Positions 1-64,000 of a DNA stretch of 64,000 bases are shown piece by piece (positions within the stretch are counted from its first letter, which is position 1; each line of letters opens with the position of its first letter). The translations under genes and the position numbers were made by a program. The stretch spans positions 1-64,000 of the IMG/VR virus record IMGVR_UViG_3300008267_000017; one strand, written 5' to 3'. The notes under the pieces were generated by a model. The model made no database searches and was not told where the DNA came from. It saw only the letters and a program-made list of their open reading frames with translations. This DNA is from a virus. Lineage: Duplodnaviria > Heunggongvirae > Uroviricota > Caudoviricetes.

Positions 1-102
1 TACACGTTCCTATTTCTAGGCTTCGCTCGGTATTGTCCGTTCTGGAGTTTCACCGAATTAGAGAGATTATTCGACACACCTTTCGGTGTGAAGCCACCAA
101 CA
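1..102 (-). mobile_element. possible 5' portion of a group I intron (or other insertion) interrupting the DNA polymerase gene immediately after the His codon of motif C (HDE)
   Basis: The polymerase ORF stops at 100-102 right after ...LLGQFH, where T7-type polymerases continue HDE. Downstream RNA has a GAAA-tetraloop hairpin (CACACC GAAA GGUGUG) and a second hairpin (CGAAU...AUUCG). The exon ends in U, and CCAU can pair with GUGG to give a P1-like U.G pair. Only about 100 nt are visible. Confidence 0.3.
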
Positions 103-1389
103 TTAATGGAACTGACCAAGCAACTTAAACTCCAACCCACGTTGCTTTGCAAGCTTGTTACAATGCCACAACCACAAATCTAAAATATATGCTCCTGTAC
201 CTTGAATCAATGTACTAAAACGATCTTTGTCAGATCGCAAAGAGTACCAGAACTTATTGATAGGATTTAGCTGCCAATCCCCAAAAGATGTTTTCTTTAC
301 AGTCATCATCTTAGAAATCTTCTCAATACTCCAATTCAGTTTGTGATAACCTTCATGAAGCTTCTTAGCCACCTTCTCAGATACCTTAGCTGTCCTTGCA
401 ATTGTCTTCACACCAGCTCCGTACTGGCAAGCGTAATTTGTAGACTTCCCTGCAGCACGAATGTCATCAAGTCGTCTGAACTCTGCATCACCTTCATCTG
501 TGTGCTGATCTTTGGGAAGCTTCTTATACATCTTATACCAAGCAATCTCTTCCTCTGTAATCAATCCTCCCATACCTGCAACCATTAGATGTGGGTCAAA
601 GCCATCTTCCATTTGACTCTTGACATACTCAGGGTCAATCTTCCATTGAAAGTGGTGTTTGAGGCGGTCTTCCAGAGAGGATAAATCTGATCCTAATAGA
701 GAACAGCCATCCCTAGCAACTAACAGCCCTCGAATCTGTTCACCATAAGCAACTCGCAAACTAGGAAGATTTACAAGAGTAGAGTGCTGCAGCCTCAACG
801 TATTAGTAAATCCTTGACAGCCAGCTTCCAGATATCCATCAACATGATCTCGTAAGAATCCCTTCACCATACTATTACGATGATTGAGAATACCCAAACC
901 TGCAATATGTTCAATACCTGCACACTTTGGAATCAAGTCTTTTACAGATTGACAAACTTCACCACCCTTTAAGTTTACTTGAGGAATCTGTCTTGTTGTT
1001 CCATCATCTTCACGAACAAACTTAAAGGTCTCGGCGACCCAACCTAAACTGTCCAACCATGCTTTTATTTGGGTGTGACTTGCTGGATTTCCATCTTCAT
1101 ATTCTTTGACTACTTTAATATCTTCTTTGTGCTCAAAGGGAAGTCCTAAAGATTCTGTAAGTTCCTTCCAACGCAGCCCTGTTGCAGACAGTTCACCACT
1201 TTTTGTATAGGGCTTTGCAGGACGTGAGCGAACAACATACTTAGGATTCTTAGGCATTGCAAGTCGTAGGGCATCTGTCTTTTTCTCTACTTCTACCTGC
1301 AACTCTCCTTGTAACTTCTCAGCACCCTCAACGTCAAGTTTCCACTTATTACGCTGCTGCATTACTTGCTCGTCCATCTTCCACATCAA
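103..1389 (-). CDS. family A (T7-like) DNA polymerase, polymerase-domain segment, frameshifted from the upstream exonuclease segment and truncated before motif C
   Basis: Motif A-like GSDLSSLEDRL (T7 GIDASGLELRC) and motif B-like KSTNYACQYGAG (T7 KTFIYGFLYGAG). The ORF opens with a TTG codon and has no RBS. It ends LLGQFH then stop, where HDE is expected. Confidence 0.8.
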   Translation of the reverse strand: MMWKMDEQVMQQRNKWKLDVEGAEKLQGELQVEVEKKTDALRLAMPKNPKYVVRSRPAKPYTKSGELSATGLRWKELTESLGLPFEHKEDIKVVKEYEDGNPASHTQIKAWLDSLGWVAETFKFVREDDGTTRQIPQVNLKGGEVCQSVKDLIPKCAGIEHIAGLGILNHRNSMVKGFLRDHVDGYLEAGCQGFTNTLRLQHSTLVNLPSLRVAYGEQIRGLLVARDGCSLLGSDLSSLEDRLKHHFQWKIDPEYVKSQMEDGFDPHLMVAGMGGLITEEEIAWYKMYKKLPKDQHTDEGDAEFRRLDDIRAAGKSTNYACQYGAGVKTIARTAKVSEKVAKKLHEGYHKLNWSIEKISKMMTVKKTSFGDWQLNPINKFWYSLRSDKDRFSTLIQGTGAYILDLWLWHCNKLAKQRGLEFKLLGQFH

Positions 1390-1394
1390 GAAGT

Positions 1395-1904
1395 CTACAA
1401 TGCGTTTATAGCTACCTGTTTATAGCTACCTTCTTCTTTACCGTACAACTCTTGTAGTCTTGTAACTTGACGTAGCCACAAGCGTTTCTGAATCTTACAG
1501 TCTTCAATAACACGATGGTTGTAGTCCTCTTGAGTTAAGTTTTCCCAATCAGTGATGGGTGGTTTTGGTACACCAAACTCCTCACCATATTTTTCTAAGC
1601 CATGAATAATGCGCGAAGGCTCTAAATACCATGACAGAGCGACGCTATCAATTAACTTGGAGTTGCTTGTATCAAATCCTAGGAATTGCAATGCTTCAAA
1701 GTCAAACAGCTTACCATAGTGCATCACAAGTGTGTGACCTTCATCTAAGAAATCTTGGATTCCTTGTGGATTTGTGTGTTCAAATAAAACAATCTCATCA
1801 CCTTCAATAGGTATTGCGCAGAAGTTATGAAGCCTTGGATTGGCTTGCTTCTTCATTTGGTGCAATAACCCTGTGGTTTCAATATCTGCTGCATAAATAC
1901 CCAT
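1395..1904 (-). CDS. DNA polymerase N-terminal 3'-5' exonuclease domain (segment of the family A polymerase ending at the duplication-induced stop)
   Basis: Exo I motif DIETTGL close to the N-terminus, as in T7 gp5 (DIEANAL). RBS GGGAGGT lies 6 nt before the ATG at 1904. The ORF track begins at a GTG at 1910. Confidence 0.8.
   Translation of the reverse strand: MGIYAADIETTGLLHQMKKQANPRLHNFCAIPIEGDEIVLFEHTNPQGIQDFLDEGHTLVMHYGKLFDFEALQFLGFDTSNSKLIDSVALSWYLEPSRIIHGLEKYGEEFGVPKPPITDWENLTQEDYNHRVIEDCKIQKRLWLRQVTRLQELYGKEEGSYKQVAINAL
1404..1431. repeat. perfect 14-bp tandem duplication (gtttatagctacct x2) inside the DNA polymerase gene, causing a frameshift
   Basis: Copies lie at 1404-1417 and 1418-1431. 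Deleting one copy joins ORF 1395-1910 to ORF 103-1389 in frame (...EEGSYK-RIVDFLMWKMDEQ...). Confidence 0.9.
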
Positions 1905-1916
1905 CTTCACACCTCC

Positions 1917-2150
1917 CTATTCATCATCCAAATTCCCAAGCAAAAGCTCTACCAAAGGCTCCAACAACGTCTCAGCAGCTTCTTCCCAAGCTTCGTATAA
2001 AGAACTTTCATTACCATAAGTGTAGAATACCTTTTGTCGAAATTCAAAAGCATATCTAGCAGAGTGACGACCTAATCCAAAGTTAGTAGGTGCTTCGCTG
2101 ATAAACTTAAGTCCAAATGCTTGTGCAATATCAACTTTAGTTAGTTTCAT
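1917..2150 (-). CDS. hypothetical protein
   Basis: ORF co-oriented with and abutting the polymerase start. Confidence 0.4.
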   Translation of the reverse strand: MKLTKVDIAQAFGLKFISEAPTNFGLGRHSARYAFEFRQKVFYTYGNESSLYEAWEEAAETLLEPLVELLLGNLDDE

Positions 2151-2289
2151 TTGTTATCCTTAGAAGCAATAATTTCCATGTACAAAGCGCCTACAAAGAA
2201 ATAAGTAGCTTTGCTATAGTTGTCTGTGAATGCATGATATGTTGTAAGCAGCAAGCAGAGGATGTTTAGGATTCTGTGTAAGTGGTACA

Positions 2290-2595
2290 TCATTGTTTGT
2301 CCTCCATATGAAAATATTCTTTATATCCTTCTCTCCATTCAAATACTTCTAAGCGACTCTTGAGTACATTCATTACAGCATCTTCAAACTCTCGTTGTGA
2401 AGAGAATGTTATAGCTTCTAGCAAATCATATGGTTCTTCAAAGTTCTCTTCAGGAACCCATCGTTCCATTTTGTAGTCGTCTGCAATTAAATACGAACGA
2501 GTATTTCCACAAACGGTAATAATCTTATAGCTAGCACCGTTTGTCATACAACCTTTGTAACAATCATTACATACACACTTCGCATATTTAGCCAT
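2290..2595 (-). CDS. hypothetical Cys-rich protein
   Basis: ORF in a co-oriented tight array. N-terminal CVCNDCYKGC. Confidence 0.45.
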   Translation of the reverse strand: MAKYAKCVCNDCYKGCMTNGASYKIITVCGNTRSYLIADDYKMERWVPEENFEEPYDLLEAITFSSQREFEDAVMNVLKSRLEVFEWREGYKEYFHMEDKQ

Positions 2596-2872
2596 TTTGT
2601 TTAGTCTCCTTAATTAACATTTCCAAGTGAGCTGCCATGTCTTCGTATGCATAATATTTTCCCTCAGCATACTCATTGCAATTGTGTCCATCTTCATTAC
2701 CTTTGGAATCTTCCATACCATGATTAGCAAACTCCAAAGCCTTCTTCAACATTTCCTCTGCTGAGGGCTTGACATGCTCTACATGAGAATATTTATCTCC
2801 AAACAATCCTGTAGTTCTACCCACAGAAACTACTTCATCGTTAGCTCCTTTAAATTTATGTATAGTTTTCAT
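2588..2872 (-). CDS. hypothetical protein
   Basis: Stop and start overlap with its neighbours. Confidence 0.45.
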   Translation of the reverse strand: MKTIHKFKGANDEVVSVGRTTGLFGDKYSHVEHVKPSAEEMLKKALEFANHGMEDSKGNEDGHNCNEYAEGKYYAYEDMAAHLEMLIKETKQNG

Positions 2873-3165
2873 TTAATCTCCAATAGTCTAGAATTGTTAC
2901 GATAGTATTCTGCTGTCCACTCTTTAGGAATCTCCTCACCAGCTTCCATATAACGTGTCACAGCTTCTTGTATTTCTTTCTGACGATGTTCTAGCACGAT
3001 AAACTCAGGTCGAAGTCCGATAGTGGGCTTTGCAGTTGCTGAAAGTGCAATCTTCCAAACTGGCAAATCTGTTGAAGAGAAATCTTTTCCGTTAAACCAA
3101 TGATTCTTATCCCGCACTCGCATATCAATCCTCCTTAAATAAATTAATACCGACCACACTATCAT
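2869..3165 (-). CDS. hypothetical protein
   Basis: ATGA overlap with the upstream ORF. Confidence 0.45.
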   Translation of the reverse strand: MIVWSVLIYLRRIDMRVRDKNHWFNGKDFSSTDLPVWKIALSATAKPTIGLRPEFIVLEHRQKEIQEAVTRYMEAGEEIPKEWTAEYYRNNSRLLEIK

Positions 3166-3427
3166 TAAACTTAATCTCCTCTTTAATAGCCTTCTGAATT
3201 TCTGCTAATTGCTTGAGGGATTTGGAGTTCTTTTGAATGTATTTCAAGATTCTGCTCTTTTCAGCACGACAAGCTTTTAAGTACATAGAATTTTCTGTGA
3301 GACATAAATCAGAAATCTCCATATTAGTCAATCTTAAAGAGTCTTTAAGTACACCTTGATTATATGTTAACTCGTTAATGACCTCTTTATTCCTTGCAAG
3401 CATTGATTGTAAGATGCTAGTTTTCAT
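3125..3427 (-). CDS. hypothetical protein (start refined to the internal Met carrying an AAGGAG RBS)
   Basis: AAGGAG sits 6 nt upstream of MKTSILQ. A promoter lies just upstream. Confidence 0.45.
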   Translation of the reverse strand: MKTSILQSMLARNKEVINELTYNQGVLKDSLRLTNMEISDLCLTENSMYLKACRAEKSRILKYIQKNSKSLKQLAEIQKAIKEEIKFNDSVVGINLFKED

Positions 3428-3457
3428 TTGTTCTCCTTTGTGTTGTTGACAGCTCAC

Positions 3458-3486
3458 ATAGTATAGAAAGTTTTATGAGCTGTCAA
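3458..3486 (-). promoter_or_regulatory. sigma70-like promoter (TTGACA-17-TACTAT) inside an 11-bp inverted repeat TTGACAGCTCA/TGAGCTGTCAA
   Basis: The -35 is the reverse complement of 3481-3486, the -10 of 3458-3463, with a 17-nt spacer. The palindrome spans 3446-3456 and 3476-3486. Confidence 0.4.
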
Positions 3487-3498
3487 GTGTGTTTTAGC

Positions 3499-4065
3499 TT
3501 AATCTGTAATTTCTACAGTGTAGTTCATTAATGCCTCGTAAGCTCTAGGGTCAATTTTATCTCTCCATTTTTCTGCAAGCTCTTTAGCATAAGCTTCTTT
3601 TTCCTTCTTGTAGGCGTAGAAAGCTTCTTCCTCAGTAACAAAATACCCAAGCGACTCCCTTCCGTTACCTCTGGTTATCTGCGCTTGAAACTTCTTAATC
3701 CTTTTGTGAAAACTAACACCAACAGGATATTTACCCCTCAAAGAATTAGTCAAACTTAGAAATGAATTTATGCAAGTTGGAATAAGACAACAAGTATATC
3801 CAGAGTACAATTTGTTACCCTTCACAAGTAAGTCTTTATCTAATTCATAATTACCACATGAAATTTGTGAGTAATACCAACTAGCAAAATTCTGAAAATA
3901 CAGCCACTCATCAACAACTGTACAATTTTCATAAGTTTTTCTCCTAGATAGTGACACCTTTGAGTAGCACCTACGCAGCATACTATACCAGACCATATAG
4001 GATTCACAGTTAAAATCGTACTCTCCAGTGTCCTTAACTCCAACACCCCATATCAACTTTTTCAA
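3499..4065 (-). CDS. homing-endonuclease-like protein, paralog A: degenerate HNH-like N-domain plus AP2-type DNA-binding C-domain (ends ...VEITD)
   Basis: LDKDLLVKGNKLYS resembles the HNH HIDGNKxNN block with its His residues lost. The C-terminus RGKYPVGVSF...RESLGYFVTEEEAFYAYKK is AP2-like. Paralogous to 25201-25812 and 38758-39732. Sits beside the primase-helicase. Confidence 0.6.
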   Translation of the reverse strand: MKKLIWGVGVKDTGEYDFNCESYMVWYSMLRRCYSKVSLSRRKTYENCTVVDEWLYFQNFASWYYSQISCGNYELDKDLLVKGNKLYSGYTCCLIPTCINSFLSLTNSLRGKYPVGVSFHKRIKKFQAQITRGNGRESLGYFVTEEEAFYAYKKEKEAYAKELAEKWRDKIDPRAYEALMNYTVEITD

Positions 4066-5720
4066 AAGGAAACCTCTTCATCTTCATCAGAAACAACAGC
4101 CCAAGTATCTGCATCAAGTTTGAAAGCATCAGCTACACCCAAATATGACCATGTACGATTTTTAAGCGTAACAATTCGGCAACGTCCTCGTGTACGGTCT
4201 GGCATAATCTCTGGCTCTAATGCCAAGATATTCCAACTCAAAGCCTCTAAGCTGCTGCTACCTCTCAAAGACTCTTTAGTTACTCGCACCCAAAACGGTT
4301 GATCTTCCTTACCTTTAGGTGGCTTAAAAGCATCAGCATTAGTACGATTAATATGACTAATCACGATAATACAAATATCATTAGCTGCGCAGAAAGCAGC
4401 AAGAGTGGTCATCGTCATATCTAGTTCAGCACGTTCATTAGCTACGTCTGGAGAAGTTAGAATAGAAATATGGTCTACCACAATGTAGCGACAGCCTTCT
4501 ACAAAATACATGTGCTTGATCTTGCTCATAAACTCGGACAAAGGGAGTGACCCAAAGTGATCTAACATCACAACTTTATTATCTCCAATGATATTGTCGT
4601 ACACTTTTCTAATATCTTCAAGTGAAGCAACAGAAGTTGGTTTGTTCTTAAACTCTAAGTAATTAACTTTCAGTTGTGAAGCAATCATACGTTGAAGTGT
4701 TTCTTCTGGACGTTCTTCTAAGTAAATCATCCCCACACGCTCCCCTGCAGACATAAAAGCATTCGCAAAGATAGCAGAAATTGTACTCTTGCCAACATTT
4801 GTAGGAGCACATAGTAGAGTCAGTTCACGAGTTCTAAAACCTTTGATTTGATTCATAAGCTTAGGAAACTCTGGAACCATAATACCAACAGGACGTTCTG
4901 CAATCAATTGCTCAAAACTAATATCTTCGGCTTTCAGAATCTTCTCAGCAACATATGGTTTAATTCCAAACGCAGCTAACTTAGCTAATTCCTTACTCTT
5001 ACCTTGTTGAAGATAATCAGAACAATCTTTCATTTCTACGTTATGTGGTAAGTAGAACAAAGGAGCACCCATCAGAGCATTACCTAATGCGTCTCGTGCT
5101 TCACGTCCCTTCATCATACCTTTTAACTTCTCTGCTGCTGTAGCTTCATCGTTGTCCATAGCTAAAACAATAGCATCTTTAAAAGACATCACGAAGTCTT
5201 TATTCTGAAGGACATGTTCTGTCGCAGAAGCTGTTCCAAAACCAATACTTACAACAAAGGGCTTTAAATCAGAGTAAGACGTTCCTTTTACATCGTCAAT
5301 CAACGACTGGTACAAACTGGCTGCACAGAACTCACCTTCAACAATAAACAATTTAGAATGCTTACGCTGATTTTGGTTAGCTAAAGGTTGTCCATACAAT
5401 TGCACATCCTTTTTCAAATTTCCAACTGTTGTGAAATGATACTTCTCATCTTTTGGGATGGTCATATCACGTTTCTTGAAAGCTACAAGCTCTCCCTTCT
5501 GATTGTAGTAAGGGAAATAATATGCAATATGTGTCTTCCCATCGCTAGGACTTAATGCAGTTCTAATGCCAAATAACTCACATGTTTCTTTTGTTAAACC
5601 TCGTTCTGGAATATCCATAAACGGGTACGTTAATACATCCTTCAAACTTTCCTTTGGCTCATATTTTTCTCCATTACTACTCATCTCATCTCCTTTGTTT
5701 TGTTTCCAATAACCCATCAC
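4062..5720 (-). CDS. T7 gp4-like DNA primase-helicase (TOPRIM primase domain plus DnaB-family helicase, no zinc-binding domain seen)
   Basis: TOPRIM motifs IVEGEFCAASL and LAMDNDEAT. Walker A LLCAPTNVGKST, Walker B-like IVVDHIS, and a helicase arginine-finger region. Confidence 0.85.
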   Translation of the reverse strand: MMGYWKQNKGDEMSSNGEKYEPKESLKDVLTYPFMDIPERGLTKETCELFGIRTALSPSDGKTHIAYYFPYYNQKGELVAFKKRDMTIPKDEKYHFTTVGNLKKDVQLYGQPLANQNQRKHSKLFIVEGEFCAASLYQSLIDDVKGTSYSDLKPFVVSIGFGTASATEHVLQNKDFVMSFKDAIVLAMDNDEATAAEKLKGMMKGREARDALGNALMGAPLFYLPHNVEMKDCSDYLQQGKSKELAKLAAFGIKPYVAEKILKAEDISFEQLIAERPVGIMVPEFPKLMNQIKGFRTRELTLLCAPTNVGKSTISAIFANAFMSAGERVGMIYLEERPEETLQRMIASQLKVNYLEFKNKPTSVASLEDIRKVYDNIIGDNKVVMLDHFGSLPLSEFMSKIKHMYFVEGCRYIVVDHISILTSPDVANERAELDMTMTTLAAFCAANDICIIVISHINRTNADAFKPPKGKEDQPFWVRVTKESLRGSSSLEALSWNILALEPEIMPDRTRGRCRIVTLKNRTWSYLGVADAFKLDADTWAVVSDEDEEVSF

Positions 5721-5726
5721 ATCTCC

Positions 5727-5909
5727 TTAGCAAAGATACCAATATCCAATCCCAACATCCTCAAGAATGTGTTCATCACTGAATAAGAAATCTTCAGATT
5801 CATCTCCAATGTCGTTCACAGACCTTACTTCTATGAAGCTTGTTCTATAAGTATCTAAAGGACTTCTAGAAGATAATACTTCATATACATAATATTTCTT
5901 AAAGCCCAT
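5727..5909 (-). CDS. hypothetical protein
   Basis: Small ORF between the helicase and the next gene. Confidence 0.35.
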   Translation of the reverse strand: MGFKKYYVYEVLSSRSPLDTYRTSFIEVRSVNDIGDESEDFLFSDEHILEDVGIGYWYLC

Positions 5910-6214
5910 TATAATAAGCCATCCATAGTTACTTTGTGCAGATGTGTAATTTCCTCATCCATTCTTACAATAGAATCGCAGAGCTTAATCACTTGTACAC
6001 GAGCTGACTTGAGTTCTTTCTTTAGATGCTTCAACTCTCGCTCATCTAAAATCAACTGCCTGAGAAGCTGCTTGTCTTGCTTTTGCTCAACAATAAACCG
6101 CTTATACTGAGCCTTCATAGCCCTCGTTGTAGCAAACTCACCCATTCGAGTTATTAGATATGAACGCCTTGATATCCTACTCTGCAACACACTCATCAAC
6201 TTTTGTTTGTTCAT
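5909..6214 (-). CDS. hypothetical basic, coiled-coil-like protein
   Basis: ORF in the co-oriented array. Confidence 0.4.
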   Translation of the reverse strand: MNKQKLMSVLQSRISRRSYLITRMGEFATTRAMKAQYKRFIVEQKQDKQLLRQLILDERELKHLKKELKSARVQVIKLCDSIVRMDEEITHLHKVTMDGLL

Positions 6215-6356
6215 ACATTCTCCTCATAAAACCTATCATACTCATCAGTGCCAAACTCAAGTACATAATAGTCATCACTCTTCCAGATACTGTCATACCA
6301 ATCTTCTCGGCACATCCAACCACCGTCTGCCCATACGAATATGTCTTCTAGGCTTG

Positions 6357-6878
6357 TCATGTAACACCTCCATTCTTAGCACAGTGTAATTGGTAAACAC
6401 AACGAGCATAACTGTCAGCTTCTGTCTTGTCAAGACGCTCTTCGACAAAAACTGGTAGAAACAGAGAAGCAATCTTATTATCTCGCTTAGAAATAATGTC
6501 ATTAGCTTTCACTGTAACATAAATACTATAGTCTTGTATAGTCTCTGGAGAATACATTTCCCACCAAGCTTTACGTTGATCATCCGAGAATCCTGTACCT
6601 ACGTCTGATACGAGCAACCTATCTCTAGAAGCCACTGTCAAGCTACCCATCATACCTTTATATTTGTTCGTACCTTCTGTTATACCAATCACTTCCAAAT
6701 CTACTTCAAACTCGATTTTAAGTTTTAAACAGTCTTTTGATGTCCCTGAAGACCACTTAAAATCCTTAGTTTTAATTACACACCCCTCAGAACCGTTGGA
6801 AGTATATTCTGAATAGATTGAATAAGCTTCTTCTAGTGACTCTACTTTGTATGTCTTTACCATTTTAATATTTTTCAT
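6357..6878 (-). CDS. ATP-dependent DNA ligase, C-terminal segment (motifs IV and V, OB domain), translated as a separate ORF with its own RBS
   Basis: EGCVIK (motif IV) and LKLK (motif V). GGAG RBS 8 nt upstream of its ATG, lying inside the 3' end of the HNH gene. Confidence 0.8.
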   Translation of the reverse strand: MKNIKMVKTYKVESLEEAYSIYSEYTSNGSEGCVIKTKDFKWSSGTSKDCLKLKIEFEVDLEVIGITEGTNKYKGMMGSLTVASRDRLLVSDVGTGFSDDQRKAWWEMYSPETIQDYSIYVTVKANDIISKRDNKIASLFLPVFVEERLDKTEADSYARCVYQLHCAKNGGVT

Positions 6879-6881
6879 ATT

Positions 6882-7439
6882 TTATTCTCCGTGTGTCTCA
6901 GTATACCCATAACCTAATAAATTTAACTTTTTAATTTGATTCTGCCTACACTCAATAGCAAGCCGCATTGCTTCATCTTTTCCGTATTTTATAACAGAAA
7001 ATGATTTTTGTCTCATTCTCTTATCCGTGTCATACCAAAAAGCAATATAAGCAGGAAATCTTGAATTTCTAAAATAAACCCCTGTAGTCCCTGTTGAATT
7101 ATTTGGATGCTTACTCCTGTTTCTAGCATTGTTTTCAGCCTTAACAGCTCTTATATTCTCTATTTTATTATCAGTCTTATCCCTGTTAATATGGTCTATT
7201 ACATAACCTTCCCACATGTCTTTGTTGAACATTTCATAAATTATTCTGTGTACTAGATATGTTTTACTTTTTAATTTGACATTATAGTATCCGTGAGAAC
7301 TTTGAGAAACCACTGGGTCTCCTTTATTCACTAAAACTCTTTTATAATATTCACCTGTAAATACACTGACTTGCCACCTCAAACAGCTAGGACTTGTCTC
7401 ATCATAATAAAACCAATCGTGCCAGTTAATTTCACTCAT
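6882..7439 (-). CDS. HNH homing endonuclease with AP2 DNA-binding domain, inserted between the two halves of the DNA ligase gene
   Basis: HNH core VIDHINRDKTDNKIENIRAVKAENNARN. AP2 domain GVYFRNSRFPAYIAFWYDTDKRMRQKSFSVIKYGKDEAMRLA. Its ATG lies 2 nt after the ligase-N stop, and its stop lies 3 nt before the ligase-C ATG. Confidence 0.85.
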   Translation of the reverse strand: MSEINWHDWFYYDETSPSCLRWQVSVFTGEYYKRVLVNKGDPVVSQSSHGYYNVKLKSKTYLVHRIIYEMFNKDMWEGYVIDHINRDKTDNKIENIRAVKAENNARNRSKHPNNSTGTTGVYFRNSRFPAYIAFWYDTDKRMRQKSFSVIKYGKDEAMRLAIECRQNQIKKLNLLGYGYTETHGE

Positions 7440-8280
7440 CTTTTAAAATCCTTTTCAGTGTCTCCAATCTCTCTGTATAAGGCACACTTGATTTACCAGC
7501 TTTAAATTCTGCCACTGTCAAACAATCCCAAGCTGTCAACTCAAATGCGAGATTATCCCCTACTTCCCCACCCTTAAGAACACTATTCAAAATACCATTT
7601 CCTGTCTTTCGGTCTAAAGGAACACCTAATGTAGCAGCTTCTCCATACACTAATAATTCTCCCACCACTACAAACCCTTCAGGAAGTCCTACAGCAAGCT
7701 TTTCAGCGAATTCTGGAGGATACTTGCTACCAGCTCGTGTAATCGCTTCAGGAGCCTTTCCCGCCTCTTTAACAAGGTAGCAGAAACTACCATCAAGCTT
7801 CTCTTGTACGAAGAATGACTTGAGCTTACTAAAACGCTCTTTTACTTTAACATCCATTAGTGAGCATCTTTGGTAAGGTGGAATAAAATACAAATCAGGA
7901 AACACTTTCAAAATCATTGTGTCACCTACACCAGCTCCGATAGAGCGTTTGATGAGAAGTTCTAGAAGCTCTTGACCTTGTTTGTTTAAGTGCTTATACT
8001 GATAAGTCAACCAAGTCTCTGCTTCTTTTCCAGTTACTTTACGATCTGCTAAATACCACACAACATTAGACAATATTTTAAAGTTTATATCGTGCTCTGT
8101 GTCATATTGATCTGTAACTTTAGTAATTTTTGTTTGATAATAACTAATAGCAGGGTCATACACTGCCTTCAAATAAGCCTTCAACAGCTCATTGTCCTTA
8201 TTAGCTTCCAAAATAGCTGTCTTAGCATTTGAGCCAGAAGCATTCTGCAGTTCTTTAATAATTGTATATAAATTACTCAT
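7432..8280 (-). CDS. ATP-dependent DNA ligase, N-terminal adenylation segment (motifs I, III, IIIa)
   Basis: KLDGSF (motif I KxDG) and VVGELLVYGE (motif III). Start refined to MSNLY, which has AAGAGGAG 7 nt upstream. Confidence 0.8.
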   Translation of the reverse strand: MSNLYTIIKELQNASGSNAKTAILEANKDNELLKAYLKAVYDPAISYYQTKITKVTDQYDTEHDINFKILSNVVWYLADRKVTGKEAETWLTYQYKHLNKQGQELLELLIKRSIGAGVGDTMILKVFPDLYFIPPYQRCSLMDVKVKERFSKLKSFFVQEKLDGSFCYLVKEAGKAPEAITRAGSKYPPEFAEKLAVGLPEGFVVVGELLVYGEAATLGVPLDRKTGNGILNSVLKGGEVGDNLAFELTAWDCLTVAEFKAGKSSVPYTERLETLKRILKDE

Positions 8281-8455
8281 TAACATTCTCCTCTTGATTA
8301 TCACGACCCTCATTATGCAACTGACTAGCAGCAACCTCTCGTAATACATTTAATGAATTATACATCTCTGCAGGAGTGTAGTGTTCTATATCTCTGACAA
8401 TTGCTTCTAGTTTCTTCTTGAAATAGTGAGCATCCAGTCCGTACCTGTTGTTCAT
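8273..8455 (-). CDS. hypothetical protein
   Basis: Small ORF whose stop overlaps the ligase start. Confidence 0.35.
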   Translation of the reverse strand: MNNRYGLDAHYFKKKLEAIVRDIEHYTPAEMYNSLNVLREVAASQLHNEGRDNQEENVNE

Positions 8456-8713
8456 ATTCTCTCCTCAAGTTTCAAAATAACATGTCGAAGCAGACTCCTC
8501 ATCTACCTCTAATGACAGATGTACCGTCACATCATGTGTGTAATAATTATCCATAGATGTTCTCGCAGATAACCGCACCTTTTCACGAATAATATCCATT
8601 ACAGCCTTCTCAAACTGCTCTTGTGTCTCAAATACTATCATATTCTCTCCTTATGTAATAAAAGCCTCAGAACGCTCATAATAAGACATTCCAAGGCTTC
8701 TGTCAAGTATCTT

Positions 8714-8920
8714 TTAAAGAATTACAAACTTACTTTCATATTCCTCAGCTTCTTCTTCGTAAGAAGTCCAATCCTCCCAAAGTGAGTGGCTTAATTCATT
8801 AGTGTATGCTACAGACGGAGTAGAAGTTTTCTCAGGGGATTGTCCGTGGTCGCAATAGGAATATACTTCTAAATCTTGTGGCATTTCTTTCAGTAATTCA
8901 ATTAGTTCAAAAACTTTCAT
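8714..8920 (-). CDS. hypothetical acidic protein
   Basis: ORF, co-oriented. Confidence 0.4.
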   Translation of the reverse strand: MKVFELIELLKEMPQDLEVYSYCDHGQSPEKTSTPSVAYTNELSHSLWEDWTSYEEEAEEYESKFVIL

Positions 8921-8930
8921 GTTGTTTCTC

Positions 8931-9128
8931 CTATTTAAATAATTTAGTTCGCATAATTAGAGCTACTAACAAAACAATAAATCCACCAAAAGAAGATAAG
9001 ATACATTGTACTATGGCTAAATCACTATTGATGAAGTCTGAGAAGCTATCTTGTTTTACATTATGCAGTGATAACAAACCTAGTAATCCTGAAGTCACCC
9101 ACATAATAATAAATAGAAATTCGATCAT
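8931..9128 (-). CDS. small membrane protein (2 predicted TM helices)
   Basis: Hydrophobic segments LFIIMWVTSGLLGLL and GFIVLLVALIM. Immediately downstream of the SPFH gene. Confidence 0.4.
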   Translation of the reverse strand: MIEFLFIIMWVTSGLLGLLSLHNVKQDSFSDFINSDLAIVQCILSSFGGFIVLLVALIMRTKLFK

Positions 9129-9129
9129 A

Positions 9130-9930
9130 TTACTTCCCTCCTACATTAACCATACCTTTGAAATCCATCGGCACAACAATCGTATTCACTTTACCTGCAG
9201 CAATACCCTCAGCAATTTTCATTTGTGCTTGAGCATTCATGTAAGCAATACTTTGTCCACTATTTGCTGCCAATGCTGCCATACGTTCAGATTCTTTCTT
9301 TGCAATCTCAACTTCTGTGGCTTTGATTTTCAATTCATTCTGAGCACGTACATACTCTGTGGCAGATTTGAGAATTTCAGCATTAGGAGCTACATTACGA
9401 ACTTGGATTGCAGAAATAGTGATACTCGTGTCAAGCTTCTCCTCTCGTAAAGACTCATTCAACAATACTAAAATTTCTTGCTCAATCTTAGCGCGACTGT
9501 CTGCTACTTCAAGTGCTTTGTACTGACGGATGGACTTGTAAGTGGCATTATTCACAAGTGTTGTGATGTAATTGTACATCAAATAAATGTCTCCGTCTTC
9601 TGCTGTGGCGTGAAAGCTCTTGGCTTTACTTGCATACAATTCAGATACGCTGCTAGGTGAAATGTTGTATACCACTGTCAAATCAAAGTCAGCTAATGCG
9701 CTATTGTCTGCTGTCAATGGTGTCTTATTTTCAACTGACAACGAAATATCCTTAACAGGAAATGTTAATACATTACCAAACATTGTTTGATTCCAACTAC
9801 CAGAAGGAAGTTCTGTCATCTGGATTTGTTTTGACATATCTTCTCGTACACCTACTTCACCTGTAGAGATGCGAGTACATCCTGTAGCTGCAATAACTAA
9901 TGATAATGCAATAATAATTTTCTTCATGTG
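9130..9930 (-). CDS. SPFH/band-7 (prohibitin-like) domain lipoprotein
   Basis: Signal peptide with lipobox MKKIIIALSLVIAATGC. The C-terminal Ala/Glu-rich coiled coil is typical of SPFH proteins. Start refined to MKK. Confidence 0.65.
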   Translation of the reverse strand, partial: HMKKIIIALSLVIAATGCTRISTGEVGVREDMSKQIQMTELPSGSWNQTMFGNVLTFPVKDISLSVENKTPLTADNSALADFDLTVVYNISPSSVSELYASKAKSFHATAEDGDIYLMYNYITTLVNNATYKSIRQYKALEVADSRAKIEQEILVLLNESLREEKLDTSITISAIQVRNVAPNAEILKSATEYVRAQNELKIKATEVEIAKKESERMAALAANSGQSIAYMNAQAQMKIAEGIAAGKVNTIVVPMDFKGMVNVGGK

Positions 9931-9950
9931 TTTCTCCTTAAAATAAACTA

Positions 9951-10115
9951 ATAAATAACCCTGATAAAACAAGTGCAATTGTAACACAACCCCCTAAGTA
10001 CGCAACAACTTTGACAGCTTTAATCTTTTCTTTTGTATCTGATGTAGTACACCACTTTATTGCTCCGAATACAAACAAAGCAACCAATGCGAAATAAACT
10101 AGCGATAAAAGCATT
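9951..10115 (-). CDS. small hydrophobic membrane protein (about 55 aa, below the ORF-track cutoff), possible partner of the SPFH protein
   Basis: Translates MLLSLVYFALVALFVFGAIKWCTTSDTKEKIKAV... with two hydrophobic stretches. Confidence 0.3.
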
Positions 10116-10125
10116 TAATTCTCCT

Positions 10126-10977
10126 CTATACAGCCATTGGTGCAGAAATTGATGGGTGACAGTAATAATCTCCTAAATGAATATCGTCAGGTTGCAAACT
10201 CTGAATCCAATCATAAGGTGAAATATCACAATCTTCATTCCAGCCCTTCATAATTAGCCAAGGCAAATAGTATTCTTCCCGTGACAACTGCTCTTTTACT
10301 TGTTCTATGTGGTTCTCATAAATATGCACATCACCTAAGAACATCTTCAAATGTCGTGGCTTATATCCTGTAGCCTCCGCAACAATGTGCAGTAGCAATG
10401 CATACGAAGCAATATTAAAAGGAATTCCTAAGAACAAGTCACAAGATCGTTGATTCATCGTCATAGACAACTCACGAGTTTCAACATTTGCGTAAAATTG
10501 AAAATCTGTATGGCATGGAGGTAGTGCCATTTGATCTACTTTTAGTGGATTCCATGCTGTAATACGAATACGTCTACTTGTCGGGTTATTTACAATCTCA
10601 TTTAAGGCATTCTTGATCTGGTTAACACCTTCACCATTATAGTTAATCCACTGTGAGCCGTAGATACATCCAAGGTCATCCTCTCCCTTACGTACGGGAT
10701 TCTTTAACCAAGCTTCATTCTCATTTGCATTCTGGTTCCAGATATTGCAACCAAGCTTCCGAAAGTCTGCAGCATTTGTATAGCCTCGCAAGAAACCTAA
10801 TAATTCTCCCTTAACGGCATTAAAAGCAAGTTTCTTCGTAGTAATAGCTGGAAAGCCATCATTCATATCAAATGACAGCATCTCTCCAACAATAGAATAA
10901 CAAGGGATTCCTGTGCGATTGTTTTGCAAGATTCCTTCGTCCAACACCTTCTGTAATAAATTGTGATACTGTTTCAT
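10126..10977 (-). CDS. thyA: thymidylate synthase (ThyA family; a dUMP/dCMP hydroxymethylase cannot be excluded)
   Basis: RTGIPCYSIVG folate-binding region, catalytic-Cys motif ALPPCH, DLFLGIPFNIASYALL. Confidence 0.85.
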   Translation of the reverse strand: MKQYHNLLQKVLDEGILQNNRTGIPCYSIVGEMLSFDMNDGFPAITTKKLAFNAVKGELLGFLRGYTNAADFRKLGCNIWNQNANENEAWLKNPVRKGEDDLGCIYGSQWINYNGEGVNQIKNALNEIVNNPTSRRIRITAWNPLKVDQMALPPCHTDFQFYANVETRELSMTMNQRSCDLFLGIPFNIASYALLLHIVAEATGYKPRHLKMFLGDVHIYENHIEQVKEQLSREEYYLPWLIMKGWNEDCDISPYDWIQSLQPDDIHLGDYYCHPSISAPMAV

Positions 10978-11243
10978 CGTACAAGTTTTCCTTTCGGCTC
11001 TGCCTCATTTAATTCATAAACACCTATGAACGGTGGATTTGGATATTCACTATAAGTTGTTGTAAGACCCCGTATATGACTCTCAAGTTGAACAACATAT
11101 TCTCGCAAGTCTTGTATTTCTTGATGCTTGAACAAATCTAATTTGTGCGCTATGTCAAGGCAATCTGTAGAAGTAAGTTTTCTATGATAGCAACATTCAT
11201 CCACATGTTCAATATAACTTTTAATGCGTCTAAAAACAATCAT
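10974..11243 (-). CDS. hypothetical protein
   Basis: ATGA overlap with thyA. Confidence 0.4.
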   Translation of the reverse strand: MIVFRRIKSYIEHVDECCYHRKLTSTDCLDIAHKLDLFKHQEIQDLREYVVQLESHIRGLTTTYSEYPNPPFIGVYELNEAEPKGKLVR

Positions 11244-11252
11244 TCTTCTCTC

Positions 11253-11456
11253 CTATCGAATCCCATAATATTTATCAAACACAAACTCTGCCACTCCAAA
11301 TTTGTACCTTTCGTTGTAACTATTAGTACGAATTGAGGGTGTGCTGTTAGCAATCCACCTGTCAGCATCTCCCTTACGTCTATAAAACTGAGACACTTGT
11401 TGCATTGTCACTTCATTTATGACGCAATAGGCTTTTACTTTTTCAATTGTTTTCAT
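11253..11456 (-). CDS. hypothetical protein
   Basis: ORF in the array. Confidence 0.4.
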   Translation of the reverse strand: MKTIEKVKAYCVINEVTMQQVSQFYRRKGDADRWIANSTPSIRTNSYNERYKFGVAEFVFDKYYGIR

Positions 11457-11698
11457 GTGTTCTCCTTATAATCTTTCAAGATAATAGCCTTCTCTCCAGC
11501 ACATTGAAGACGTTTCATCCTGCCTTTGTAGTAGTCTGTACCAGATACTCGCACACAATGCATCTGCTTATCAATAGCGTCAACAATATAGATATTCTGA
11601 ACAGCTCTAGTCTTATTCTCTAACTCAGCATAAGCTAAATAGTCTCCCACTTTTATTTCTTCTCCAAACATGTCTTTGAACATATCATCCTCCAGCAT
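11453..11698 (-). CDS. hypothetical protein
   Basis: Overlapping stop and start. Confidence 0.4.
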   Translation of the reverse strand: MLEDDMFKDMFGEEIKVGDYLAYAELENKTRAVQNIYIVDAIDKQMHCVRVSGTDYYKGRMKRLQCAGEKAIILKDYKENT

Positions 11699-12005
11699 TA
11701 CGATTATTCATCTGTGTAGCCACTTCATCATAAACCATATCTGCAATATAGTCCTTCAACAATACGCCAAGCTGACTCTCAAATGTTGGAATCTGCTCTG
11801 GAATTTCATCTTTTGAGCGAGGGTTTAAAATGCCGAGCTTGACAGCTACATCATAATGAACAAGCTTCTTAATTTCAGTTGTATGTTGATAAGCTCCATA
11901 CCCCGCTGTATTTTCTGGAGTAGATTTCAATGATACGTTCACAAATTCCTTACGATCACCCTGCTTACCACTAATATCACAAATATATGTTGTTACAATT
12001 GCCAT
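11685..12005 (-). CDS. hypothetical protein (start refined to MAIVTT)
   Basis: ORF; the internal Met is preferred. Confidence 0.4.
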   Translation of the reverse strand: MAIVTTYICDISGKQGDRKEFVNVSLKSTPENTAGYGAYQHTTEIKKLVHYDVAVKLGILNPRSKDEIPEQIPTFESQLGVLLKDYIADMVYDEVATQMNNRNAGG

Positions 12006-12015
12006 GTTATTCTCC

Positions 12016-12237
12016 TTATCCAATAAAAATATGTTGCTCTGTGACAGCAACTTCAAATACTTCCAAACGTAAATAGACAGCGTTACCTCTGGCATTCAAT
12101 ACGTCATCATCTCCAAGATGATACATAAGCTTCTGGTAGTTAATCCTGTCTAAATAGAGGTTACTCGCCATAGAATGACAGAGCATTTTCCAACTTAAGT
12201 CACTTTTAATTTTCTTCAATAATTGTTCTGTTGTCAT
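12016..12237 (-). CDS. hypothetical protein
   Basis: ORF. Confidence 0.35.
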   Translation of the reverse strand: MTTEQLLKKIKSDLSWKMLCHSMASNLYLDRINYQKLMYHLGDDDVLNARGNAVYLRLEVFEVAVTEQHIFIG

Positions 12238-12632
12238 TTCCTCTCCTGTGAAAACACTAAATCTCCAATACGTTTATGTTTTGTTGCCCACTTGTGCTTA
12301 CTTCTAAAATGATTGAAGTACAAATACTTCTCATCCAACAGCACTTTAGGCATTCTACGCACTGTTCTATAATGTGTCAACCACTCTTTACTAACTTTCT
12401 TCACACCATGACGCATATAAGGATATTGAGAAGGCTTCATAAGCTCTTTACAAGCTGTTAGACGAGACTTTAGAAGTCTATGGTGAAGGACATCCAACAC
12501 AGCTCTCTGAGCCTCTACAGGCTGATTACGAGCTTCCTTCCACAGCATGTAAGCCTTGGCAGATTCATCATTACAATTAGCCATAACAGAATTAGCAGCA
12601 AGTAATAAGGATATGGCTAATATGTATTTCAT
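12234..12632 (-). CDS. secreted SleB/CwlJ-family cell wall hydrolase-like protein (candidate endolysin)
   Basis: Signal peptide MKYILAISLLLAANSVMA. EARNQPVEAQRAVLDVLHHR resembles the SleB motif EARGE..G..AVA.VI.NR. Confidence 0.5.
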   Translation of the reverse strand: MKYILAISLLLAANSVMANCNDESAKAYMLWKEARNQPVEAQRAVLDVLHHRLLKSRLTACKELMKPSQYPYMRHGVKKVSKEWLTHYRTVRRMPKVLLDEKYLYFNHFRSKHKWATKHKRIGDLVFSQERK

Positions 12633-12826
12633 TCAAGTTCCTTTTCATCATAAATAAGTTCTACAATATTCCAGATGAAACTTCCTAAAATATAGCACAT
12701 ATACACAGCTAGAATGATTAGTACTGAGTAAAATACATACCACCCGAAGCTTACAACAACTACAAATAAAAGTAAAACAACCATTGCAATAGAAAATCCT
12801 AGTATAAATTTTAGTATGTGTTTCAT
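12629..12826 (-). CDS. holin-like small membrane protein (2 TM), immediately upstream of the SleB-like hydrolase
   Basis: MKHILKFILGFSIAMVVLLLFVVVVSFGWYVFYSVLIILAVYMCYILG with a charged C-terminus. AGGAAGG RBS. ATGA overlap with the hydrolase. Confidence 0.45.
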   Translation of the reverse strand: MKHILKFILGFSIAMVVLLLFVVVVSFGWYVFYSVLIILAVYMCYILGSFIWNIVELIYDEKELE

Positions 12827-13194
12827 AACTCTACCTTCCTTTGATGAACCTTCCAATTCTCCCATTGCTCCTCTGTCATTTCATCTGGACAATACTCGAT
12901 CATTAAGCTGTCTATTAGGTATTGCTGGTGTGCAATCTTACGCTTATACTCATCAAATAATGGCAGTCGATCACTTGGCAAGTCTGTGCGATGCGTGGCT
13001 ACGTGCAAACGTTCTTTCAAATCTGCGTGGTTTGCTTTCCAGTGCTTCACTTCTTTTTGCAGTTTCATCACTTCGTTCTGACTTGCTTCTAGTGCTGTGC
13101 GTAGTTCGTCAATTTCAATTGTTTTTGCAAATGTTAAGTATGGGAACTTGTTTTTTGCGCTCGCTTCAAAAGCTTCTCTCATCTGTTCTTTCAT
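12823..13194 (-). CDS. hypothetical coiled-coil protein
   Basis: ORF. Confidence 0.4.
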   Translation of the reverse strand: MKEQMREAFEASAKNKFPYLTFAKTIEIDELRTALEASQNEVMKLQKEVKHWKANHADLKERLHVATHRTDLPSDRLPLFDEYKRKIAHQQYLIDSLMIEYCPDEMTEEQWENWKVHQRKVEL

Positions 13195-13379
13195 TGCTGG
13201 TTCTCCTTTTTCTTATACTGCGATACGTGGGCATGTTTACAGTTCATACAGAAATCAATACTTGCTGTTCCGCATTGCCACGCTTTGTAATCTTCATATC
13301 TTGCACATTCAGTCTTTTTGCATTCATCACCTTTTCTTGGCTTAGGGTGAAATTGCGCATAGAAATCTTTCATTCTCAT
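13191..13379 (-). CDS. Cys-rich zinc-finger-like small protein
   Basis: CKKTEC...C...C..CKHAH. Confidence 0.4.
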   Translation of the reverse strand: MRMKDFYAQFHPKPRKGDECKKTECARYEDYKAWQCGTASIDFCMNCKHAHVSQYKKKENQQ

Positions 13380-13591
13380 TATTCCTTAGATGCTATAGCT
13401 GCGTCATCAAAATCTTCATCAAGCCCGAAAGCTGCAAGCTTTTCGTTAAGTTGCATAACTTGATTCCAATACATTGCAGATTCTTTCTTTGCCTCTGCTA
13501 ACTCTGTCTCTAGCTCTTTGATGCGATTCTCTTGTAGTAGAATCACTTCTCCCATATCAGCTAGCACTGAATAATCTTTTTCTTCGCTCAT
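13379..13591 (-). CDS. hypothetical coiled-coil protein
   Basis: ORF. Confidence 0.4.
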   Translation of the reverse strand: MSEEKDYSVLADMGEVILLQENRIKELETELAEAKKESAMYWNQVMQLNEKLAAFGLDEDFDDAAIASKE

Positions 13592-13606
13592 ATCTTCTCC
13601 TTGTTG

Positions 13607-13927
13607 TTAGTGAATACTTTTTCCAATGTCTTCGTTCGAAGCTTTACGATATGGGTGACACCAAGGCAGTCCTTTTCGTTCTGGTCTTCCGTATCCGACG
13701 TTATACTTTTCAAATTTTCCGACCTGTCTAAATTTTCCCGATTTTGTTTGAATTACCTTAGCCCACCAGTCCTGCCGAGCATACCTATGACCACAGATAT
13801 TCCAACGCTCCATATACACATATAACTCAATAGTTCCATCTGAAAATTCATAGGCATATAGTTGTTTTTCTGTTACGTCTCGCTTAATCCAGTTAATGAA
13901 TTTCTTTAGCATTCGAAAAACTTTCAT
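13607..13927 (-). CDS. hypothetical protein
   Basis: ORF. Confidence 0.4.
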   Translation of the reverse strand: MKVFRMLKKFINWIKRDVTEKQLYAYEFSDGTIELYVYMERWNICGHRYARQDWWAKVIQTKSGKFRQVGKFEKYNVGYGRPERKGLPWCHPYRKASNEDIGKSIH

Positions 13928-14154
13928 TTTGCAAAATCCTTTCTCTGGCTAACATACTCTTGCAATCGATCAATCGTCCAACCATTACTTATGCAAACAG
14001 AAAATGGCAATCTCTGAACAGCAGCTAAAGGAAGTTTATTTAAGAAATCGTCACCCCATTTTTTGAAACCGTACTCTGCATGTGCGTAATGTCTAACTGA
14101 GTATTTAAACAAATTACCGCTTCCATACTGAGTGCATAGTCTACAAATATTCAT
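13924..14154 (-). CDS. hypothetical Cys-containing protein
   Basis: ORF. Confidence 0.4.
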   Translation of the reverse strand: MNICRLCTQYGSGNLFKYSVRHYAHAEYGFKKWGDDFLNKLPLAAVQRLPFSVCISNGWTIDRLQEYVSQRKDFAK

Positions 14155-14263
14155 ATCTTCTCCTTCAGAAATGTGTAAGCTGTCTGCACAGCCACAAATA
14201 CAATAAAACTAATTGCTGTAACAAAGTAGCACTTTAACAGCCACAGGAGAAATAATAATGCAT

Positions 14264-14488
14264 CTATAAACATATGTCAAGCCCTTTCTTATAAATTCTT
14301 TTAAACTCCTCTGGAGCATAATAATTCCACAATGTGAAATGTTCATCATAAAGCTTCTGCATACGTTGTAGCTGTGCTAGTTCTTCACGTCCTTTACGAT
14401 ATACTCTGAAATCATCTGAGAACTCAAAGAAGAAATCGTGAGCTGCTAGACATTTCTCGTAGAGAGCTATTGACATGACTGTTCCCAT
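14264..14488 (-). CDS. hypothetical protein
   Basis: ORF. Confidence 0.4.
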   Translation of the reverse strand: MGTVMSIALYEKCLAAHDFFFEFSDDFRVYRKGREELAQLQRMQKLYDEHFTLWNYYAPEEFKRIYKKGLDICL

Positions 14489-14760
14489 TCTTCAAGCTTA
14501 CTCAAAACATTCTGCCAAGAAGCTCTGTCCCAATCATGTCCTAAAGCATATTGGTACTGATTGTGACTCATCTCCCGTTGTTCAGAATCTTCTTTGAAAG
14601 CGAACTTGAGTTCTCTAAGCATAAGCTTCTTAGTTTTGTCAGGTATTTCATCGAAGTTGGTTAGGAAAGCTTCTTCAAATTCTGAGACAATATAGCTCAC
14701 TCTCCCAAGGGTGTAGCGGAAAGCACAAAACCATATTGTGTCTAAATGTGTTTGTTTCAT
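14467..14760 (-). CDS. hypothetical protein
   Basis: ORF. Confidence 0.4.
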   Translation of the reverse strand: MKQTHLDTIWFCAFRYTLGRVSYIVSEFEEAFLTNFDEIPDKTKKLMLRELKFAFKEDSEQREMSHNQYQYALGHDWDRASWQNVLSKLEEWEQSCQ

Positions 14761-15029
14761 ACATTCTCCAGATAGAGATGTTTCACAACATCCTTACGCT
14801 TAACAGAATGCACAGGATGCAGAATGTGCTTCTCTCCTAAATATTGCTTTGCAGCCTCTAATTTATCCTGCATCTTTTCTGCATTGTTTTCTGCATGTAT
14901 TCCTGCAGAATAAAGACAGTCTAATGTGTGAGCTTGGTCGTCTGACACCATACACTTTTGTTTAAACATATTGAATAATTTCATATTAGTCCTTTGCTTG
15001 GTTATCAAAATAAATTTGTTTAGCTGCAT
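14757..15029 (-). CDS. hypothetical protein
   Basis: ORF. Confidence 0.4.
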   Translation of the reverse strand: MQLNKFILITKQRTNMKLFNMFKQKCMVSDDQAHTLDCLYSAGIHAENNAEKMQDKLEAAKQYLGEKHILHPVHSVKRKDVVKHLYLENV

Positions 15030-15186
15030 AAAAGGCGTTGTGAAGTCCTACCCATTGATGTTCAGCTTCATAGAATAAATGGTCTCTCTGAGTACCAAAG
15101 TATTGCCTAGCAAACTCATTACGTTTATGCCTAGCCTTATAAACTCTCCAAGCTAAGTTTGCTAGGATTTTACGTTCTGTGGTCAT
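14986..15186 (-). CDS. hypothetical protein
   Basis: ORF. Confidence 0.35.
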   Translation of the reverse strand: MTTERKILANLAWRVYKARHKRNEFARQYFGTQRDHLFYEAEHQWVGLHNAFYAAKQIYFDNQAKD

Positions 15187-15334
15187 ACGTTCTCCTCAAT
15201 AATTCTGAATGATAATTCTGGCTCAAACTTCAATCCATCTTTCCCATCGTAGAACACACTGCCAACACTGTCAACAACATAATGATTTTGCCAGTTGATA
15301 GCTTCACCTGTAGCTTTATTGTAAAATTCCAGTT

Positions 15335-15538
15335 TCATATTAAATCCTCCTCTTTAACTAAATAAGCATACTTATATCCTTTTGAAGTAATTTTATTATT
15401 TCTAGAGTTAAAATCTTCAACAAAAGATTCAGCTTCAGGTATTGTACTAAAATACAAAGTGTCGGCAATGGAAGGTATATACCCATTCTCTATTTCAATA
15501 TTTACTTTTACTGTTCTATTCATATCAAATCCTTCCAA
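15335..15538 (-). CDS. hypothetical protein
   Basis: ORF. Confidence 0.35.
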   Translation of the reverse strand: MEGFDMNRTVKVNIEIENGYIPSIADTLYFSTIPEAESFVEDFNSRNNKITSKGYKYAYLVKEEDLI

Positions 15539-15727
15539 TTAGGTTCATAAGTAATTTGCTAGGCTCAATTCTAGGCATATTATCAGAGTATGTCAAGAAG
15601 TTTGCATCTGATTCTTTATAATTATTGAAAAGTATCATTTCCATAGCATAAGACTTTCCGTAATGAGTGCCTCCTCCGACAATTAGAACTCTCTTATCAT
15701 CTTTTACGTAGAGTTCTTCCTTCATAC
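15525..15727 (-). CDS. hypothetical protein (start refined to MKEEL, ATGA-coupled to the recombinase stop)
   Basis: GGGTHYGKS is P-loop-like but short. Confidence 0.35.
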
Positions 15728-16372
15728 ACTCCCTTTCATAGAAATTTGCTTCTGCAACTGGTTCCATTTCGCTTCTAATTGCTTGAAAGCCTCTGCACAA
15801 GAATATTGCTTCTTGTACGTGCTTACACTTTTCTCAGATACACCATGTCGGTGAGCCACATTCATACGAGAAACACCAGCTTGCAAGTCTGCTAGGATAG
15901 CTTTGATTTTGTCTGGGGAGTTTGTTTGTCTTTTGCCAAGTATCACCCCTTCAGCTTTGCGTCTAGCTAATCCCGATATTACACGCTTCTTGATACTTTT
16001 GAGTTCATTAGCTGCCAACACAGCATGAATGTCAAACTCAATTTTATCATCCTCTCCTTGCAGAACTTTACCAATTTGAAGGATGTTAATCTTCACTCCA
16101 CGTTTGAGAAGTGTTTCAGCAATCGAGATAGTATTACCAGAGCCACGACCCCAACGGTCTACACGAGTGCTGTAAATGGTTGTGTCAGAGTCTACTTCCT
16201 CAATCATACGAGAGAACCCTGCACGTTCATACACACTCTTTGCACCACTAATTCCGTGGTCGATGTAGTAGGCATCGAATTTACCACCGATAAATTCTTC
16301 AAGCTCAAAAATTTGATTTTCTGGGCATTGATCTGTGCGCGAAACACGAGCATAAAGTACACGTTTTGACAT
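15722..16372 (-). CDS. small serine recombinase (resolvase/invertase family) with C-terminal HTH
   Basis: RVLYARVSRTDQ holds the catalytic Ser. VDRWGRGSGNTISIAETLLKRGVKINIL resembles the resolvase DRLGRS block. C-terminal HTH VSRMNVAHRHGVSEKSVSTYKK. Confidence 0.85.
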   Translation of the reverse strand: MSKRVLYARVSRTDQCPENQIFELEEFIGGKFDAYYIDHGISGAKSVYERAGFSRMIEEVDSDTTIYSTRVDRWGRGSGNTISIAETLLKRGVKINILQIGKVLQGEDDKIEFDIHAVLAANELKSIKKRVISGLARRKAEGVILGKRQTNSPDKIKAILADLQAGVSRMNVAHRHGVSEKSVSTYKKQYSCAEAFKQLEAKWNQLQKQISMKGSV

Positions 16373-16403
16373 TTGAATTTCTCCAACAAGTTAATATGTG
16401 CTC

Positions 16404-16432
16404 ATTGTGGCAGAACTATTTTGAGCTGTCAA
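16404..16432 (-). promoter_or_regulatory. sigma70-like promoter TTGACAGCTC-17-CACAAT followed by a conserved GAGCACATATTAAC element
   Basis: Reverse complement of 16427-16432 (-35) and 16404-16409 (-10). Near-identical architecture to the promoter at 17856-17884. Confidence 0.4.
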
Positions 16433-16619
16433 GGATTATTTCAACATTAGCGAAAGGTTGTTCAGGAAGATGCTGTTCAATCATCTCTTTGTACCAATCT
16501 TCCCACTCTTGACGTTGAGCACAACCATATCCGTGAGGCTGCTCAACAGGCTTTCTCTTCTCAACAGTAGCCCACCCACCACAATAACAATAATTTTTAA
16601 ATGTTTTCATCAGCATCAA
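16416..16619 (-). CDS. hypothetical Cys/Trp-rich protein
   Basis: ORF. Confidence 0.4.
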   Translation of the reverse strand: MMLMKTFKNYCYCGGWATVEKRKPVEQPHGYGCAQRQEWEDWYKEMIEQHLPEQPFANVEIILDSSK

Positions 16620-16839
16620 ACTCTCGTAATAGCGCTTTAAATTTCTCTAGGAATTCATCTTTTCGTGTCATGTTATTCTCCATCATAGTAAATTCTAACC
16701 CCAGATTTAACAGTAATTTCTTCTCTGCCATCGAAATAGTTCTTAGTTTCAACAAACCAACACTGACCTGTAGGATCCATTACATCCCTCCAAGAAATTG
16801 TGTAATCTGGCATGTTTATGTGGATTGTTTCTTCTGTTG

Positions 16840-17034
16840 TCATTCTATTCCTTTCAAATAATCTTCATACTCCTCTTTAGAAATAATCTCCACTTCTTCT
16901 CCTGCGAATAAGTGTACTACACTATCTCCGAGTTTACAGAAGGAGTACATACCATCTACGTGATCGAAGAAGAAACATTCTCCATCAGGCACCCTGCGTA
17001 TATAACTTTGTCTTGGTACGTTGTATAGCTTCAT
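16840..17034 (-). CDS. hypothetical protein
   Basis: ORF. Confidence 0.4.
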   Translation of the reverse strand: MKLYNVPRQSYIRRVPDGECFFFDHVDGMYSFCKLGDSVVHLFAGEEVEIISKEEYEDYLKGIE

Positions 17035-17199
17035 CTCATTTCTCCTTCAATTTACCAACAAACCACATAGCTCCTATCATAGCTAAAGCTCCTCGGAAGA
17101 ATCCGTTGAAGTGCTCTGATACACCATGTACTAAGACTATCATAATAGAAGCTAACACAATAGCCACACATAATTCAATAATAAACCACATGAATTCTT

Positions 17200-17604
17200 T
17201 CATTTAACCTCCTCCAGTTTCTTTTCAACTACCTTAACACCCTTGTCAATTCCCTCTGACAACTGCTCTTCAAGCTTCTTGTCAACAATCTTATACACTT
17301 TATCTAATGTAGCTGCTGTCTTAGGACTGTTAGCAATATCTTGAGCTATAGAGGCTCCTGTCATAATATACATGGTACGCTCTGAAGGAATTAGGACAGC
17401 CAACAGAATTGCAATTACAACACTAGTAATCCACTTCTTGATATGCTTGAAAGGATTCTCAGGCTTCTTAGTTTCATCTGCATGAATAATCTTTGCAAAC
17501 TTTACAACGCCAATCAAGATTATGCTGAATATAGCATACAACGAAATCACGACAGTTAATGAATGAACTACGCTTGCCAAATACACTAATAATACAATAC
17601 TCAT
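17200..17604 (-). CDS. membrane protein (3 predicted TM helices)
   Basis: Long hydrophobic N-terminal half and a charged C-terminus. Confidence 0.5.
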   Translation of the reverse strand: MSIVLLVYLASVVHSLTVVISLYAIFSIILIGVVKFAKIIHADETKKPENPFKHIKKWITSVVIAILLAVLIPSERTMYIMTGASIAQDIANSPKTAATLDKVYKIVDKKLEEQLSEGIDKGVKVVEKKLEEVK

Positions 17605-17628
17605 GTTATTCCCCTTTAAAATTAGTAA

Positions 17629-17826
17629 TTAAGCACACATTGCAATAAAATCTGTTTTGTACATCTCTTTAACCTTATCTGCAAATTCCTTGTCACCAAA
17701 CTGATGTGACCATACAGGATGTCCTATACGCTTCTTTACATCCTCGTGGAAATCTCCGAATTTGCAAGCCATAATACCTGTGTAGCCTGAAATGATGATA
17801 GCTTGATCTTTTATGAATTTTTGCAT
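17629..17826 (-). CDS. hypothetical protein (first gene of the minus-strand early arm)
   Basis: AAAGGAGAACACA RBS. A promoter lies just upstream. Confidence 0.45.
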   Translation of the reverse strand: MQKFIKDQAIIISGYTGIMACKFGDFHEDVKKRIGHPVWSHQFGDKEFADKVKEMYKTDFIAMCA

Positions 17827-17855
17827 TGTGTTCTCCTTTTGGTTAATGTGTAGTC

Positions 17856-17884
17856 ATTGTGAAGCATTTCAAATCCGCTGTCAA
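17856..17884 (-). promoter_or_regulatory. sigma70-like promoter TTGACAGCG-17-CACAAT followed by GACTACACATTAAC
   Basis: Same layout as 16404-16432. Points leftward into the early arm. Confidence 0.4.
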
Positions 17885-17983
17885 GTATTTTGTTGAGTTA
17901 TTTCTCTAGGAATTTCAGTTATGTGAAATAAACATATCTCTAATACGTGTTATCAATTGTGGTGATATCTCTTGAGCTGCCTA

Positions 17984-18012
17984 TTGCAATTTCACCATCT
18001 TGTTGCTATAAT
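17984..18012 (+). promoter_or_regulatory. sigma70-like promoter TTGCAA-17-TATAAT
   Basis: -35 at 17984-17989, -10 at 18007-18012. No ORF follows for about 480 nt. Confidence 0.45.
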
Positions 18013-18019
18013 GCACGTT

Positions 18020-18504
18020 ACAAGAGTCGTTGGCTATATACTTTGGGGTTCTTGTGTAGTAATTATAGATGATTACCAAAGGATGTGCAAGTCATCAGCG
18101 TGGAAGAACTTCAACATAACACATGCGAAATAACGTGTCAATTATGTTTTAGGGATAGGGACGCTTCACACAACACATACATTTAGTGTTGAATACTATA
18201 CTCCAGCTTGTCTGGTAGCCCTAGAAATGAGCAGTATGTATAACATGCTCTGTCTGTTGAAGATGTAAGGTTGAGACAACTCATGCTTATCTTCGTAGTG
18301 CTATCAATTGAAGAATAGATAGCTTACAGATGAATCTCCTTTAACTCTGCTTATACAGCAGGGCTAGGGGAAGTTTTGTCTGTAAGTGCAAATCATTGAA
18401 GATTTATACTGTTAAGTATTACTAATAAGAGTAGATGCATACAATTAGAATAAATAAGAATACAGAGAGCTACAGCCTTAATCGGTTTGTAGCTCTTTTC
18501 GTTT
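18020..18504 (+). ncRNA. candidate noncoding transcript (about 480 nt) between the promoter at 17984 and the terminator at 18466-18504
   Basis: No ORF longer than 16 codons. Bounded by a near-consensus promoter and a strong intrinsic terminator. Contains several local hairpins. Confidence 0.3.
18466..18504 (+). terminator. rho-independent terminator (AGAGCUACA, 13-nt loop, UGUAGCUCU, then UUUCGUUU)
   Basis: 9-bp perfect stem followed by a T-tract on the plus strand only. Confidence 0.6.
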
Positions 18505-18520
18505 ATGAAGAAGAAATATG

Positions 18521-18549
18521 TTGACATACAAAATTAGATGAGATATTAT
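18521..18549 (+). promoter_or_regulatory. sigma70-like promoter TTGACA-17-TATTAT for the plus-strand gene block starting at 18584
   Basis: -35 at 18521-18526, -10 at 18544-18549. The downstream gene has an AAGGAGA RBS. Confidence 0.5.
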
Positions 18550-18583
18550 TCTTCCATTCGCTAACAAACACAAGGAGAATTAA

Positions 18584-18829
18584 ATGAAATCTAATGAATT
18601 ATTAAGTGCTTGCAATACACTGGCTTTGAGTTTATTATTTGATAAGAACACAAGCACCACCTTGCAGGAGAAGATGGTTGAACTTAATATTGAGTTCCGT
18701 AAGAATAAGACAGTAGAGGATGTCATTAAAGCTGTTCGTAAGGGTATTAAGCAAGGCATGGGTAGAGTGGAACATGAAATCTCTATGTCTGAATTATATT
18801 TAGCGGGAGTATTTAAAATTAAGAAATAA
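18584..18829 (+). CDS. hypothetical protein
   Basis: AAGGAGAATTAA RBS. Confidence 0.5.
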   Translation: MKSNELLSACNTLALSLLFDKNTSTTLQEKMVELNIEFRKNKTVEDVIKAVRKGIKQGMGRVEHEISMSELYLAGVFKIKK

Positions 18830-18839
18830 GGAGAAAAAT

Positions 18840-19109
18840 ATGAAAATCGTTATTAATAGTTGTTATGGTGGTTTTAGTTTATCAGATGCTGCTTATAAAT
18901 GGCTTAAAGAAAATGGTAGTAATGGAGACTACAGCTACTATAACAAGAATCGCACAGACCCTATGTTAGTGAAGTGTGTTGAAACTCTCGGCAGCGATAC
19001 TGCTAGTGGCTCTTGGGCTGAGTTGGAAATCAAAGAGCTTGACATTAGCTGGGAAGTAGATAGCTATGATGGTATGGAATCTGTAACAGGCTCTGTGAGT
19101 TGTTATTAA
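18840..19109 (+). CDS. hypothetical protein
   Basis: AAGGAGAAAAAT RBS. Confidence 0.5.
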   Translation: MKIVINSCYGGFSLSDAAYKWLKENGSNGDYSYYNKNRTDPMLVKCVETLGSDTASGSWAELEIKELDISWEVDSYDGMESVTGSVSCY

Positions 19110-19119
19110 GGAGAACACA

Positions 19120-19785
19120 ATGAAACTACTATACACCCTACTCTTAGCCCTGTTCCTCTCAGCTTGCGGAGGAGGCAATCCTATAGAACAAATTTCTACA
19201 GGAAATCGTGATATTATTCAGAAGACTTCTACACCTGTTCCTCCAATTAAAATTGTGACAATAGGCGACTCTGAGACAGCAGGAGCTGTAAGCACTCCAA
19301 CAGGCTTTGTAAACATTCCAGAGGCTTCCTATCCAGCTAGGTTACAGGGATTGCTAGGTAGCAAGGCTGTTGTAACCAACTTAGGAGTGAACAGTACAAA
19401 CCTCTTGGAAGTTTATACAGACCAATTCAATATTGCTCGTACAATGTCTCCAGACATTCTTATTGTTTCTACAACATTAAATGATGCTGGTGATAATTTT
19501 GACAAGGATTTGTTATATTTAATTTGGAGTTTGTTTAAACGTGACTTGCCTAACACACGTATTATTCTGTTGACTCCGTTGAAGGCTCATGTTAGTATCT
19601 CTCCTACGGTGTTGCAGGATTACACTACAAATTTATATAGAGCAAATGCCCTAGGAATTGAGATTTACGATGTAGGAGCACATGACACACCAGATTGGTA
19701 TTGTGGACATGAGGATTTTCATCCTTGTGAGTATGGGTATAGAGAGATGGCACGTTACGTAGCACAATATTTAAACATTAATTAA
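19120..19785 (+). CDS. SGNH/GDSL-family hydrolase lipoprotein
   Basis: Lipoprotein signal MKLLYTLLLALFLSAC. Block I VTIGDSETAG, block III LNDAGDNF (GxND), block V EDFHP (DxxH). Confidence 0.7.
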   Translation: MKLLYTLLLALFLSACGGGNPIEQISTGNRDIIQKTSTPVPPIKIVTIGDSETAGAVSTPTGFVNIPEASYPARLQGLLGSKAVVTNLGVNSTNLLEVYTDQFNIARTMSPDILIVSTTLNDAGDNFDKDLLYLIWSLFKRDLPNTRIILLTPLKAHVSISPTVLQDYTTNLYRANALGIEIYDVGAHDTPDWYCGHEDFHPCEYGYREMARYVAQYLNIN

Positions 19786-19795
19786 GGAGAACAGA

Positions 19796-20323
19796 ATGAC
19801 AAGTAAATTTAAAGCAGGTGATAAAGTGGTTCGTACAGAACATTACTCTTGGGCTTCTGATAATAATTTTATGCAACAAGGCAAGGAATACATTGTTAAT
19901 AATGTTTATGTTGGCGGGAACTTGGATTTGATAGGGAGTGATGCAACATATGTAGCCAGTAAATTTAAACTTGTAGAAGAGAAGCCAAAATTCAAGAACA
20001 TGAAATTCCGTGTCAGCTCTCCAGAGCAGTCTAAAGAGATTCAGGAAGTTTTGCTTTCTATGGGGTATGATTGGGCGGGTAAAGACCAGCAAGTGATGTA
20101 TCTAGATTCAAAGTGGCTAACTTCTTGGGATGATGGGAGTTTAGGTACCGAGGAACATGCATTCAATCTTAACAAAGGTGAAGAATACACAATCAAAACT
20201 ACAAAATCCTATGAACTCATTCCTGTGGAAATTCCGAAGGAAGAATTAGTAGAATTAATGGGGCAGAAATATTCTAAGAAGGAATTGGAAGACGCCTTGC
20301 GTTCTCTGAAGCCTGTGGAATAG
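19796..20323 (+). CDS. hypothetical protein
   Basis: AAGGAGAACAGA RBS. Confidence 0.5.
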   Translation: MTSKFKAGDKVVRTEHYSWASDNNFMQQGKEYIVNNVYVGGNLDLIGSDATYVASKFKLVEEKPKFKNMKFRVSSPEQSKEIQEVLLSMGYDWAGKDQQVMYLDSKWLTSWDDGSLGTEEHAFNLNKGEEYTIKTTKSYELIPVEIPKEELVELMGQKYSKKELEDALRSLKPVE

Positions 20324-20509
20324 GAATTTTCGATTATTAGGATTTCGATAGGGGATTCTGTAGGAAATTAGCTCAGGATTTTAGGATTTCATTGAACAGG
20401 AAAATACACTTTTAATAACATAAATGTGTATCATATAGCTAGTTATGCACTTTATTGCGCTTAATTAGGGATATACTATACATTTATCTGCACGAACATA
20501 GGAGGGAAT

Positions 20510-20713
20510 ATGGAGAAGGAAGTAAAACTTTATTACAGAGGAAAAGAAGTTATCCGAGAAATCAATGATTGCTATTCTTTATGCGGTGATTGTGTAGCTA
20601 ACAAAGCAGATGGTAGTTGTGGTATGACTATGTATCCTGCTGGACATGAAGATTACTATTGTACAGATAGTGAAAATGAATATGTATTTAAATATAAGGA
20701 GGAAGCAGAATGA
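20510..20713 (+). CDS. Cys-rich small protein
   Basis: CYSLCGDCVANKADGSCGMTMY. Confidence 0.45.
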   Translation: MEKEVKLYYRGKEVIREINDCYSLCGDCVANKADGSCGMTMYPAGHEDYYCTDSENEYVFKYKEEAE

Positions 20714-20952
20714 AAGTAGTTCAACAAGTAAATGAGAAACCTAAATATATTCCTATTACAATTACGCTGGAGACAGCCGAGGAGTATTTTGAGTTGTTAG
20801 GGGCATTGACTGTAGCAAGTAAGCGTGATGTAAATAATACTTTGAGGCTTATTTCTCCCAACGTAGTTATACCAGAACATGTACAACCTAATTTTGTTTT
20901 CCTATACAACTCATTGTATAAAATGCTTGATAAAGTAAAGGAGACATTATGA
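20710..20952 (+). CDS. hypothetical protein
   Basis: ATGA coupling. Confidence 0.45.
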   Translation: MKVVQQVNEKPKYIPITITLETAEEYFELLGALTVASKRDVNNTLRLISPNVVIPEHVQPNFVFLYNSLYKMLDKVKETL

Positions 20953-21173
20953 GTATTACAGTGAATCAACTCTTTGCTCCTTGGCAACCTGTAATCCTGC
21001 AGATTGGTGCAGAGAATGAATGTGCAATTTTATCTAAGTTATTTAAGATTGCTTCTGAGTTTACAGAAGAGGAAATGCAAGATTTAGTAGAATTATTGGA
21101 TGACAAGCACTATGGGGACATGCAGACAATGTTTGTTAGGCTGTCCAACAGTTTAAATAATTATGTGACGTAA
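20949..21173 (+). CDS. hypothetical acidic protein
   Basis: ATGA coupling. A terminator follows. Confidence 0.45.
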   Translation: MSITVNQLFAPWQPVILQIGAENECAILSKLFKIASEFTEEEMQDLVELLDDKHYGDMQTMFVRLSNSLNNYVT

Positions 21174-21180
21174 TAACTAT

Positions 21181-21214
21181 AGCCCTGCCATTCCTTAAAT
21201 GGAAGCAGGGCTTT
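21181..21214 (+). terminator. rho-independent terminator (AGCCCUGC...GCAGGGCU then UUUCU)
   Basis: 8-bp GC-rich stem with an inner 4-bp stem and a weak T-tract. Confidence 0.5.
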
Positions 21215-21812
21215 CTACATCTAGCTTGAAATTACTTGCAGGAATATTCTAGAAAATATTTTTATAAAAAATTTAAAAATAAAATTTAACCTTCGGAGTT
21301 ATGTAATCATTTCCCCTCCCCATGAATTCCTCGTTTTCAGCCAGCTTTGTCAAGGAAACTTTACATCGGCATATAAGCATATACAAATATAACTATTTAC
21401 GCATGTACGCAAATAAGCAATTACGTATAAGCATGTAAAGCAAGCTTGACTTTTCTTAGAATTGCGCTAGGAGGTGTTGGACAGCTCAAAACATGCGAGT
21501 AAATGCCGTTTATACGTGGATAAAACGCGCTAGAAACGATTTAAATAGCTTGATTGGATACTCACTAGCCAAGATATAGAAAACAGCTCAAATAGGCTTA
21601 AAACACGTATTAGAAACTATTGGGCAGGAATCAATTAATAGCGCAATTCTCGAAAGGAGGCGAAACGAGGCATATAGTAGCTTCACGGCAATAAATTGCT
21701 TGGATAATAACTATATGTTTGTCATCAATAGGGCGGATGACGGTAGGGAACAACTGGTAATGCTATAACGGACTAAAGAAAGAAAACTTTAGCCCGTATT
21801 TGAAATTATCTT

Positions 21813-21986
21813 ATAGAAAGTAAATCCATGATTTCATGTTGTAAGCTTGTGACAATATTATGTGCTATTACGGCTGATTCAAAATTTTCATTAGTTTGAA
21901 ACATATCGTATGTAGTACGCCAGAATTCTAAATCTACTTTAGCTCTAGATAATTCTTTATTTAATCGGTCTAATTCTGTCATAATT
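21813..21986 (-). CDS. small coiled-coil protein (57 aa, below the ORF-track cutoff)
   Basis: Translates MTELDRLNKELSRAKVDLEFWRTTYDMFQTNENFESAVIAHNIVTSLQHEIMDLLSI. Weak RBS. Confidence 0.3.
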
Positions 21987-22100
21987 TCGCCTTGTTTGTT
22001 ATTTGTGCAAATCGCACAATTGAGAATATATACTAGCTAAAATCAGAATGCAAGCTATTCCAACAAAGAAAATTATTTCACATTTATTTTAAGAAATAAC

Positions 22101-22129
22101 TTGACAGATTCTTTTTGTTTCGCTATAGT
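22101..22129 (+). promoter_or_regulatory. sigma70-like promoter TTGACAG-17-TATAGT followed by TCAGTCATC
   Basis: -35 at 22101-22106, -10 at 22124-22129. Near-identical to the promoter at 23929. Confidence 0.5.
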
Positions 22130-22407
22130 TCAGTCATCGCAGCAGAACAACGCAGCGAGTTAGCACTAAACAAGGTTTTACGAAACTTTGGACAGAGTAA
22201 TAGAATAAATGCAGCATGTGGGGAACTGGTAAAAACACGTTAAAATCCCATTTATTTTATTATGATGTTATGTGTTAGAATGTAATACCTTGTTTTATCT
22301 TAGAAAGTGTATATGAAAAACCATTTTTCAACACGGCAAGCTGTCATTATTTTGTTTGTCGTTTTCTTTGTTGTTTTGCCTTTAATTAACTATTTGGAAT
22401 TTTATTT

Positions 22408-22794
22408 ATGAAAACCCCAAAATTATCTACATCACAAATTTGTTCTCAGATTGACTATATTTATTCTAGCGCAAAGCTTTGCAAGTATAACGCGAACTGG
22501 ATTATTTCAGAATTTAAAAAGTTGCTTAATGAATTAAATAGCCGTTCTAATTGTGGTAGTCGACGTTATCCTGTTTTCATGGCACAATACGCTAAAGGTT
22601 ATGATGTGGCATTGCATAACCAATTGTGGCGCAATGAATTAGAATTCTGTTATGTTTATCAGGGTGAACTGTATTCAACGCATAAAATCACGTCACAAAA
22701 AGACTGCGAGTTAATTATACATAAAGGCATTGAGTTTATGGATAGCTTAGAACGTGGGCACTATTGGAAAAATTCAAGCGTCAAATTTGCGTAA
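22408..22794 (+). CDS. hypothetical protein
   Basis: ORF downstream of the promoter. Confidence 0.45.
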   Translation: MKTPKLSTSQICSQIDYIYSSAKLCKYNANWIISEFKKLLNELNSRSNCGSRRYPVFMAQYAKGYDVALHNQLWRNELEFCYVYQGELYSTHKITSQKDCELIIHKGIEFMDSLERGHYWKNSSVKFA

Positions 22795-22828
22795 TACATT
22801 ATTTAATCTAAACGAAAGAAAACCTATC

Positions 22829-23176
22829 ATGAAAACCACAGTATCTAAACAACATTTTATTGATGCTTTTTTGACATCAAATTCCTATAGCGATAATTTC
22901 AGCTATGACGGTCTAGAAATTCTCTTCGATTACTTGGAAGAAATGGAAAACGGCTGTGAGACGGAATTGGAATTTGATCTAGTTGCAATCGCTTGTGACT
23001 ACTCAGAATCTCGTGCAGCAGATATCGCTTCAGATTATCGTATAGATATCGATGACAACATGACAGATGACGAAATAGTTGAAACAGTGCGAGATTACTT
23101 GCAAGATAATACGCAAGTTTGCGGTGAATACGAAGAGGATGGCATAACTTATTTTGTGTTTTGTTCTTCGTTTTAA
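22829..23176 (+). CDS. hypothetical acidic protein (start refined to MKTTVSK)
   Basis: ORF; very acidic. Confidence 0.45.
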   Translation: MKTTVSKQHFIDAFLTSNSYSDNFSYDGLEILFDYLEEMENGCETELEFDLVAIACDYSESRAADIASDYRIDIDDNMTDDEIVETVRDYLQDNTQVCGEYEEDGITYFVFCSSF

Positions 23177-23186
23177 GGCTAAGATA

Positions 23187-23342
23187 ATGATACAATTCAC
23201 AATTCAATATAGTCCTAGTAGTTTAGCTAAGTGGCAAGCTGTAGACAGCTCAGGCAAAGTGTGGAAAAGTCACATTTATAAGCGTGCTATTCAGGAATGG
23301 ATACGGGCACAATGTGGCACAAGTCCAACGAAACAAAACTAA
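23187..23342 (+). CDS. hypothetical small protein
   Basis: ORF with an internal Met start. Confidence 0.3.
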   Translation: MIQFTIQYSPSSLAKWQAVDSSGKVWKSHIYKRAIQEWIRAQCGTSPTKQN

Positions 23343-23372
23343 GCAATATTAATTAATTTACAAGGGGATAAA

Positions 23373-23609
23373 ATGCTATTTAAAAACTATATAGAAGTAG
23401 ATTGTGAAACATGGGTAGAATTCTTAACAGAGTTTAGAACATACCAAACTGAAGTTATAAACGATGTTTATACAGACATGCAAAGCAAAATTATGCATAA
23501 TGAAAACCCACGTAATAACGGCTTAGTCGTGGCTTATGTTCGTTATCATAAGGACGGTACAAAACAGTATTTTATTACAGCAGCTTTTACAGCAGAGGGG
23601 AATGTATAA
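23373..23609 (+). CDS. hypothetical protein
   Basis: AGGGGATAAA RBS. Confidence 0.45.
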   Translation: MLFKNYIEVDCETWVEFLTEFRTYQTEVINDVYTDMQSKIMHNENPRNNGLVVAYVRYHKDGTKQYFITAAFTAEGNV

Positions 23610-23764
23610 TGCAAACGAACTTTTCAACAATCAAAATTATTCGTACTAGTACGAATAAGCCCAAGCAAGAAGCAAGCGAGAAGCACGTCAAAACGGCTTA
23701 CAAGGGCAAGAAATGGGTACGTGGCACAGATAAGCGTTCTATGAATTTTGACAGCTTAAAGGGG
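23609..23764 (+). CDS. small basic protein (51 aa)
   Basis: ATG overlaps the previous stop (TAATG). Confidence 0.3.
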
Positions 23765-23772
23765 GGTTTAAA

Positions 23773-23925
23773 ATGACTTTATACGATATTGATTGTGAGA
23801 TTGAACGGTTAGAAAATGAGATAGATAATATATGCTTCTCTGAGCATGAGGATTTTCTTTCATACACTGATAAAATGCTTCAGTTGATACAGTTAAAAGA
23901 AGAAAGAAACAACAAAGTGAAGTAA
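23773..23925 (+). CDS. small acidic protein (50 aa)
   Basis: GGGGGG RBS upstream. Confidence 0.3.
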   Translation: MTLYDIDCEIERLENEIDNICFSEHEDFLSYTDKMLQLIQLKEERNNKVK

Positions 23926-23928
23926 CGC

Positions 23929-23958
23929 TTGACAGCATAAAATAGATTCTGTTATAGT
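23929..23958 (+). promoter_or_regulatory. sigma70-like promoter TTGACAG-17/18-TATAGT followed by GCAGTCAT
   Basis: Shares the TTGACAG...TATAGTNCAGTCAT architecture with 22101-22129. Confidence 0.45.
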
Positions 23959-24274
23959 GCAGTCATTCTCTTATTTAAAGCTACTAACTTAACAGGGTTT
24001 ATTATGTCATACGCTATACCATATAAGGGCATTACAAGGTTTTTCGACAGTGAAGAGCAAGCAATAATTTTCTGTAAGCTTGCTATGCTTTCTCAATCAG
24101 TTATTATTAAGGCGCAATTGCGATAAGGGGCTATTATGTTTGAGCGTGATATGTTGGACAATATGGAAGCTATTAGTAAGGCGAAAAGACAGTGGGCAGC
24201 ACATTGCAAGCATGTTGCCATGTGTCAGCGTATGGATAGCATGTAAGAACATCTTTAGGCAGTAGTAGTCTTAT

Positions 24275-24300
24275 AAGCCCCTTGACGGGGCTTTTCTTTA
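24275..24300 (+). terminator. rho-independent terminator (AAGCCCC UUGAC GGGGCUU UUCUUU)
   Basis: 7-bp GC stem followed by a T-tract. Ends the plus-strand block. Confidence 0.65.
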
Positions 24301-24346
24301 TGTGACGTGGCATAGTTGCGAGTAGGCTATAGTGCCATTAGTATAC

Positions 24347-24388
24347 TTATCCACAGATTATCATTAGTTATCCACAGAGTTATCCACA
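24347..24388 (+). promoter_or_regulatory. cluster of three perfect consensus DnaA boxes (TTATCCACA) in direct orientation
   Basis: Boxes at 24347-24355, 24368-24376 and 24380-24388. Located in a 900-bp ORF-free region between convergent transcription units, with AT-rich stretches and palindromes nearby. Confidence 0.6.
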
Positions 24389-25200
24389 GGCTGAGGGGTT
24401 TATTGCAACTTTGACAGTATAGCAACAGAGAACTAGACCAAACGGTCTACAACATACATACAGCCATGTATGTATAACGCATTAACAACTACACAACACA
24501 TGCACCATTCGAGTGCATAACATAGCGAAATGCTATCTATTACCAGTCGTCATACCTGTTCCCTTTCTATACCCTAACCAAGCTAACTATCTTAGCACGT
24601 CACACAATACCGATTGCAAGCCAATAGAAGCACTCACAAGGCACGTTCTATAACTGTCCTATGTCTTACTGTGCTCAATGATTTAAACGTCTCTAATCGC
24701 TTCTATTGCGACACCTAAACAGGTATTTGCTTCACTTACAGGGCGATTCGGTACATATTTCAGGGAAGCAAGGACTGTGCCAGCTCACACCTTCACCCCT
24801 GTTAAACAACGATTGCGCCTCCCACCATTTTCTAGTATCACTTGATAAAACTCACAAAATATATTTCCAAAAACTGAGAAATACTCTCCTAACAAATAGG
24901 TCACTTCTGAAAAATTTTTGGATGAAATTTGACGTTCAAAACACTTTTTGCAGATATTTTCCTGTATAAAATTACAACAAGTGTGTCTTAAAACAACATA
25001 TAAAATTAAATTTTTAAATTTTAGCGTTTAAGGAACTTTATCAGGGAATATGAATATAGATATTGCAGCCTTTTAATATCGAATAAGGAAGCAACAAATG
25101 ATGGGATTTAGCCGTGGAAAAGCTCTCGAAACAATAAACTGATAGTTGAGTACCAGAATACTATTTGAGAGCTTTTTAGGTGCGATTTTATAACGAGAAG

Positions 25201-25812
25201 TTAGTCTGTAATTTCAACTGTGAAGTTATTTAAAGCTTCGATTACTTTAGGATGTATCATTCCTTCATACTTTATTGCGAGTTCTTTAGCAAGAGCTTCC
25301 TTGTAAACTTTGTAAGCTTGGAAGGCTTCTTCTGGAGTGTCGTAGAATCCTAGATGTTTACTGCAGCTTCTGCCATCACTTGCAGTTGCTCTGTACATCC
25401 CCTTCAATTTGTAGAAGTCTACACCTATTGGATGGCTGCCTCTGTCTCCTTTCCTTTTTGTCAAGAAAGTATTAACTTGCCTTGGAATAAAGAAGCTTGT
25501 ATCCTCTGAGTAAAGTTTATTTCCTTTGAGCACAACGTCCTTGTCCAATTGATAATCTTTTAACTTAAATCCTATCTGAGACTGACACCACTCTGCGAAA
25601 TATTGAAAGTTCTTAAAATTATCAGAAGCTTCGCAACCTATATAACTAGGATACCTTACATGGAGTTTCGCAGAGTAACACCTCTCCAGCATATTTTGCC
25701 ATAAGATGTATTCTTTCGTACGTTTTCTACCGATACTTCTAAGATGTTTCCCTTTTTCAGAAACTCCGACTCCTTGCACTAACCTCTTACCCATTCTTAT
25801 TCCTCTCCTCAA
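25201..25812 (-). CDS. homing-endonuclease-like protein, paralog B (degenerate HNH-like plus AP2-like, ends ...VEITD)
   Basis: QLDKDVVLKGNKLYS and C-terminal RGSHPIGVDF...GFYDTPEEAFQAYKVYKEALAKELA. Paralog of 3499-4065 and 38758-39732. Confidence 0.6.
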   Translation of the reverse strand: MRRGIRMGKRLVQGVGVSEKGKHLRSIGRKRTKEYILWQNMLERCYSAKLHVRYPSYIGCEASDNFKNFQYFAEWCQSQIGFKLKDYQLDKDVVLKGNKLYSEDTSFFIPRQVNTFLTKRKGDRGSHPIGVDFYKLKGMYRATASDGRSCSKHLGFYDTPEEAFQAYKVYKEALAKELAIKYEGMIHPKVIEALNNFTVEITD

Positions 25813-26338
25813 TAATTTGTTTCAACTTCTCCCACACAATAGGGGTATAGTCAATATTTTCCATAGATACACAATAATACCTGTCATCCACTTCTCGACT
25901 GCCTTGCATAACATCATTGTATACTCCCACTTCTTTGCTATGTAAGTGACCATGTATGTTCATTTTATACCTAGGAATAACACTAGCAGGATGCAAAGGG
26001 ATATGACTCATAACGTAGTCATCAAATACTTTCACTCCATGCAACTTCTTGAAGTACACTAAGTATTCCTCAGCTCTCATTGTGTCGTGATTGCCCATTA
26101 CCAATTCTTTTGTGCCATTCAGTCTAGCAGCTAGTGGCAAAGCACTACGATTGATAACGAAGTCTCCTAGCACAATTACAGTGTCTTTAGGCCGTACAAC
26201 ACTGTTCCAATTAGCTATTAAAGCTTCGTTCATTTCTTCTACATCTGTCCAAGGACGTTCTTTCTCTCCATTAGGACGAAGGAAGTTTACAATCCCTCTG
26301 TGTCCTAAGTGCATATCAGCACAAACGAATGTGGTCAT
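25787..26338 (-). CDS. calcineurin-like metallophosphoesterase
   Basis: Motifs CADMHLGH (DxH), VLGDF (GD), MGNHD (GNHD), and IHGHLH. Confidence 0.8.
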   Translation of the reverse strand: MTTFVCADMHLGHRGIVNFLRPNGEKERPWTDVEEMNEALIANWNSVVRPKDTVIVLGDFVINRSALPLAARLNGTKELVMGNHDTMRAEEYLVYFKKLHGVKVFDDYVMSHIPLHPASVIPRYKMNIHGHLHSKEVGVYNDVMQGSREVDDRYYCVSMENIDYTPIVWEKLKQIIEERNKNG

Positions 26339-26566
26339 CTATTTCTCCTTTGTTTCATATTTATCATGCACTGCAACCGTCTTATCTGCCCATTCATGAG
26401 CCTCAATACATCGTTTCTCCATGTGCTCTGGAGTTTGCTTATTTCTAAATTGGTCTAGAAGCCCACTATTGAAGAACTTCAATGCTGTTCTGCGCCCATC
26501 TTCACAGTACACCTCAGCTATAATCATACCTGTGCTTGTGATTTCTACTTTCTTGTAGTGTTTCAT
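26339..26566 (-). CDS. hypothetical protein
   Basis: ORF that abuts its neighbours. Confidence 0.4.
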   Translation of the reverse strand: MKHYKKVEITSTGMIIAEVYCEDGRRTALKFFNSGLLDQFRNKQTPEHMEKRCIEAHEWADKTVAVHDKYETKEK

Positions 26567-26904
26567 AACTCTCCTTTAATAATCTGTAATACCATCTTCT
26601 TGCACAACTCACTATCACTAATAAATATCTCACTACTATGGCTACAGAATGATACACTAGTGTTTTCAGTTGTCCTCCCATCTAGCCAGAACATACGTGT
26701 AATTGTAAACACACAAACCAGATTAACACTACTATTGTACAGCTTCCACACAGTGTCTGCAAGTAATTCTTCTACAACCCAATTGGAAGGATTAGATAGT
26801 TCCTTTACAGCATCAATATTTACACTGAAGTCGAACTCTAGTTGTGTTGATTTCTCTCTGACTGTCTCTGTTTGTGGGATGAACCTTGGGTAATGTATAC
26901 TCAT
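26563..26904 (-). CDS. hypothetical protein (start refined to MSIHYPRF)
   Basis: ORF. Confidence 0.35.
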   Translation of the reverse strand: MSIHYPRFIPQTETVREKSTQLEFDFSVNIDAVKELSNPSNWVVEELLADTVWKLYNSSVNLVCVFTITRMFWLDGRTTENTSVSFCSHSSEIFISDSELCKKMVLQIIKGEL

Positions 26905-26905
26905 A

Positions 26906-27196
26906 CTAATTCCTCTTAAATTTACTGAAAAGCTTCTTAGCCTTATACAACAACGTCTCCTTGTTACGCTCTGGTGTGATTGTCTCATACAGCCACTTCC
27001 CATTTACTTTACGTGTAGCTACTTGTAAAATCATGTTCTCTGTCTTGGACGTGAACACAGCCTTGCGAGCTGTTGTATGGAACATGAAGAGTCCCCCGTC
27101 TTTCTTTATGTTGGTCATAAATGGTGTAGCAGAGGAGATTTCAGCTCCTGTGTCACGATCTATGAATCGGTAACGTACATTGTATCTAGTCATCAC
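26906..27196 (-). CDS. hypothetical protein, paralog of 33947-34174
   Basis: YRFIDRDTGAEISS and ATRKVNGKWLYE match YRVVNSLTGEVVSS and ATHKHNGEWVF. Confidence 0.45.
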   Translation of the reverse strand: MMTRYNVRYRFIDRDTGAEISSATPFMTNIKKDGGLFMFHTTARKAVFTSKTENMILQVATRKVNGKWLYETITPERNKETLLYKAKKLFSKFKRN

Positions 27197-27434
27197 TTTC
27201 CCCTTCTACTACCACTGTAACATAAATCCACAACGATAGCCCAAATAAATTAAGAATTGGGCAAAATACCCAAAACATTCCCCATAAGAATAATCCTACT
27301 GGAACATCTAATCCACATCGTAAGTCTTTCTTGAACACATTTAATTGAATGAATAACACTGTGATTGTTGTAACTACATACCAAGCTATAGCCCAAGGAT
27401 TGTTAAATAATTCTAGCATATCAATCCTCCTCAA
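27186..27434 (-). CDS. small membrane protein (2 TM)
   Basis: Hydrophobic helices. Confidence 0.4.
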   Translation of the reverse strand: MRRIDMLELFNNPWAIAWYVVTTITVLFIQLNVFKKDLRCGLDVPVGLFLWGMFWVFCPILNLFGLSLWIYVTVVVEGESDD

Positions 27435-27738
27435 TTTCCAAAGCTAACGGAGCTAAAATTGTCTCAGCCCATTCTTTACGAGTCATTCCTTGTTCGTAGA
27501 ATGTTGTGCTAATGTAAGTATGCTCCTCTGCCTTGTCAGAACCATCTGAGAGGTTACTCATGATATTTCGCTTAATAGCCTCTGTTAGTACAATGTAATC
27601 ATCTTCATTGTACTTTGTATTGCGTAATAATGGGTAGTAATACCACCCTGTAATGTATCCGATACGGTTACACAAGTATTTATACTCTTCATTTACGTTT
27701 ACAGCTTCCATCAATAAATCTACGTGTTTCTGTGTCAT
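27421..27738 (-). CDS. hypothetical protein
   Basis: ORF. A promoter lies just upstream. Confidence 0.45.
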   Translation of the reverse strand: MTQKHVDLLMEAVNVNEEYKYLCNRIGYITGWYYYPLLRNTKYNEDDYIVLTEAIKRNIMSNLSDGSDKAEEHTYISTTFYEQGMTRKEWAETILAPLALEIEED

Positions 27739-27761
27739 TTGTTTTCTCCTTTAATTTGTTA

Positions 27762-27790
27762 AGACAAGCGTATGTTATGATAGATTGGAA
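27762..27790 (-). promoter_or_regulatory. sigma70-like promoter TTGACAGCTC-17-TAACAT
   Basis: Reverse complement of 27785-27790 (-35) and 27762-27767 (-10). Confidence 0.4.
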
Positions 27791-27800
27791 GAGCTGTCAA

Positions 27801-27832
27801 GCTTTTTACCATAAAAGAAAGGAGGCTTTCGC
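27801..27832 (-). terminator. rho-independent terminator (GGAGGC GAAA GCCUCC UUUCUUUUAU)
   Basis: 6-bp GC stem with a GNRA loop and a U-tract on the minus strand, directly after the stop of 27843-28235. Confidence 0.7.
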
Positions 27833-27842
27833 CTCCCTCCTG

Positions 27843-28235
27843 TTACAAACTATTAGCTAAGGCTTGCAACTCTTCCAACGAAGCCTCAGACAACTTCTCA
27901 TCTTGCTTTTCAGCAATTAATGAAAGAATCTTCTGTTTCTTAGCAGCATTTTCAGCCAACAACTTAGCAGCATCACGTTCTGACACTTTAACATCAATAA
28001 TGTGCTTCACAATATCAAACTTCTGTTGTGATACAGTGTTGTCATTCACAGATGGTGTTACGAAAGAGATAGTCTCTTCTTTCAGTTGGGAATGCAACTC
28101 CTTAGCAATAGCATCCAAGCTTGCAGAACGAGCTGATGTGAGTGGAAGGTTCCACAAGTCTTCTACAGACAATGCACCTACTTGAGAGTTGAAACGATAT
28201 TGCTTACGTGTTGCCAGTTCAAATAAATTAGACAT
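27843..28235 (-). CDS. hypothetical coiled-coil protein
   Basis: ORF followed by a terminator. Confidence 0.45.
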   Translation of the reverse strand: MSNLFELATRKQYRFNSQVGALSVEDLWNLPLTSARSASLDAIAKELHSQLKEETISFVTPSVNDNTVSQQKFDIVKHIIDVKVSERDAAKLLAENAAKKQKILSLIAEKQDEKLSEASLEELQALANSL

Positions 28236-28249
28236 ATAATTCTCCTTAA

Positions 28250-30316
28250 TTAAAATACAATTTTCAATACACGAGTGAAAGAGCCATTAACACGGCACAC
28301 AACACTATTCTTTTGGGTACTACTAAATCCTACACCAGATAGTTGAGCTTCAGCTATACCTGTCTTAAGCTTACTACCGACCATCTCCAACACTTTACGA
28401 TGCTTATCAAGCTCTGGAGACAAGAACTCGTTATAGAAGCCACGAGCTACATCTTCATTATTACATCCTTCTAGCATAAAGAAGTAATGTTTGTTCCCAA
28501 CTTCTTGCTCATCCCAGAAGTTAGGAGACAACATAATGGATTTTACAGGAACAAACTTGTTTGTGTCAACATCCCAGATTGTTTTAGAAGCACTTTCTGG
28601 TTTCAAATGATGTTCAATAGTGAAAACACCATTCTTCAAAATAACTTCAGCAACTGTAACCCATTCTTTATCTTTTAATGGTTTATCGTATTCATATTCG
28701 TACACAACACCACCAAATTCAATCTCAGCTTTAAAACCTCCTTGCGTTGGGGAGCGGAAACGCCAATTATGAATTTTACAAATATACTTACCTTCAGGCA
28801 TACGGCTGATATCTGGGAAAGTGATATTCTCTACAGGGACATATCCAGCAGGGGCTTCACTAGTGAAGTCAACATCTTGGACACCTCCAGAACTAGTGTG
28901 CTGACGTTTATTCCAACCTACACGTTCATTATTACCATAGTTATCATGAATACCATTCTCAGGAGTATTCTTATTAGCTGGCATAAACACATGTAAATCC
29001 ATTAATGAGCAATTACGCTTGTCGTAGTTCCAAGTATGGGAGAAACGGAATGCTCCAGAGACACTACCTCCACGAGCCACAACTTGCTTACGTAAATCAG
29101 AGTCTGCAAAGTCCCCTGTATAGCTCCACGAGAATTTATTATTCCATTTAAACATATTTGGAGCTGTCACATCAACAGGAGCAATTAAGCTGACAAAGTT
29201 ATTCTTGTGGGAGTTCTCTAACATCAATTCTACTGACGTTGCAGTAGGAAGTACGTCCTTTAAAAACTTCTCAATGGAGATTTCTTCTACACCAGACATT
29301 TCCTTCTGTTTTGTCTTAGCTGTAGGCTTCAAGTCATCCAGAATAGAACCTGTTAATTGTTTCTTCACAGCACGATTGGCAAACAATACATTACTGATAG
29401 AAATATCATCTAATGTAGCATATCGACGTTCTAAAGCAGATGTGTATCCAAGAGCTTCAATTGTTTCTTTAGCATTATCAATCATCTTCTGTGTTACAAG
29501 AGCTGTAGGGCGTTTGTAGTTAGCTGGAGCTACTTTCTGTTCAAATGATTTAACAGCTTTTTCTAAATCTTCCCCATCAGAGAGGTCTGTAAGCAAGCTA
29601 CCAATCACTGTGTTACGAATACGACCTGCATGAGCACTACCATCAATATATTGCCATACGAACAGCTCTTTATTCTCAGCTTTATCAAATTCAGCTTTAA
29701 GCTTCTTGAATGACACAACATTAGCCTTGTGTTCTTCTCCCCGATATAAGCTATTCTGTGCAATCAGTTCTAACACAGTGTCAATCGCATCAACAGTGAT
29801 TTCTTTCAAGCCTCGTAGTGTGACATCATAAGCAGCTTTAGCTTCACCTTGCAATGTACCAATTCTATCTTTGTTGAATACAAATTTAGTAGGAAGATTT
29901 ACATAGAAATGCTCCCATGTTGTAGCGCCAGATACTGTGGCTTCAAAGTTCTTGTCTGTTCCAACATGGTTTTCATAATGCATAAACTTATTGCTGACAG
30001 CCTTAGACTTTACAAGAGCTGACAAAGCATCTGCAACAACTTGGTAAGCTGGCTCACTAGGGATAGAGATGTCCCAGATAGAGACAAGCTTGTTATCTAC
30101 AATGGTGACAACATTCCCCATGTTACGGATGAATTGTTTGCAGCAAGAGCAATCATGCTCTGTACGCTCACGGAATATAGGGTTACTACCTTGTGGGAAT
30201 GCTTGCAAGTAGGTTTCATTCAGGTCAACACCCTCTACGTTGACAGTGAACAAGCCTGTAGCTTGCATAGCTTGGAATTGTTTTTGTACAGCTTGTTTAA
30301 AAGTAATAAAGTTCAT
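28250..30316 (-). CDS. large hypothetical protein (688 aa), function not recognised
   Basis: Long ORF with an AAGGAGAGAATATG RBS and an upstream promoter. N-terminal HDCSCCKQF cluster. No confident motif match. Confidence 0.6.
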   Translation of the reverse strand: MNFITFKQAVQKQFQAMQATGLFTVNVEGVDLNETYLQAFPQGSNPIFRERTEHDCSCCKQFIRNMGNVVTIVDNKLVSIWDISIPSEPAYQVVADALSALVKSKAVSNKFMHYENHVGTDKNFEATVSGATTWEHFYVNLPTKFVFNKDRIGTLQGEAKAAYDVTLRGLKEITVDAIDTVLELIAQNSLYRGEEHKANVVSFKKLKAEFDKAENKELFVWQYIDGSAHAGRIRNTVIGSLLTDLSDGEDLEKAVKSFEQKVAPANYKRPTALVTQKMIDNAKETIEALGYTSALERRYATLDDISISNVLFANRAVKKQLTGSILDDLKPTAKTKQKEMSGVEEISIEKFLKDVLPTATSVELMLENSHKNNFVSLIAPVDVTAPNMFKWNNKFSWSYTGDFADSDLRKQVVARGGSVSGAFRFSHTWNYDKRNCSLMDLHVFMPANKNTPENGIHDNYGNNERVGWNKRQHTSSGGVQDVDFTSEAPAGYVPVENITFPDISRMPEGKYICKIHNWRFRSPTQGGFKAEIEFGGVVYEYEYDKPLKDKEWVTVAEVILKNGVFTIEHHLKPESASKTIWDVDTNKFVPVKSIMLSPNFWDEQEVGNKHYFFMLEGCNNEDVARGFYNEFLSPELDKHRKVLEMVGSKLKTGIAEAQLSGVGFSSTQKNSVVCRVNGSFTRVLKIVF

Positions 30317-30366
30317 ATTCTCTCCTTGTGTTGTTTAGAAAATGCGTTTGTGAAGCGCATGTACGA

Positions 30367-30395
30367 ATATTAAATGAAGTTTTATTGTGTGTCAA
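30367..30395 (-). promoter_or_regulatory. sigma70-like promoter TTGACA-17-TAATAT
   Basis: Reverse complement of 30390-30395 (-35) and 30367-30372 (-10). Confidence 0.4.
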
Positions 30396-30402
30396 GCTTT
30401 AT

Positions 30403-31668
30403 TTAAGCTAATTCCTTATAATCTTTCCCATCAATTGTAACAGTAACAGGAACCATTCCTTCTGTCCTCAGATACTTCCTGTACATATTCCCCATAATCT
30501 CTTGTAGCCAATTCTTATGTGTTGTTTGCACAATAAAGCTATCATGGATGGGGAGCACCACAACATCATCCTCCACTCCAGCAGATATTATCTCTAAAGC
30601 TATCTCACTGTCAAGGTTTTGCAGCTTATATGCTAAAGGCTTACTCTGCCACAATATCACTTGTAATGGAAGGAATGAATAGGCTTCCTCAATCTTAGAT
30701 AGTAACACACTACCACTTCTGATTGTACACTCTCTGTTTTTTAGGTTCAAGTATTGCTGTATTGCTGAACAAGCTATATGTCTCTTAGAATTATTAAGGA
30801 GAATATTGAAAGCTCTCTTCACAGCTTCCCTGTTAGCATCTATCATTTGTTCTTCCTGTGTTAGAGGGAGGAGATAGGCATCAACCCCATAAGGCACTTT
30901 ATCTGTGCATAAGTACATATCAATAAGCATTCTTAAATGCAATGCACTATAATCAATCTCTACAGCAGACACACCATTTATCATGATAGACTGTCTATAG
31001 CAACTCTTAATATTCTGTATCTCAGAGCGATAGAGCCTTCCTGTAAAACCTATTTCTTGATTAAAGATACGAGTAAGGCAGCAATTAGCTTCATGCACTA
31101 TATTGTCCTTGTCAGAGTAGGTTATGTGTTGATCTGCTATGTATTGGTTGTATGTTGTCAAACTATCTCTAGTATATCTTGTAACATCACATTCCTTGTA
31201 GTCTACCATATTCTTATCCTTGTCTTTTAAAACAACTCTTTGTGTATCAACAACAATTGTCTTCTTACTATCTATAGCATTACTACCTGTAGAGAACATA
31301 TTCATTAGGAGGTCTGTAGCAACAAAAGAGCTAGAGATAGCTTCATGGTCGTAATAGCCATAATCCCTAGGAGAGATGTTGTTTACTATGTACCCTTCTT
31401 TCTCTAGAAATTCTAATGCTTTAATTATTCCATATACACTCAATTGTTTAGGATTATATTTCTTAGGCAGTACACTCTGACTCTTGCTTCTGGAATAAAA
31501 TATATTCTTTCCTTTGTTAGCTAGGACATTAACAACAATAACCCCTATCTCTTTCTTCCACTTACAATTCATCCATCTTACTTTACCCACTATAGCTCTA
31601 GGTACTTTAACACTAAGAGAGATGAATACACCACTCCTATCTATAATACTATCATCTTCCATAAACAC
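30403..31668 (-). CDS. compact family-A polymerase-like protein: palm motifs A (EIDYSALHLRM), B-like (REAVKRAFNILL) and C (LPIHDSF), with a novel 175-aa N-domain and no exonuclease domain
   Basis: DYSALHLRM matches Pol I motif A DYSQIELR. Motif C is HDS, as in T7 RNAP (HDSFG), not the HDE of DNA polymerases. A to C spacing is 137 aa. Confidence 0.5.
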   Translation of the reverse strand: MFMEDDSIIDRSGVFISLSVKVPRAIVGKVRWMNCKWKKEIGVIVVNVLANKGKNIFYSRSKSQSVLPKKYNPKQLSVYGIIKALEFLEKEGYIVNNISPRDYGYYDHEAISSSFVATDLLMNMFSTGSNAIDSKKTIVVDTQRVVLKDKDKNMVDYKECDVTRYTRDSLTTYNQYIADQHITYSDKDNIVHEANCCLTRIFNQEIGFTGRLYRSEIQNIKSCYRQSIMINGVSAVEIDYSALHLRMLIDMYLCTDKVPYGVDAYLLPLTQEEQMIDANREAVKRAFNILLNNSKRHIACSAIQQYLNLKNRECTIRSGSVLLSKIEEAYSFLPLQVILWQSKPLAYKLQNLDSEIALEIISAGVEDDVVVLPIHDSFIVQTTHKNWLQEIMGNMYRKYLRTEGMVPVTVTIDGKDYKELA

Positions 31669-31765
31669 TCCTCCATACTACTTACTTATTGATACCCCTA
31701 TAAAGGGAAAGAATAATGCTGAAACCCAATACCAGCTTAGGTTTCAAGCCATTTTAGTTAAGTAA

Positions 31766-31981
31766 TTAGCTCTCGCTCCACTCCAGCTTCAACAAATACT
31801 TATTCCCTTCAGCCTTCTTATACGAAACCCAAATATCTTCACTTATCAAATAACTAACAACATCATCTAACGTGTATGGTTGTTCACAAGTTATCGTTCT
31901 GATAAGTGAACTGTGGAATAAGTTACGGGCACAAGCCACTTCATACAAGAGGTTTGCTACGATTGTTTCTGATTCTGTCAT
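31766..31981 (-). CDS. hypothetical protein
   Basis: ORF. Confidence 0.4.
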   Translation of the reverse strand: MTESETIVANLLYEVACARNLFHSSLIRTITCEQPYTLDDVVSYLISEDIWVSYKKAEGNKYLLKLEWSES

Positions 31982-31990
31982 ACGTTCTCC

Positions 31991-32176
31991 TTACGGTTGA
32001 ATATCAACAAACTTATTACCAGTTGCCGCACCTGTAAACTCTGTGTATGCGATATTACCATCATCTTTAAGAGTTACACTGTACTCATCGTTCAAGCCAA
32101 GTTCAGCGTCTCCGAGTCCATCTGCAATGAGTTTATCACATAGTCGCTTTAAGTCATTTATTGTTGCATAATTCAT
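31991..32176 (-). CDS. hypothetical acidic protein
   Basis: ORF. Confidence 0.4.
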   Translation of the reverse strand: MNYATINDLKRLCDKLIADGLGDAELGLNDEYSVTLKDDGNIAYTEFTGAATGNKFVDIQP

Positions 32177-32334
32177 TTCACACTCCCTTCCACAACAGCA
32201 AGCACACGGTTTGTATTGACAGCCTTCTTAATACGATTAATCTCCATATCAATATCATCAACAGCCTCTGGAGAGTCATCTAGTAATTTACCTAATGTGC
32301 CATCTAGTTTTCGATAGTAGTAATGTACGTTCAT
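32176..32334 (-). CDS. small protein (52 aa)
   Basis: ATGA overlap on both sides. Confidence 0.3.
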
Positions 32335-33146
32335 TTAGTTCCCTTTCCTACATTTTGGTTGCGAGCACTCACTTTACTCTTTGATAGGGTAAACGGGGTT
32401 TCAATAATATTCTTTAAGAACATTCCATCAATATCATCTACACAGTGATTTAATACAACACTGCGTTTGAAATGTGTATCACCTTTGTGAAATTTAAGAA
32501 GCTCTTCTGGAATCTTGCTTACAACTTCATTCTTGAAGCTGAATGTACCGTATTTAAAGAACTCTGGCAAATCTTCCCAAGAATTACCAGCTTCATGTAG
32601 CATTTGTATCTTTTGTTCACTATTTTTGTGCATGATAGCTTTATGTCCAAATACAGTGTGAGCTGCCATAGAGATAGAGTTCTTTTTAGCGTCAAGCCAG
32701 CGCCATTTGAGAACATTCTCTACGTCTTCCAAATCTGGTACATTGAATACACGACAATCGAAGAAAGCTAATATATCTGACTTCTCTGTGATAGTTGTAC
32801 TAAGTTCTTTGTTAAATTTAGCTGTTGCCATACTTGCAAGTACAGATGAAAGCTTCTGAACCCTGCCTCCGAACAATGTTTGTTGATGTGGTGCAGTGAT
32901 GTAATAAATCAATGTAATCTCATCACTCTGGGTGTACCCGATCTTGGCATCAGTTTTCTCCACTAAATAATTCATGGTGTCAATCATTACATCTGAAAGA
33001 CGTTTATCAAATGGACGTGCCAACCCTTTGCAAAACGTGTGAAAAGCCTTGCCATCAAGTCGAACACATATTGGATTCTTTTCATCTAAGTGTTGCTCAG
33101 AGTCTTTTTCATAAGCTTTGATAACATCCCCTAATTTGTCGTTCAT
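32331..33146 (-). CDS. Thg1-like protein (tRNA-His guanylyltransferase family 3'-5' nucleotidyltransferase)
   Basis: ICVRLDGKAFHTF matches Thg1 VVRLDGRNFHRF. IGYTQSDEITLIY matches IAYGQSDEYSFVF, which carries the catalytic carboxylates. Confidence 0.8.
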   Translation of the reverse strand: MNDKLGDVIKAYEKDSEQHLDEKNPICVRLDGKAFHTFCKGLARPFDKRLSDVMIDTMNYLVEKTDAKIGYTQSDEITLIYYITAPHQQTLFGGRVQKLSSVLASMATAKFNKELSTTITEKSDILAFFDCRVFNVPDLEDVENVLKWRWLDAKKNSISMAAHTVFGHKAIMHKNSEQKIQMLHEAGNSWEDLPEFFKYGTFSFKNEVVSKIPEELLKFHKGDTHFKRSVVLNHCVDDIDGMFLKNIIETPFTLSKSKVSARNQNVGKGTK

Positions 33147-33285
33147 TGTTTCCTCCTAAGTTGTTTGTCACATCGACAGGCAACACTCTACACAACAAAA
33201 TTATCCTTGTCAAGATAATTCTCCATAAAATAAAAGCCCTCGCACATTTCTGTGAAAGGGCTTCAACTTCGTTAGAAGTTATTTC

Positions 33286-33840
33286 TTATTGTTTACAAAT
33301 AGTGGCAGACAAGCTATCTCTGGTATAACGAGTAATATCACATTCTTTATACCCTACAGTATTCTTACTGTCATCCTTTAACACAACCCTCTGTGTATCA
33401 ACCACTACTGTCTGTTTACTGTTGATAACATTTCTACCTATAGAGAATAAGTCAATTAGTTTATCTGTTGCTATAAAGCTACTTGACATAGCTTCATGGT
33501 CATACCAACCAAAGTCTCTAGGTGCTATGTTATTGATGACATATCCTTCAGCTTCTAAATACTCTAGAGCTTTGATTATCCCCCTGTTTGTTATTCCTTT
33601 AGGATTATATTGCTTTGGTAACATAGCTTCTGCTGTATCTCTATTGTAGAATATATTCTTTCCTTTATGAGCTAGTACATTAACGACAATAACACCTATC
33701 TCTTGCTTATATCTACAATTCATATACCTTACTTTGCTACTAACTCCTCTAGGTACTTTAACACTGAGAGAGATGAATACACCACTCATGTCTATTACAT
33801 CTATATCCATATCTAATCTCCTTATCCTATTCAATGACAC
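33286..33840 (-). CDS. truncated paralog (N-domain only, 184 aa) of the polymerase-like gene at 30403-31668
   Basis: More than 60 % amino-acid identity over about 170 aa (SGVFISLSVKVPR...GVIVVNVL..KGKNIFY...TVVVDTQRVVLKD). The DNA is about 70 % identical, including the flanking upstream sequence. Confidence 0.5.
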   Translation of the reverse strand: MSLNRIRRLDMDIDVIDMSGVFISLSVKVPRGVSSKVRYMNCRYKQEIGVIVVNVLAHKGKNIFYNRDTAEAMLPKQYNPKGITNRGIIKALEYLEAEGYVINNIAPRDFGWYDHEAMSSSFIATDKLIDLFSIGRNVINSKQTVVVDTQRVVLKDDSKNTVGYKECDITRYTRDSLSATICKQ

Positions 33841-33946
33841 CCCTTATAGTTCCTTATTAGATACTACCCCTATAATAAGCAGAAATTGCAGTGCAAATGC
33901 CTTGAAAGCCTTTACCAGTATAGCTTTCAGCGATATTCTACATAAT

Positions 33947-34174
33947 TTATTTCCAGTGTTTAGGCCGAAACACCCACTCTCCATTGTGCTTGTGAGTTGC
34001 CAGTTCAACATGCAGTCCATTAAACTTAGTTCCAAATGTCATTTTACGACCTCTGACACTCCACACAACAATTTCACCCTTCTTAGAAACCAGTGTCATG
34101 TGATCGTCTGAGCTACTTACCACTTCCCCTGTGAGTGAGTTCACAACTCTGTATTTGAATCCTGCATTAGTCAT
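33947..34174 (-). CDS. hypothetical protein, paralog of 26906-27196
   Basis: See 26906-27196. Confidence 0.45.
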   Translation of the reverse strand: MTNAGFKYRVVNSLTGEVVSSSDDHMTLVSKKGEIVVWSVRGRKMTFGTKFNGLHVELATHKHNGEWVFRPKHWK

Positions 34175-34270
34175 ATACGCTCCATAAATGTGTTTGTCGA
34201 ATCGACAGAACGAATATTAAAGGAATCGAAGATAAATGTCAACACAACCCTCTAAGATATTTGAAATCTA

Positions 34271-34299
34271 TTGACAAAACCTCAATAATATGTTATAAT
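34271..34299 (+). promoter_or_regulatory. consensus sigma70 promoter TTGACA-17-TATAAT
   Basis: -35 at 34271-34276, -10 at 34294-34299, both perfect hexamers. Drives the only plus-strand gene in this arm. Confidence 0.55.
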
Positions 34300-34325
34300 A
34301 GACATCTTTAAAAAGGAAAAATAAA

Positions 34326-34991
34326 ATGGACTTGCAGACACAATCAGTTTGGGGCTTAAACAACCAAGAAGAAATTGTAGTAAAGTTGGGCACTGGTGGA
34401 GACTCTGTTGTTGGAGTCCTTCCTACTAATCAGATACCTGTTGATGCAGATGGTAAACTCGTGCTAAGAATACCAGAACTGGACTCAATAGGTTCTAGCC
34501 CTCTCAGTACAGGGTTCTTCGACTATAACGACAGTGCTACAGCCATAACACCTATTAGTGTGTTGGCGAATACATGGACTAAACTAACTAACAATGGTTT
34601 GGGAGCATTTACTAACAAGACGTATAAACCCGCTGGTGTGGCTGAAGTATGGAATACTACAACGAATAGGTTCGAGTGGGGAGACTTGGTACTTGGTGAC
34701 ACGTTAGATATTAGGGCTGATATTGATATAATTACATCTGTTCCAAACCAAATAGTTAATTTGGCGGTATTCAATGCAGTGGGAACTGCAGGAGAGTATG
34801 AAATTGACCTAATGCCTGAGACAACCTATAAAACTGTGGGTATTAAGAAGATCATTACATATATTGGTATCTATATGGGTGATACCAATACGTTGAACAA
34901 CCCTTCAGAGATACGGATTAGGAGTGACGCAGCTTGCTCAGTTAAAGTCAATGGGTGGTATGTGAGGTTGTTATTAGTGGGACAGCACTAA
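34326..34991 (+). CDS. plus-strand gene inside a minus-strand arm, with its own consensus promoter and terminator; Thr/Asn/Gly-rich protein of unknown function
   Basis: AAAAGGAAAAATAAAATG RBS. Flanked by the perfect promoter and a bidirectional terminator. Confidence 0.55.
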   Translation: MDLQTQSVWGLNNQEEIVVKLGTGGDSVVGVLPTNQIPVDADGKLVLRIPELDSIGSSPLSTGFFDYNDSATAITPISVLANTWTKLTNNGLGAFTNKTYKPAGVAEVWNTTTNRFEWGDLVLGDTLDIRADIDIITSVPNQIVNLAVFNAVGTAGEYEIDLMPETTYKTVGIKKIITYIGIYMGDTNTLNNPSEIRIRSDAACSVKVNGWYVRLLLVGQH

Positions 34992-34996
34992 AAGAA

Positions 34997-35030
34997 AAGC
35001 CCCTTCCTTGCGGTTGGGGCTTTGTTGTTT
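34997..35030. terminator. bidirectional rho-independent terminator (AAGCCCC, 12-nt loop, GGGGCUU, U-tracts on both strands)
   Basis: 7-bp GC stem. UUGUUGUUU on the plus strand and UUCUUUU on the minus strand. Confidence 0.6.
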
Positions 35031-35053
35031 ACACTTCAGGTGGTGATAAGTAA

Positions 35054-35803
35054 TCAATCATAAGCTGTTTCTAAGTCTTTAAAAGCCCTAGTAGCAGGGT
35101 CGTACTGCGGTGTAAGTACTTCCCCATCAACTTTCTTCTTACGTGGCTTAGATGGCTTTTTAAGCGCCTTCTGAGCGGCTTTCTCGAGCTTTTCTACTTG
35201 CTCCTTATACCAAGCATTGCGTTGCTCAGAACGTTCCATCCAGCCTTGAGCATCCAACCAGATATTCTTTCCTAGCATCATTTCATCAAACTCTTGATCT
35301 GACAAGAATCCTGAATAGATTTCCTTGTAATATTCGTACAAGAACTTCTTGTCAAAATCACTCTTAGCATGGTACTCATTTAAGTTACCAAAACTACCAC
35401 TAGAACCGTTATGGATCAAGCTGTTAAAGTTACGAGACAGTTCAAAACTATCTGCTTGTAATAATATGTGTGTTCCTGCTGAATGCACTCCTCCAGAGGC
35501 TACGATGTGTATTGGACAAGCACATTTCTCCATAGCGTGAATGAACCCACCTGACACATCAACATTTCCACCGCAACTTTGTAAACTGATAACTACTTGA
35601 TCGCCCTCTTCAGCAGCTTCAAGGGCTTCAATACCCATTGTCACTTGCTCCATGCTAATAACAGGAGCGTGGAAGTTGATCTTGAACACACCTGTTTTAT
35701 TTGGGGTGTAGGAGACAGTGATTCGATTGTTGTCTTGGTATTCTTCTGAGAAGTTATTGCGAGCTTGTAGCTTGTTGATATTTTCTTTATAATTTGGTTT
35801 CAT
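35054..35803 (-). CDS. ClpP/S14-S49-family serine peptidase-like protein, a second copy outside the structural module
   Basis: SCGGNVDVSGGFIHAM and IVASGGVHSAGTHILL match the ClpP fold GG...S..G. Lys-rich C-terminal tail. Confidence 0.55.
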   Translation of the reverse strand: MKPNYKENINKLQARNNFSEEYQDNNRITVSYTPNKTGVFKINFHAPVISMEQVTMGIEALEAAEEGDQVVISLQSCGGNVDVSGGFIHAMEKCACPIHIVASGGVHSAGTHILLQADSFELSRNFNSLIHNGSSGSFGNLNEYHAKSDFDKKFLYEYYKEIYSGFLSDQEFDEMMLGKNIWLDAQGWMERSEQRNAWYKEQVEKLEKAAQKALKKPSKPRKKKVDGEVLTPQYDPATRAFKDLETAYD

Positions 35804-35812
35804 GTGTTCTCC

Positions 35813-36553
35813 TTAGTACCCTGATTTATCAAACGCAATAATCAAATCTTTACAAGTCTTGCTACGCACAATATGTTCATAGGAATCAAAATCAATACGT
35901 GCAACAGATTCTTTTAACCGAGGGTTTTTATCAATGATTTGTGAGAAAATAGCAAGACCGCTCTCTTTATTTAGTGCAGATTGTGCAACGTCCCCGCAAA
36001 GAATCATTTTACAGCCTCCTCCACGAGTGATGATAGATTTAATCTCAGAAATTTTACAGTCTTGGACTTCGTCCGCTATAACCCATGTACCTCTTCCATA
36101 ACTCATCCCTTTGATTGTCTCTAAAGGCTGTAGTTGAATATTACCATCTGCAATTGCTTCATCAACTACATCTTTACCCATGCGTTGATACAACACAGAT
36201 AACATTGGCATAATCCAGTTCTTCACTTTCATGTCCTTATCACCACCAAAGTAACCAAGACTCTTAGAGTCTGACACAGAGGGTCTAGTAAGTACAATCT
36301 TATTACAAACCCCTGTTCGCCATGCGTCTGCAGCCATACAAGTTGCAATAAATGTCTTCGAGGAACCTGCGAAACCTGTTGCGACAATCAAATCATAGTC
36401 TTTGATAGCTTTGAAGTATTCGGCTTGCCGTTCGTTCATCGGAACAATTGGTTTACTTTCAATTTCAAGTTTACGCTGCTCCAAGAATTTCTCTTTGATT
36501 ACAGGTGCAGTTTCAGGGGATTTTTTAGTTTTTTTGCTAATTACGCGAGCCAT
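35813..36553 (-). CDS. phoH: PhoH-family ATPase
   Basis: Walker A GFAGSSKT (PhoH GPAGTGKT), Walker B VIADEVQD, and C-terminal GDVAQ. Confidence 0.8.
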   Translation of the reverse strand: MARVISKKTKKSPETAPVIKEKFLEQRKLEIESKPIVPMNERQAEYFKAIKDYDLIVATGFAGSSKTFIATCMAADAWRTGVCNKIVLTRPSVSDSKSLGYFGGDKDMKVKNWIMPMLSVLYQRMGKDVVDEAIADGNIQLQPLETIKGMSYGRGTWVIADEVQDCKISEIKSIITRGGGCKMILCGDVAQSALNKESGLAIFSQIIDKNPRLKESVARIDFDSYEHIVRSKTCKDLIIAFDKSGY

Positions 36554-36617
36554 GTAGATACCTCCACATTAAAGTTAAACTGCCAAGCACTTGATACATA
36601 CTTGGCTATGCTACAAA

Positions 36618-36935
36618 TTATTTGTTAAAATTACTAAGAACTTGTTTCTCTAACAACTTCTCTAAAGTTGTTCCAGATTCAATTGCCAATTCTGTAAATG
36701 CTTTATACACATCTTTAGGAATTCGCACAGTTACTGGAAACAGTGTTTCAGGTTGTTTATATTCCACTCCACTACCAATTAAGTCAAAGTTTTCTGCAAA
36801 CACTGTGTAGTTGTCTGCCTTTGTCCGAATACTATCTCCTGTGACATCATTAAAATCGCTTCTACTTTTACCAAAATTTCCATTAGTCGTTGTCACTCCA
36901 CATACCTCCTTCTCTGTTAACTTTGTTGTTTTCAA
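36618..36935 (-). CDS. hypothetical protein
   Basis: ORF. Confidence 0.4.
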   Translation of the reverse strand: MKTTKLTEKEVCGVTTTNGNFGKSRSDFNDVTGDSIRTKADNYTVFAENFDLIGSGVEYKQPETLFPVTVRIPKDVYKAFTELAIESGTTLEKLLEKQVLSNFNK

Positions 36936-37068
36936 TCTTCAGAATAAGATTCCCATCTTCATCTGTCCATTCTACCAAGATACCACCTTGTTTGCATGAC
37001 TCTATTACATCATATAAGTCAGCTTCTAGTAATTGTTTATTTTTCTTGCCCATTTGGTTTACGTCCAC
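36883..37068 (-). CDS. hypothetical small protein
   Basis: ORF overlapping its neighbours. Confidence 0.3.
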   Translation of the reverse strand: MDVNQMGKKNKQLLEADLYDVIESCKQGGILVEWTDEDGNLILKIENNKVNREGGMWSDND

Positions 37069-37261
37069 GAGGTTTTGGAGCTTCTGTTAGCTCTTCTTGT
37101 TGTTCTTGTACAGCTCCACGAATTAATACAGCGTTATATTGCTGGTCAATCCAAGGGTATTCAGAAGCTTCCTCTGAGATGACAAAGCCTTCTTTAAATT
37201 TAGCTTGCAGCTCTAGTGCAAATTGTCCAACTGAGCTTTCACGGATTGTGATTTTTTCCAT
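37037..37261 (-). CDS. hypothetical protein (first gene of the leftward unit)
   Basis: ORF. A promoter lies upstream. Confidence 0.4.
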   Translation of the reverse strand: MEKITIRESSVGQFALELQAKFKEGFVISEEASEYPWIDQQYNAVLIRGAVQEQQEELTEAPKPRGRKPNGQEK

Positions 37262-37391
37262 TGTGTTTCCTTTATGTTATGTTAGTCTTCTAAATCTTCT
37301 TCAAGCATGTGCTCTATGAAGTCGTTTACATCTAAGTATTCCAGTTCTGTGTATTCTTCCAATTTATTCTCCTTAGTTATCCAGAAATTAA

Positions 37392-37420
37392 ACTATAGCA
37401 TTCAATCAGCCAAATTGCAA
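37392..37420 (-). promoter_or_regulatory. sigma70-like promoter TTGCAA-17-TATAGT, leftward
   Basis: Reverse complement of 37415-37420 (-35) and 37392-37397 (-10). Confidence 0.45.
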
Positions 37421-37475
37421 GAGTTTCTTTCAGGTAACTATTAGTTGTCATTAACAACTATTTACAGCGAGGGAC

Positions 37476-37504
37476 TTGACAAACTGACAGTTATGGTTTA
37501 TACT
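37476..37504 (+). promoter_or_regulatory. sigma70-like promoter TTGACA-17-TATACT, rightward into the structural module
   Basis: -35 at 37476-37481, -10 at 37499-37504. Confidence 0.45.
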
Positions 37505-37534
37505 TCACATTATAAGTAAATCAGCAGGAGATAT

Positions 37535-37909
37535 ATGAGTGACGTAGATAACAGTGTAGGAGAGATAGTAAGGACAGGAGTTCAGAGTAAGAAGAACTCT
37601 ATCACTATTCAAAAGCGATTGCTAAATAAGGAAAATAAACCTTCCATGGCTTACTTGGTATCAGTGAGAGATGACCCTACAGCAAGCAGAAAAGATAGGA
37701 TGGAAGCAGCGAAGTTTCTCATGACTATGCACATGGAGTCTATTAAAGTTGAGTCTGCTGAGAAAGCTCGGAATAAGGAGTTTGCTGCGAAGCATCATGA
37801 ATTGCTTTTAAGTATTCAACGTAATGGTGGTATTATTGTTGATGATAGTGATGAAGATGATGAAAGTCAACCACTCTTAGATTTTGAGAATATTGCAGAA
37901 GTTGACTGA
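37535..37909 (+). CDS. hypothetical protein, possible terminase small subunit
   Basis: First gene of the packaging module. 124 aa with an acidic C-terminus. No motif support. Confidence 0.3.
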   Translation: MSDVDNSVGEIVRTGVQSKKNSITIQKRLLNKENKPSMAYLVSVRDDPTASRKDRMEAAKFLMTMHMESIKVESAEKARNKEFAAKHHELLLSIQRNGGIIVDDSDEDDESQPLLDFENIAEVD

Positions 37910-38101
37910 TTGTAAAGAATATAGCTTACTTGTAAGAAGGAAAGTGTACTTAATCGGGTTAGACCAGTTTTACTCCTCCCGAAGAACGGACTTCTCGGCA
38001 ACACCTCCGTCTTTGTATAGTGCTATTTAATATGGTGTGCAGCCACCGTGTATGTCAGATTGAGAAGCAACTCTGACAATAAAGATAAACTTCTCGCCAA
38101 T

Positions 38102-38176
38102 GCATCCTTAGCTCAATGGTGGAGCGAGTGCCTTCCAAGCACAAGGTCGAGAGATCGGTACTCTCAGGATGCTCCA
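38102..38176 (+). tRNA. tRNA-Gly (anticodon UCC) with a non-canonical T-loop
   Basis: 7-bp acceptor stem with G1:C72 and C2:G71, discriminator U and encoded CCA. D-arm GCUC/GAGC. Anticodon loop CUUCCAA is identical to E. coli tRNA-Gly(UCC). T-stem GAGAG/CUCUC with loop AUCGGUA instead of UUCGAAU. Confidence 0.55.
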
Positions 38177-38351
38177 TTAGAATATTAAAACGACAATCCT
38201 CCACTGAGTCTCCTCCGTGTCCTCCTCCTTCACGGTTCTCCTATCAGTGTTGTAGGGTTGTCCTTTTAGTGTTTTAACAGTAGTGGTGAGAGGAGAAGAT
38301 ATGTTCTCCCGAGATAGCAGCAAGGTTAGTGTGGTGTGCTATCATTATGTG

Positions 38352-38380
38352 TTGACAGGGCTGTGTTATTACGTTACAAT
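38352..38380 (+). promoter_or_regulatory. sigma70-like promoter TTGACAGGG-17-TACAAT
   Basis: -35 at 38352-38357, -10 at 38375-38380. Confidence 0.45.
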
Positions 38381-38422
38381 TCTGTTTCACTATATTTTAG
38401 TAACAACCAAAAGGAGAAAATA

Positions 38423-38608
38423 ATGGAATTTGTAAACTTTCCAACATGTGTAGGTGATGGATGCATACATTGTAAAGGTGTGACTGACAACTTCATTCGT
38501 CAGGCTAGAGAGGTTCACGGAGATAAGTATGACTATAGCTTGACTAAGATTAGTTGTGCAGATGTTCAGATTCCTAAGCATGTTTTAGAAGTTATGCTTG
38601 CACAGTAA
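38423..38608 (+). CDS. Cys-rich small protein (start refined to MEFVNF)
   Basis: AAAAGGAGAAAATAATG RBS. CVGDGCIHCKG. Confidence 0.45.
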   Translation: MEFVNFPTCVGDGCIHCKGVTDNFIRQAREVHGDKYDYSLTKISCADVQIPKHVLEVMLAQ

Positions 38609-38757
38609 TTAGATTTAACAGGGAGGACAATATGAGTTCTCCCTTAGTTGTACGTTGTGAGTTTTATTATGTCAGGGCATTAGAGAGGAAACCCTCACAA
38701 GAATCTTTAGTGCTTCTGACATAATAGAGTTTATTAACAGCTTGTGAGGAGCAAAAT

Positions 38758-39732
38758 ATGGAAAAGAAAAGAGTACATTCAAATAAGCCGCAAATTAGTG
38801 TTGGAGATGTTTTCAAGACGAATTGTTATGGAGATGTGGAAGTAATTGAATACCTTAACGCGAATAAAATCAAGGTGAAGTTCATAGTTGACGGATACCA
38901 GAGATACACAACATCTGGTAATTTGCAAAAGGGTAAAGTGAAGAATCCCACTATACCAACTATTGAACATGCAGGAAGAGCATCGAAGAATGTTTGTATT
39001 GGTGGAATCTATAAGAACACAAATGGATTGCAATTCAAAGTAGTTGAATACACAGATGCAAAGAATGTTAAAGTGGAGTTTGAGTCTGGTTATATTACAA
39101 ACTGTTCTCTTCAACGAGTTCGTGACGGAGGAATATCTGATAACTTCTCTCCATCCAGATTTCAAGGGTATTTAGGTACTTTAGTAGGTGTTGAAGTTAA
39201 AAACGTGGCAAAGACTAAGGAGCATATTCACTGGTCAAGTATGTTAGCAAGATGTTTCTGTGAGGAATACCAAGATAAGTATCCGACTTATAAAGGTACA
39301 ACTATCTGTGAAGAGTGGTTAAATTTTACAGTTTTTGCTAAATGGTGTAGAGAACAGCCTGAGTTTTTGTTGGGACATAGAGTTTTTCTGGATAAGGATA
39401 TTCTAAATAAAGGAAACAAGCACTATAGTCCAAATACATGTACTTTTGTCCCTCACGCTGTTAATACTTTGTTTACTAAAGCGGATGCAAGCAGAGGTAA
39501 GTATCCTATAGGGGTGTCTTATTGCACAACTCGAAATACAATAACTGCCTGTGTCCGCATTGATAAGCGAACTAAATACTTGGGCAGGTTTGCAAATGCC
39601 ACTGATGCATTCTACGCATACAAGAAAGCAAAAGAGGTTTATATTAAAGAACTTGCTGAGAAATTTAAAACAGTTATTTCAAACGAGTGTTACTTAGCAA
39701 TGTACAGGTATGAGGTTGAAATAACAGATTAG
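38758..39732 (+). CDS. homing-endonuclease-like protein, paralog C (N-terminal extension, degenerate HNH-like, AP2-like, ends ...VEITD), immediately upstream of the terminase gene
   Basis: FLDKDILNKGNKHYS and C-terminal RGKYPIGVSY...LGRFANATDAFYAYKKAKEVYIKELA. GAGGAGCAAAATATG RBS. Confidence 0.6.
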   Translation: MEKKRVHSNKPQISVGDVFKTNCYGDVEVIEYLNANKIKVKFIVDGYQRYTTSGNLQKGKVKNPTIPTIEHAGRASKNVCIGGIYKNTNGLQFKVVEYTDAKNVKVEFESGYITNCSLQRVRDGGISDNFSPSRFQGYLGTLVGVEVKNVAKTKEHIHWSSMLARCFCEEYQDKYPTYKGTTICEEWLNFTVFAKWCREQPEFLLGHRVFLDKDILNKGNKHYSPNTCTFVPHAVNTLFTKADASRGKYPIGVSYCTTRNTITACVRIDKRTKYLGRFANATDAFYAYKKAKEVYIKELAEKFKTVISNECYLAMYRYEVEITD

Positions 39733-39739
39733 AGGTAAA

Positions 39740-40120
39740 ATGGTTAAAAAAGAAAGAGTAAAGTTCCAGCCGTGTAGTGAAAAACAACGGCTGATTCTCA
39801 TGGATAACACTACAGATGTCATCCTCATAGGAGGCGGAGCTGGGGGAGGCAAGTCTCGGATTTGTTTAACAAAGAACTTAGATGGCATTAAAGATTCAAA
39901 GTTCAGGTGTGTAATCCTTCGGCGCTTTGAGCCAGAGCTTAAAAAACAAGGTGGATTGATTGATGAGTCCAAAAACGTCTATCCGCACTTTACAAAAATA
40001 CCTTATAAAAGTCAACAAAAATTATGGGAATTTCCATCTGGAGCAACCATAGGATTTTCTGCAATTTCTTGCGATGACGACCTTGGAAGTTGGCAAGGTA
40101 GTCAATTAACGCGTAAATAA
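39740..40120 (+). CDS. terminase large subunit, exon 1 (ATPase N-terminus with Walker A)
   Basis: Walker A ILIGGGAGGGKS preceded by a Q-motif-like region. The ORF ends about 90 aa after Walker A, where Walker B is expected. Confidence 0.8.
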   Translation: MVKKERVKFQPCSEKQRLILMDNTTDVILIGGGAGGGKSRICLTKNLDGIKDSKFRCVILRRFEPELKKQGGLIDESKNVYPHFTKIPYKSQQKLWEFPSGATIGFSAISCDDDLGSWQGSQLTRK

Positions 40121-40377
40121 TGCGCCTTTATTTAGAAATAGGTAAAGCAAACTCATTGAATTCAGGGGAAGCGTAGAACACGTTATCCTGATCTAAGCCT
40201 AAATACAACTCAGAAATAAAGTATGAGAAGAAAGTGTTAGGAAAGAGCAACGACTATCCTGAAAGGGAGTACACTCAAGTGAGTGGAAGCGGTGAGAATC
40301 CTCTATAGAGGATTATGATATAGTCTGATCTGTATAGGGATATACAGCGGCTTGAATAAAGCGGAGTAAGAGTAACG
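40115..40377 (+). mobile_element. ORF-less group I intron (about 263 nt) in the terminase large subunit gene, inserted just before the Walker B codons
   Basis: R element CAACGACUAU at 40248-40257 and S element GAUAUAGUCUG at 40317-40327 form P7 (GACUAU/AUAGUC). P8 hairpin AAUCCUCUA/UAGAGGAUU. Candidate P1 with the U40114.G40122 wobble at the 5' splice site. Omega-G at 40377 gives an in-frame join ...GSQLTR-NLFEHLILIDEA. Exact junctions are tentative. Confidence 0.65.
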
Positions 40378-41541
40378 AACTTATTTGAACACTTGATTTT
40401 AATTGACGAAGCTGCAGATAAGTGGACTGAGAAACAAGCCTTGTTTTTGCAGTCTCGATTGCGTACAGTTGGCTCTGATATCCACCCACAACTGGTTATG
40501 TCCTGCAACCCAGACCCTAATAGTTTCTTATTTGAATGGGTTAAGTTCTGTCTTGATGAAGACACAGGAGTTCCAAAAGAAGGTACTGAGCATCTTATTA
40601 GATGGTTCTGTGTAGAGGATAACAAAGCTAAATGGGCTGGTAGTCCAGAAGAGTGCTATGAATTATATGGTGCTCCTAAGAATCTAATTTATGCTCATGG
40701 AATGACAGAAGAACAAATGAATACCTTCTCTAAAGAAGAGAAGATGAGGTTATTCATGCCTAAGTCATTTAGGTTTATCCCAACTGGTGTTTTTGACAAC
40801 CCTTATCTACTTCCCCCGAAGAATACAAGTTACCTAGCTTCCTTATTATCTCAACCTCATGTGAATCAGTTAAAATTTCTTCACGGAAGTTGGACTGCAA
40901 GAGAAGAAGGTAGTATGTACTTCGACAGAAAATGGGTGGAGATTGTTGACTTCCCTCCTGTCAATGCTACAGCTAGGGTTAGAGCTTGGGACTTTGCTTC
41001 AGAAGAGAAGACAAAAACTAACAATCCCGATTGGACAGCAGGTGTAAAAATGTCTAGGGATAGAAATGGTATTTACTATATCGAAGATGTTGTCCGTATC
41101 CAAGCTCGTACTGATAAAGTATTAAAAACTGTTATTGAAACAGCTAAATCTGACGGACTGAACGAATGTGATGTGTGTATTCCAGTTGACCCTGCAGCAG
41201 CAGGTAAAACAGCAGCGCACTTCTATCTTAAAGTGTTGGCAGAGAATGGAGTGGCAGCAAAGAAAGCACAATCTTCTGGACACAGTAGCAAACTTACACG
41301 TTTCAAACCATTCTGTTCTTTAGCAGAAAGTGGCAGCGTGAAAGTAGTTAGAGGTGAATGGAATGATGCATTCTTTGCAGAACTTGAAGCCTTCTCTGGT
41401 GAAAAAGCAATCGAGAGAACTCAAAAGAATGACCAAGTGGATGCTACCTCAGATAGTTTTAACCTTCTAGCAAGACAGTTACAACTGCCTACATTTAGTA
41501 TTCCTAGCCTCACTAAAGCTTCTCCAGTACCAACAATATAA
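40378..41541 (+). CDS. terminase large subunit, exon 2 (Walker B LILIDEA and C-terminal nuclease domain)
   Basis: Walker B hhhhDE LILIDEAADKW. The frame is open from 40360. The C-terminal region is consistent with an RNaseH-like terminase nuclease. Confidence 0.8.
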   Translation, partial: NLFEHLILIDEAADKWTEKQALFLQSRLRTVGSDIHPQLVMSCNPDPNSFLFEWVKFCLDEDTGVPKEGTEHLIRWFCVEDNKAKWAGSPEECYELYGAPKNLIYAHGMTEEQMNTFSKEEKMRLFMPKSFRFIPTGVFDNPYLLPPKNTSYLASLLSQPHVNQLKFLHGSWTAREEGSMYFDRKWVEIVDFPPVNATARVRAWDFASEEKTKTNNPDWTAGVKMSRDRNGIYYIEDVVRIQARTDKVLKTVIETAKSDGLNECDVCIPVDPAAAGKTAAHFYLKVLAENGVAAKKAQSSGHSSKLTRFKPFCSLAESGSVKVVRGEWNDAFFAELEAFSGEKAIERTQKNDQVDATSDSFNLLARQLQLPTFSIPSLTKASPVPTI

Positions 41542-41650
41542 GCGGAATTATATCATAGTGTCGCATCTTGTCAAAAACTACTTGACTTTGACATAAGACT
41601 ATGTTATAATTATACGAAATTAATAATAAGCATTACAAGGAGCAATAAAT

Positions 41651-43165
41651 ATGCCAGAAGCGACCTCGCCTGATGGCGTTGCAATAGCTCTACAGCCTGA
41701 CAGTGGGACAACAGTTCCGAGAATTAAGCTTGGCTCGACAGGGTACTCTGTATTAAAAACCTCTAACGGACGCATCTACGAAGAAGCTAATGCCGCCTTT
41801 AGAATGCCAGCACGTATTAAAGTTGTAGACGAAATGAGGCTCAGTCCTCCTGTTGCAATAGGAATGAATGCTATCAAGATGCTCATGAATCGTGCAGAAA
41901 TGTATGTAGAGCCTTTCGATGACACTCCTAAGCACAGAGAACGTGCAAAGTTCTTACATTCTTGTTTGCATGATATGGAAGAAACATTCCAACAAACAAT
42001 GCAAAACACTTTTCCTGTTCTTGAGTATGGCTTCCACGTATCTGAAAAAGTATATCGTAGACGTTTAAAATCCAATGGGAGTAAATACAATGACGGACTC
42101 GTAGGATTAAAATGTCTTGCAACTCGCCCTCAAGCTTCCATTGAAAAGTGGAACTTCTCAGAAGACGGTAGAGAGCTTGTCAGTGTATCACAGTCTATTG
42201 CAAACCTCGAAAATAGTTACAGATTCCAAAACCTCACAGATGAAAATGGTTTAATTGTCATTCCTCGTGAAAAGTTTGTTCTCTTCAATGTTGACCCTAC
42301 AAACGGTAATCCAGAGGGTAACAGTGTCCTAAAAGCAGCGTATTTAGCTTACAAGCAATTAACACTGCTTACAGATAACATGATGACTGGCGTTGCCAAA
42401 GATACACAGGGACTTCCTGTTATTGGTATCCCCCCTCAGTATATGTCTGCAGACGCTAGTGACGATCAAAAAGCGGTCTATCAGATGTTCATGAAGATTG
42501 TTGACGATTTAGCGAGTGGTACTCAGCGTGGTATTGTTATGCCAAAGTCTTACGACATGGACTCTAAAGGTGAAATGTTCACTGTGGAATTGTTAGAGTC
42601 TAAAGGTGGCAAGGCTTACAACGTGTTAGAGATTATAAAGACACTTCAAGCTAACATTCTTTCAGTGCTCTCGTGTGATGCTGTCAAGATGGGTAGTGAT
42701 ACTTCTGGTTCACTTTCTCTTGAGGATGGGGATACAAATCTTTTAGCGATGGCTGTTAGTTATCGTTTGATGGAGATTGCAAATGCTTTGAACAAAGATT
42801 TAGTTACTCAACTATGGAGCTTGAATGGTTGGGAAACTGCTGAAATGCCAGAGATTAAGTTCAAAGACGTATCAAATGTCTCACAAGAAACTTTCAGTAA
42901 GTTTATACAACGTGTGGCTTCAACAGGTTTGCTAGAACTTGATCGTGGTGTCATGAACCGTGTACGAGAAGTCGGTGGATTTGATTTACTTCCACATGAC
43001 CTTCCAATTCAAGAAGATATGTTGTCAACAACTATGGCTGGAAAAGCTTCTAGCGCATCCGAGGGTATGGAAGTTGGGGTTGGCAACACTATTGAGGGTG
43101 GAACATCTAAAGGTGGCGGTAAGAAGACTGACAATTCTGCGAAAAATAACGATAACAAGGGGTGA
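41651..43165 (+). CDS. portal protein (by position and size)
   Basis: 504 aa immediately after the terminase. AGGAGCAATAAATATG RBS. No motif confirmation. Confidence 0.55.
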   Translation: MPEATSPDGVAIALQPDSGTTVPRIKLGSTGYSVLKTSNGRIYEEANAAFRMPARIKVVDEMRLSPPVAIGMNAIKMLMNRAEMYVEPFDDTPKHRERAKFLHSCLHDMEETFQQTMQNTFPVLEYGFHVSEKVYRRRLKSNGSKYNDGLVGLKCLATRPQASIEKWNFSEDGRELVSVSQSIANLENSYRFQNLTDENGLIVIPREKFVLFNVDPTNGNPEGNSVLKAAYLAYKQLTLLTDNMMTGVAKDTQGLPVIGIPPQYMSADASDDQKAVYQMFMKIVDDLASGTQRGIVMPKSYDMDSKGEMFTVELLESKGGKAYNVLEIIKTLQANILSVLSCDAVKMGSDTSGSLSLEDGDTNLLAMAVSYRLMEIANALNKDLVTQLWSLNGWETAEMPEIKFKDVSNVSQETFSKFIQRVASTGLLELDRGVMNRVREVGGFDLLPHDLPIQEDMLSTTMAGKASSASEGMEVGVGNTIEGGTSKGGGKKTDNSAKNNDNKG

Positions 43166-43168
43166 TGA

Positions 43169-43975
43169 ATGGCATTTGTTTACTGGATTCATTTACCAGA
43201 ACATACTGACGTTACAAAAGACGGATATGTGGGCTTCACTAGTAAGACTGTTGAATCAAGATTTAAGCAACACAGAGATGACTCTATCAGAGAGAAGTAC
43301 AAGAATCTACCGATATACAATGCTATGAATAAGTATGGAAATTTGTTAGTAGTGGAGACTCTGGTAGAGGGGTCTAATGAGTATTGTCTCATGATTGAAA
43401 ACAAGTTACGTCCTGAAGTCAAGATTGGTTGGAATATAAAAATCGGTGGTGATTTTGGTTCACTAGGGGTAAAAGCAAGTGAAGAGACTAAGTTGAAGAT
43501 GTCTGAAACTCGCAGAGGAGAGTCTAACGGCTTTTACGGCAAAGAACACTCTGAGGAAACAAAGCAAAAACTACGAGAAATTAATTTAGGTAAGAAGGCT
43601 TCTGAAGAAACCAAAAATAAATTGTCTGCAATGAGGAAGGGTAAGAAAAGGAATTTAAGCCCTGAGCAGCGAAAGAAGATGAGTGACAGGTCTAAGGCTC
43701 AAGTTATGTCAGAATCTGCAAAACTCAAGATGTCTATTAGTAAGACAGGTATTTATGTAGCTTGGAGGAGTTGTGCAGCTACAGATATATGGCTGTGTGC
43801 AAAAGATGTTTATGAGTATTTAGAAGAGAACCCTTCTAACGGTAGACATAAGACAGCACATCATTTCAAAGTAACTCCTAATCAAATTAAAACTATACAC
43901 AAGAAAATACGATCAGGTTGGAACCCAAACGAAGATCAAGAATACCTTTCTTGGTTAGAAGAAAAGAAAGGATAA
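43169..43975 (+). CDS. GIY-YIG homing endonuclease with NUMOD3 repeats, inserted between portal and prohead protease
   Basis: GIY-YIG core FVYWIHLPEH...DGYVGFTSKTVESRFKQH. Three NUMOD3-like repeats: SEETKLKMSETRRG, SEETKQKLREINLGKK and SEETKNKLSAMRKGKK. Confidence 0.8.
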   Translation: MAFVYWIHLPEHTDVTKDGYVGFTSKTVESRFKQHRDDSIREKYKNLPIYNAMNKYGNLLVVETLVEGSNEYCLMIENKLRPEVKIGWNIKIGGDFGSLGVKASEETKLKMSETRRGESNGFYGKEHSEETKQKLREINLGKKASEETKNKLSAMRKGKKRNLSPEQRKKMSDRSKAQVMSESAKLKMSISKTGIYVAWRSCAATDIWLCAKDVYEYLEENPSNGRHKTAHHFKVTPNQIKTIHKKIRSGWNPNEDQEYLSWLEEKKG

Positions 43976-43976
43976 T

Positions 43977-44819
43977 ATGGCACATTCACTTATGCGTCTC
44001 ACTGGAGAACTCTACGGAACTCCTCATTTAATTAGTTTAGAAGGTTTTAAGACAATTACAAATTACTTAGACATTCGCAATACAAACCTAGCTTCATTTC
44101 CACAAGAGATGACACAACCAAAGCAAGAGAAACATTTTGACGTATCTGCTGGTATCGCTGTTATTCCTATTTACGGAACTACGACTTATCGAGAAACAGC
44201 TATCACAGCAATGTGTGGATTAGCTTCTTACGAAGGTATCCTCAACAAAGCCTCTGAAGCAATCGAAGCTGGTGTTAAAACCATTGTGTTAGACTTGGAT
44301 TCAGGTGGTGGTTCCGCACAAGGGTGTTTCTCTTCTGCTAACGAACTCCGTAAGATGTGCGATGATAACGGTGTTTCTCTGATTGGTTTTGTTGACGGTA
44401 GCTGTTGTTCAGCAGCGTATGCTCTTGGTTGTGTGTGTGATGAATTAGTGGCAGACCCTCACGCTTCTGTCGGTTCCATTGGTGTTTTGATCGGACTCAC
44501 TGACTCCTCTGAGAAAGATAAGATGGAAGGTGTGTCTACCATCTATATTACAGATGGTAAAAACAAGGTTCCTTTTGATAAAAATGGAAAATTCAAATCT
44601 GAGTTCATTGACGACTTACAGAAGAAAGTTTCTTACTTAGGTGATGAATTTAGGAAGCATGTGAATTTTCACACCTCCATTCCAGTAGAAAACTTAAAGA
44701 ACACTCAAGCTAAAGTATTCATGGCTAATGAGGCACTAGAGCTTGGTTTAATTACAAGCATCATGCCTAAATCAGATTTCATATCCTACGTTGTAAAAGG
44801 AAAGACAAATGCTAAATAA
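43977..44819 (+). CDS. prohead serine protease (S49/ClpP-like)
   Basis: DSGGGSAQG, and GSCCSAAYALG resembles the S49 nucleophile region. Located between portal and scaffold. Confidence 0.65.
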   Translation: MAHSLMRLTGELYGTPHLISLEGFKTITNYLDIRNTNLASFPQEMTQPKQEKHFDVSAGIAVIPIYGTTTYRETAITAMCGLASYEGILNKASEAIEAGVKTIVLDLDSGGGSAQGCFSSANELRKMCDDNGVSLIGFVDGSCCSAAYALGCVCDELVADPHASVGSIGVLIGLTDSSEKDKMEGVSTIYITDGKNKVPFDKNGKFKSEFIDDLQKKVSYLGDEFRKHVNFHTSIPVENLKNTQAKVFMANEALELGLITSIMPKSDFISYVVKGKTNAK

Positions 44820-45336
44820 ATTTAAACAGTTTCTATCAGGTAACACTGATATCACCACTGCGCAAGCAGACATTGAAAAGGAAGTCGTTAATATGACTAC
44901 AGCAACAGAGCAGCCAATGGCGGCTGAAAACAACTCCGCAGATTTGGCAGCACAGCTTGCTTCCTCTTTATCTGCTTTAACCGAATTGCAAGCTTCTTTT
45001 GCAGAACTCTCCAGCAAGTTTGAAGCAGCGCAAGCAGCTTTGACAGTTGTAGAAAATGAAAAGAAAGAGATGGTTACTAAAGCTGCAGAAGCACGTTTAG
45101 TATCTCGTAAAGAATCCTTGGAAGCAACAGTAGGTACTATTAAAGCGGCTGAACTGTTGACTACATTGGAAGTGTTGGATGACACAGCGTTTGCTGCTGT
45201 TGTATCAACTATGAAGGTCAATCTCGATGCAGAAGCAAAGAGTGAAGCTTTCACTGAAGCAGGTGTAGCAGCAGAGGCAAATACAGATGTACAAGTAGCA
45301 CACTTCAAAGATTATATTAATAAAGGAAACAAGTAA
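44809..45336 (+). CDS. scaffolding protein
   Basis: Ala/Glu-rich coiled coil immediately upstream of the capsid genes. Confidence 0.55.
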   Translation: MLNKFKQFLSGNTDITTAQADIEKEVVNMTTATEQPMAAENNSADLAAQLASSLSALTELQASFAELSSKFEAAQAALTVVENEKKEMVTKAAEARLVSRKESLEATVGTIKAAELLTTLEVLDDTAFAAVVSTMKVNLDAEAKSEAFTEAGVAAEANTDVQVAHFKDYINKGNK

Positions 45337-45725
45337 TGACTAAATTAGCGACTCAAGGTAAAAAACTCTCAGGTGTATTGGCATTTGAAGATATGCCAGA
45401 ACACGGTTTTTGCCGTAAGACAGTAACAGTGACTATTCAAGCTAACATGGACATCGGTGCAGTATTGCATTTGTCTGGCGGTAAGTATGTCTGGATGCAA
45501 CAGTCCACTCACGCTGCAGCCACTGACGTATGTGTGTTGATTGACCACATGAAAGACATTCCAAGTTTGGCAGCAGGCGACCACTCTTTAGCAGTGTTGT
45601 ATCGTGGTAGTGCTGGTGTAGTAGATACTGGTTTGTTGTACAAGGATGCTTTGTCAGGTGCTGAGAAATTGGTAGTGCAAGGTAAGTTGGAAACAAAAGG
45701 TATTGTAACACGTACCGCTGTTTAA
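45336..45725 (+). CDS. head protein (possible decoration/auxiliary capsid protein)
   Basis: Positional only. ATGA coupling to the scaffold gene. Confidence 0.35.
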   Translation: MTKLATQGKKLSGVLAFEDMPEHGFCRKTVTVTIQANMDIGAVLHLSGGKYVWMQQSTHAAATDVCVLIDHMKDIPSLAAGDHSLAVLYRGSAGVVDTGLLYKDALSGAEKLVVQGKLETKGIVTRTAV

Positions 45726-45751
45726 TAATTAAAAGAATAAGGAATAAATAA

Positions 45752-46792
45752 ATGAACATTCGTGATTACTTCAATAACTTTAAGAATGCCGACTTCGTAG
45801 ACGGTATCACCAACACACCTTTACAATACGGCTATATCAATAGCCAAAACATGTTCAATGTTAAAGGTACTAACCAAACAGCTATCATCTTTGATAAAGA
45901 TGCTACTACTACAACTTTGTTGCCACAAGTAAATCGTGGTGATAAGTCTGCTACAGAGAACAAAGAGCGCACTGCTGAAACATTCGCTTTGAAATTGGCA
46001 TACTTCAAACACGCTGACCGTTTGACAGGTGAAGACATTCAATCTTGGCGTAAAGTTGGCTCTACAGATAGCCAAACATTAGCTGCTGCTACTGCTGACA
46101 AGTTGACAGATATGCGTCGTACTTGGGATCAAACCAACGAATACTTGAAATTGCAAGCAATCAAAGGTATTGCTAAGACTCCAGACGGTGCTGTATTGGC
46201 AAACATGTTTACAGAGTTTGGTATCACTCAAACTTCTGTAGACTTCTTGTTGGGAACTTCCACTACTAACGTAGACCAAAAGATTCGTCAATTGAAGACA
46301 GCAATCTCTAAGAACTTGCAAAACGGTGGTGCTATCTCTGGTATTGATGTCTTGGTTGACCCATTGTTCTTCGACAAGTTGATTTCTCATGCAAACATGA
46401 AGACAGCTTATCAATCTTATGTAAACTCTGGTAAACAATTGTTGCGTGATGATTTGTCCAGCTACATGAAGTGGGGCATCATGGATAGTTTCAACTTCCG
46501 TGGTGTGAACTTCATCTCTTACGATGCAACATTCAACTTACCAAACAGCACTACTGAAGACGCTTTCGCAGCTTCATCTGGTACAGCATACGCAACAGGC
46601 TCAAAAGATTTGTTCCGTGGCTATAATGGTCCTTCTAACAAGCTTTCTGCAGCTAACGAAGTTGGTCAAGAAGTTTATATGAATACATATGTTGACAGCC
46701 GAGACGAATTTGTAGAATTTGAAATGGAAGCAGCTCCGTTGTACTTCTGTACACGTCCTGCAAGCTTGATTGCTGTTACTTCAAGCAACTAA
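45752..46792 (+). CDS. major capsid protein (by position and size)
   Basis: 346 aa following protease and scaffold. AAGGAATAAATAAATG RBS. A terminator-like hairpin follows. Confidence 0.6.
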   Translation: MNIRDYFNNFKNADFVDGITNTPLQYGYINSQNMFNVKGTNQTAIIFDKDATTTTLLPQVNRGDKSATENKERTAETFALKLAYFKHADRLTGEDIQSWRKVGSTDSQTLAAATADKLTDMRRTWDQTNEYLKLQAIKGIAKTPDGAVLANMFTEFGITQTSVDFLLGTSTTNVDQKIRQLKTAISKNLQNGGAISGIDVLVDPLFFDKLISHANMKTAYQSYVNSGKQLLRDDLSSYMKWGIMDSFNFRGVNFISYDATFNLPNSTTEDAFAASSGTAYATGSKDLFRGYNGPSNKLSAANEVGQEVYMNTYVDSRDEFVEFEMEAAPLYFCTRPASLIAVTSSN

Positions 46793-46825
46793 TTAACATA
46801 GTCTGTTAATAAAATACCTTCTCAG

Positions 46826-46858
46826 AAATGGGAGGGTATTTCAGTTAGTAGATTTCTT
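46826..46858 (+). terminator. putative terminator hairpin after the capsid gene
   Basis: AUACCUUCUC...GGGAGGGUAU stem with two G.U pairs and a weak U-tract. Confidence 0.35.
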
Positions 46859-46871
46859 TAAAGGATATAGA

Positions 46872-47297
46872 ATGGCAATTATCGACCCAACCACAACTGT
46901 AGGAAAACTTAGATTGCGAGTTGGCGACACATCAGACCTGCCAATTCTTTCTGATTCAGTCTATGAGCAAACTTATATAGACAGTGGCAACAGCTTAAAT
47001 AGAGCATCTGCAACGTGCGCGCAATATATTCTAGCCTTACTTTCGCAGAACACGCACTCCAAGCTGGTACAAATTGAGGTGTGGGGAGGGGAAGCTTTTA
47101 CTAACTATTTAGCTTTCTTGACCAAGGTAGTTCTAAACCCTCAGCTATCACAAACTTGTCCTATCCCGTACTCTGCAAGTAATGATAACGTGCATCCATT
47201 AATAGAGTTCACAGATGATTGGTATGGTAATTTCCATGCTGGTACGCAGAGTGAAGAGCTTGCTCAAGATAGTGTTAACGGTGGATATAAAGTATGA
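46872..47297 (+). CDS. head-tail connector/completion protein (positional)
   Basis: ORF in a tightly coupled array. Confidence 0.4.
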   Translation: MAIIDPTTTVGKLRLRVGDTSDLPILSDSVYEQTYIDSGNSLNRASATCAQYILALLSQNTHSKLVQIEVWGGEAFTNYLAFLTKVVLNPQLSQTCPIPYSASNDNVHPLIEFTDDWYGNFHAGTQSEELAQDSVNGGYKV

Positions 47298-47695
47298 GAA
47301 TAAACCTAAATCAATTTCACAATGTTGTGCGAGACATGTTAGGAGCATTTCAAGGCGTGGGAACTCTTAATGTGTTCTCAGATGGAGCATACGTAGATGG
47401 TGAGGTTGTTAGCACAAAAACTACATATACAGTTGAGCAAGGAATGTTTGAGTTCCCTCAAAGTAATAGTGGTGACAAAAGTAAATTTGGTACACTGATA
47501 TTAGCTGGTGACAAATATTGTCTCATGCGCCCTGTAAACCAAACTGACCCTGACGCTACACCTCCTGTAATTAAAGCTAACAGGGACACAATAACAATAG
47601 ATAATGTAGAGTGGAAAATCTTTGCATTAAAGACAGTCAATCCTAGTGGTGTAAATGGGAATGATTTTTTATTTGAATTTCATCTTAGGAAATAG
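47294..47695 (+). CDS. head-tail connector/completion protein (positional)
   Basis: ATGA coupling. Confidence 0.4.
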   Translation: MRINLNQFHNVVRDMLGAFQGVGTLNVFSDGAYVDGEVVSTKTTYTVEQGMFEFPQSNSGDKSKFGTLILAGDKYCLMRPVNQTDPDATPPVIKANRDTITIDNVEWKIFALKTVNPSGVNGNDFLFEFHLRK

Positions 47696-47697
47696 AC

Positions 47698-48096
47698 ATG
47701 GCTTTACAATATTCAGTTACAGTAAACAATGCGCGTCTTGACGCAATTGAAGCAACAATTGGAACATCTCCAAAATTACGTGGTTACACTGGCTCTATGC
47801 CAGCTAATTGTGCAGCAGCAGCCACAGGAACATTACTCTTTGAAATGGCGCTCCCTTCCGATTGGATGGCAGCAGCTTCAGCAGGTGTGAAAGCTAAATC
47901 TGGTACGTGGACGGACACAGCAGACGCTACTGGAGTCGTAGGATATTGTCGCATTGTTGACACAGCGGGAACTGTCACAGGGTTACAAGGTGATGCTGGT
48001 ATGGGTAGCGGTACTTTCAATTTTGACAATACATCAGTTGCCACAGGACAATCAGTGACCATAAATACATTCCAGCTCACAGCTGCTAATACTTAA
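47698..48096 (+). CDS. structural protein (positional)
   Basis: ORF, coupled. Confidence 0.4.
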   Translation: MALQYSVTVNNARLDAIEATIGTSPKLRGYTGSMPANCAAAATGTLLFEMALPSDWMAAASAGVKAKSGTWTDTADATGVVGYCRIVDTAGTVTGLQGDAGMGSGTFNFDNTSVATGQSVTINTFQLTAANT

Positions 48097-48098
48097 TC

Positions 48099-48377
48099 AT
48101 GTCAGCTAAAGGCACTATAGAGATAGATTTCTCAACAGGCTCCAACGAAGCTTCAGTAGCTGTCACAGGTCAAACTGCGATTACATCTTCCAACGCAGCA
48201 GAAGCTTGGATTATGCGGGAAGCCTCTACAGAACATACAGCAAACGATCATGCATATGCAGCCTTGTTCATGGCGCTTACATGCAACACTCCTACAGATG
48301 GTGTAGGTTTTACAATATATGCTACAACCACTGAGAAGCTTTCTGGAAAGTTTTCTCTTCGGTGGGTGTGGGCTTAA
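48099..48377 (+). CDS. structural protein (positional)
   Basis: ORF, coupled. Confidence 0.4.
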   Translation: MSAKGTIEIDFSTGSNEASVAVTGQTAITSSNAAEAWIMREASTEHTANDHAYAALFMALTCNTPTDGVGFTIYATTTEKLSGKFSLRWVWA

Positions 48378-48389
48378 TAAGGAAACAGC

Positions 48390-49862
48390 ATGAGCTTAGA
48401 TAGTAAAATTTATGGTAGTACAAGTAATAATGGAGTAGAAGCAGACGCAGGGGGTCATCTAAAAACTACTACGTCGCTTGACCCTCAATATATGGGTGGT
48501 GCAAGACAGTTTAATGAAAATGACACTGGAAGTATCACAGGAAATCCTTGGCTCTACTCATCTGAAGTAGACACTGATTTCAGGCTGCGTGTGTCTCAAG
48601 ATATTATTTTAGATGAAGAAGTATTTAACTACACAGCTCAGAACACTGGTAAACACTCTCACGCAGTTACTACAATGGCAAGCACATGGACTGCGGGACA
48701 GTTCACCACAAACTCTGCCAATATTACCACAACAACTACAGGTGTGCAGTTACTGACGTATGCCACATTTCCTAATACGGGGACGCAGACGCTAAGTGCT
48801 GACATGATTGTTGGATTTAGTGCTCAACCTAATGCAAACACATTCGTAGAGTTTGGATTCATGCAATCCTCATCTGCCACAACAGCACCTACGGATGGTT
48901 GTTTCTTTAGGCTGAATTCAGCAGGTTTGCAAGGTGTCTTATCCAATAGTGGTACAGAGACTTCTACAGGGGTGTTCCCCTTATCTGGTGGCTCTGGTAC
49001 ATGGGCTTACACAAATAACAAGAAGTATCAGTTCATCTGCTACCTTGGAGGTGTTGCGGCTTATTTTTGGGTGAATGATGGTGTTTCTACTCAATTACTA
49101 GGGAGTATACCATTACCTACAGGACAGCATAGACTTGTTATGGCTACGGGTGTGCAAGTAGGATTCAAACACCGCATTACAGGTGGTGCTGCAGGTGGTG
49201 TATTTCAGGCACAATTAGGCTCTTACAATGTCCGTCTTGGTGGTTCCAATGTATCTACTGTCCCAAGTACACAAGGTAATCGTATTTACGGAAGTTACCA
49301 AGGACAATCTGGCGGGACAATGGGTTCTTTGGCAAACTACGCCAATAGTACCAACCCTACAGCAGCAGTCCCAACTAATACCACAGCAGCATTAGGTAGT
49401 GGTTTAGGGGGACAATTTTGGGAAACAGTTTCTCTAGCTGCTAACACTGATGGTATTATTTGTTCATACCAAGTCCCTGCTGTATCTCTGAACGGTACAT
49501 CACGTAGGTTAGTTGTCCGTGGGTTGTACTTGAATAGCTATGTACAGACAGTGGTTGTGGGTGCTCCTTATGTTGCTCAATACTCATTAGCTTGGGGGCA
49601 TACAGCCGTGTCTCTTGCGACAGCAGAATCAGCTACAGCAAAAGCTCCAAGACGTATATCTTTACCGTTTACACAACTTGTAACAGCAAACCAAGCAGTG
49701 AGCACGTTAGTACAGCAACCATCAACATTTTGTGATTTAGGAGATGCCCCTATTTTCGTTAACGCTGGTGAATTTATCCAATTAGTGACAAAACACGTAG
49801 GGACTGCTGGTACGACTGGAACGATTGCCCACAATGTAACATTCGTCTACGGATGGGAGTAA
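48390..49862 (+). CDS. Ser/Thr/Gly-rich structural protein (490 aa), possible head fibre or neck appendage
   Basis: Composition and position only. No recognised motif. Confidence 0.4.
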   Translation: MSLDSKIYGSTSNNGVEADAGGHLKTTTSLDPQYMGGARQFNENDTGSITGNPWLYSSEVDTDFRLRVSQDIILDEEVFNYTAQNTGKHSHAVTTMASTWTAGQFTTNSANITTTTTGVQLLTYATFPNTGTQTLSADMIVGFSAQPNANTFVEFGFMQSSSATTAPTDGCFFRLNSAGLQGVLSNSGTETSTGVFPLSGGSGTWAYTNNKKYQFICYLGGVAAYFWVNDGVSTQLLGSIPLPTGQHRLVMATGVQVGFKHRITGGAAGGVFQAQLGSYNVRLGGSNVSTVPSTQGNRIYGSYQGQSGGTMGSLANYANSTNPTAAVPTNTTAALGSGLGGQFWETVSLAANTDGIICSYQVPAVSLNGTSRRLVVRGLYLNSYVQTVVVGAPYVAQYSLAWGHTAVSLATAESATAKAPRRISLPFTQLVTANQAVSTLVQQPSTFCDLGDAPIFVNAGEFIQLVTKHVGTAGTTGTIAHNVTFVYGWE

Positions 49863-49879
49863 TTTCTTAGGAGCTTTAG

Positions 49880-51127
49880 ATGTCATTACTGTTAGCTCTC
49901 CTAGAAAGTGGTAGTACAGGAATAAATGGGTCTGTATCGGTTGTAGAATCGTCAGACTCATTATCCAGTGATGTGTTAGTAGCTGTTTCAGCAAATACAA
50001 CTACATCAGAACAATCTGACACCATTAGCTCACAAGCAACTTCAACTCTGTCTAGTGTCGTTGTTGTAATAGAACAGTCTGATAACTTAATATCCCTAGT
50101 TGGTATTGGTGTTACAGGGAGCAGTGCAACCACAGAACAATCTGACAGTTGCGTATCCACTTGTGGTGTTGCTATAGTTGGTAGCTCTGTGCATACAGAA
50201 AGTGCTGACACCCTATCAAGTGGCTCAAGCATCACTGTATCGTGTAACACTGTAGAAACAGAGATTGCAGATACTTTAGATTCATACGCTTCTGTGGGTG
50301 TGCTCGGTGTAACAGCCAATCTTTCTTACACAGAATTAGCAGATACATCTACATCTTTAAGCAGTGTCAGTGTCGTGTCAAACGCTGTTGTAACGGAGCT
50401 TTCAGACAATATTAGTTCTAGTGTTGGTGTGCAGATTAGGTCAAATACTTCGTACAGTGAAGCTGCTGACAGTCTTGCCTCAACAGGTGTTGTACATGTA
50501 AGACCAAGTGTTAGTGTCACTGAATCTCAGGATGTTCTGGCAAGTGCTTCAAGCGTCAGTATCTCGGCATTTTCTACATCTAATGAGGTTGGTGACAGCT
50601 TAGTTTCCTCTATAGGCAACTTAATTACATGTACATCAGCTAACACAGAACAATCAGACTCACTGACAGCAACTGCAGGTCACACTCCTATTTCTTGCTC
50701 TCTGTCAGTAGTTGAACAAGCAGATGTCTCGTTAATAGTAGGAACAGTCAAAGTAGTTGCTGTATTCTCATCTACTGAACAAAGTGATAATCTAGCCTCA
50801 CTCGCAGCATTAGTGGTAGCTTCAAACTCTGACATCTACGAAGTTGCAGATAGCGGTGAAGCTACAGTTGTAACAGGGATTCAATGTAATGTCACAGCTA
50901 CAGAATTTGATGACATATTGATTAGTAGTGTGGAAGTTGCCACTCCTATTTCTTATTTATTAGATGCTCTAAGAAAACAAGTTGTCAAACGTGAACACCG
51001 ATTCTACTTAGTCGAAGAGCAGGACAGATGTTTTGTTAATAAGAAACGTCTCAAAACGATTGATATAGAAGATGAAGATAGGTTTAGAATTATAGCTTAT
51101 AAAAATAGAAAAGTGAAGGTAGGATGA
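49880..51127 (+). CDS. tandem-repeat Ser-rich structural protein (about 15 copies of a 21-aa unit with core TEQSDxLSS)
   Basis: Protein periodicity is visible by eye (..SANTTTSEQSDTISS.., ..SSATTEQSDSCVS.., ..FSSTEQSDNLASL..). The underlying DNA repeat is about 63 bp, containing ACAGAACAATCTGACA. Confidence 0.5.
   Translation: MSLLLALLESGSTGINGSVSVVESSDSLSSDVLVAVSANTTTSEQSDTISSQATSTLSSVVVVIEQSDNLISLVGIGVTGSSATTEQSDSCVSTCGVAIVGSSVHTESADTLSSGSSITVSCNTVETEIADTLDSYASVGVLGVTANLSYTELADTSTSLSSVSVVSNAVVTELSDNISSSVGVQIRSNTSYSEAADSLASTGVVHVRPSVSVTESQDVLASASSVSISAFSTSNEVGDSLVSSIGNLITCTSANTEQSDSLTATAGHTPISCSLSVVEQADVSLIVGTVKVVAVFSSTEQSDNLASLAALVVASNSDIYEVADSGEATVVTGIQCNVTATEFDDILISSVEVATPISYLLDALRKQVVKREHRFYLVEEQDRCFVNKKRLKTIDIEDEDRFRIIAYKNRKVKVG
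49960..50900 (+). repeat. degenerate 63-bp in-frame coding tandem repeats
   Basis: Recurrence of ACAGAACAATCTGACA-like units at about 49999, 50128, 50645 and 50770. Not a CRISPR array: there are no unique spacers and the repeats are coding. Confidence 0.5.
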
Positions 51128-51411
51128 TGGCTAGTAAAGTAGAGAAAGAATTTGAACATGCACCCCTTGCCAAGCTTGACTATGGCTTTGATTGGACGTT
51201 GTGGCTTGATAGCGCGGAAACCATAACTTCAAGCAGTTGGGAAGCTCCTGTAGACCTCATAAAAAGTAATGAGCAGAATCTAGCAGGAGTGACCTCATTG
51301 TTTGTAGAAGGAGGTGTTGTCAATACAAGGTACGAGATTATCAATTCAATTACAACCTCTAGTGGACGTAAAGATTCTCGGACAATCACACTATTTTGCA
51401 AGCAGCGGTAG
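51124..51411 (+). CDS. hypothetical structural protein
   Basis: ATGA coupling. Confidence 0.4.
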   Translation: MMASKVEKEFEHAPLAKLDYGFDWTLWLDSAETITSSSWEAPVDLIKSNEQNLAGVTSLFVEGGVVNTRYEIINSITTSSGRKDSRTITLFCKQR

Positions 51412-51461
51412 TCAGCTATTGACTTTTAGCCACTATCATAGTATAATCATAGGACAAACAA

Positions 51462-51875
51462 ATGGGAAGCTTTGCAGACAGCATTAAAGCGAACATCAAA
51501 GAGCTTCAACAAGAAGTTAATGATAGGATTACAAACGAAGCTATTAAAACGTTTAGAAGCGTTGTTTCTTACTCCCCTTCTCAAGACTTCAATGGCTCTG
51601 AATGGGCTACAGGTTGGGTTATCAATCAATGGTATCCTAGTGTCGGTAGTCCTTCTTCTTCATTAACAGATGGTAGAGATCAAGCAGGTATCAACAGTGG
51701 AGATCGAATAGCCCAGTTAATAGGAAGTAAAAACTTCATAGCAAAAGATAATTCCTTGTGGCTTACAAACAATGTACCTTATGTGTATCAAGTTGAGGCT
51801 ACTGGTTGGGTGAAGACAAAACCTTATGCAATGGTTGATAAAGCCTTGACAGATGCTAAGACAAGAATAGGCTAA
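51462..51875 (+). CDS. hypothetical structural protein
   Basis: ORF. Confidence 0.4.
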   Translation: MGSFADSIKANIKELQQEVNDRITNEAIKTFRSVVSYSPSQDFNGSEWATGWVINQWYPSVGSPSSSLTDGRDQAGINSGDRIAQLIGSKNFIAKDNSLWLTNNVPYVYQVEATGWVKTKPYAMVDKALTDAKTRIG

Positions 51876-51877
51876 AC

Positions 51878-52285
51878 ATGACACAAAGAACAATACGCTT
51901 AGAAGTAGAAGCTAAAGTGAAAGCTTGGGCAGCAGCTCAATCTCCCGCAATTCCAATTGCTTATGAGAATGTAGCATTCACAAAACCAGATACAACATTC
52001 ATTGAACTATACATCATTCCAGCTACAACTGTCAATCAAACAGTGAGTGCAGCAAGAAAAACTTTGACAGGATTGATACAGTTTAACATATATACAAAAG
52101 AAGGTGGCGGTACAAAGAAGTCTGAAGAACTTGCACAAGCTCTCATAGACCTCTTCCCTGTGGTTCCTAAAACTGGCACTGGCACTGTCAGTATAGAACA
52201 GACAGGTAGTATTATGAACACACTCTATGAAGCTCAGTGGCTCGTAACACCTGTACGATTTAGATACAGACAAGAAAATTATTAG
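51878..52285 (+). CDS. hypothetical structural protein (possible tail terminator/completion)
   Basis: Positional. Confidence 0.35.
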   Translation: MTQRTIRLEVEAKVKAWAAAQSPAIPIAYENVAFTKPDTTFIELYIIPATTVNQTVSAARKTLTGLIQFNIYTKEGGGTKKSEELAQALIDLFPVVPKTGTGTVSIEQTGSIMNTLYEAQWLVTPVRFRYRQENY

Positions 52286-52348
52286 CAGCAAAATTTGCCC
52301 CTCAAGGGCTTTATCTAGCCGTAAGGCAAATTTAATAAAGGAAATAAA

Positions 52349-52705
52349 ATGGCAGCATTAACAAGCACAGTGTTACAAAGTGCAACAGGTGTGGCAACAG
52401 CTACTGTCAATACGGCATCTGCTTCTGACACTTTAACATACGTTGCAGGTAGTGGTCAACTAGTTGAGATGGATAACACCACAGGTGGTAGCTTGACTTT
52501 GAACATCAAAGGTTCTTTACCTTCTACAACATACCCTGTAAGTGGCACATCCACAACTATCGACTTGTCAGCAGGTTTCAGTGTGACAATCGCAGCAGGT
52601 GCTAAGAAAATTATCAATTTGGATAAGATTAAAGCTTATTTAACAGGTACAGGCGTTGTTACCCTTTCAGGCGCAGCAACATTAAAAATCACAGTATACG
52701 CTTAA
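52349..52705 (+). CDS. hypothetical structural protein
   Basis: ORF upstream of the major tail gene. Confidence 0.4.
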   Translation: MAALTSTVLQSATGVATATVNTASASDTLTYVAGSGQLVEMDNTTGGSLTLNIKGSLPSTTYPVSGTSTTIDLSAGFSVTIAAGAKKIINLDKIKAYLTGTGVVTLSGAATLKITVYA

Positions 52706-52725
52706 TATAATTAAAAGGAAACAAC

Positions 52726-53178
52726 ATGTCTGAAATTCATAGCGCAGCAGGTACGAAGCTCTCTATCGCAACAATCGGTGGTGAGCCAGTAACAATTAAC
52801 CAAGCAGGTTTTGAATCTAAAACCTATGTAGAAGTTGGTGAAATTACAAACATCGGTGACTTTGGTGCAACAGTGAACGTTATCAATCACTCTCCATTAT
52901 CCAATCGTGTTATCAAGAAATTCAAAGGTTCTATTAACAACGGTTCAGGTTCTTATGAGTTTGCTTCTAAAGCTTCCGATGCAGGTCAAATCTTGGTAAA
53001 AGCAGCTTCTGTATCTGACTTGGCATATGCCGTTAAAGTAGAAGAACAAGATGGTGCTATCACTTACTTCATGTGCTTGTTCACATCTTTCGTTAAGAAA
53101 ATCGGTACTATTGATAACGTTGTAGCGGGTAGTGCAAACTATGAGATTACTTCTGCTATCGTAGAAATCCCTGTTTAA
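52726..53178 (+). CDS. major tail (tube) protein
   Basis: 150 aa immediately upstream of the G/GT chaperone pair and tape measure. Strong AAAAGGAAACAACATG RBS. A hairpin follows. Confidence 0.55.
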   Translation: MSEIHSAAGTKLSIATIGGEPVTINQAGFESKTYVEVGEITNIGDFGATVNVINHSPLSNRVIKKFKGSINNGSGSYEFASKASDAGQILVKAASVSDLAYAVKVEEQDGAITYFMCLFTSFVKKIGTIDNVVAGSANYEITSAIVEIPV

Positions 53179-53259
53179 TAATTAGCAACAAGAAGGGGAA
53201 CACAGATTCCCCTCTTAATAACATAAACTAAATTCTCTCAAACTATAAAGGAAATACAA

Positions 53260-53655
53260 ATGAAATTATCTAGCTTAAAAGCAAAAACCTCTGCTGTTCC
53301 TGTTGTCGTCTTGCACCCTTCTATTGGTGAATTAGTAGACAAAGGTAATAAAGTTACCCTGCACATCTTCGGTAAAGCATCTAAGCAATACCGTGATTAC
53401 ACAGAAGCTCAAACAGACAGCTTCATTGCAAAACAACAAGCCAAAGTTAAATCGAAAACAACTGGTAAACAATTGTTGGCAGATCGTGTGAAGTTTATTG
53501 CAGCTATGACATCTAAGATTGAACATCTTGAAGCAGATGATGGTAGTAAGTATGACAACACAGCAGCTCTTGAAGAGTTGTATGCAAATCCAGAATACCA
53601 CTGGTTGTTAGAATTCGCTGAAGCAGCTTTGGAAGATAATGCAAATTTCTTCTAA
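53260..53655 (+). CDS. tail assembly chaperone (gpG-like)
   Basis: Position before the tape measure. Ends with a slippery heptamer. Confidence 0.6.
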   Translation: MKLSSLKAKTSAVPVVVLHPSIGELVDKGNKVTLHIFGKASKQYRDYTEAQTDSFIAKQQAKVKSKTTGKQLLADRVKFIAAMTSKIEHLEADDGSKYDNTAALEELYANPEYHWLLEFAEAALEDNANFF

Positions 53656-54092
53656 CCCTGTCTGAAGAGCTTCTACTTTTTGCAAGACAATTAGGATGGT
53701 ATCACAGCGTACCAGAGAAAGAAAAGAAGACTAGAGCTGCAAAATTATTAGAACAAGAATCAGGACTAGAACTCTCTTTGCCACAATGCACAGCCGAGTT
53801 TCTAGTCCTTTTGTTTTATGAGCTTGGGCTTTGTGGACAGGGTGCAAATGGGGCTACGACAATAACGTGGCAAGAAATACAATCTTGGAACGAAATAGCA
53901 GATAAAAGGCTCACCCCTTGGGAAGCTAACATGTTACATGAAATGAGTGGTGCATATGTGGCAGAAGTTCATGCTGCTACAGAGTTAGGAAGACCAGCTC
54001 CATATTCAGAAACAGATATGACTGTTGAACGTAGGAAATCAGTAGCAAGTAAATTCAGGGCTTCAATTGAAGCTGCAAAACAAAGTAGATAG
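53260..54092 (+). CDS. tail assembly chaperone G-T fusion product made by a -1 frameshift at 53643-53649
   Basis: The -1 frame from the slip site reads KFLLTLSEELLLFARQLGWYHSVPEKEKKTRAAKLLEQESGLELSLPQCTAEF..., continuous with ORF 53778-54092 and ending just before the tape measure start. Confidence 0.5.
53643..53649 (+). promoter_or_regulatory. -1 programmed ribosomal frameshift slippery heptamer A_AAU_UUC
   Basis: Zero-frame codons GCA AAT TTC TTC TAA. Shifting -1 opens a stop-free frame running into ORF 53778-54092. Confidence 0.55.
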
Positions 54093-54101
54093 GAAATATT
54101 T

Positions 54102-57100
54102 ATGGCAATGACAACAAGCCAACTCTCAATAGTAGTTAAGTCTCAAGGTGTAGAGAAAGCAGCAGATGATTTAGTAAAGCTTGCTAAAGCAGCCTCGTCT
54201 GTAGATGCAGAGACGAAGGCTTTTGTTATTGCACAGCAAAAGTTGGATGCAGCTAATACAAAGACTTCTAAATCCTCAGAGCTATTAGAAGTTAGAATCT
54301 CTCGCCAGAAGCAAGCAATGGAGGCAGCTAATATACGTGCAGAACGTCTAGCTGCTGCTTCTGCAAACCTAGCAGCAAAACAAGAAACGGCAGCTAGTAG
54401 TAAGCTTGCTAAAGAGTTAGAAAGACAAGAGCAAGCTTCTATGAGAGCTGCTGCTGCGATGGAAAACCAAGAACGTCAAATGGTTAAGCAGCACATGCAA
54501 GCATTGAAGATGAATGATGCATATGACAAACATGCTAAAGGTTTAGATGAAGTAACTAGACGTGGTAACGTTTATATCAATACCTTACGTTCTATGGCTA
54601 CAGCAGCTTTAGCTTATGTTGGTGTAAACTTCTTCACAGATGTAGTTAAGCAAGCAGATGCTTGGAGTATGATGCAATCTAAACTGTCTCTAGCTGTTGG
54701 GGGAATGGAAGCAGCTAAGAGAGCACAAACCGATTTGTACGAGATATCTCAAAGACTTAGAGTACCTATCGAAGACACTACTAAATTATTTACCCGTATG
54801 TCAGTTCCTTTGCAAAAGATGGGTAAAGGTATTATTGATACAAAAGAAGTAGTAACTTCCTTCAGTACAGCTTTAAAATTAGCGGGTGCAACTGGTCAAG
54901 AAGCTTCTAGTGCTATGTTGCAGTTCTCTCAATCATTAAACGCAGGCAGATTGAATGGCGGTGAATTTAACTCAATCGCAGAGGCATCACCTAACGTGTT
55001 GAGAGCTATCGAGGTTGAACTTGTGAGGGTTGGCAGAGGGGCAGAACTTTCTTCTCGTGGTTTGAAGAAAATGGCTGCTGACGGGAAGCTTAGTACAGAT
55101 GTCTTAGTTGAGGCATTGCAACGTGCAGCTCCTAAATGGAATAAAGAATTTGAAACTCTTCCACTCACTGTTGATGGTGCAATGACAAGAATTAAAAATG
55201 CTTGGCAGAAGGCTATAGGGGAAGTTGGGCAGGATACTAAGTTCAATGAGAAAATGGCAGAGTCTCTTAAGAAATTAGAAGATATGTTGCCAAACATTGC
55301 AAGACTGATTGGGAATACATTTACATTCTTAATAAATAATGGAGATAAGCTTTTAGCTATCTTTACAGGTTTGGGTATTGTCATCACAGGGCTTAAGATA
55401 GGCACAATGGTTACTGCTATGCAAGCAGCAGCTATGGCTATTAATGCCACTACGGGAGCTGCTGCAGGTCTTCGTGGTGCTTTGTTGGCAATCGGCATTA
55501 CTCCAGTAGGATTGGCTGTGACAGCGTTAGGTGTCGCTTTAGGTGCTTTGTATTTAACGATGGGTAAGTTTGCAGAAAGTTCTAGTAATGCTGAGAAAGA
55601 AAGTAAGAAACTGGCAGACGCTTCTGCAAAATTAAGTAAAGAATCAGATAACGAGAACTACTACCTAGCAAAACAAATCTCTTTGTTAGACAGGGCAGCT
55701 CTATCTCAGGAAGAATTAAATAGGTTAAAATTAGAGGGACTTGCTACGGGGAGTCAATCTAGAATTTCAGCAGCAGCAGATATTTTGCAAAAAGCTGAGA
55801 TAGATTTTATGAAAGCGAAGAAATCTTGGGACGAAGTAAAAGGTAACAAGAGTATTGGTGATTCTGGTAAATTCAGAGAGTTTAAAGCTGCTGAAGAAGC
55901 AATGAAAAGTGCTCAAGAAGCTTTTGGCAAATTACAAACTTCCGAAGCCCAAATTACTGAGAAAAAATTGAAGGAGCAGAATTTGCTTCAAAAGAAATCT
56001 CGTGAAGAGTATGAGGCAGAGATTAAACGTGGAGCTTTAACAGAGAGACAACTTCTGGAGGCTAAATATCTAGAAGAAGTTAAATCCACTGAGGAAAAAC
56101 ATTCGAAACTGCAAAACTCTGAATCGTCACACCAATTAGCTTTAGCGACAATTAAACGCAAATATTTAGAAGACTTAGAGAAGTTAGATAAAGCAAGTTC
56201 TCCTGATAAGTACAAAGCGTTAAGAGAGTCTACAATTGCTTATGCTAATACCTTAGAAGAGTTAAGACAGAAGTATGTTGAGTTAGAAAAGTTTGGTGTA
56301 GATGATAAGCGTACTCAATCTGAAAAAGAAAGAACTAAACTACAACTAGAATACGCTCAAGCAACTGACAAGGTAGTTAAAGCTGAAAAAGCAAAGCAAC
56401 TTGCTGTAGCTAGTCAAAAGGTTGTTTTAGAAGATGCAATAATTCTTGAAGCCAAACGTCAGAAAGACTACCAAGATACTCTAGAATCTTTGACAAAAGA
56501 AGCTGAAGCCTTAACGAAATCAGCAGAACAACAAGAGATGCTATCTGAGGCTTATGGTAAATCTGAAGGAGAGCTGTTAAAATTACGTGCAGAGAAAGAA
56601 GAGAACAAACTCACGGACATGGCTCAAAGAGGATTGAATGACGAACTTCTTGCACAACAACAAAAAATTGTAGATGCCTTACAAAGAGAAGCAAAAGCAA
56701 GAGATGAGTTAGGTGTTAAGAAAGACTCTAAAGAGCTTGCGGATAAGTATGAAGCAGACTACCAAGCAGCTAATAAGAAAATTGCAGATGGGTTGTATAA
56801 CGCAATTGGAAAAGGTGGTGAGAGTGCTATTAAGAAGCTGATTCAGGACATCAAATCTTGGTTTGCTAGACTTGTATTAAGCCCTATCATCAATCCTATT
56901 TCACAGTTAGGTGCTAGTATTATTTCTCCTAATGCAGCAAGTGCTCAAGGTGGTGTAACGAACGTAATGGAGCTTGGAAGCACAATCTATAAATCTATTA
57001 CAACTGGATTTAGTGCAATGCAGACATCTCTTGCTACTACAGTAGGGGAGATTGGTGCTTCGATGGGTAGTGAGTTTATGCTGTCTGTATCTAGTATGAT

Positions 57101-59309
57101 GCAAGGCGGTGCGTCAAGTGGAGCTGCAGGTATGGTAGCATCTGCTGCAAATATGATGCCGTATGTAGCAGCAGCCGTAGCAGCCTTTCGAGGTGTAAAA
57201 GCAATTAATGGAGATTATCGCCTAGGTGGATTGTCTGCAGATGCTGGAGCTTTGCTAGGTATTGCACCTCGCTTATTTGGTATGAAAGAGAAAGAGTTTG
57301 CAGCACAAACTGTGACAGGTAATTTGGGTACTAATGACCTCACTCGTAACCAAGCTTGGACACAATCTGGGGGGTTGTTCAGAAGTGACAGAGCAGACAC
57401 TTGGAAATACCGTCTCACTGATAGTACAGCAACAACTGCTGATGGTAAGTCATATCAAGATTCAGCAAGCATGACAACTGACAAGGCTTTATTGACTCAG
57501 CTTAATTCCATGTATGATGCTGTGAAAATTGCTACAACAGGGTATGCCAAAGCTCTTGGAATAAATGCTGATAGTATTAAAGAACGTACTGACGCAATTA
57601 ACTTTACATTCGGTAAGACAGCAGAAGAAACATCTGCCAATATCTCTAAAGCTTTTGAGTCTATCACAAATACGATTGCTGGAGATTTGTTGGGTAACTT
57701 GAAAGAGTTGGCTTTGCAGAACGAAACAGCAGCTCAAACAATGGGAAGACTTGCTACGAACATCTCCGCAACTAATGGAATGTTTAAAGCTCTTGGATAC
57801 AATTTATTTGACTTGAATGTTAATGGAATTAAAGCAGCAGACTCTATAGTAACATTGTTTGGTGGCTTGGATAAATTCCAGAGCATTGCTTCTGATTACT
57901 ACGATAAATTCTACTCTGAAGCTGAGAAGTCTAAAGTGAAGGTTGACGCTGTAACAGCATCTCTGAAAGAGCTTGGAATAGAATTACCTCCTTCAAGAGA
58001 AGCTTTCAGAAACTTAGTAGAAGCAGCACAAAAAGCAGGTAACAATGAATTGTTTGTTTCGTTGATGAAGTTGTCAAATGCTTTTGCTGATATAACAGAG
58101 TCTAGCATTACTGCAGCTAAACAATTACCAGAGAATGTCATGAAGATGTTTGAAGGTTTGTCTACAGACGCACAGAAATGGCTTGGTATCAGAAACAAAG
58201 CAACATCGCTGAAAGACTCAATAAGTACAGCAATGGGTAATCCTCAGAAAGACCCTGCAATCCGTATGCAACAATTATGGGATGCAATGTCTAAAGATAT
58301 TACACCAGAGCAAAAACTTGAGTTAGCAGGTGAATTGAAAGACCTCACTCTTGCTAAATACCAGCTTGAAAAAGACTCAATGACTAAGCTTATTGATTTT
58401 GGTAAGCAGTTAAAAGGGTATGTTGAAGGCTTGAAACTCGGAGCTTTAAGTCCACTGACAGTAGGGCAGAAGTTAGCAGAAGCTCAGGCACAATATCAAT
58501 CAACATTAGCCAAAGCTCAAGCTGGTGACACAAATGCCCAAGGTGCTTTGTCTGGAAAGGCTGATGCTTACTTAAGTATTGCTCAAACAGCATTAGCTTC
58601 TAGTGGTGGCTATATTGATATATTCAACAGTGTCACAGGTAGCTTAGACGCTTTGGGTGTAGAGAGTATGTCTGCTGCGGAGCAAGCCAATAGTATTGCT
58701 AGTGGGCAGCTTTCAGAGTTGCAAAGATTAAGCGATTTTATCTCTGGTATTGAGATGACAGCAGATAGCTATTACAACAGTAGTTTAGTTGCATTGTCTA
58801 CTCAGATTACCCTGATGGATGCTATGTATCAGAAGATGGGAATATTTGACGGAATGCTTGCAAGTATCGCTGGTCTTCCTGCAGAAATCGCAGCTTCTTT
58901 ATCTGGTAGTGCAACGGCTTCTGTATCTAACGATAAGTTCATTAGAGATTTATACCAAAGTGTTGAAGGTAAGGTTGGAAGTCAAGTAGATCAAGCTGGT
59001 TATCAGTATTGGATGAAAGACTTGCAAACTCAGACTAGAGAACAAGTTGGGAATAACTTTGTAATGGCTTCTGCACAAAATGCGCAAGCAGGTGTGGTAC
59101 AAAATAACACAGCAGCATTAGAAACTCAAATCAGTGAACTCTCTTTAGAGATCAAAGGCTTGAGAGAAGATCAAAATAAACAAACAGGTGCTTCAATTGA
59201 CGCAGCATTAATTACCAGTGCTAATAGTACACAAGCAATTGTGGAAGCTATTAGAGAGGTGAATAAGGGTGAAAGTTGGGATTCGCAAGTAAAAGCAGAG
59301 CTTGTTTAA
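54102..59309 (+). CDS. tail tape measure protein
   Basis: 1735 aa, largely coiled-coil and Ala/Lys/Glu-rich, with central hydrophobic segments. Follows G/GT. Confidence 0.85.
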   Translation: MAMTTSQLSIVVKSQGVEKAADDLVKLAKAASSVDAETKAFVIAQQKLDAANTKTSKSSELLEVRISRQKQAMEAANIRAERLAAASANLAAKQETAASSKLAKELERQEQASMRAAAAMENQERQMVKQHMQALKMNDAYDKHAKGLDEVTRRGNVYINTLRSMATAALAYVGVNFFTDVVKQADAWSMMQSKLSLAVGGMEAAKRAQTDLYEISQRLRVPIEDTTKLFTRMSVPLQKMGKGIIDTKEVVTSFSTALKLAGATGQEASSAMLQFSQSLNAGRLNGGEFNSIAEASPNVLRAIEVELVRVGRGAELSSRGLKKMAADGKLSTDVLVEALQRAAPKWNKEFETLPLTVDGAMTRIKNAWQKAIGEVGQDTKFNEKMAESLKKLEDMLPNIARLIGNTFTFLINNGDKLLAIFTGLGIVITGLKIGTMVTAMQAAAMAINATTGAAAGLRGALLAIGITPVGLAVTALGVALGALYLTMGKFAESSSNAEKESKKLADASAKLSKESDNENYYLAKQISLLDRAALSQEELNRLKLEGLATGSQSRISAAADILQKAEIDFMKAKKSWDEVKGNKSIGDSGKFREFKAAEEAMKSAQEAFGKLQTSEAQITEKKLKEQNLLQKKSREEYEAEIKRGALTERQLLEAKYLEEVKSTEEKHSKLQNSESSHQLALATIKRKYLEDLEKLDKASSPDKYKALRESTIAYANTLEELRQKYVELEKFGVDDKRTQSEKERTKLQLEYAQATDKVVKAEKAKQLAVASQKVVLEDAIILEAKRQKDYQDTLESLTKEAEALTKSAEQQEMLSEAYGKSEGELLKLRAEKEENKLTDMAQRGLNDELLAQQQKIVDALQREAKARDELGVKKDSKELADKYEADYQAANKKIADGLYNAIGKGGESAIKKLIQDIKSWFARLVLSPIINPISQLGASIISPNAASAQGGVTNVMELGSTIYKSITTGFSAMQTSLATTVGEIGASMGSEFMLSVSSMMQGGASSGAAGMVASAANMMPYVAAAVAAFRGVKAINGDYRLGGLSADAGALLGIAPRLFGMKEKEFAAQTVTGNLGTNDLTRNQAWTQSGGLFRSDRADTWKYRLTDSTATTADGKSYQDSASMTTDKALLTQLNSMYDAVKIATTGYAKALGINADSIKERTDAINFTFGKTAEETSANISKAFESITNTIAGDLLGNLKELALQNETAAQTMGRLATNISATNGMFKALGYNLFDLNVNGIKAADSIVTLFGGLDKFQSIASDYYDKFYSEAEKSKVKVDAVTASLKELGIELPPSREAFRNLVEAAQKAGNNELFVSLMKLSNAFADITESSITAAKQLPENVMKMFEGLSTDAQKWLGIRNKATSLKDSISTAMGNPQKDPAIRMQQLWDAMSKDITPEQKLELAGELKDLTLAKYQLEKDSMTKLIDFGKQLKGYVEGLKLGALSPLTVGQKLAEAQAQYQSTLAKAQAGDTNAQGALSGKADAYLSIAQTALASSGGYIDIFNSVTGSLDALGVESMSAAEQANSIASGQLSELQRLSDFISGIEMTADSYYNSSLVALSTQITLMDAMYQKMGIFDGMLASIAGLPAEIAASLSGSATASVSNDKFIRDLYQSVEGKVGSQVDQAGYQYWMKDLQTQTREQVGNNFVMASAQNAQAGVVQNNTAALETQISELSLEIKGLREDQNKQTGASIDAALITSANSTQAIVEAIREVNKGESWDSQVKAELV

Positions 59310-59329
59310 TATAACATAAAGGAAATAAA

Positions 59330-60805
59330 ATGGCAATTTCAGACGCAGAATACAACTCATGGCTTTCTTCACCTTCAGCTTTCAGGTGTATTCTGGTCGA
59401 AGCCAGTGTGAATGTTGGCGGGAGTGAAACTACTCGGTATCTCTCTAATCGAGGGTATGTTACAGAAGCAAGTGAATCTCCTGCCAACACGGCGTACAGA
59501 GCATTAATTGTTGGAGGTGTTAAGCTATCAGAAACTCTTTCACTAGAAACTAATGGTGCACTTTCGTATGGTGAGATTGAGCTTGACAATACAGATGCAA
59601 CTCTTGACTCTTGGTTGGAAGATGTATGGGAGAATAGAAGTGTGTCTGTCTACTTTGGTGATAGTAGATGGGAGAGAAGTGATTTTAGACTAGTTTTTAA
59701 AGGCATGTTAGGAGGCATTAGCAGCCAACGTAGAGAACGATTGAATCTGTTTTTACGAGATAGTTTGCAGCGTCTAAACACTCCTATTACAGATAGTAAA
59801 CTTGGAGGTACAACTCCTAATAAAGATAAACTTATCCCCCTAACCTTTGGTGAGTGTCACAATGTAAGCCCGTTATTAACAGACCCTGCCCTACATGAAT
59901 ATCAAGTGCATGGTGCAGCGATTGAAGATATTATTGAAGTTAGGGATAATGGTGCTCCAGTTAGTGTGACAGAGTATTTGTCAACAGGTAAATTTAGATT
60001 GGCAGCAAGTCCTGTGGGAACTATCACAGCTTCTGTTCAAGGCAACAAACCAAGTACGTACAGTAACCAGATTGCGGATAACATAAAGTATCTGGTGAAG
60101 AACTACGGGACTGTTGCAAACAGATTGACAGACTCTGACATTGACAGCACAAACTTTACAGCATTTGCTAGTGCAAACACAGCACCGATTGGATTGTATC
60201 TTTCGGATAGAACTAATCTTCTAGAGGCATGTCAACAACTAGCAGGAAGTGTTGGAGCACAAGTAACAATGTCCAGAGCTGGACTACTGCAGCTCCTACG
60301 CATAGATTTTCCTCCTAGCGGAACTCCAAGGCTGCTCGACAGGAATGATATTGTAGAGCACAAACTTGAAGTAGATAGTAAGCTTGATGTAGCCGCATCT
60401 GTGCAAATTGGCTTCTGTAAAAATTATACAGTGGAAAACAATTTACAAACTGTAATTCCAGAAGAACACAAGACATTGTACGGTGAAGAATGGCTCACAA
60501 ATACACAGACAGATAGCACAGTTGCAACTAAGTATAAATTGCTTACAGAGCCAGTGCGCAAAGATACATTGTTATTACGCTCAACTGATGCCTCTACAGA
60601 AGCAACTCGCAGACTTAATATTGTCAAAGATCAGCGCATTGTCTACAAAATGTCGTGCTTTGTTTCAGCATTCGATTTAGTGTTAGGACAAGCTGTGACA
60701 TTACAATACCCTAGATTCGGATTAGACGTAGGTGTGTTAGGTGTAGTAGTGGGGCTAGAACCTGATTGGATGAATTCTAGAATTAACGTGAAAGTGATGG
60801 TATAA
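59330..60805 (+). CDS. distal tail/baseplate protein (positional)
   Basis: 491 aa immediately after the tape measure. Confidence 0.45.
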   Translation: MAISDAEYNSWLSSPSAFRCILVEASVNVGGSETTRYLSNRGYVTEASESPANTAYRALIVGGVKLSETLSLETNGALSYGEIELDNTDATLDSWLEDVWENRSVSVYFGDSRWERSDFRLVFKGMLGGISSQRRERLNLFLRDSLQRLNTPITDSKLGGTTPNKDKLIPLTFGECHNVSPLLTDPALHEYQVHGAAIEDIIEVRDNGAPVSVTEYLSTGKFRLAASPVGTITASVQGNKPSTYSNQIADNIKYLVKNYGTVANRLTDSDIDSTNFTAFASANTAPIGLYLSDRTNLLEACQQLAGSVGAQVTMSRAGLLQLLRIDFPPSGTPRLLDRNDIVEHKLEVDSKLDVAASVQIGFCKNYTVENNLQTVIPEEHKTLYGEEWLTNTQTDSTVATKYKLLTEPVRKDTLLLRSTDASTEATRRLNIVKDQRIVYKMSCFVSAFDLVLGQAVTLQYPRFGLDVGVLGVVVGLEPDWMNSRINVKVMV

Positions 60806-60806
60806 G

Positions 60807-62444
60807 ATGGCTACAGTAGTAAATGATAGAGATGTATTGCTATTGGCAGCTTCTCCAAGATTGTTATGGACAGGTGTTAGAGGTGTAACTGTTGTTGCAG
60901 ATACAACCTCATTCAAAGTTAATAGTGGTAGCCCTACACCATCTTCAATTAACTTGACAGCTACATTAAACGGGGTTAATGGTAGTGTAACTTGGAGTGT
61001 TCCTTTCGGTACAGCTACTCTAACTCCTTCAGGTTCTACTGCTGTGCTGTCTTACGCCAATATGTCAAGTGATGTAATTACTGTAAGAGCTTCAGTCACT
61101 GACGGGGGTATTGTTTGGCAAGGTAACATTACAATAACAAAAGTGGCTAATGGCGCAAACGGAGCTACAGGGTCAGCAGGAGCTACAGGTGCTGCAGGAG
61201 ATAAGAGTAGAATTGCTTACACACTCATAGACGGATTTAGCTTAAGTAGTAGTCCTTCTACTAGTACAGTGTCCGGAGATTCTATGCCATCCACAGGTAC
61301 GTGGGGAGAGACTAGGGTATGGACTACTTCTCCTTCAGTCGCCAGTGTTGGACAAGCAGTGTTTCAAAGTACAGGTACATATAATCCAACAACAGACCAG
61401 ACAACTTGGGTAGTTCCTTATTTGAGTAACTTGAAAGTAGGTACACTGTCAGCAATTGTCACTAATACAGGTACGCTTGTAGTTGATTCTACAGGATACT
61501 TGAGAGGAGGTCAGACTGATTATGATACAGGGAACGGGTTTTGGCTTGGGTATAAGTCAGGGACGTACAGATTCTCTATAGGAAATACAAATAACAAACT
61601 AAGTTATGACGGAACATCTCTAGAATTTAGAGCCAATACCGGAAGAATTTATTTCGGTATGACAACATCCGATGCTACAATGGCAATCAACAGATTCTCT
61701 GGAGCATACTCATCTAATGCTCTTGCTATCGTAGACGATAGCACAGGTACTGGAGCAGCTTTCCTAGTGCAAAATGCAGGTTTCTTTGCAGGGCAGTCGA
61801 TGTGCTTGTTTCAAGCATCTGTCGGAGAGTCTCTGAGGGCTGTAACATATGATACTGCAAAATATGCAACTGTGCATCAGAATCTTGGAGCCACAACAGC
61901 TATTGCTCTAGCAGGTACAACTTATAGTGGATATGCGGGTAGTGGAGATGGAGTAATGAATATCGCAGATGGTTATTTACCATTTACAGGTATCCACATA
62001 TCTTTATTTGATAGAAACTCTGAGTATGAAATTGGAGACATAGTGTACTCGCATAAAGTTCTTATGAAGCCAGATATTAGTAACACTTTGCTAGAGGTGA
62101 AAGTAACTGATACAGAGAACAAGAAGAGTGTGCTTGGAGTTATCAACAAGGAATGTTTGTACGAAAATTACCTTGACTTTGATATGACAACATGGTATAA
62201 TTATCAAGAACTTTATGTTGGCTTGAACATCAACAGCGTTGGTGAAGGGTGTATCAATGTCTGCGGCATTAACGGTGATATTGAAGCTGGAGACTTAATT
62301 ACGTCTAGTAATATTGCAGGTAAAGGTATGAAACAATCAGATGATATTGTCAGAAGCTACACTGTAGCAAAATCCACAGAAGATGTCAAGTTTGATTTTC
62401 CAGAACAAGTAAAAATGATAGCATGTACATATATGTGCGGATAA
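60807..62444 (+). CDS. tail fibre/tip protein with a short collagen-like GxT repeat
   Basis: ANGANGATGSAGATGAAGDKS collagen-like stretch. Position in the tail tip cluster. Confidence 0.5.
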   Translation: MATVVNDRDVLLLAASPRLLWTGVRGVTVVADTTSFKVNSGSPTPSSINLTATLNGVNGSVTWSVPFGTATLTPSGSTAVLSYANMSSDVITVRASVTDGGIVWQGNITITKVANGANGATGSAGATGAAGDKSRIAYTLIDGFSLSSSPSTSTVSGDSMPSTGTWGETRVWTTSPSVASVGQAVFQSTGTYNPTTDQTTWVVPYLSNLKVGTLSAIVTNTGTLVVDSTGYLRGGQTDYDTGNGFWLGYKSGTYRFSIGNTNNKLSYDGTSLEFRANTGRIYFGMTTSDATMAINRFSGAYSSNALAIVDDSTGTGAAFLVQNAGFFAGQSMCLFQASVGESLRAVTYDTAKYATVHQNLGATTAIALAGTTYSGYAGSGDGVMNIADGYLPFTGIHISLFDRNSEYEIGDIVYSHKVLMKPDISNTLLEVKVTDTENKKSVLGVINKECLYENYLDFDMTTWYNYQELYVGLNINSVGEGCINVCGINGDIEAGDLITSSNIAGKGMKQSDDIVRSYTVAKSTEDVKFDFPEQVKMIACTYMCG

Positions 62445-62450
62445 GGAATT

Positions 62451-63284
62451 ATGAGCAACCGATTGAGAATAGTTTATAACAATGCTGCTGATAGGGCAAC
62501 AATTGCAGCATCCTCTACAGCAGGGGGATTGGTTGCATCTAATTTAAAAAAAGAGCGTAAGAGTGATGTATGGAGAAGCACAGCAACAACTGCTACTCTC
62601 ACTCTTACATACTCCACAGCAGAATTTATTGGTATGATTGCCCTTCCATTCTGTAATCTAACATCTGCCTCAACAATACGTGTCAGAACTTACACTGAAA
62701 CAGCGGATGTGACACCAATAGTTGACACAGGGTACGTCAGTGCAGCAGCAGCAACTCCTTTGGGGCTGTGGGAATGGGGGAATGTCCCATTAGGTGTGAA
62801 TGCTTATTCCTACGGTGGTGCAATCTACGGTAGAGTTTGGTTTGCCACAAACCCTGTAAAGAAGGTAGTAATTGACATTGATGACAGTACAAACACAGTA
62901 GGGTACATAGAAGCTTCTAGACTTGTTGCTGGAGCTTACTTCTCCCCAGAGCGTGACGCTGAATTGAACACAACTTGGGAGATAAGAGAGTCTTCTAAGA
63001 GTGAACGTAACGATGCATCTGATTTGATTACAGATATCGGCACGATCAGTAAGAAGATTGGCTTCAGCTTAGAACACATGTCACCATCTGACAGAAACTC
63101 TGTCACTAACATCTTAAAAGGTAATGGTATGTCTCGTCCAGTATTTGTTAGTTTGCATCCAGAGGATGATGACAGTAGTTTAGAACAATTGTATCAGATT
63201 TATGGAAAACTCCCTCAACAATCTACAGTAGGGATTCCTTACTGGAATACATATAACACAACATTAGAAATTGAGGAGATGTAA
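62451..63284 (+). CDS. tail protein (positional)
   Basis: ORF, coupled. Confidence 0.4.
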   Translation: MSNRLRIVYNNAADRATIAASSTAGGLVASNLKKERKSDVWRSTATTATLTLTYSTAEFIGMIALPFCNLTSASTIRVRTYTETADVTPIVDTGYVSAAAATPLGLWEWGNVPLGVNAYSYGGAIYGRVWFATNPVKKVVIDIDDSTNTVGYIEASRLVAGAYFSPERDAELNTTWEIRESSKSERNDASDLITDIGTISKKIGFSLEHMSPSDRNSVTNILKGNGMSRPVFVSLHPEDDDSSLEQLYQIYGKLPQQSTVGIPYWNTYNTTLEIEEM

Positions 63285-64000
63285 TGCCAACATTTTATGC
63301 AGGACAACCAGACTACATTGCGAAACTGAATGAGCTTGATGGTAAAGCTACAGTATCTTTAACAGGGACTAGTACAGACAGTTTAAGCCTATCAGTAGGA
63401 ACAAAGTCGTTTACCACAGACACACTGCTGCAGCTTCACCCAACTAGTGATATTAAGATTGTTAGAACTTCCGATGTAACAAAGTACATGTACGGTACTG
63501 TGACAACATACAATCAAGATACTGGTGCAATGGTAGCTGATGTACAAGGAGTCAATGGAAGTGGTACATTCTCTGATTGGACTATCACATCATCTGGGCA
63601 AAAAGGTGCTAAAGGACTGAACGCTAAAGGTGCTTGGAATGAAACCACAGCTTATGTAGCAGATGATTGGGTAACTTACTCAGGGAGCAGTTACTATCGC
63701 AAGGTGAGTGGAACAACTGCGACAGCTCCTGACGTAGATACTACTAATTGGGGTATTCTTGCTCAAAAAGGGGATGCCAGTGATATCACAGCAGATACTC
63801 TTGCTGCAAGCTCAGGTGCATCTTTAATAGGGTTTATAGCCAACGGTGTGGGGGCATCTGCAACAACTGTTCAGACGGTATTAAGGGGGGATAATGTACC
63901 CATTCCACCTGAACGAGGATACTGGAACGAAATCGGTGGTGGGGTTAATATCCACAGATTGCGGGATAGAGTATTTATAGGAGATGGGGCAGTAAGTTCT
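63285..64000 (+). CDS. tail fibre/receptor-binding protein, 5' partial (runs off the window end)
   Basis: ATG at 63285 overlapping the previous stop (GATGTAATGCCA). Open to the end of the window. Gly/Thr/Ser-rich. Confidence 0.45.

Follow-up and report, generated by a model that had tools for sequence, protein, structure and literature searches.

In vitro, Thg1-like proteins (TLPs) repair 5'-truncated tRNAs. The locus described here provides a natural experiment, in which two closely related phages carry either a TLP gene or an unrelated small open reading frame (ORF) of 65 aa behind the same predicted promoter. The swap could be used to find out under which conditions a virus profits from a 3'-5' RNA polymerase. 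We analysed a stretch of 64 kb of phage DNA, in the following named the window. The gene studied here encodes a TLP of the bacterial type and is an optional accessory gene of the phage; with a probability of roughly 0.6, the enzyme is catalytically intact and restores 5'-truncated tRNAs during infection.

Identity of the encoded protein

The initial annotation had assigned a Thg1-like 3'-5' nucleotidyltransferase to positions 32331-33146, which coincide exactly with one minus-strand ORF of 271 aa running from ATG to stop. Both peptides quoted in its support are present in the translation, ICVRLDGKAFHTF at residues 26-38 and IGYTQSDEITLIY at residues 69-81.

32331-33146, minus strand: TLP coding sequence (ORF, Pfam Thg1, PHROG 4717, BtTLP 4kgk, AlphaFold/Foldseek)

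The start codon is credible, because an AGGAGG is located 5 nt before the ATG and the N-terminus lines up with those of the homologs. The profile search proposed at the outset as a check did recover Thg1: Pfam model PF04446 scored 111.9 bits (cut-off 29.2, E-value 2.6e-32), and the match to TLP residues 8-137 spans the whole 130-position model. PHROG 4717, labelled "tRNA-His guanylyltransferase", gave an E-value of 8.6e-77; for the Thg1-like protein of Bacillus thuringiensis (BtTLP, PDB code 4kgk) the value was 1.3e-35, and 3.4e-59 if a profile was used. In total, 7358 database homologs were found at E<=1e-10. Thg1C (PF14413), a separate C-terminal Pfam model, did not match the protein at E<=1. 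NCBIfam contains no model matching the TLP. The recovered profile and the presence of the three active-site carboxylates, which are described below, indicate that the Thg1-like label is right. At the level of sequence, the ORF is thus confirmed as an intact, bacterial-type Thg1-like "reverse" (3'-5') RNA polymerase.

The novelty of the gene had been overrated. In GenBank, 160 phage records contain homologs, most of which carry the annotation tRNA-His guanylyltransferase, and phage homologs of this kind were discussed in 2010 and 2021; the phage TLP is an ordinary new member of a kind of gene which is already widely annotated in phages. A literature search yielded no experimental study of a phage TLP. 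A megablast comparison of the region 31-35 kb with GenBank phages gave no match; therefore, the phage is not contained in the GenBank phage collection searched.

Active site

The residues expected to carry catalysis are concentrated in two blocks:

33033-33071, minus strand: catalytic block 1, residues 26-38, ICVRLDGKAFHTF (aligned to BtTLP R28/D30 and yeast R27/D29)
32904-32942, minus strand: catalytic block 2, residues 69-81, IGYTQSDEITLIY, with S74, D75, and E76 (aligned to BtTLP S74/D75/E76)

According to the alignment, R29 of block 1 binds the incoming NTP and D31 is a metal carboxylate (PMC3701042). Both residues are invariant in 46 homologs, as are S74, D75, and E76 of block 2. The carboxylates that the initial annotation had singled out for verification are present by alignment and correspond to D30, D75, and E76 in BtTLP, to D29, D77, and E78 in yeast Thg1, and to D29, D76, and E77 in the human enzyme. 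More generally, E13, R29, D31, S74, and D75 match BtTLP residues E12, R28, D30, S74, and D75, whereas E76, K98, R132, and M160 match E76, K99, R131, and M158; all of these positions are invariant in the 46 homologs. The set needed for nucleotidyl transfer is present, consisting of R29, K98, and R132 (yeast R27, K96, and R133; BtTLP R28, K99, and R131) plus E13. Of the pair involved in the activation step, the serine is kept as S74 (yeast S76) and the lysine (yeast K44, BtTLP K43) is replaced by R44. Position 44 is an arginine in at least 90% of the subfamily, and this exchange, which may influence the use of ATP versus GTP, is the one conservative change in the catalytic set. The Lys to Arg44 exchange aside, all catalytic residues are present, and we predict that the TLP is catalytically intact.

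TLP type and Thg1 type

The Thg1-like assignment can be refined to the bacterial TLP type. BtTLP is the nearest characterized protein; yeast, Candida, and human Thg1 reached E-values of 3.6e-11 or weaker, compared to 1.3e-35 for BtTLP. The difference is most evident at the position of the eukaryote-specific HINNLYN motif:

32667-32693, minus strand: DAKKNSISM, residues 152-160, TLP-type sequence at the HINNLYN position (HMMER alignments to BtTLP and yeast Thg1)

HINNLYN is the eukaryotic anticodon-recognition motif, whose essential His154 reads the GUG anticodon (PMC6471195); in the phage protein it is replaced by KKNSISM (residues 154-160). At the position of yeast N161, an asparagine acting in the activation step (PMC3701042), the TLP has M160, in agreement with M158 of BtTLP. 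Due to the missing motif, the protein is to be regarded as a TLP, i.e. the type performing general templated 5'-end repair, and not as a dedicated tRNA-His G-1 enzyme. Without HINNLYN and His154, and with Met for Asn at the N161 position, non-templated addition of G-1 opposite A73 is not to be expected. BtTLP and the TLP of Methanosarcina acetivorans (MaTLP) favour 5'-truncated tRNAs of any identity (PMC3061083; PMC4820378). Nearly all TLPs tested repaired 5'-truncated tRNA in vitro (PMC12632743).

These data bear directly on a rival explanation, according to which the TLP is dedicated to tRNA-His and adds or restores G-1 opposite C73 on the host or phage tRNA, for example if a phage tRNA-His gene lacked an encoded G-1 or if infection altered RNase P processing. 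TLPs can indeed add a templated G-1 opposite C73 and have kept a second, anticodon-dependent binding mode (PMC3061083; PMC4820378), and the databases name the family after the G-1 activity. However, in addition to the absence of HINNLYN, the kinetics of BtTLP favour truncated tRNAs whatever their identity, and G-1 is normally genome-encoded in bacteria (PMC3061083). Moreover, neither the 64-kb window nor the adjoining 5 kb on its right contained a tRNA-His gene. A dedication to tRNA-His is thus unlikely.

Predicted structure

The AlphaFold model (AF2) of the TLP has a pLDDT of 92.1. High-confidence Foldseek matches were to Thg1/TLP structures only, among them all of the top 32 PDB matches; TM-scores to 4kgm/4kgk, normalised by target, were 0.66-0.83, and alignments with full-length Thg1 comprised 250-279 columns. 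Despite the missing Thg1C match, the C-terminal half is confidently modelled and superposes on full-length Thg1/TLP structures. The modelled fold is that of full-length Thg1 and comprises the C-terminal module of helices and β-hairpin. The predicted strands of the hairpin are residues 201-211 and 225-234, and the second one contains the following segment:

32457-32471, minus strand: FKRSV, residues 226-230, on strand two of the predicted β-hairpin (AF2; profile alignment to 5axk)

R228 is invariant in the 46 homologs and aligns, with an uncertainty of one residue, to R216 of MaTLP. The adjacent R215 of MaTLP touches the tRNA elbow (PMC4820378).

tRNAs and RNA-repair genes

The only tRNA in the window, a tRNA-Gly(UCC), has an acceptor stem with seven perfect pairs, and its CCA is encoded. 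For these two reasons, it was rejected as a tRNA needing 5' repair or editing, and maturation of the phage's own tRNA, as put forward by the initial annotation, finds no support. A relaxed Rfam scan detected no further tRNA-like or truncated tRNA near 36.5-38.8 kb, and NCBI fragments of the same phage, which extend 5.3 kb beyond the right end of the window, contain no tRNA. Exact-pattern scans of viral_contigs and metagenome_contigs for the remainder of the genome gave no match. A related proposal would be 5'-editing of the kind known from amoebozoan mitochondria, by which the TLP would mature phage tRNAs that have 5' mismatches or overlaps. DdiTLP3 performs exactly this editing in mitochondria (PMC6471195), and tRNA genes are often found near the TLP gene in TLP-bearing phages. 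Against this stand the perfect stem and the encoded CCA of the sole tRNA, around which relaxed thresholds gave no more tRNA-like sequence; 5'-editing is therefore highly improbable.

Among the scanned window ORFs of at least 100 aa, no gene for an RNA ligase, polynucleotide kinase, CCA-adding enzyme, or RlaP was identified by means of PHROG, Pfam, and NCBIfam; note that the window represents 64 kb of a probable 86-kb genome, about 22 kb of which lie outside the searched stretch. Two cluster members, P0122 and P0146, are located on a contig of 85,969 bp. For comparison, 11 TLP loci of other phages were sampled. RNA-repair or tRNA genes are located within 8 kb of the TLP gene in six of them, and five have no annotated RNA-repair neighbour. 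Vibrio phage D148 encodes, within at most 6 kb of its TLP, a CCA-adding enzyme, a second nucleotidyltransferase, an RNA ligase, a polynucleotide kinase, and a phosphoesterase. The loci of Mycobacterium phage Bombitas, Aeromonas phage 2L372D, and Cronobacter phage GAP32 contain a polynucleotide kinase, a tRNA nucleotidyltransferase, and an RlaP-type nucleotidyltransferase, respectively; Rhodococcus phage Weasels2 has a tRNA-Met and a 2'-5' RNA ligase, and Shewanella phage 1/4 has tRNAs.

With one tRNA only and no repair partners in the window, it has to be considered whether the TLP acts on RNA other than tRNA, extending or adenylylating the 5' ends of small RNAs or transcripts of phage or host, or preparing App-RNA ends for ligation. 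Some TLPs have roles other than on tRNA, as in the case of Dictyostelium TLP4 with its distinct biological function (PMC5041481), and RNA ligation via 5'-App formation was proposed by Anantharaman et al. (PMC2904730). However, both the hairpin for binding the tRNA elbow and its arginine appear to be conserved, the closest characterized enzymes act on tRNA, and the Rfam scan of the window, which detected a group I intron and the tRNA but nothing else, gave no candidate structured RNA near the TLP gene. A non-tRNA substrate thus appears quite unlikely.

Expression signals and organization of the locus

In the sibling phage L122, whose PhoH is 98% identical, the slot of the TLP gene is occupied by an unrelated 65-aa ORF. 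The features delimiting this slot are, in the direction of transcription:

33223-33264, minus strand: terminator-like element, hairpin at 33233-33264 with a U-tract (folding energy -18.5 kcal/mol, z -3.7)
33185-33213, minus strand: predicted sigma-70-like promoter TTGACA-17-TAGAGT (consensus scan; shared with L122)
33162-33179, minus strand: leader motif CTGTCGATGTGACAAACA, an imperfect palindrome (2 matches versus 0.06 expected by chance)
33152-33157, minus strand: Shine-Dalgarno sequence AGGAGG inside the swapped-in segment (sequence; L122 homology stops just upstream)
32335-33160, minus strand: swapped-in segment, Shine-Dalgarno sequence plus TLP ORF, approximate (blastn and pairwise alignments to L122)

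None of 200 shuffled sequences folded as stably as the hairpin, which would terminate the preceding transcription unit right in front of the promoter. A second copy of CTGTCGATGTGACAAACA is found at 34191-34208 upstream of a 75-aa ORF, and the motif is also kept in L122. Within the coding sequence of the 75-aa ORF, at 34056-34081, there is an apparent promoter repeat (family D5), probably due to chance.

Homology to L122 stops near 33160 and restarts near 32340-32349, i.e. one gene was exchanged for another. Since the same promoter-proximal slot holds an unrelated ORF in L122, the TLP gene is a swapped-in accessory early gene; since relatives without it exist, it is dispensable. The promoter region is 82% identical at the nucleotide level to positions 6185-6277 of L122. 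We rejected the idea that the TLP gene brought its own promoter, because terminator, promoter, and leader share this degree of identity with L122, where they precede the 65-aa ORF. Being common to both phages, these elements are backbone features.

The genes flanking the slot are located as follows:

33286-33840, minus strand: 184-aa remnant of a second 421-aa gene allele, N-terminal part (69% aa identity to residues 5-172 of the 421-aa protein, p421)
31766-32334, minus strand: three small ORFs that follow the TLP gene, with lengths of 53, 61, and 71 aa (ORFs)
31719-31747, minus strand: weak terminator-like hairpin after the 71-aa ORF (scan; fold -14.1 kcal/mol, z -2.0)
30403-31668, minus strand: 421-aa minimal family-A-polymerase-like protein, PHROG 4756 (AF2 pLDDT 91)

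The first small ORF overlaps the TLP stop codon (ATGA). Homologs of the three ORFs (61%, 48%, and 76% aa identity) lie upstream of the p421 homolog in L122, which has no TLP gene, and were not found in 14 other TLP loci. For both reasons they were rejected as partners of the TLP; they are backbone genes. The 421-aa protein resembles Pol I, Pol theta, and apicoplast Pol in Foldseek (probability 1.0, E-value about 1e-5) and has the invariant residues D239, R280, K284, and H375-D376-S377-F378. A functional link to the TLP finds no support, as relatives possess the 421-aa gene without a TLP gene; in other phages, the two homologs are 7-33 kb apart. The 688-aa neighbour, which had been called an orphan, belongs to PHROG 1735/DUF8224, with 18 homologs in IMG/VR. 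Only one neighbour, a metallophosphoesterase at a distance of 6 kb, has homologs near a TLP gene, namely in D148 and Weasels2. PADLOC reported no defence or anti-defence match for the TLP or its neighbours. In the equivalent arm, the relative L120 encodes a T4 Rnl1-type RNA ligase as well as Macro and NADAR proteins.

The 184-aa remnant is 87% (aa) and 90% (nt) identical to the allele in L120, the homology breaking off at 33307, and forms a direct repeat with the p421 gene (31159-31644 and 33310-33795). The remnant directly precedes the TLP unit and marks a recombination junction. This position in a highly mosaic arm, like the existence of relatives without the gene, would suit a neutral passenger that the phage gained through recombination and leaves unused. 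In contrast, the ORF is intact with every catalytic residue conserved, it has a strong Shine-Dalgarno sequence and a promoter-proximal position, and a 91%-identical variant is present in other samples. Furthermore, the G+C content of the TLP gene (37.3%) agrees with that of the window (38.6%) and not with the 29-31% of the nearest homolog loci, which argues for long residence. A mere passenger is thus very unlikely.

Proposed function

The preferred reading remains restoration of 5'-truncated tRNAs, and we infer from the findings above both an enzymatic activity on tRNA and a benefit during infection. Based on homology to characterized TLPs, a dimer or tetramer would bind tRNA via acceptor stem and elbow, using the β-hairpin with R228 and independently of the anticodon. 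A 5'-monophosphate end would be activated with ATP or GTP, and a 5'-triphosphate end would need no activation. D31 and D75 would coordinate two metal ions, E76 would support R29, and NTPs would be added in the 3'-5' direction, with the 3' strand of the acceptor stem as template, until the stem has reached full length. In the phage, 5'-truncated tRNAs would be rebuilt in the course of infection and translation would be kept going; the enzyme would be supplied by an optional gene in first position after a conserved promoter of the early type.

A role in tRNA repair or counter-defence is plausible. We know of no defence system truncating tRNA 5' ends; therefore, the damage to be repaired is hypothetical. 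In a more specific version, which we regard as tentative and rather doubtful, phage TLPs would be true counter-defence factors against an undescribed host system nibbling or cleaving the 5' acceptor-stem ends of tRNAs, and phages would swap them into early promoter-proximal slots for this purpose. If this were true, the pair formed by the TLP phage and L122 with its 65-aa ORF would mark hosts carrying such a nuclease, and a first physiological role would be assigned to bacterial and phage TLPs.

Comparison with known systems

The logic proposed here is that of T4-type tRNA repair by Pnk and Rnl1, where the phage restores damaged tRNAs; TLP genes are clustered with such genes in D148, and L120 has an Rnl1. 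However, T4 heals and seals breaks in the anticodon loop, whereas a TLP extends 5' ends, and the window contains no such partners. To our knowledge, no host nuclease matches TLP repair. Eukaryotic Thg1 enzymes (human 3OTB, Candida 3WBZ, yeast 5XOX) agree with the phage TLP in palm fold, two-metal active site, and three-step chemistry, but the TLP lacks their HINNLYN/His154, which recognizes the GUG anticodon, and their Asn161. MaTLP (5AXK-5AXN) has the same fold, and its β-hairpin with a conserved arginine, the elbow reader measuring acceptor-stem length, appears to be kept in the model; sequence identity is only about 21% and the lineage is archaeal.

The phage TLPs of PHROG 4717, such as GAP32 gp147, D148 VPHD148_0112, and Bacillus phage Bc431v3 orf143, belong to the same family and are likewise accessory genes in early or nucleotide-metabolism arms of large phages, but their identity to this TLP is at most 46%. 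Unlike D148, Bombitas, and Weasels2, our window has no RNA ligase or kinase near the TLP gene. In a neighbour-joining tree, the TLP clusters with metagenomic TLPs that are low in GC, about 277 aa long, and 55-61% identical to it, and not with GenBank phage TLPs, which implies independent acquisition. The GTDB representative genomes contain no member of this low-GC clade.

BtTLP (4KGK, 4KGM) is the best match in both sequence and structure, with about 40% identity over residues 3-204. Its Lys43, which acts in the activation step, corresponds to Arg44, its R16' is not conserved (E17 in the phage TLP), and it is chromosomal and 245 aa long, whereas the phage-borne protein has 271 aa and ends in a long C-terminal helix (241-268) common to the ~277-aa subfamily. 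The carboxylates, the NTP-binding residues, and the Met at the N161 position are the same, and on the basis of homology the templated 3'-5' repair of 5'-truncated tRNAs would be expected of the phage TLP, too.

Family assignment and catalytic residues

The reading frame at 32331..33146 on the minus strand starts with ATG, which is preceded at a spacing of 5 nt by the Shine-Dalgarno sequence AGGAGG, and encodes the Thg1-like protein (TLP) of 271 aa. The location had been given exactly in the initial annotation, and the two peptides it quoted are found at residues 26-38 and 69-81. Its identification as Thg1-like, for which it had proposed a profile search, was borne out: Pfam Thg1 (PF04446) was recovered over the entire model with 111.9 bits (E 2.6e-32; curated cut-off 29.2 bits), and PHROG 4717 "tRNA-His guanylyltransferase" with E 8.6e-77. 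The top solved relative was the Bacillus thuringiensis TLP (BtTLP, 4kgk; E 1.3e-35, residues 3-204); the E-values of the yeast, Candida, archaeal and human enzymes were far weaker. The Pfam C-terminal model Thg1C did not match the TLP; a few homologs have such a match. Among 5.8 billion proteins searched, 7358 are homologs with E<=1e-10, and judged by sequence the similarity to the Thg1 family is not due to chance. We place the protein in the Thg1/TLP superfamily, as a bacterial-type TLP; this family identity is near certain.

In order to assess the active site, the invariant columns of an alignment (A1) of the TLP and 45 homologs were mapped to residues whose roles in BtTLP and in the yeast and human Thg1 enzymes are given in PMC3701042.

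Residues with known roles and their equivalents in the TLP (role; TLP; BtTLP; yeast)
Metal carboxylates; D31, D75, E76; D30, D75, E76; D29, D77, E78
Nucleotidyl transfer; R29, K98, R132; R28, K99, R131; R27, K96, R133
Salt-bridging Glu; E13; E12; E13
Activation-step Ser; S74; S74; S76
Base-stacking residue; M160; M158; N161

Every tabulated residue is present in the TLP and invariant in A1. The sole departure is R44, which takes the place of the activation-step lysine (BtTLP K43, yeast K44); arginine occupies this position in at least 90% of the TLP's subfamily. Since K43 of BtTLP matters for ATP-dependent but not for GTP-dependent activation (PMC3701042), the exchange could, speculatively, shift the activator preference. 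The HINNLYN motif is specific to eukaryotes, and its His154 stacks on the GUG anticodon (PMC6471195). The corresponding sequences are KKNSISM in the TLP and SKNSISM in BtTLP; with KKNSISM in place of HINNLYN, a dedicated eukaryote-type tRNA-His guanylyltransferase was rejected.

An AlphaFold2 model built on A1 reached a mean pLDDT of 92.1 and a pTM of 0.89, the C-terminal half being confident as well. All 32 Foldseek PDB matches with E <0.001 were Thg1/TLP structures, with BtTLP at the top; the next matches, at E 0.01 or weaker, were palm domains of GGDEF proteins and nucleotide cyclases, which such a fold would lead one to expect. The model contains a predicted beta-hairpin (strands 201-211 and 225-234), in which the invariant R228 lines up, to within one residue, with R215 in the Methanosarcina acetivorans enzyme (MaTLP), a tRNA elbow contact that helps to measure acceptor-stem length (PMC4820378).

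Genomic setting and expression signals

A megablast of window positions 31-35 kb against GenBank phages gave no match, and the phage belongs to a lineage absent from them; its portal protein is ~39% identical to portals of Pseudomonas myophages of 85-100 kb. Within the minus-strand arm, the PhoH/ClpP genes lie to one side of the TLP gene and a conserved gene pair, the p688-p130 module, to the other. The following signals precede it:

33264..33223, minus: stable hairpin with U-tract (-18.5 kcal/mol, z -3.7), upstream of the promoter-like site
33213..33185, minus: promoter-like site TTGACA-17-TAGAGT, upstream of the TLP leader motif
33162-33179 and 34191-34208, minus: leader motif CTGTCGATGTGACAAACA / CTGTCGAT(GT/TC)GACAAACA, 2 copies in the window vs 0.06 expected

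Both copies of the leader motif lie just downstream of TTGACA-type promoters, preceding the TLP and a 75-aa ORF, respectively; the second contains the palindrome TGTCGA-T-TCGACA. The motif, also conserved in the related contig L122, could be the operator site of a common regulator. Downstream of the TLP follow three small ORFs (orf53, orf61, orf71), whose stops and starts overlap or nearly abut, a weak terminator-like hairpin, and the gene of a 421-aa protein (p421).

The 688-aa neighbor had been regarded as an orphan, which did not hold: it belongs to PHROG 1735 / Pfam DUF8224 (27843-30316, minus), and with the downstream 130-aa protein (PHROG 2018) it forms a conserved pair in 14 of the 18 IMG/VR loci examined. 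No TLP was found within 9 kb in any of 18 IMG/VR loci carrying the module.

Replacement of a gene slot in a mosaic arm

Two related phage contigs, L122 and L120, were reached through homologs of p421. L122, a JGI contig of 84.4 kb in which no TLP was found, is close to the window phage (protein identity 98% for PhoH, 99% for p124). In L122, ClpP is followed by the promoter region, a 65-aa ORF, the orf53 and orf61 homologs, several further genes, and the orf71 and p421 homologs. Window positions 33239..33149, comprising terminator tail, promoter and leader, are 82% identical in DNA to L122 6185-6277; this homology ends just before the Shine-Dalgarno sequence of the TLP and restarts where orf53 begins, ~15 nt ahead of the TLP stop codon. 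Given these breakpoints and the gene order, a segment of ~0.83 kb (Shine-Dalgarno sequence and TLP ORF) takes the exact place of the 65-aa ORF, which in L122 comes first behind the shared promoter. A TLP cassette bringing its own promoter and small ORFs was rejected, because both occur in L122 without the TLP; promoter and small ORFs are backbone.

Immediately upstream, positions 34242..33307 are 89-90% identical to L120. Because this homology terminates within the p421 homolog of L120, the 184-aa ORF at 33286..33840 (minus; protein identity 87% to L120, 69% to the resident p421) is an N-terminal remnant of an L120-type p421 allele, and the arm therefore contains a direct repeat spaced 2151 bp. 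These comparisons establish the arm as a recombination mosaic and the TLP as an accessory gene. Judged by base composition its acquisition is not recent, since its G+C content (37.3%) matches that of the window (38.6%).

Between PhoH and ClpP, L120 (1020-1814) and L122 (4577-5374) carry an HNH-like gene of 264/265 aa; in the window (35803-35813) PhoH and ClpP are adjacent without it, and homologs lie elsewhere, at 38758-39732 and 25201-25812, consistent with a mobile endonuclease.

Origin of the TLP

The nearest protein, 91% identical, was found in other samples of this phage type. Next are TLPs of ~277 aa with 55-61% identity, which lie on contigs of 29-31% G+C and which GTDB representative genomes lack. 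On these contigs roughly half the genes have no Pfam match, and one contig carries an RlaP nucleotidyltransferase two genes from the TLP. Homologs in GTDB representative genomes, chiefly Myxococcota and Planctomycetota, reach at most 50% identity, and GenBank phage TLPs at most 46%. In a rough neighbor-joining tree the TLP falls within the 277-aa clade, apart from the GenBank phage TLPs, which suggests that it was acquired independently of them.

Other genes of the window

The 421-aa protein (30403-31668, minus; PHROG 4756, no Pfam) is a predicted minimal family-A-polymerase-like protein. Its AlphaFold2 model (pLDDT 91) matched Pol I, Pol theta and apicoplast Pol in Foldseek with prob 1.0, and motifs A (D239), B (R280, K284) and a T7-RNAP-like C (HDSF 375-378) are invariant. 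Phages and some Rhizobiales contain the roughly 99 members of this family, one of which carries a fused reverse-transcriptase domain. The truncated 184-aa allele, 2.1 kb upstream, misses the palm motifs; its dN/dS against the full copy is 0.13.

The phage also has an ordinary, split DNA polymerase in at least two ORFs (103-1389, 1395-1910). Homing-endonuclease-type insertions are numerous (103-1910, 3499-4065, 6357-8349, 25201-25812): an HNH endonuclease gene (6882-7439) splits an ATP-dependent DNA ligase into two ORFs (7432-8349, 6357-6878), and other HNH genes occupy 3499-4065 and 25201-25812. A group I intron (Rfam RF00028, 83 bits; 40105-40347, within 39740-41541, plus) appears from sequence to split the large terminase gene into a 126-aa ORF ending at 40120 and a 382-aa ORF, which starts at 40393 and contains the terminase C-terminal domain. 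A serine recombinase/DNA invertase homolog (PHROG 125; 15722-16372, minus) lies in an otherwise lytic-looking myophage backbone.

tRNA and RNA-repair genes

The sole tRNA of the 64-kb window, in which no tRNA-His was found, is the following:

38102-38176, plus: tRNA-Gly(UCC), acceptor stem perfect, CCA encoded

It lies in a non-coding stretch of ~500 nt (flanks 37910-38420), where the minus- and plus-strand arms diverge; the flanks contain CTCC-rich runs and have no Rfam match. PHROG, Pfam and NCBIfam scans of the window ORFs revealed no RNA ligase, polynucleotide kinase, CCA-adding or RlaP genes, and PADLOC gave no defence-related match for the TLP or its neighbors; the window is ~22 kb shorter than the probable 86-kb genome.

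Other phages, rather than the window itself, supply a genomic association with such functions. Among 11 sampled GenBank phage loci, six have RNA-repair or tRNA genes at most 8 kb from the TLP; the remaining five have hypothetical neighbors only.

Genes near phage TLPs
Vibrio phage D148: CCA-adding enzyme, nucleotidyltransferase, RNA ligase, polynucleotide kinase, phosphoesterase, all within 6 kb
Mycobacterium phage Bombitas: polynucleotide kinase, two genes downstream
Aeromonas phage 2L372D: tRNA nucleotidyltransferase, 1 kb downstream
Cronobacter phage GAP32: neighboring RlaP-type nucleotidyltransferase
Rhodococcus phage Weasels2: neighboring tRNA-Met and 2'-5' RNA ligase
Shewanella phage 1/4: tRNAs, 5 kb downstream

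A metallophosphoesterase (PHROG 547; 25787-26338, minus) lies 6 kb from the TLP, and homologs (~30% aa) occur 1-5 kb from the TLPs of D148 (L012 11448-11885) and Weasels2 (L119 3178-3756). The association may be weakly recurrent or, because the family is widespread, coincidental. Downstream of its p421 homolog, L120 carries NADAR, Macro and T4 Rnl1-type RNA ligase genes (6876-11746); the arm thus collects genes for RNA repair and reversal of ADP-ribosylation in this phage group.

Proposed function and comparison with known TLPs

According to PMC3061083, BtTLP and MaTLP restore the missing nucleotides of 5'-truncated tRNAs in a Watson-Crick templated manner, with no G bias and no restriction to tRNA-His. 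Characterized TLPs contact the tRNA at its acceptor stem and elbow, leave the anticodon unbound, and stop at a full-length stem (PMC4820378); according to a 2025 preprint (PMC12632743), all TLPs studied except one repaired truncated tRNAs in vitro. By homology, the phage TLP would likewise add missing nucleotides to 5'-truncated tRNAs as directed by the template: the 5' end would be activated with ATP or GTP, nucleotidyl transfer would follow, and pyrophosphate would be removed. The best-supported reading, to which we assign a probability of about 0.6, is an accessory early function in which truncated tRNA 5' ends are repaired by templated 3'-5' addition of nucleotides. Enzymatic activity is probable; the biological role in the phage is one that we infer.

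As a gene type, phage TLPs are already known. Phage Thg1 homologs were noted in 2010, together with a bacterial association of TLP and polynucleotide kinase and the idea of tRNA repair (PMC2904730), and a jumbo-phage survey of 2021 lists Thg1 as a sporadic 5'-end restoration enzyme (PMC7824862); our literature search turned up no experiments on a phage TLP. Phage TLPs have their own PHROG (4717), and 160 GenBank phage records contain TLP homologs, the majority of the listed ones annotated as tRNA-His guanylyltransferase; the JGI label on a member of the TLP's 90%-identity cluster reads "tRNA(His) 5'-end guanylyltransferase". To these examples the present case adds a TLP in a mid-sized phage (~86 kb), the examined part of which has one tRNA and lacks visible repair partners, and a clean slot replacement relative to the sibling phage L122.

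Follow-up and report, generated by a model that had tools for sequence, protein, structure and literature searches.

A 281-nt group I intron devoid of ORFs interrupts the large terminase gene (terL) of a tailed phage at positions 40115–40395 of the window, that is, of the whole 64,000-nt stretch of DNA analyzed here. We assign a probability of about 0.9 to the reading that this is a genuine phage intron of the IA2 (td-like) type, that it splices at these boundaries, and that it has been acquired by homing. The features discussed below are summarized in Table 1.

The two parts of terL each hold one of the Walker motifs, A and B, of a single ATPase fold. In agreement with the original prediction, the first ORF (39740–40120) carries GGGAGGGKS and ends with the TAA at 40118–40120, and the next one, running from 40393, opens with Walker B (LILIDEA). 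Exon 1, identified in the ORF list, matches positions 147–266 of the PHROG 979 terminase profile and exon 2 matches the contiguous positions 267–614, with an additional match of exon 2 to Pfam Terminase_6C. In the alignment of approximately 115 uninterrupted homologues the junction region reads GSQLTR-I(L/M)(I/V)DE with no insertion, and the intron sits between the codons of R125 and I126, immediately upstream of the strand with Walker B (ILIDE). Gene callers cut terL into two or three fragments. The source phage is uncultured, has a genome of about 86–90 kb and a Mu-type portal; a megablast search of deposited phages with the terL region yields no close genome, only short matches of the intron core in unrelated phages.

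Table 1. Features of the terL locus, in coordinates of the window.
Feature	Position	Strand	Remarks
Free-standing HNH-AP2-like gene, 324 aa	38758..39732	+	ends 8 nt before terL start
terL exon 1	39740..40114	+	125 codons; Walker A GGGAGGGKS; last codon CGT = R125
Shared upstream exon tract, 27 nt	40088..40114	+	identical in 5/5 carriers; synonymous-site differences in intron-less alleles
P1	40111..40125	+	exon GCGU 40111-14 pairs with intron GCGC 40122-25; RNAalifold, MFE folds
Group I intron, 281 nt, ORF-less, IA2-like	40115..40395	+	Rfam RF00028; homologue alignment; orthologous introns; td alignment; covariation
In-frame TAA	40118..40120	+	one codon beyond the 5' splice site
P2 hairpin	40126..40147	+	9 bp, GAAA (GNRA) loop; compensatory changes in 5/9 pairs
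P3 5' strand	40152..40158	+	partner 40290-40296; 100% paired in nine introns, nearly invariant
P4	40162..40191 (40162-67/40186-91)	+	encloses P5; invariant
P5	40171-74/40180-83	+	compensatory G-C to A-U change in L012
P6	40192..40246 (40192-94/40244-46)	+	distal loop variable; HNH ORFs here in relatives L044, L050
P6a	40198-202/40237-41	+	compensatory in 5/5 pairs
P7 5' strand GACUA	40252..40256	+	in R element; 5 pairs, invariant, 100% paired; pseudoknot with P3
P7.1	40257-60/40265-68	+	GAAA loop; compensatory in 3/4 pairs
P7.2	40272-76/40281-85	+	compensatory in 5/5 pairs
P3 3' strand	40290..40296	+	RNAalifold/MFE folds, alignment
P8 hairpin	40297..40314	+	compensatory in 4/6 pairs
P7 3' strand UAGUC	40321..40325	+	S element
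P9	40330-36/40341-47	+	GGGA loop; compensatory in 5/7 pairs
P9.1	40350-53/40359-62	+	covaries; collinear with td intron
P9.2	40364-70/40380-86	+	loop with conserved UAACGA, includes G40377; compensatory in 5/7 pairs, 100% paired
Omega-G	40395	+	final intron nucleotide; preceded by conserved UGAACA(N3-4)
terL exon 2	40396..41541	+	first codon ATT = I126; Walker B ILIDE; nuclease domain; stop included

The scan with Rfam group I models that had been suggested as a check produced a match to RF00028 at 40105–40347, covering the entire model (positions 1–253 of 253) and scoring 83.3 bits at a gathering score of 50 (E 1.1e-19), which is far beyond chance. The elements by which the intron had been recognized are all in place: the R and S boxes (CAACGACTAT at 40249–40258 and GATATAGTCTG at 40317–40327), P7 formed by them with 40252–56 paired to 40321–25, the P8 hairpin AATCCTCTATAGAGGATT at 40297–40314, and the U40114·G40122 wobble of P1, which is found in the folds. 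Failure of P3–P9 to fold around the R and S boxes had been named as a refutation; the core does fold, including the P3/P7 pseudoknot, and the minimum free energy (MFE) fold of the single sequence contains the same helices (z = –3.28). The claim that the intron is ORF-less also holds, as the ORF list contains no plausible ORF inside it, and no ORF of at least 30 aa, hence no homing endonuclease ORF, was found on the sense strand of 40115–40395.

P1, which marks the 5' splice site, is short (4 bp, the wobble and three G-C pairs) and identical in all five alleles with an intron at the same codon boundary, hereinafter site B. The J1 loop AAAUAAU (40115–21) contains the P10 strand. P10 was considered as an independent criterion for the 3' splice site, but set aside as evidence, being short and variable: it is weak, comprising 4 bp (AAAU/AUUU) in the window and from 2 to 5 bp among the introns.

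Pairing was assessed in a MAFFT alignment of nine related introns, with 72 pairs in 15 helices. In these introns 96.1% of cells pair, compared to 36–42% in slid controls, and compensatory changes are observed in 38 of 72 pairs, compared to 9–13 in controls; none of 500 shuffles reached the observed values. Covariation is seen in P2, P5, P6, P6a, P7.1, P7.2, P8, P9, P9.1, and P9.2. P1, P3, P4, and P7 do not vary and covariation speaks neither for nor against them, P3, P4, and P7 being supported by conservation.

The position of the 3' splice site follows from comparison with homologues. The original prediction was right about the 5' end of the intron (after 40114) and wrong about the 3' end, as it took G40377 for the omega-G, with the resulting junction ...QLTRNLFEHLILIDEA, while the homologues place the site 18 bases later, at G40395. 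Splicing at G40395 joins CGT-ATT and yields ...GSQLTR-ILIDEA in a frame collinear with the uninterrupted homologues (about 115), and in all five site-B introns the final G directly precedes an Ile codon, AT(T/A). An intron spanning 40115–40377 would leave six additional residues, NLFEHL, before Walker B; it would fit the conservation of G40377 in all relatives and the 18-nt tail between this G and exon 2, which keeps the window in frame. However, none of the approximately 115 uninterrupted homologues has these six residues; the equivalent tail, measured in three of the four orthologous introns (L012, L005, and L010), is 19 nt, so that splicing at the corresponding G would cause a frameshift; and G40377 belongs to the conserved loop of P9.2. 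Moreover, alignment to the td intron from a T4-like phage places G40377 opposite an internal loop G and G40395 opposite the terminal G of td. The homologues lacking the insert, the frameshift in the orthologues, the location of G40377 in the P9.2 loop and the td alignment together set the intron at 40115–40395, and the shorter variant is almost certainly incorrect. The choice of G40377 goes back to a position that is in frame by chance.

It is also very improbable that the element is a decayed relic which no longer splices, with terL being a pseudogene or encoding two polypeptides. Such decay would agree with the annotation of two ORFs by gene callers and with the tendency of ORF-less introns, which can be heading for loss. 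Still, the catalytic core is invariant and the peripheral helices stay paired via compensatory changes in five terL alleles diverged by up to approximately 30%, a sign that the fold is under purifying selection. The separation of Walker A and Walker B between the exons also speaks against two functioning polypeptides or a relic, as does exon 2, for which neither an ATG nor a Shine-Dalgarno sequence was found ahead of 40396. Finally, terL is an essential gene, and the packaging and head module around it is intact.

Given the fold, the boundaries and the restored ORF demonstrated here, a functional terL intron would be expected to splice by the chemistry common to its family. P1, with its U40114·G40122 wobble, would form in the pre-mRNA between GCGU at the end of exon 1 and the GCGC guide of the intron, and the core would fold as P3–P9 with the P3/P7 pseudoknot. 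Exogenous guanosine bound at P7 would attack after U40114; omega-G40395 would then dock, and the 3'-OH of exon 1 would attack after G40395. Ligation of CGT-ATT would produce one 506-aa TerL (...GSQLTR-ILIDEA...), the expected cDNA junction being ...ACGCGT-ATTTTAATT. The TAA one codon into the intron would halt ribosomes ahead of the ribozyme core; an in-frame stop occurs 0 to 9 codons past the 5' splice site in five of five orthologous introns.

The site-B introns of the window, L005, L010, L012, and L051 are all 250–281 nt long. The orthologous introns of L005 and L010 score 79 to 92 bits with RF00028, and the copies in L012 and L051 are 81–83% identical to that of the window. These five terL loci carry the intron, and over 20 related loci lack it, including the close relatives L013 (88–96% aa identity) and L011. 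The exon bin from –30 to 0 is 97–100% identical among carriers, compared to the background of approximately 73%, and the core of the window intron occurs in unrelated genes as well. The patchy distribution, together with the shared 27-nt exon tract, points to past homing into terL at the DNA level. Besides co-conversion, a preference for the target site or a constraint at the RNA level could account for part of the shared tract.

As the intron encodes no endonuclease, it would have depended on one acting in trans or on one that has since been lost. The terL family as a whole features a second intron site (two in all), inteins, and several free-standing endonuclease genes. Loss is a tentative option: P6 of the intron may once have contained an endonuclease ORF that was lost after the intron homed into terL, leaving an immobile passenger that is now transmitted vertically. 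HNH ORFs in the P6 loop of introns from the same lineage agree with it. So does the length of the five terL copies, which varies most in distal P6, and a break at the site itself would account for the shared tract being short and symmetric about the insertion point. On the other hand, none of the five alleles has an ORF-bearing copy at site B, and no recognizable ORF remnant was found in the 34-nt distal loop of P6.

Collaborative homing of the terL intron with the upstream HNH-AP2-like gene is a possibility, albeit a rather unlikely one. At site B or close to it, the protein would cut terL alleles that lack the intron, repair of the break would spread the intron, and the intron, by splitting the target, would shield its own genome. 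We consider the gene a candidate trans-acting homing endonuclease with a putative link to the intron. It lies 8 nt from terL and about 380 nt from the intron, and the alignment-based model predicts an AP2 domain plus a ββα-Me-like domain; the single-sequence AF2 model of the 324-aa protein is unusable (pLDDT 35), and Pfam and PDB sequence searches with this protein gave nothing meaningful. The 90-aa ORF at 38336–38608 has no match in PHROG or Pfam. The site-B intron is present in three of the five carriers of close orthologues (at least 80% identical), and endonuclease-type genes adjoin terL in 10/13 intron-bearing loci, versus 3/13 loci without such a gene, in a sample that is biased. The precedents are psbA/F-CphI and gene 5 of phage ΦI (PMC3984707).

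Against this stand orthologues of the gene that adjoin terL lacking the site-B intron (L052, L053, L054, and L055, with terL of L053 and L054 having no intron at all), as well as L005, which has the intron and no such gene. No invariant His was found in the family, so that its nuclease activity is putative; moreover, the co-conversion tract, only about 27 nt long, stops short of the endonuclease gene. A strict association of the gene with the site-B intron was rejected upon examination of five orthologue contexts. Protection of endonuclease carriers by the intron is not observed either, the intron being missing beside the orthologues in L052–L055, and substitutions in the target site could conceivably protect them instead.

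A broader reading, in which the terL intron and the HNH-AP2-like gene form a collaborative pair within a network of elements competing for the packaging gene, appears quite improbable. If true, it would add a third documented collaborative pair after psbA/F-CphI and ΦI gene 5, with an endonuclease from a family in which the canonical histidine of the ββα-Me motif has been lost. In one terminase family, an intein site and two intron sites would converge on the ATPase motifs, and combinations of the elements would decide whose packaging gene survives co-infection.

The terL intron itself does not overturn current understanding. Group I introns in terL, with experimentally shown splicing, are already documented, and the window adds one more case. 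It is a well-supported further example of IA2-type introns colonizing the best-conserved motifs of the ATPases that package phage DNA. The case matters for annotation: gene callers split an essential terminase, a splice site guessed from the frame introduces a spurious six-residue insert, and the homologue-anchored junction yields the correct 506-aa TerL. The terL family, with its five site-B copies, second site, inteins, and endonuclease genes, is a natural set for studying trans-mobilization.

Collaborative homing by psbA/F-CphI and ΦI gene 5 was reportedly described by Zeng (2009) and by Bonocora and Shub (2009). As summarized in PMC3984707, such pairs comprise the psbA intron of cyanophage S-PM2 with F-CphI and the ΦI gene 5 intron with a free-standing endonuclease. 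For those enzymes, cleavage of the empty insertion site was demonstrated, whereas the one in the window is only predicted to be a nuclease; unlike them, it belongs to a family with no conserved His, and its orthologues coexist with intron-less terL.

Introns in terminase genes had been called uncommon, which needs qualification, as they are documented in several phage groups (PMC11878797, PMC3984707). Bastillevirinae (e.g., SIOphi) and Twort-like phages have IA-type group I introns in terL, sometimes two or three per gene, with splicing shown both in vitro and in vivo (PMC11878797; see also PMC5618024). The terL family of the window is similar in having more than one intron site, two in this case. 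Differences are the terminase family and the host range, those phages being myoviruses of Bacillus and Staphylococcus. Moreover, a nuclease is encoded in 32 of 45 Bastillevirinae introns (PMC11878797), and in the window intron there is none. For some phage group I introns, splicing depends on host factors and does not proceed in vitro (PMC11878797).

Related copies of the intron are found in metagenomic phages (L042, L044–L048, and L050), in a ribonucleotide-reductase-like gene (SNLC-SEI) and other genes. Between P3 and the 3' end their cores are 74–86% identical to that of the window and share its helices and loops; they differ in host gene and in P1/P2, including the guide sequence. In two of these introns, L044 and L050, P6 holds an HNH ORF.

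The subgroup had been guessed as IC3 or IA2; of these, the intron is IA2-like. P7.1 and P7.2, additional helices between P7 and P3', are the signature of subgroup IA, and along with the similarity to td they place the intron among the phage IA2-type introns, a subgroup heterogeneous in itself (PMC11878797). The td intron, residing in the thymidylate synthase gene of phage T4, has a different host gene and insertion site, and its P6 region contains the ORF of I-TevI (GIY-YIG), absent from the window intron. The identity to td of the T4-like phage is approximately 74% over 143 nt, collinear to the 3' end and confined to the 3' half (query positions 125–278), the P3–P6 half having no similarity detectable by blastn. 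In this half P7, P7.1, P7.2, P3', P8, P9, P9.1, and P9.2 are collinear, and both introns have the same UUAACGA loop and the terminal UGAACA(N3-4)G, an in-frame stop soon after the 5' splice site, and a gene of a lytic phage as the host.

The large terminase gene (terL) of the window is interrupted by a real, well-supported, ORF-less group I intron of predicted IA2 type. The Rfam scan called for by the original prediction yields a single group I intron match in the whole window, covering the full model with 83.3 bits (E 1.1e-19) against a gathering score of 50, so that the intron observation is real and far beyond chance. The split of Walker A and Walker B over two ORFs, noticed originally, is borne out by the ORF positions, and the R and S elements and the P8 hairpin named there are all present (see the table). 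The ORF listing contains no sense-strand ORF of at least 30 aa within the intron, in line with its earlier description as ORF-less. All five copies known to us at this terL position (site B, between codons R125 and I126) are 250–281 nt long, and in each an in-frame stop follows the 5′ splice site by 0 to 9 codons, in the window a TAA one codon in. The gene next after terL is a Mu-type portal.

Features of the terL region and endonuclease-like genes of the window
Feature	Coordinates	Strand	Remarks
Endonuclease-like gene, free-standing	25201-25812	-	
Putative small terminase gene	37535-37909		
tRNA-Gly	38102-38176	+	anticodon UCC; between putative small terminase and endonuclease-like genes
90-aa ORF	38336-38608	+	HGDKYDYS motif; between tRNA and HNH-like gene
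HNH-AP2-like gene, free-standing	38758-39732	+	324 aa; ends 8 nt ahead of terL
terL N-terminus ORF	39740-40120	+	Walker A GGGAGGGKS; TAA stop at 40118-40120
Upstream exon tract	40088-40114		27 nt
Exon-exon pairing	40103-40109/40399-40405		caauuaa (exon 1), uuaauug (exon 2)
Rfam group I intron match	40105-40347		
R element	40249-58		CAACGACTAT
P7	40252-56/40321-25		GACUA with UAGUC
P8 hairpin	40297-314		AATCCTCTATAGAGGATT
S element	40317-27		GATATAGTCTG
P9.2 hairpin	40364-70/40380-86		UAACGA loop
Second terL ORF	from 40393	+	opens LILIDEA (Walker B); runs through Terminase_6C nuclease domain
Endonuclease-like gene, free-standing	43169-43975	+	

The 5′ splice site proposed originally, after U40114, holds, with a U·G wobble to G40122 in the predicted folds, while the 3′ site has to be moved from G40377 to G40395 according to the homologue alignment, the orthologous introns, the P9.2 loop, and the alignment with the td intron of the T4-like phage thymidylate synthase gene. 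The spliced protein has hundreds of relatives in a large protein collection, most of them about 505 aa long and uninterrupted; among the best 120, which were aligned, all of the approximately 115 covering the junction region read GSQLTR and then directly I/V/A-L/M-I/V-D-E. An intron at 40115-40377 would produce GSQLTR-NLFEHL-ILIDEA, with six additional residues found in none of these homologues, and was rejected. G40395, a frame-keeping G 18 nt 3′ of G40377, yields CGT/ATT (R125/I126), and in the PHROG 979 profile exon 1 occupies positions 147–266, exon 2 starting at position 267. The distance from the G equivalent to G40377 to exon 2 is 18 nt only in the window and 19 nt in the orthologous introns of three other fetched loci (L012, L005, L010), where splicing at that G would therefore shift the frame. 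G40377 itself falls in the conserved loop of P9.2, a hairpin with compensatory changes at five of seven pairs and 100% paired across nine introns. The 3′ half of the intron is collinear with td, whose end UGAACAUAAUG aligns onto UGAACA-CUUG of the window with its last G on G40395; the td 3′ splice site falls directly after this G, in agreement with the annotated td exon 2 frame. Taken together, the two sites set the predicted intron boundaries at 40115-40395, that is, 281 nt.

RNAalifold, applied to the first four introns of site B, and a separate MFE fold of the single sequence (z = –3.28) both yield P1, P2 (GAAA loop), P3, P4, P5, P6, P6a, P8, P9 (GGGA loop), P9.1, and P9.2, as well as two hairpins between P7 and P3′, P7.1 (GAAA loop) and P7.2; P7 was added as the pseudoknot partner of P3. 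Over nine related introns, of which four belong to terL site B and five to other genes, 96.1% of cells are paired, compared to 36–42% with partners slid by 1 to 3 columns, and both sides change in 38 of 72 pairs, compared to 9–13 in the slid controls; none of 500 shuffles reached any observed measure. Every peripheral helix covaries, while P3, P4, and P7 are invariant and hence carry no covariation information, though they are compatible with a catalytic core. The presence of P7.1 and P7.2 and the similarity to td place the window intron, by sequence and predicted fold, among phage IA2-type introns. Both programs also predict a 7-bp exon-exon pairing, found only in intron-bearing alleles, which may assist exon alignment or simply be part of the co-converted tract.

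Mapping by tblastn of the two terL exons against all fetched loci shows that introns of this terL family occupy two distinct sites. Site A lies at approximately residue 33, within Walker A; it holds an intron in L005, L006, L011, L012, L024, L029, L030, L033, L038, L052, and L055 and is uninterrupted in the window (39830-39850 region). At site B, an intron is present in the window and in L012, L005, L010, and L051. The site-A intron of L030 seems to be placed a few codons after the others. The 3′ half of site-A introns resembles the site-B intron, and their P3–P6 half (CUCUCUAGUAGACAAU) probably resembles that of td. Inteins 148–345 aa long, some of which contain LAGLIDADG or Hom_end domains, follow residue 38, within the P-loop of Walker A, in homologues P0052, P0075, P0084, P0090, P0095, P0100, P0101, and P0115. 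Thus, the ATPase motifs of one terL family are targeted at three positions, two of them by introns and one by inteins.

Vertical descent alone seems insufficient to explain the site-B intron. Close relatives (L013 and L011, 88–97% amino-acid identity) lack it, and the upstream exon tract is identical in all five carriers, intron-less alleles differing from it at 4 to 8 synonymous positions. Compared in bins, the exons of the first four carriers are 97–100% identical at –30 to 0 and 83% identical at 0 to +30; outside this zone, identity returns to the background of about 72–73%. The same core with other P1/P2 splits unrelated genes in other metagenomic phages: a SNLC/SEI gene with a ribonucleotide-reductase-like active-site motif (L042, L046, L047, L048) and further genes in L044, L045, and L050, with HNH ORFs in the P6 loop in L044 and L050. 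Patchy presence, the common exon tract, and the core in unrelated genes together indicate arrival by DNA-level homing, or at least site-specific insertion with co-conversion.

Collaborative homing, in which an intron is mobilized by a free-standing endonuclease, has been described with terminases among the typical targets (PMC3984707), and we examined it by fetching genomic contexts of orthologues of the 324-aa protein encoded ahead of terL. This protein matches PHROG families labeled HNH endonuclease (953, 374, 2081), and searches of Pfam and PDB sequences gave no match. Its alignment-based AlphaFold model is confident (pLDDT 90), with AP2 and Tudor-like domains on either side of a ββα-Me-like fold that contains the conserved core LDKDIL...N...N. 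The 54-sequence alignment shows a conserved motif LDKDIL..N.K..Y.P..C.FVP...N and no invariant histidine, so that nuclease activity is at most plausible. Orthologues at least 80% identical accompany intron B only (window, L051), A and B (L012), A only (L052), or none (L053); more distant ones, an uninterrupted terL (L054) or site A only (L055), and L005 has both introns yet no such gene. Endonuclease-type genes of three PHROG families are much commoner next to terL in loci with an intron, an association that is only suggestive, as the loci were chosen in biased ways. Two of the three free-standing endonuclease-like genes in the window belong to PHROG 953, and the third, to PHROG 314 (“homing endonuclease”), lying between portal and head protease genes that are adjacent in L006 and L009. 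The HGDKYDYS motif of the 90-aa ORF, for which no family match was found, resembles repeats of PHROG 681/4605 endonucleases upstream of terL in L038 and L034, and the ORF may be what is left of an earlier endonuclease gene.

Deposited phage genomes also contain related cores, in unannotated gaps between split genes, and the records appear to lack annotation of these introns: they lie in the “N4-like RNA polymerase” gene of Acinetobacter phage vB_MZM_4AB-P (L001), hypothetical genes of Pseudoalteromonas phage HP1 (L002, two Rfam matches), and DNA polymerase of Aeromonas phage PT2 (L004). Group I introns in terL are already documented: of 52 Bastillevirinae terL genes, 5 contain such introns, mostly IA2/IA3-like and in some cases two or three to a gene, and splicing of SIOphi TerL has been demonstrated in vitro and in vivo (PMC11878797); Twort-like phages are a further case (PMC5618024). 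The 3′ half of the window intron is approximately 70–82% identical to introns in 459 deposited phage genomes, and it therefore belongs to a known kind of intron.
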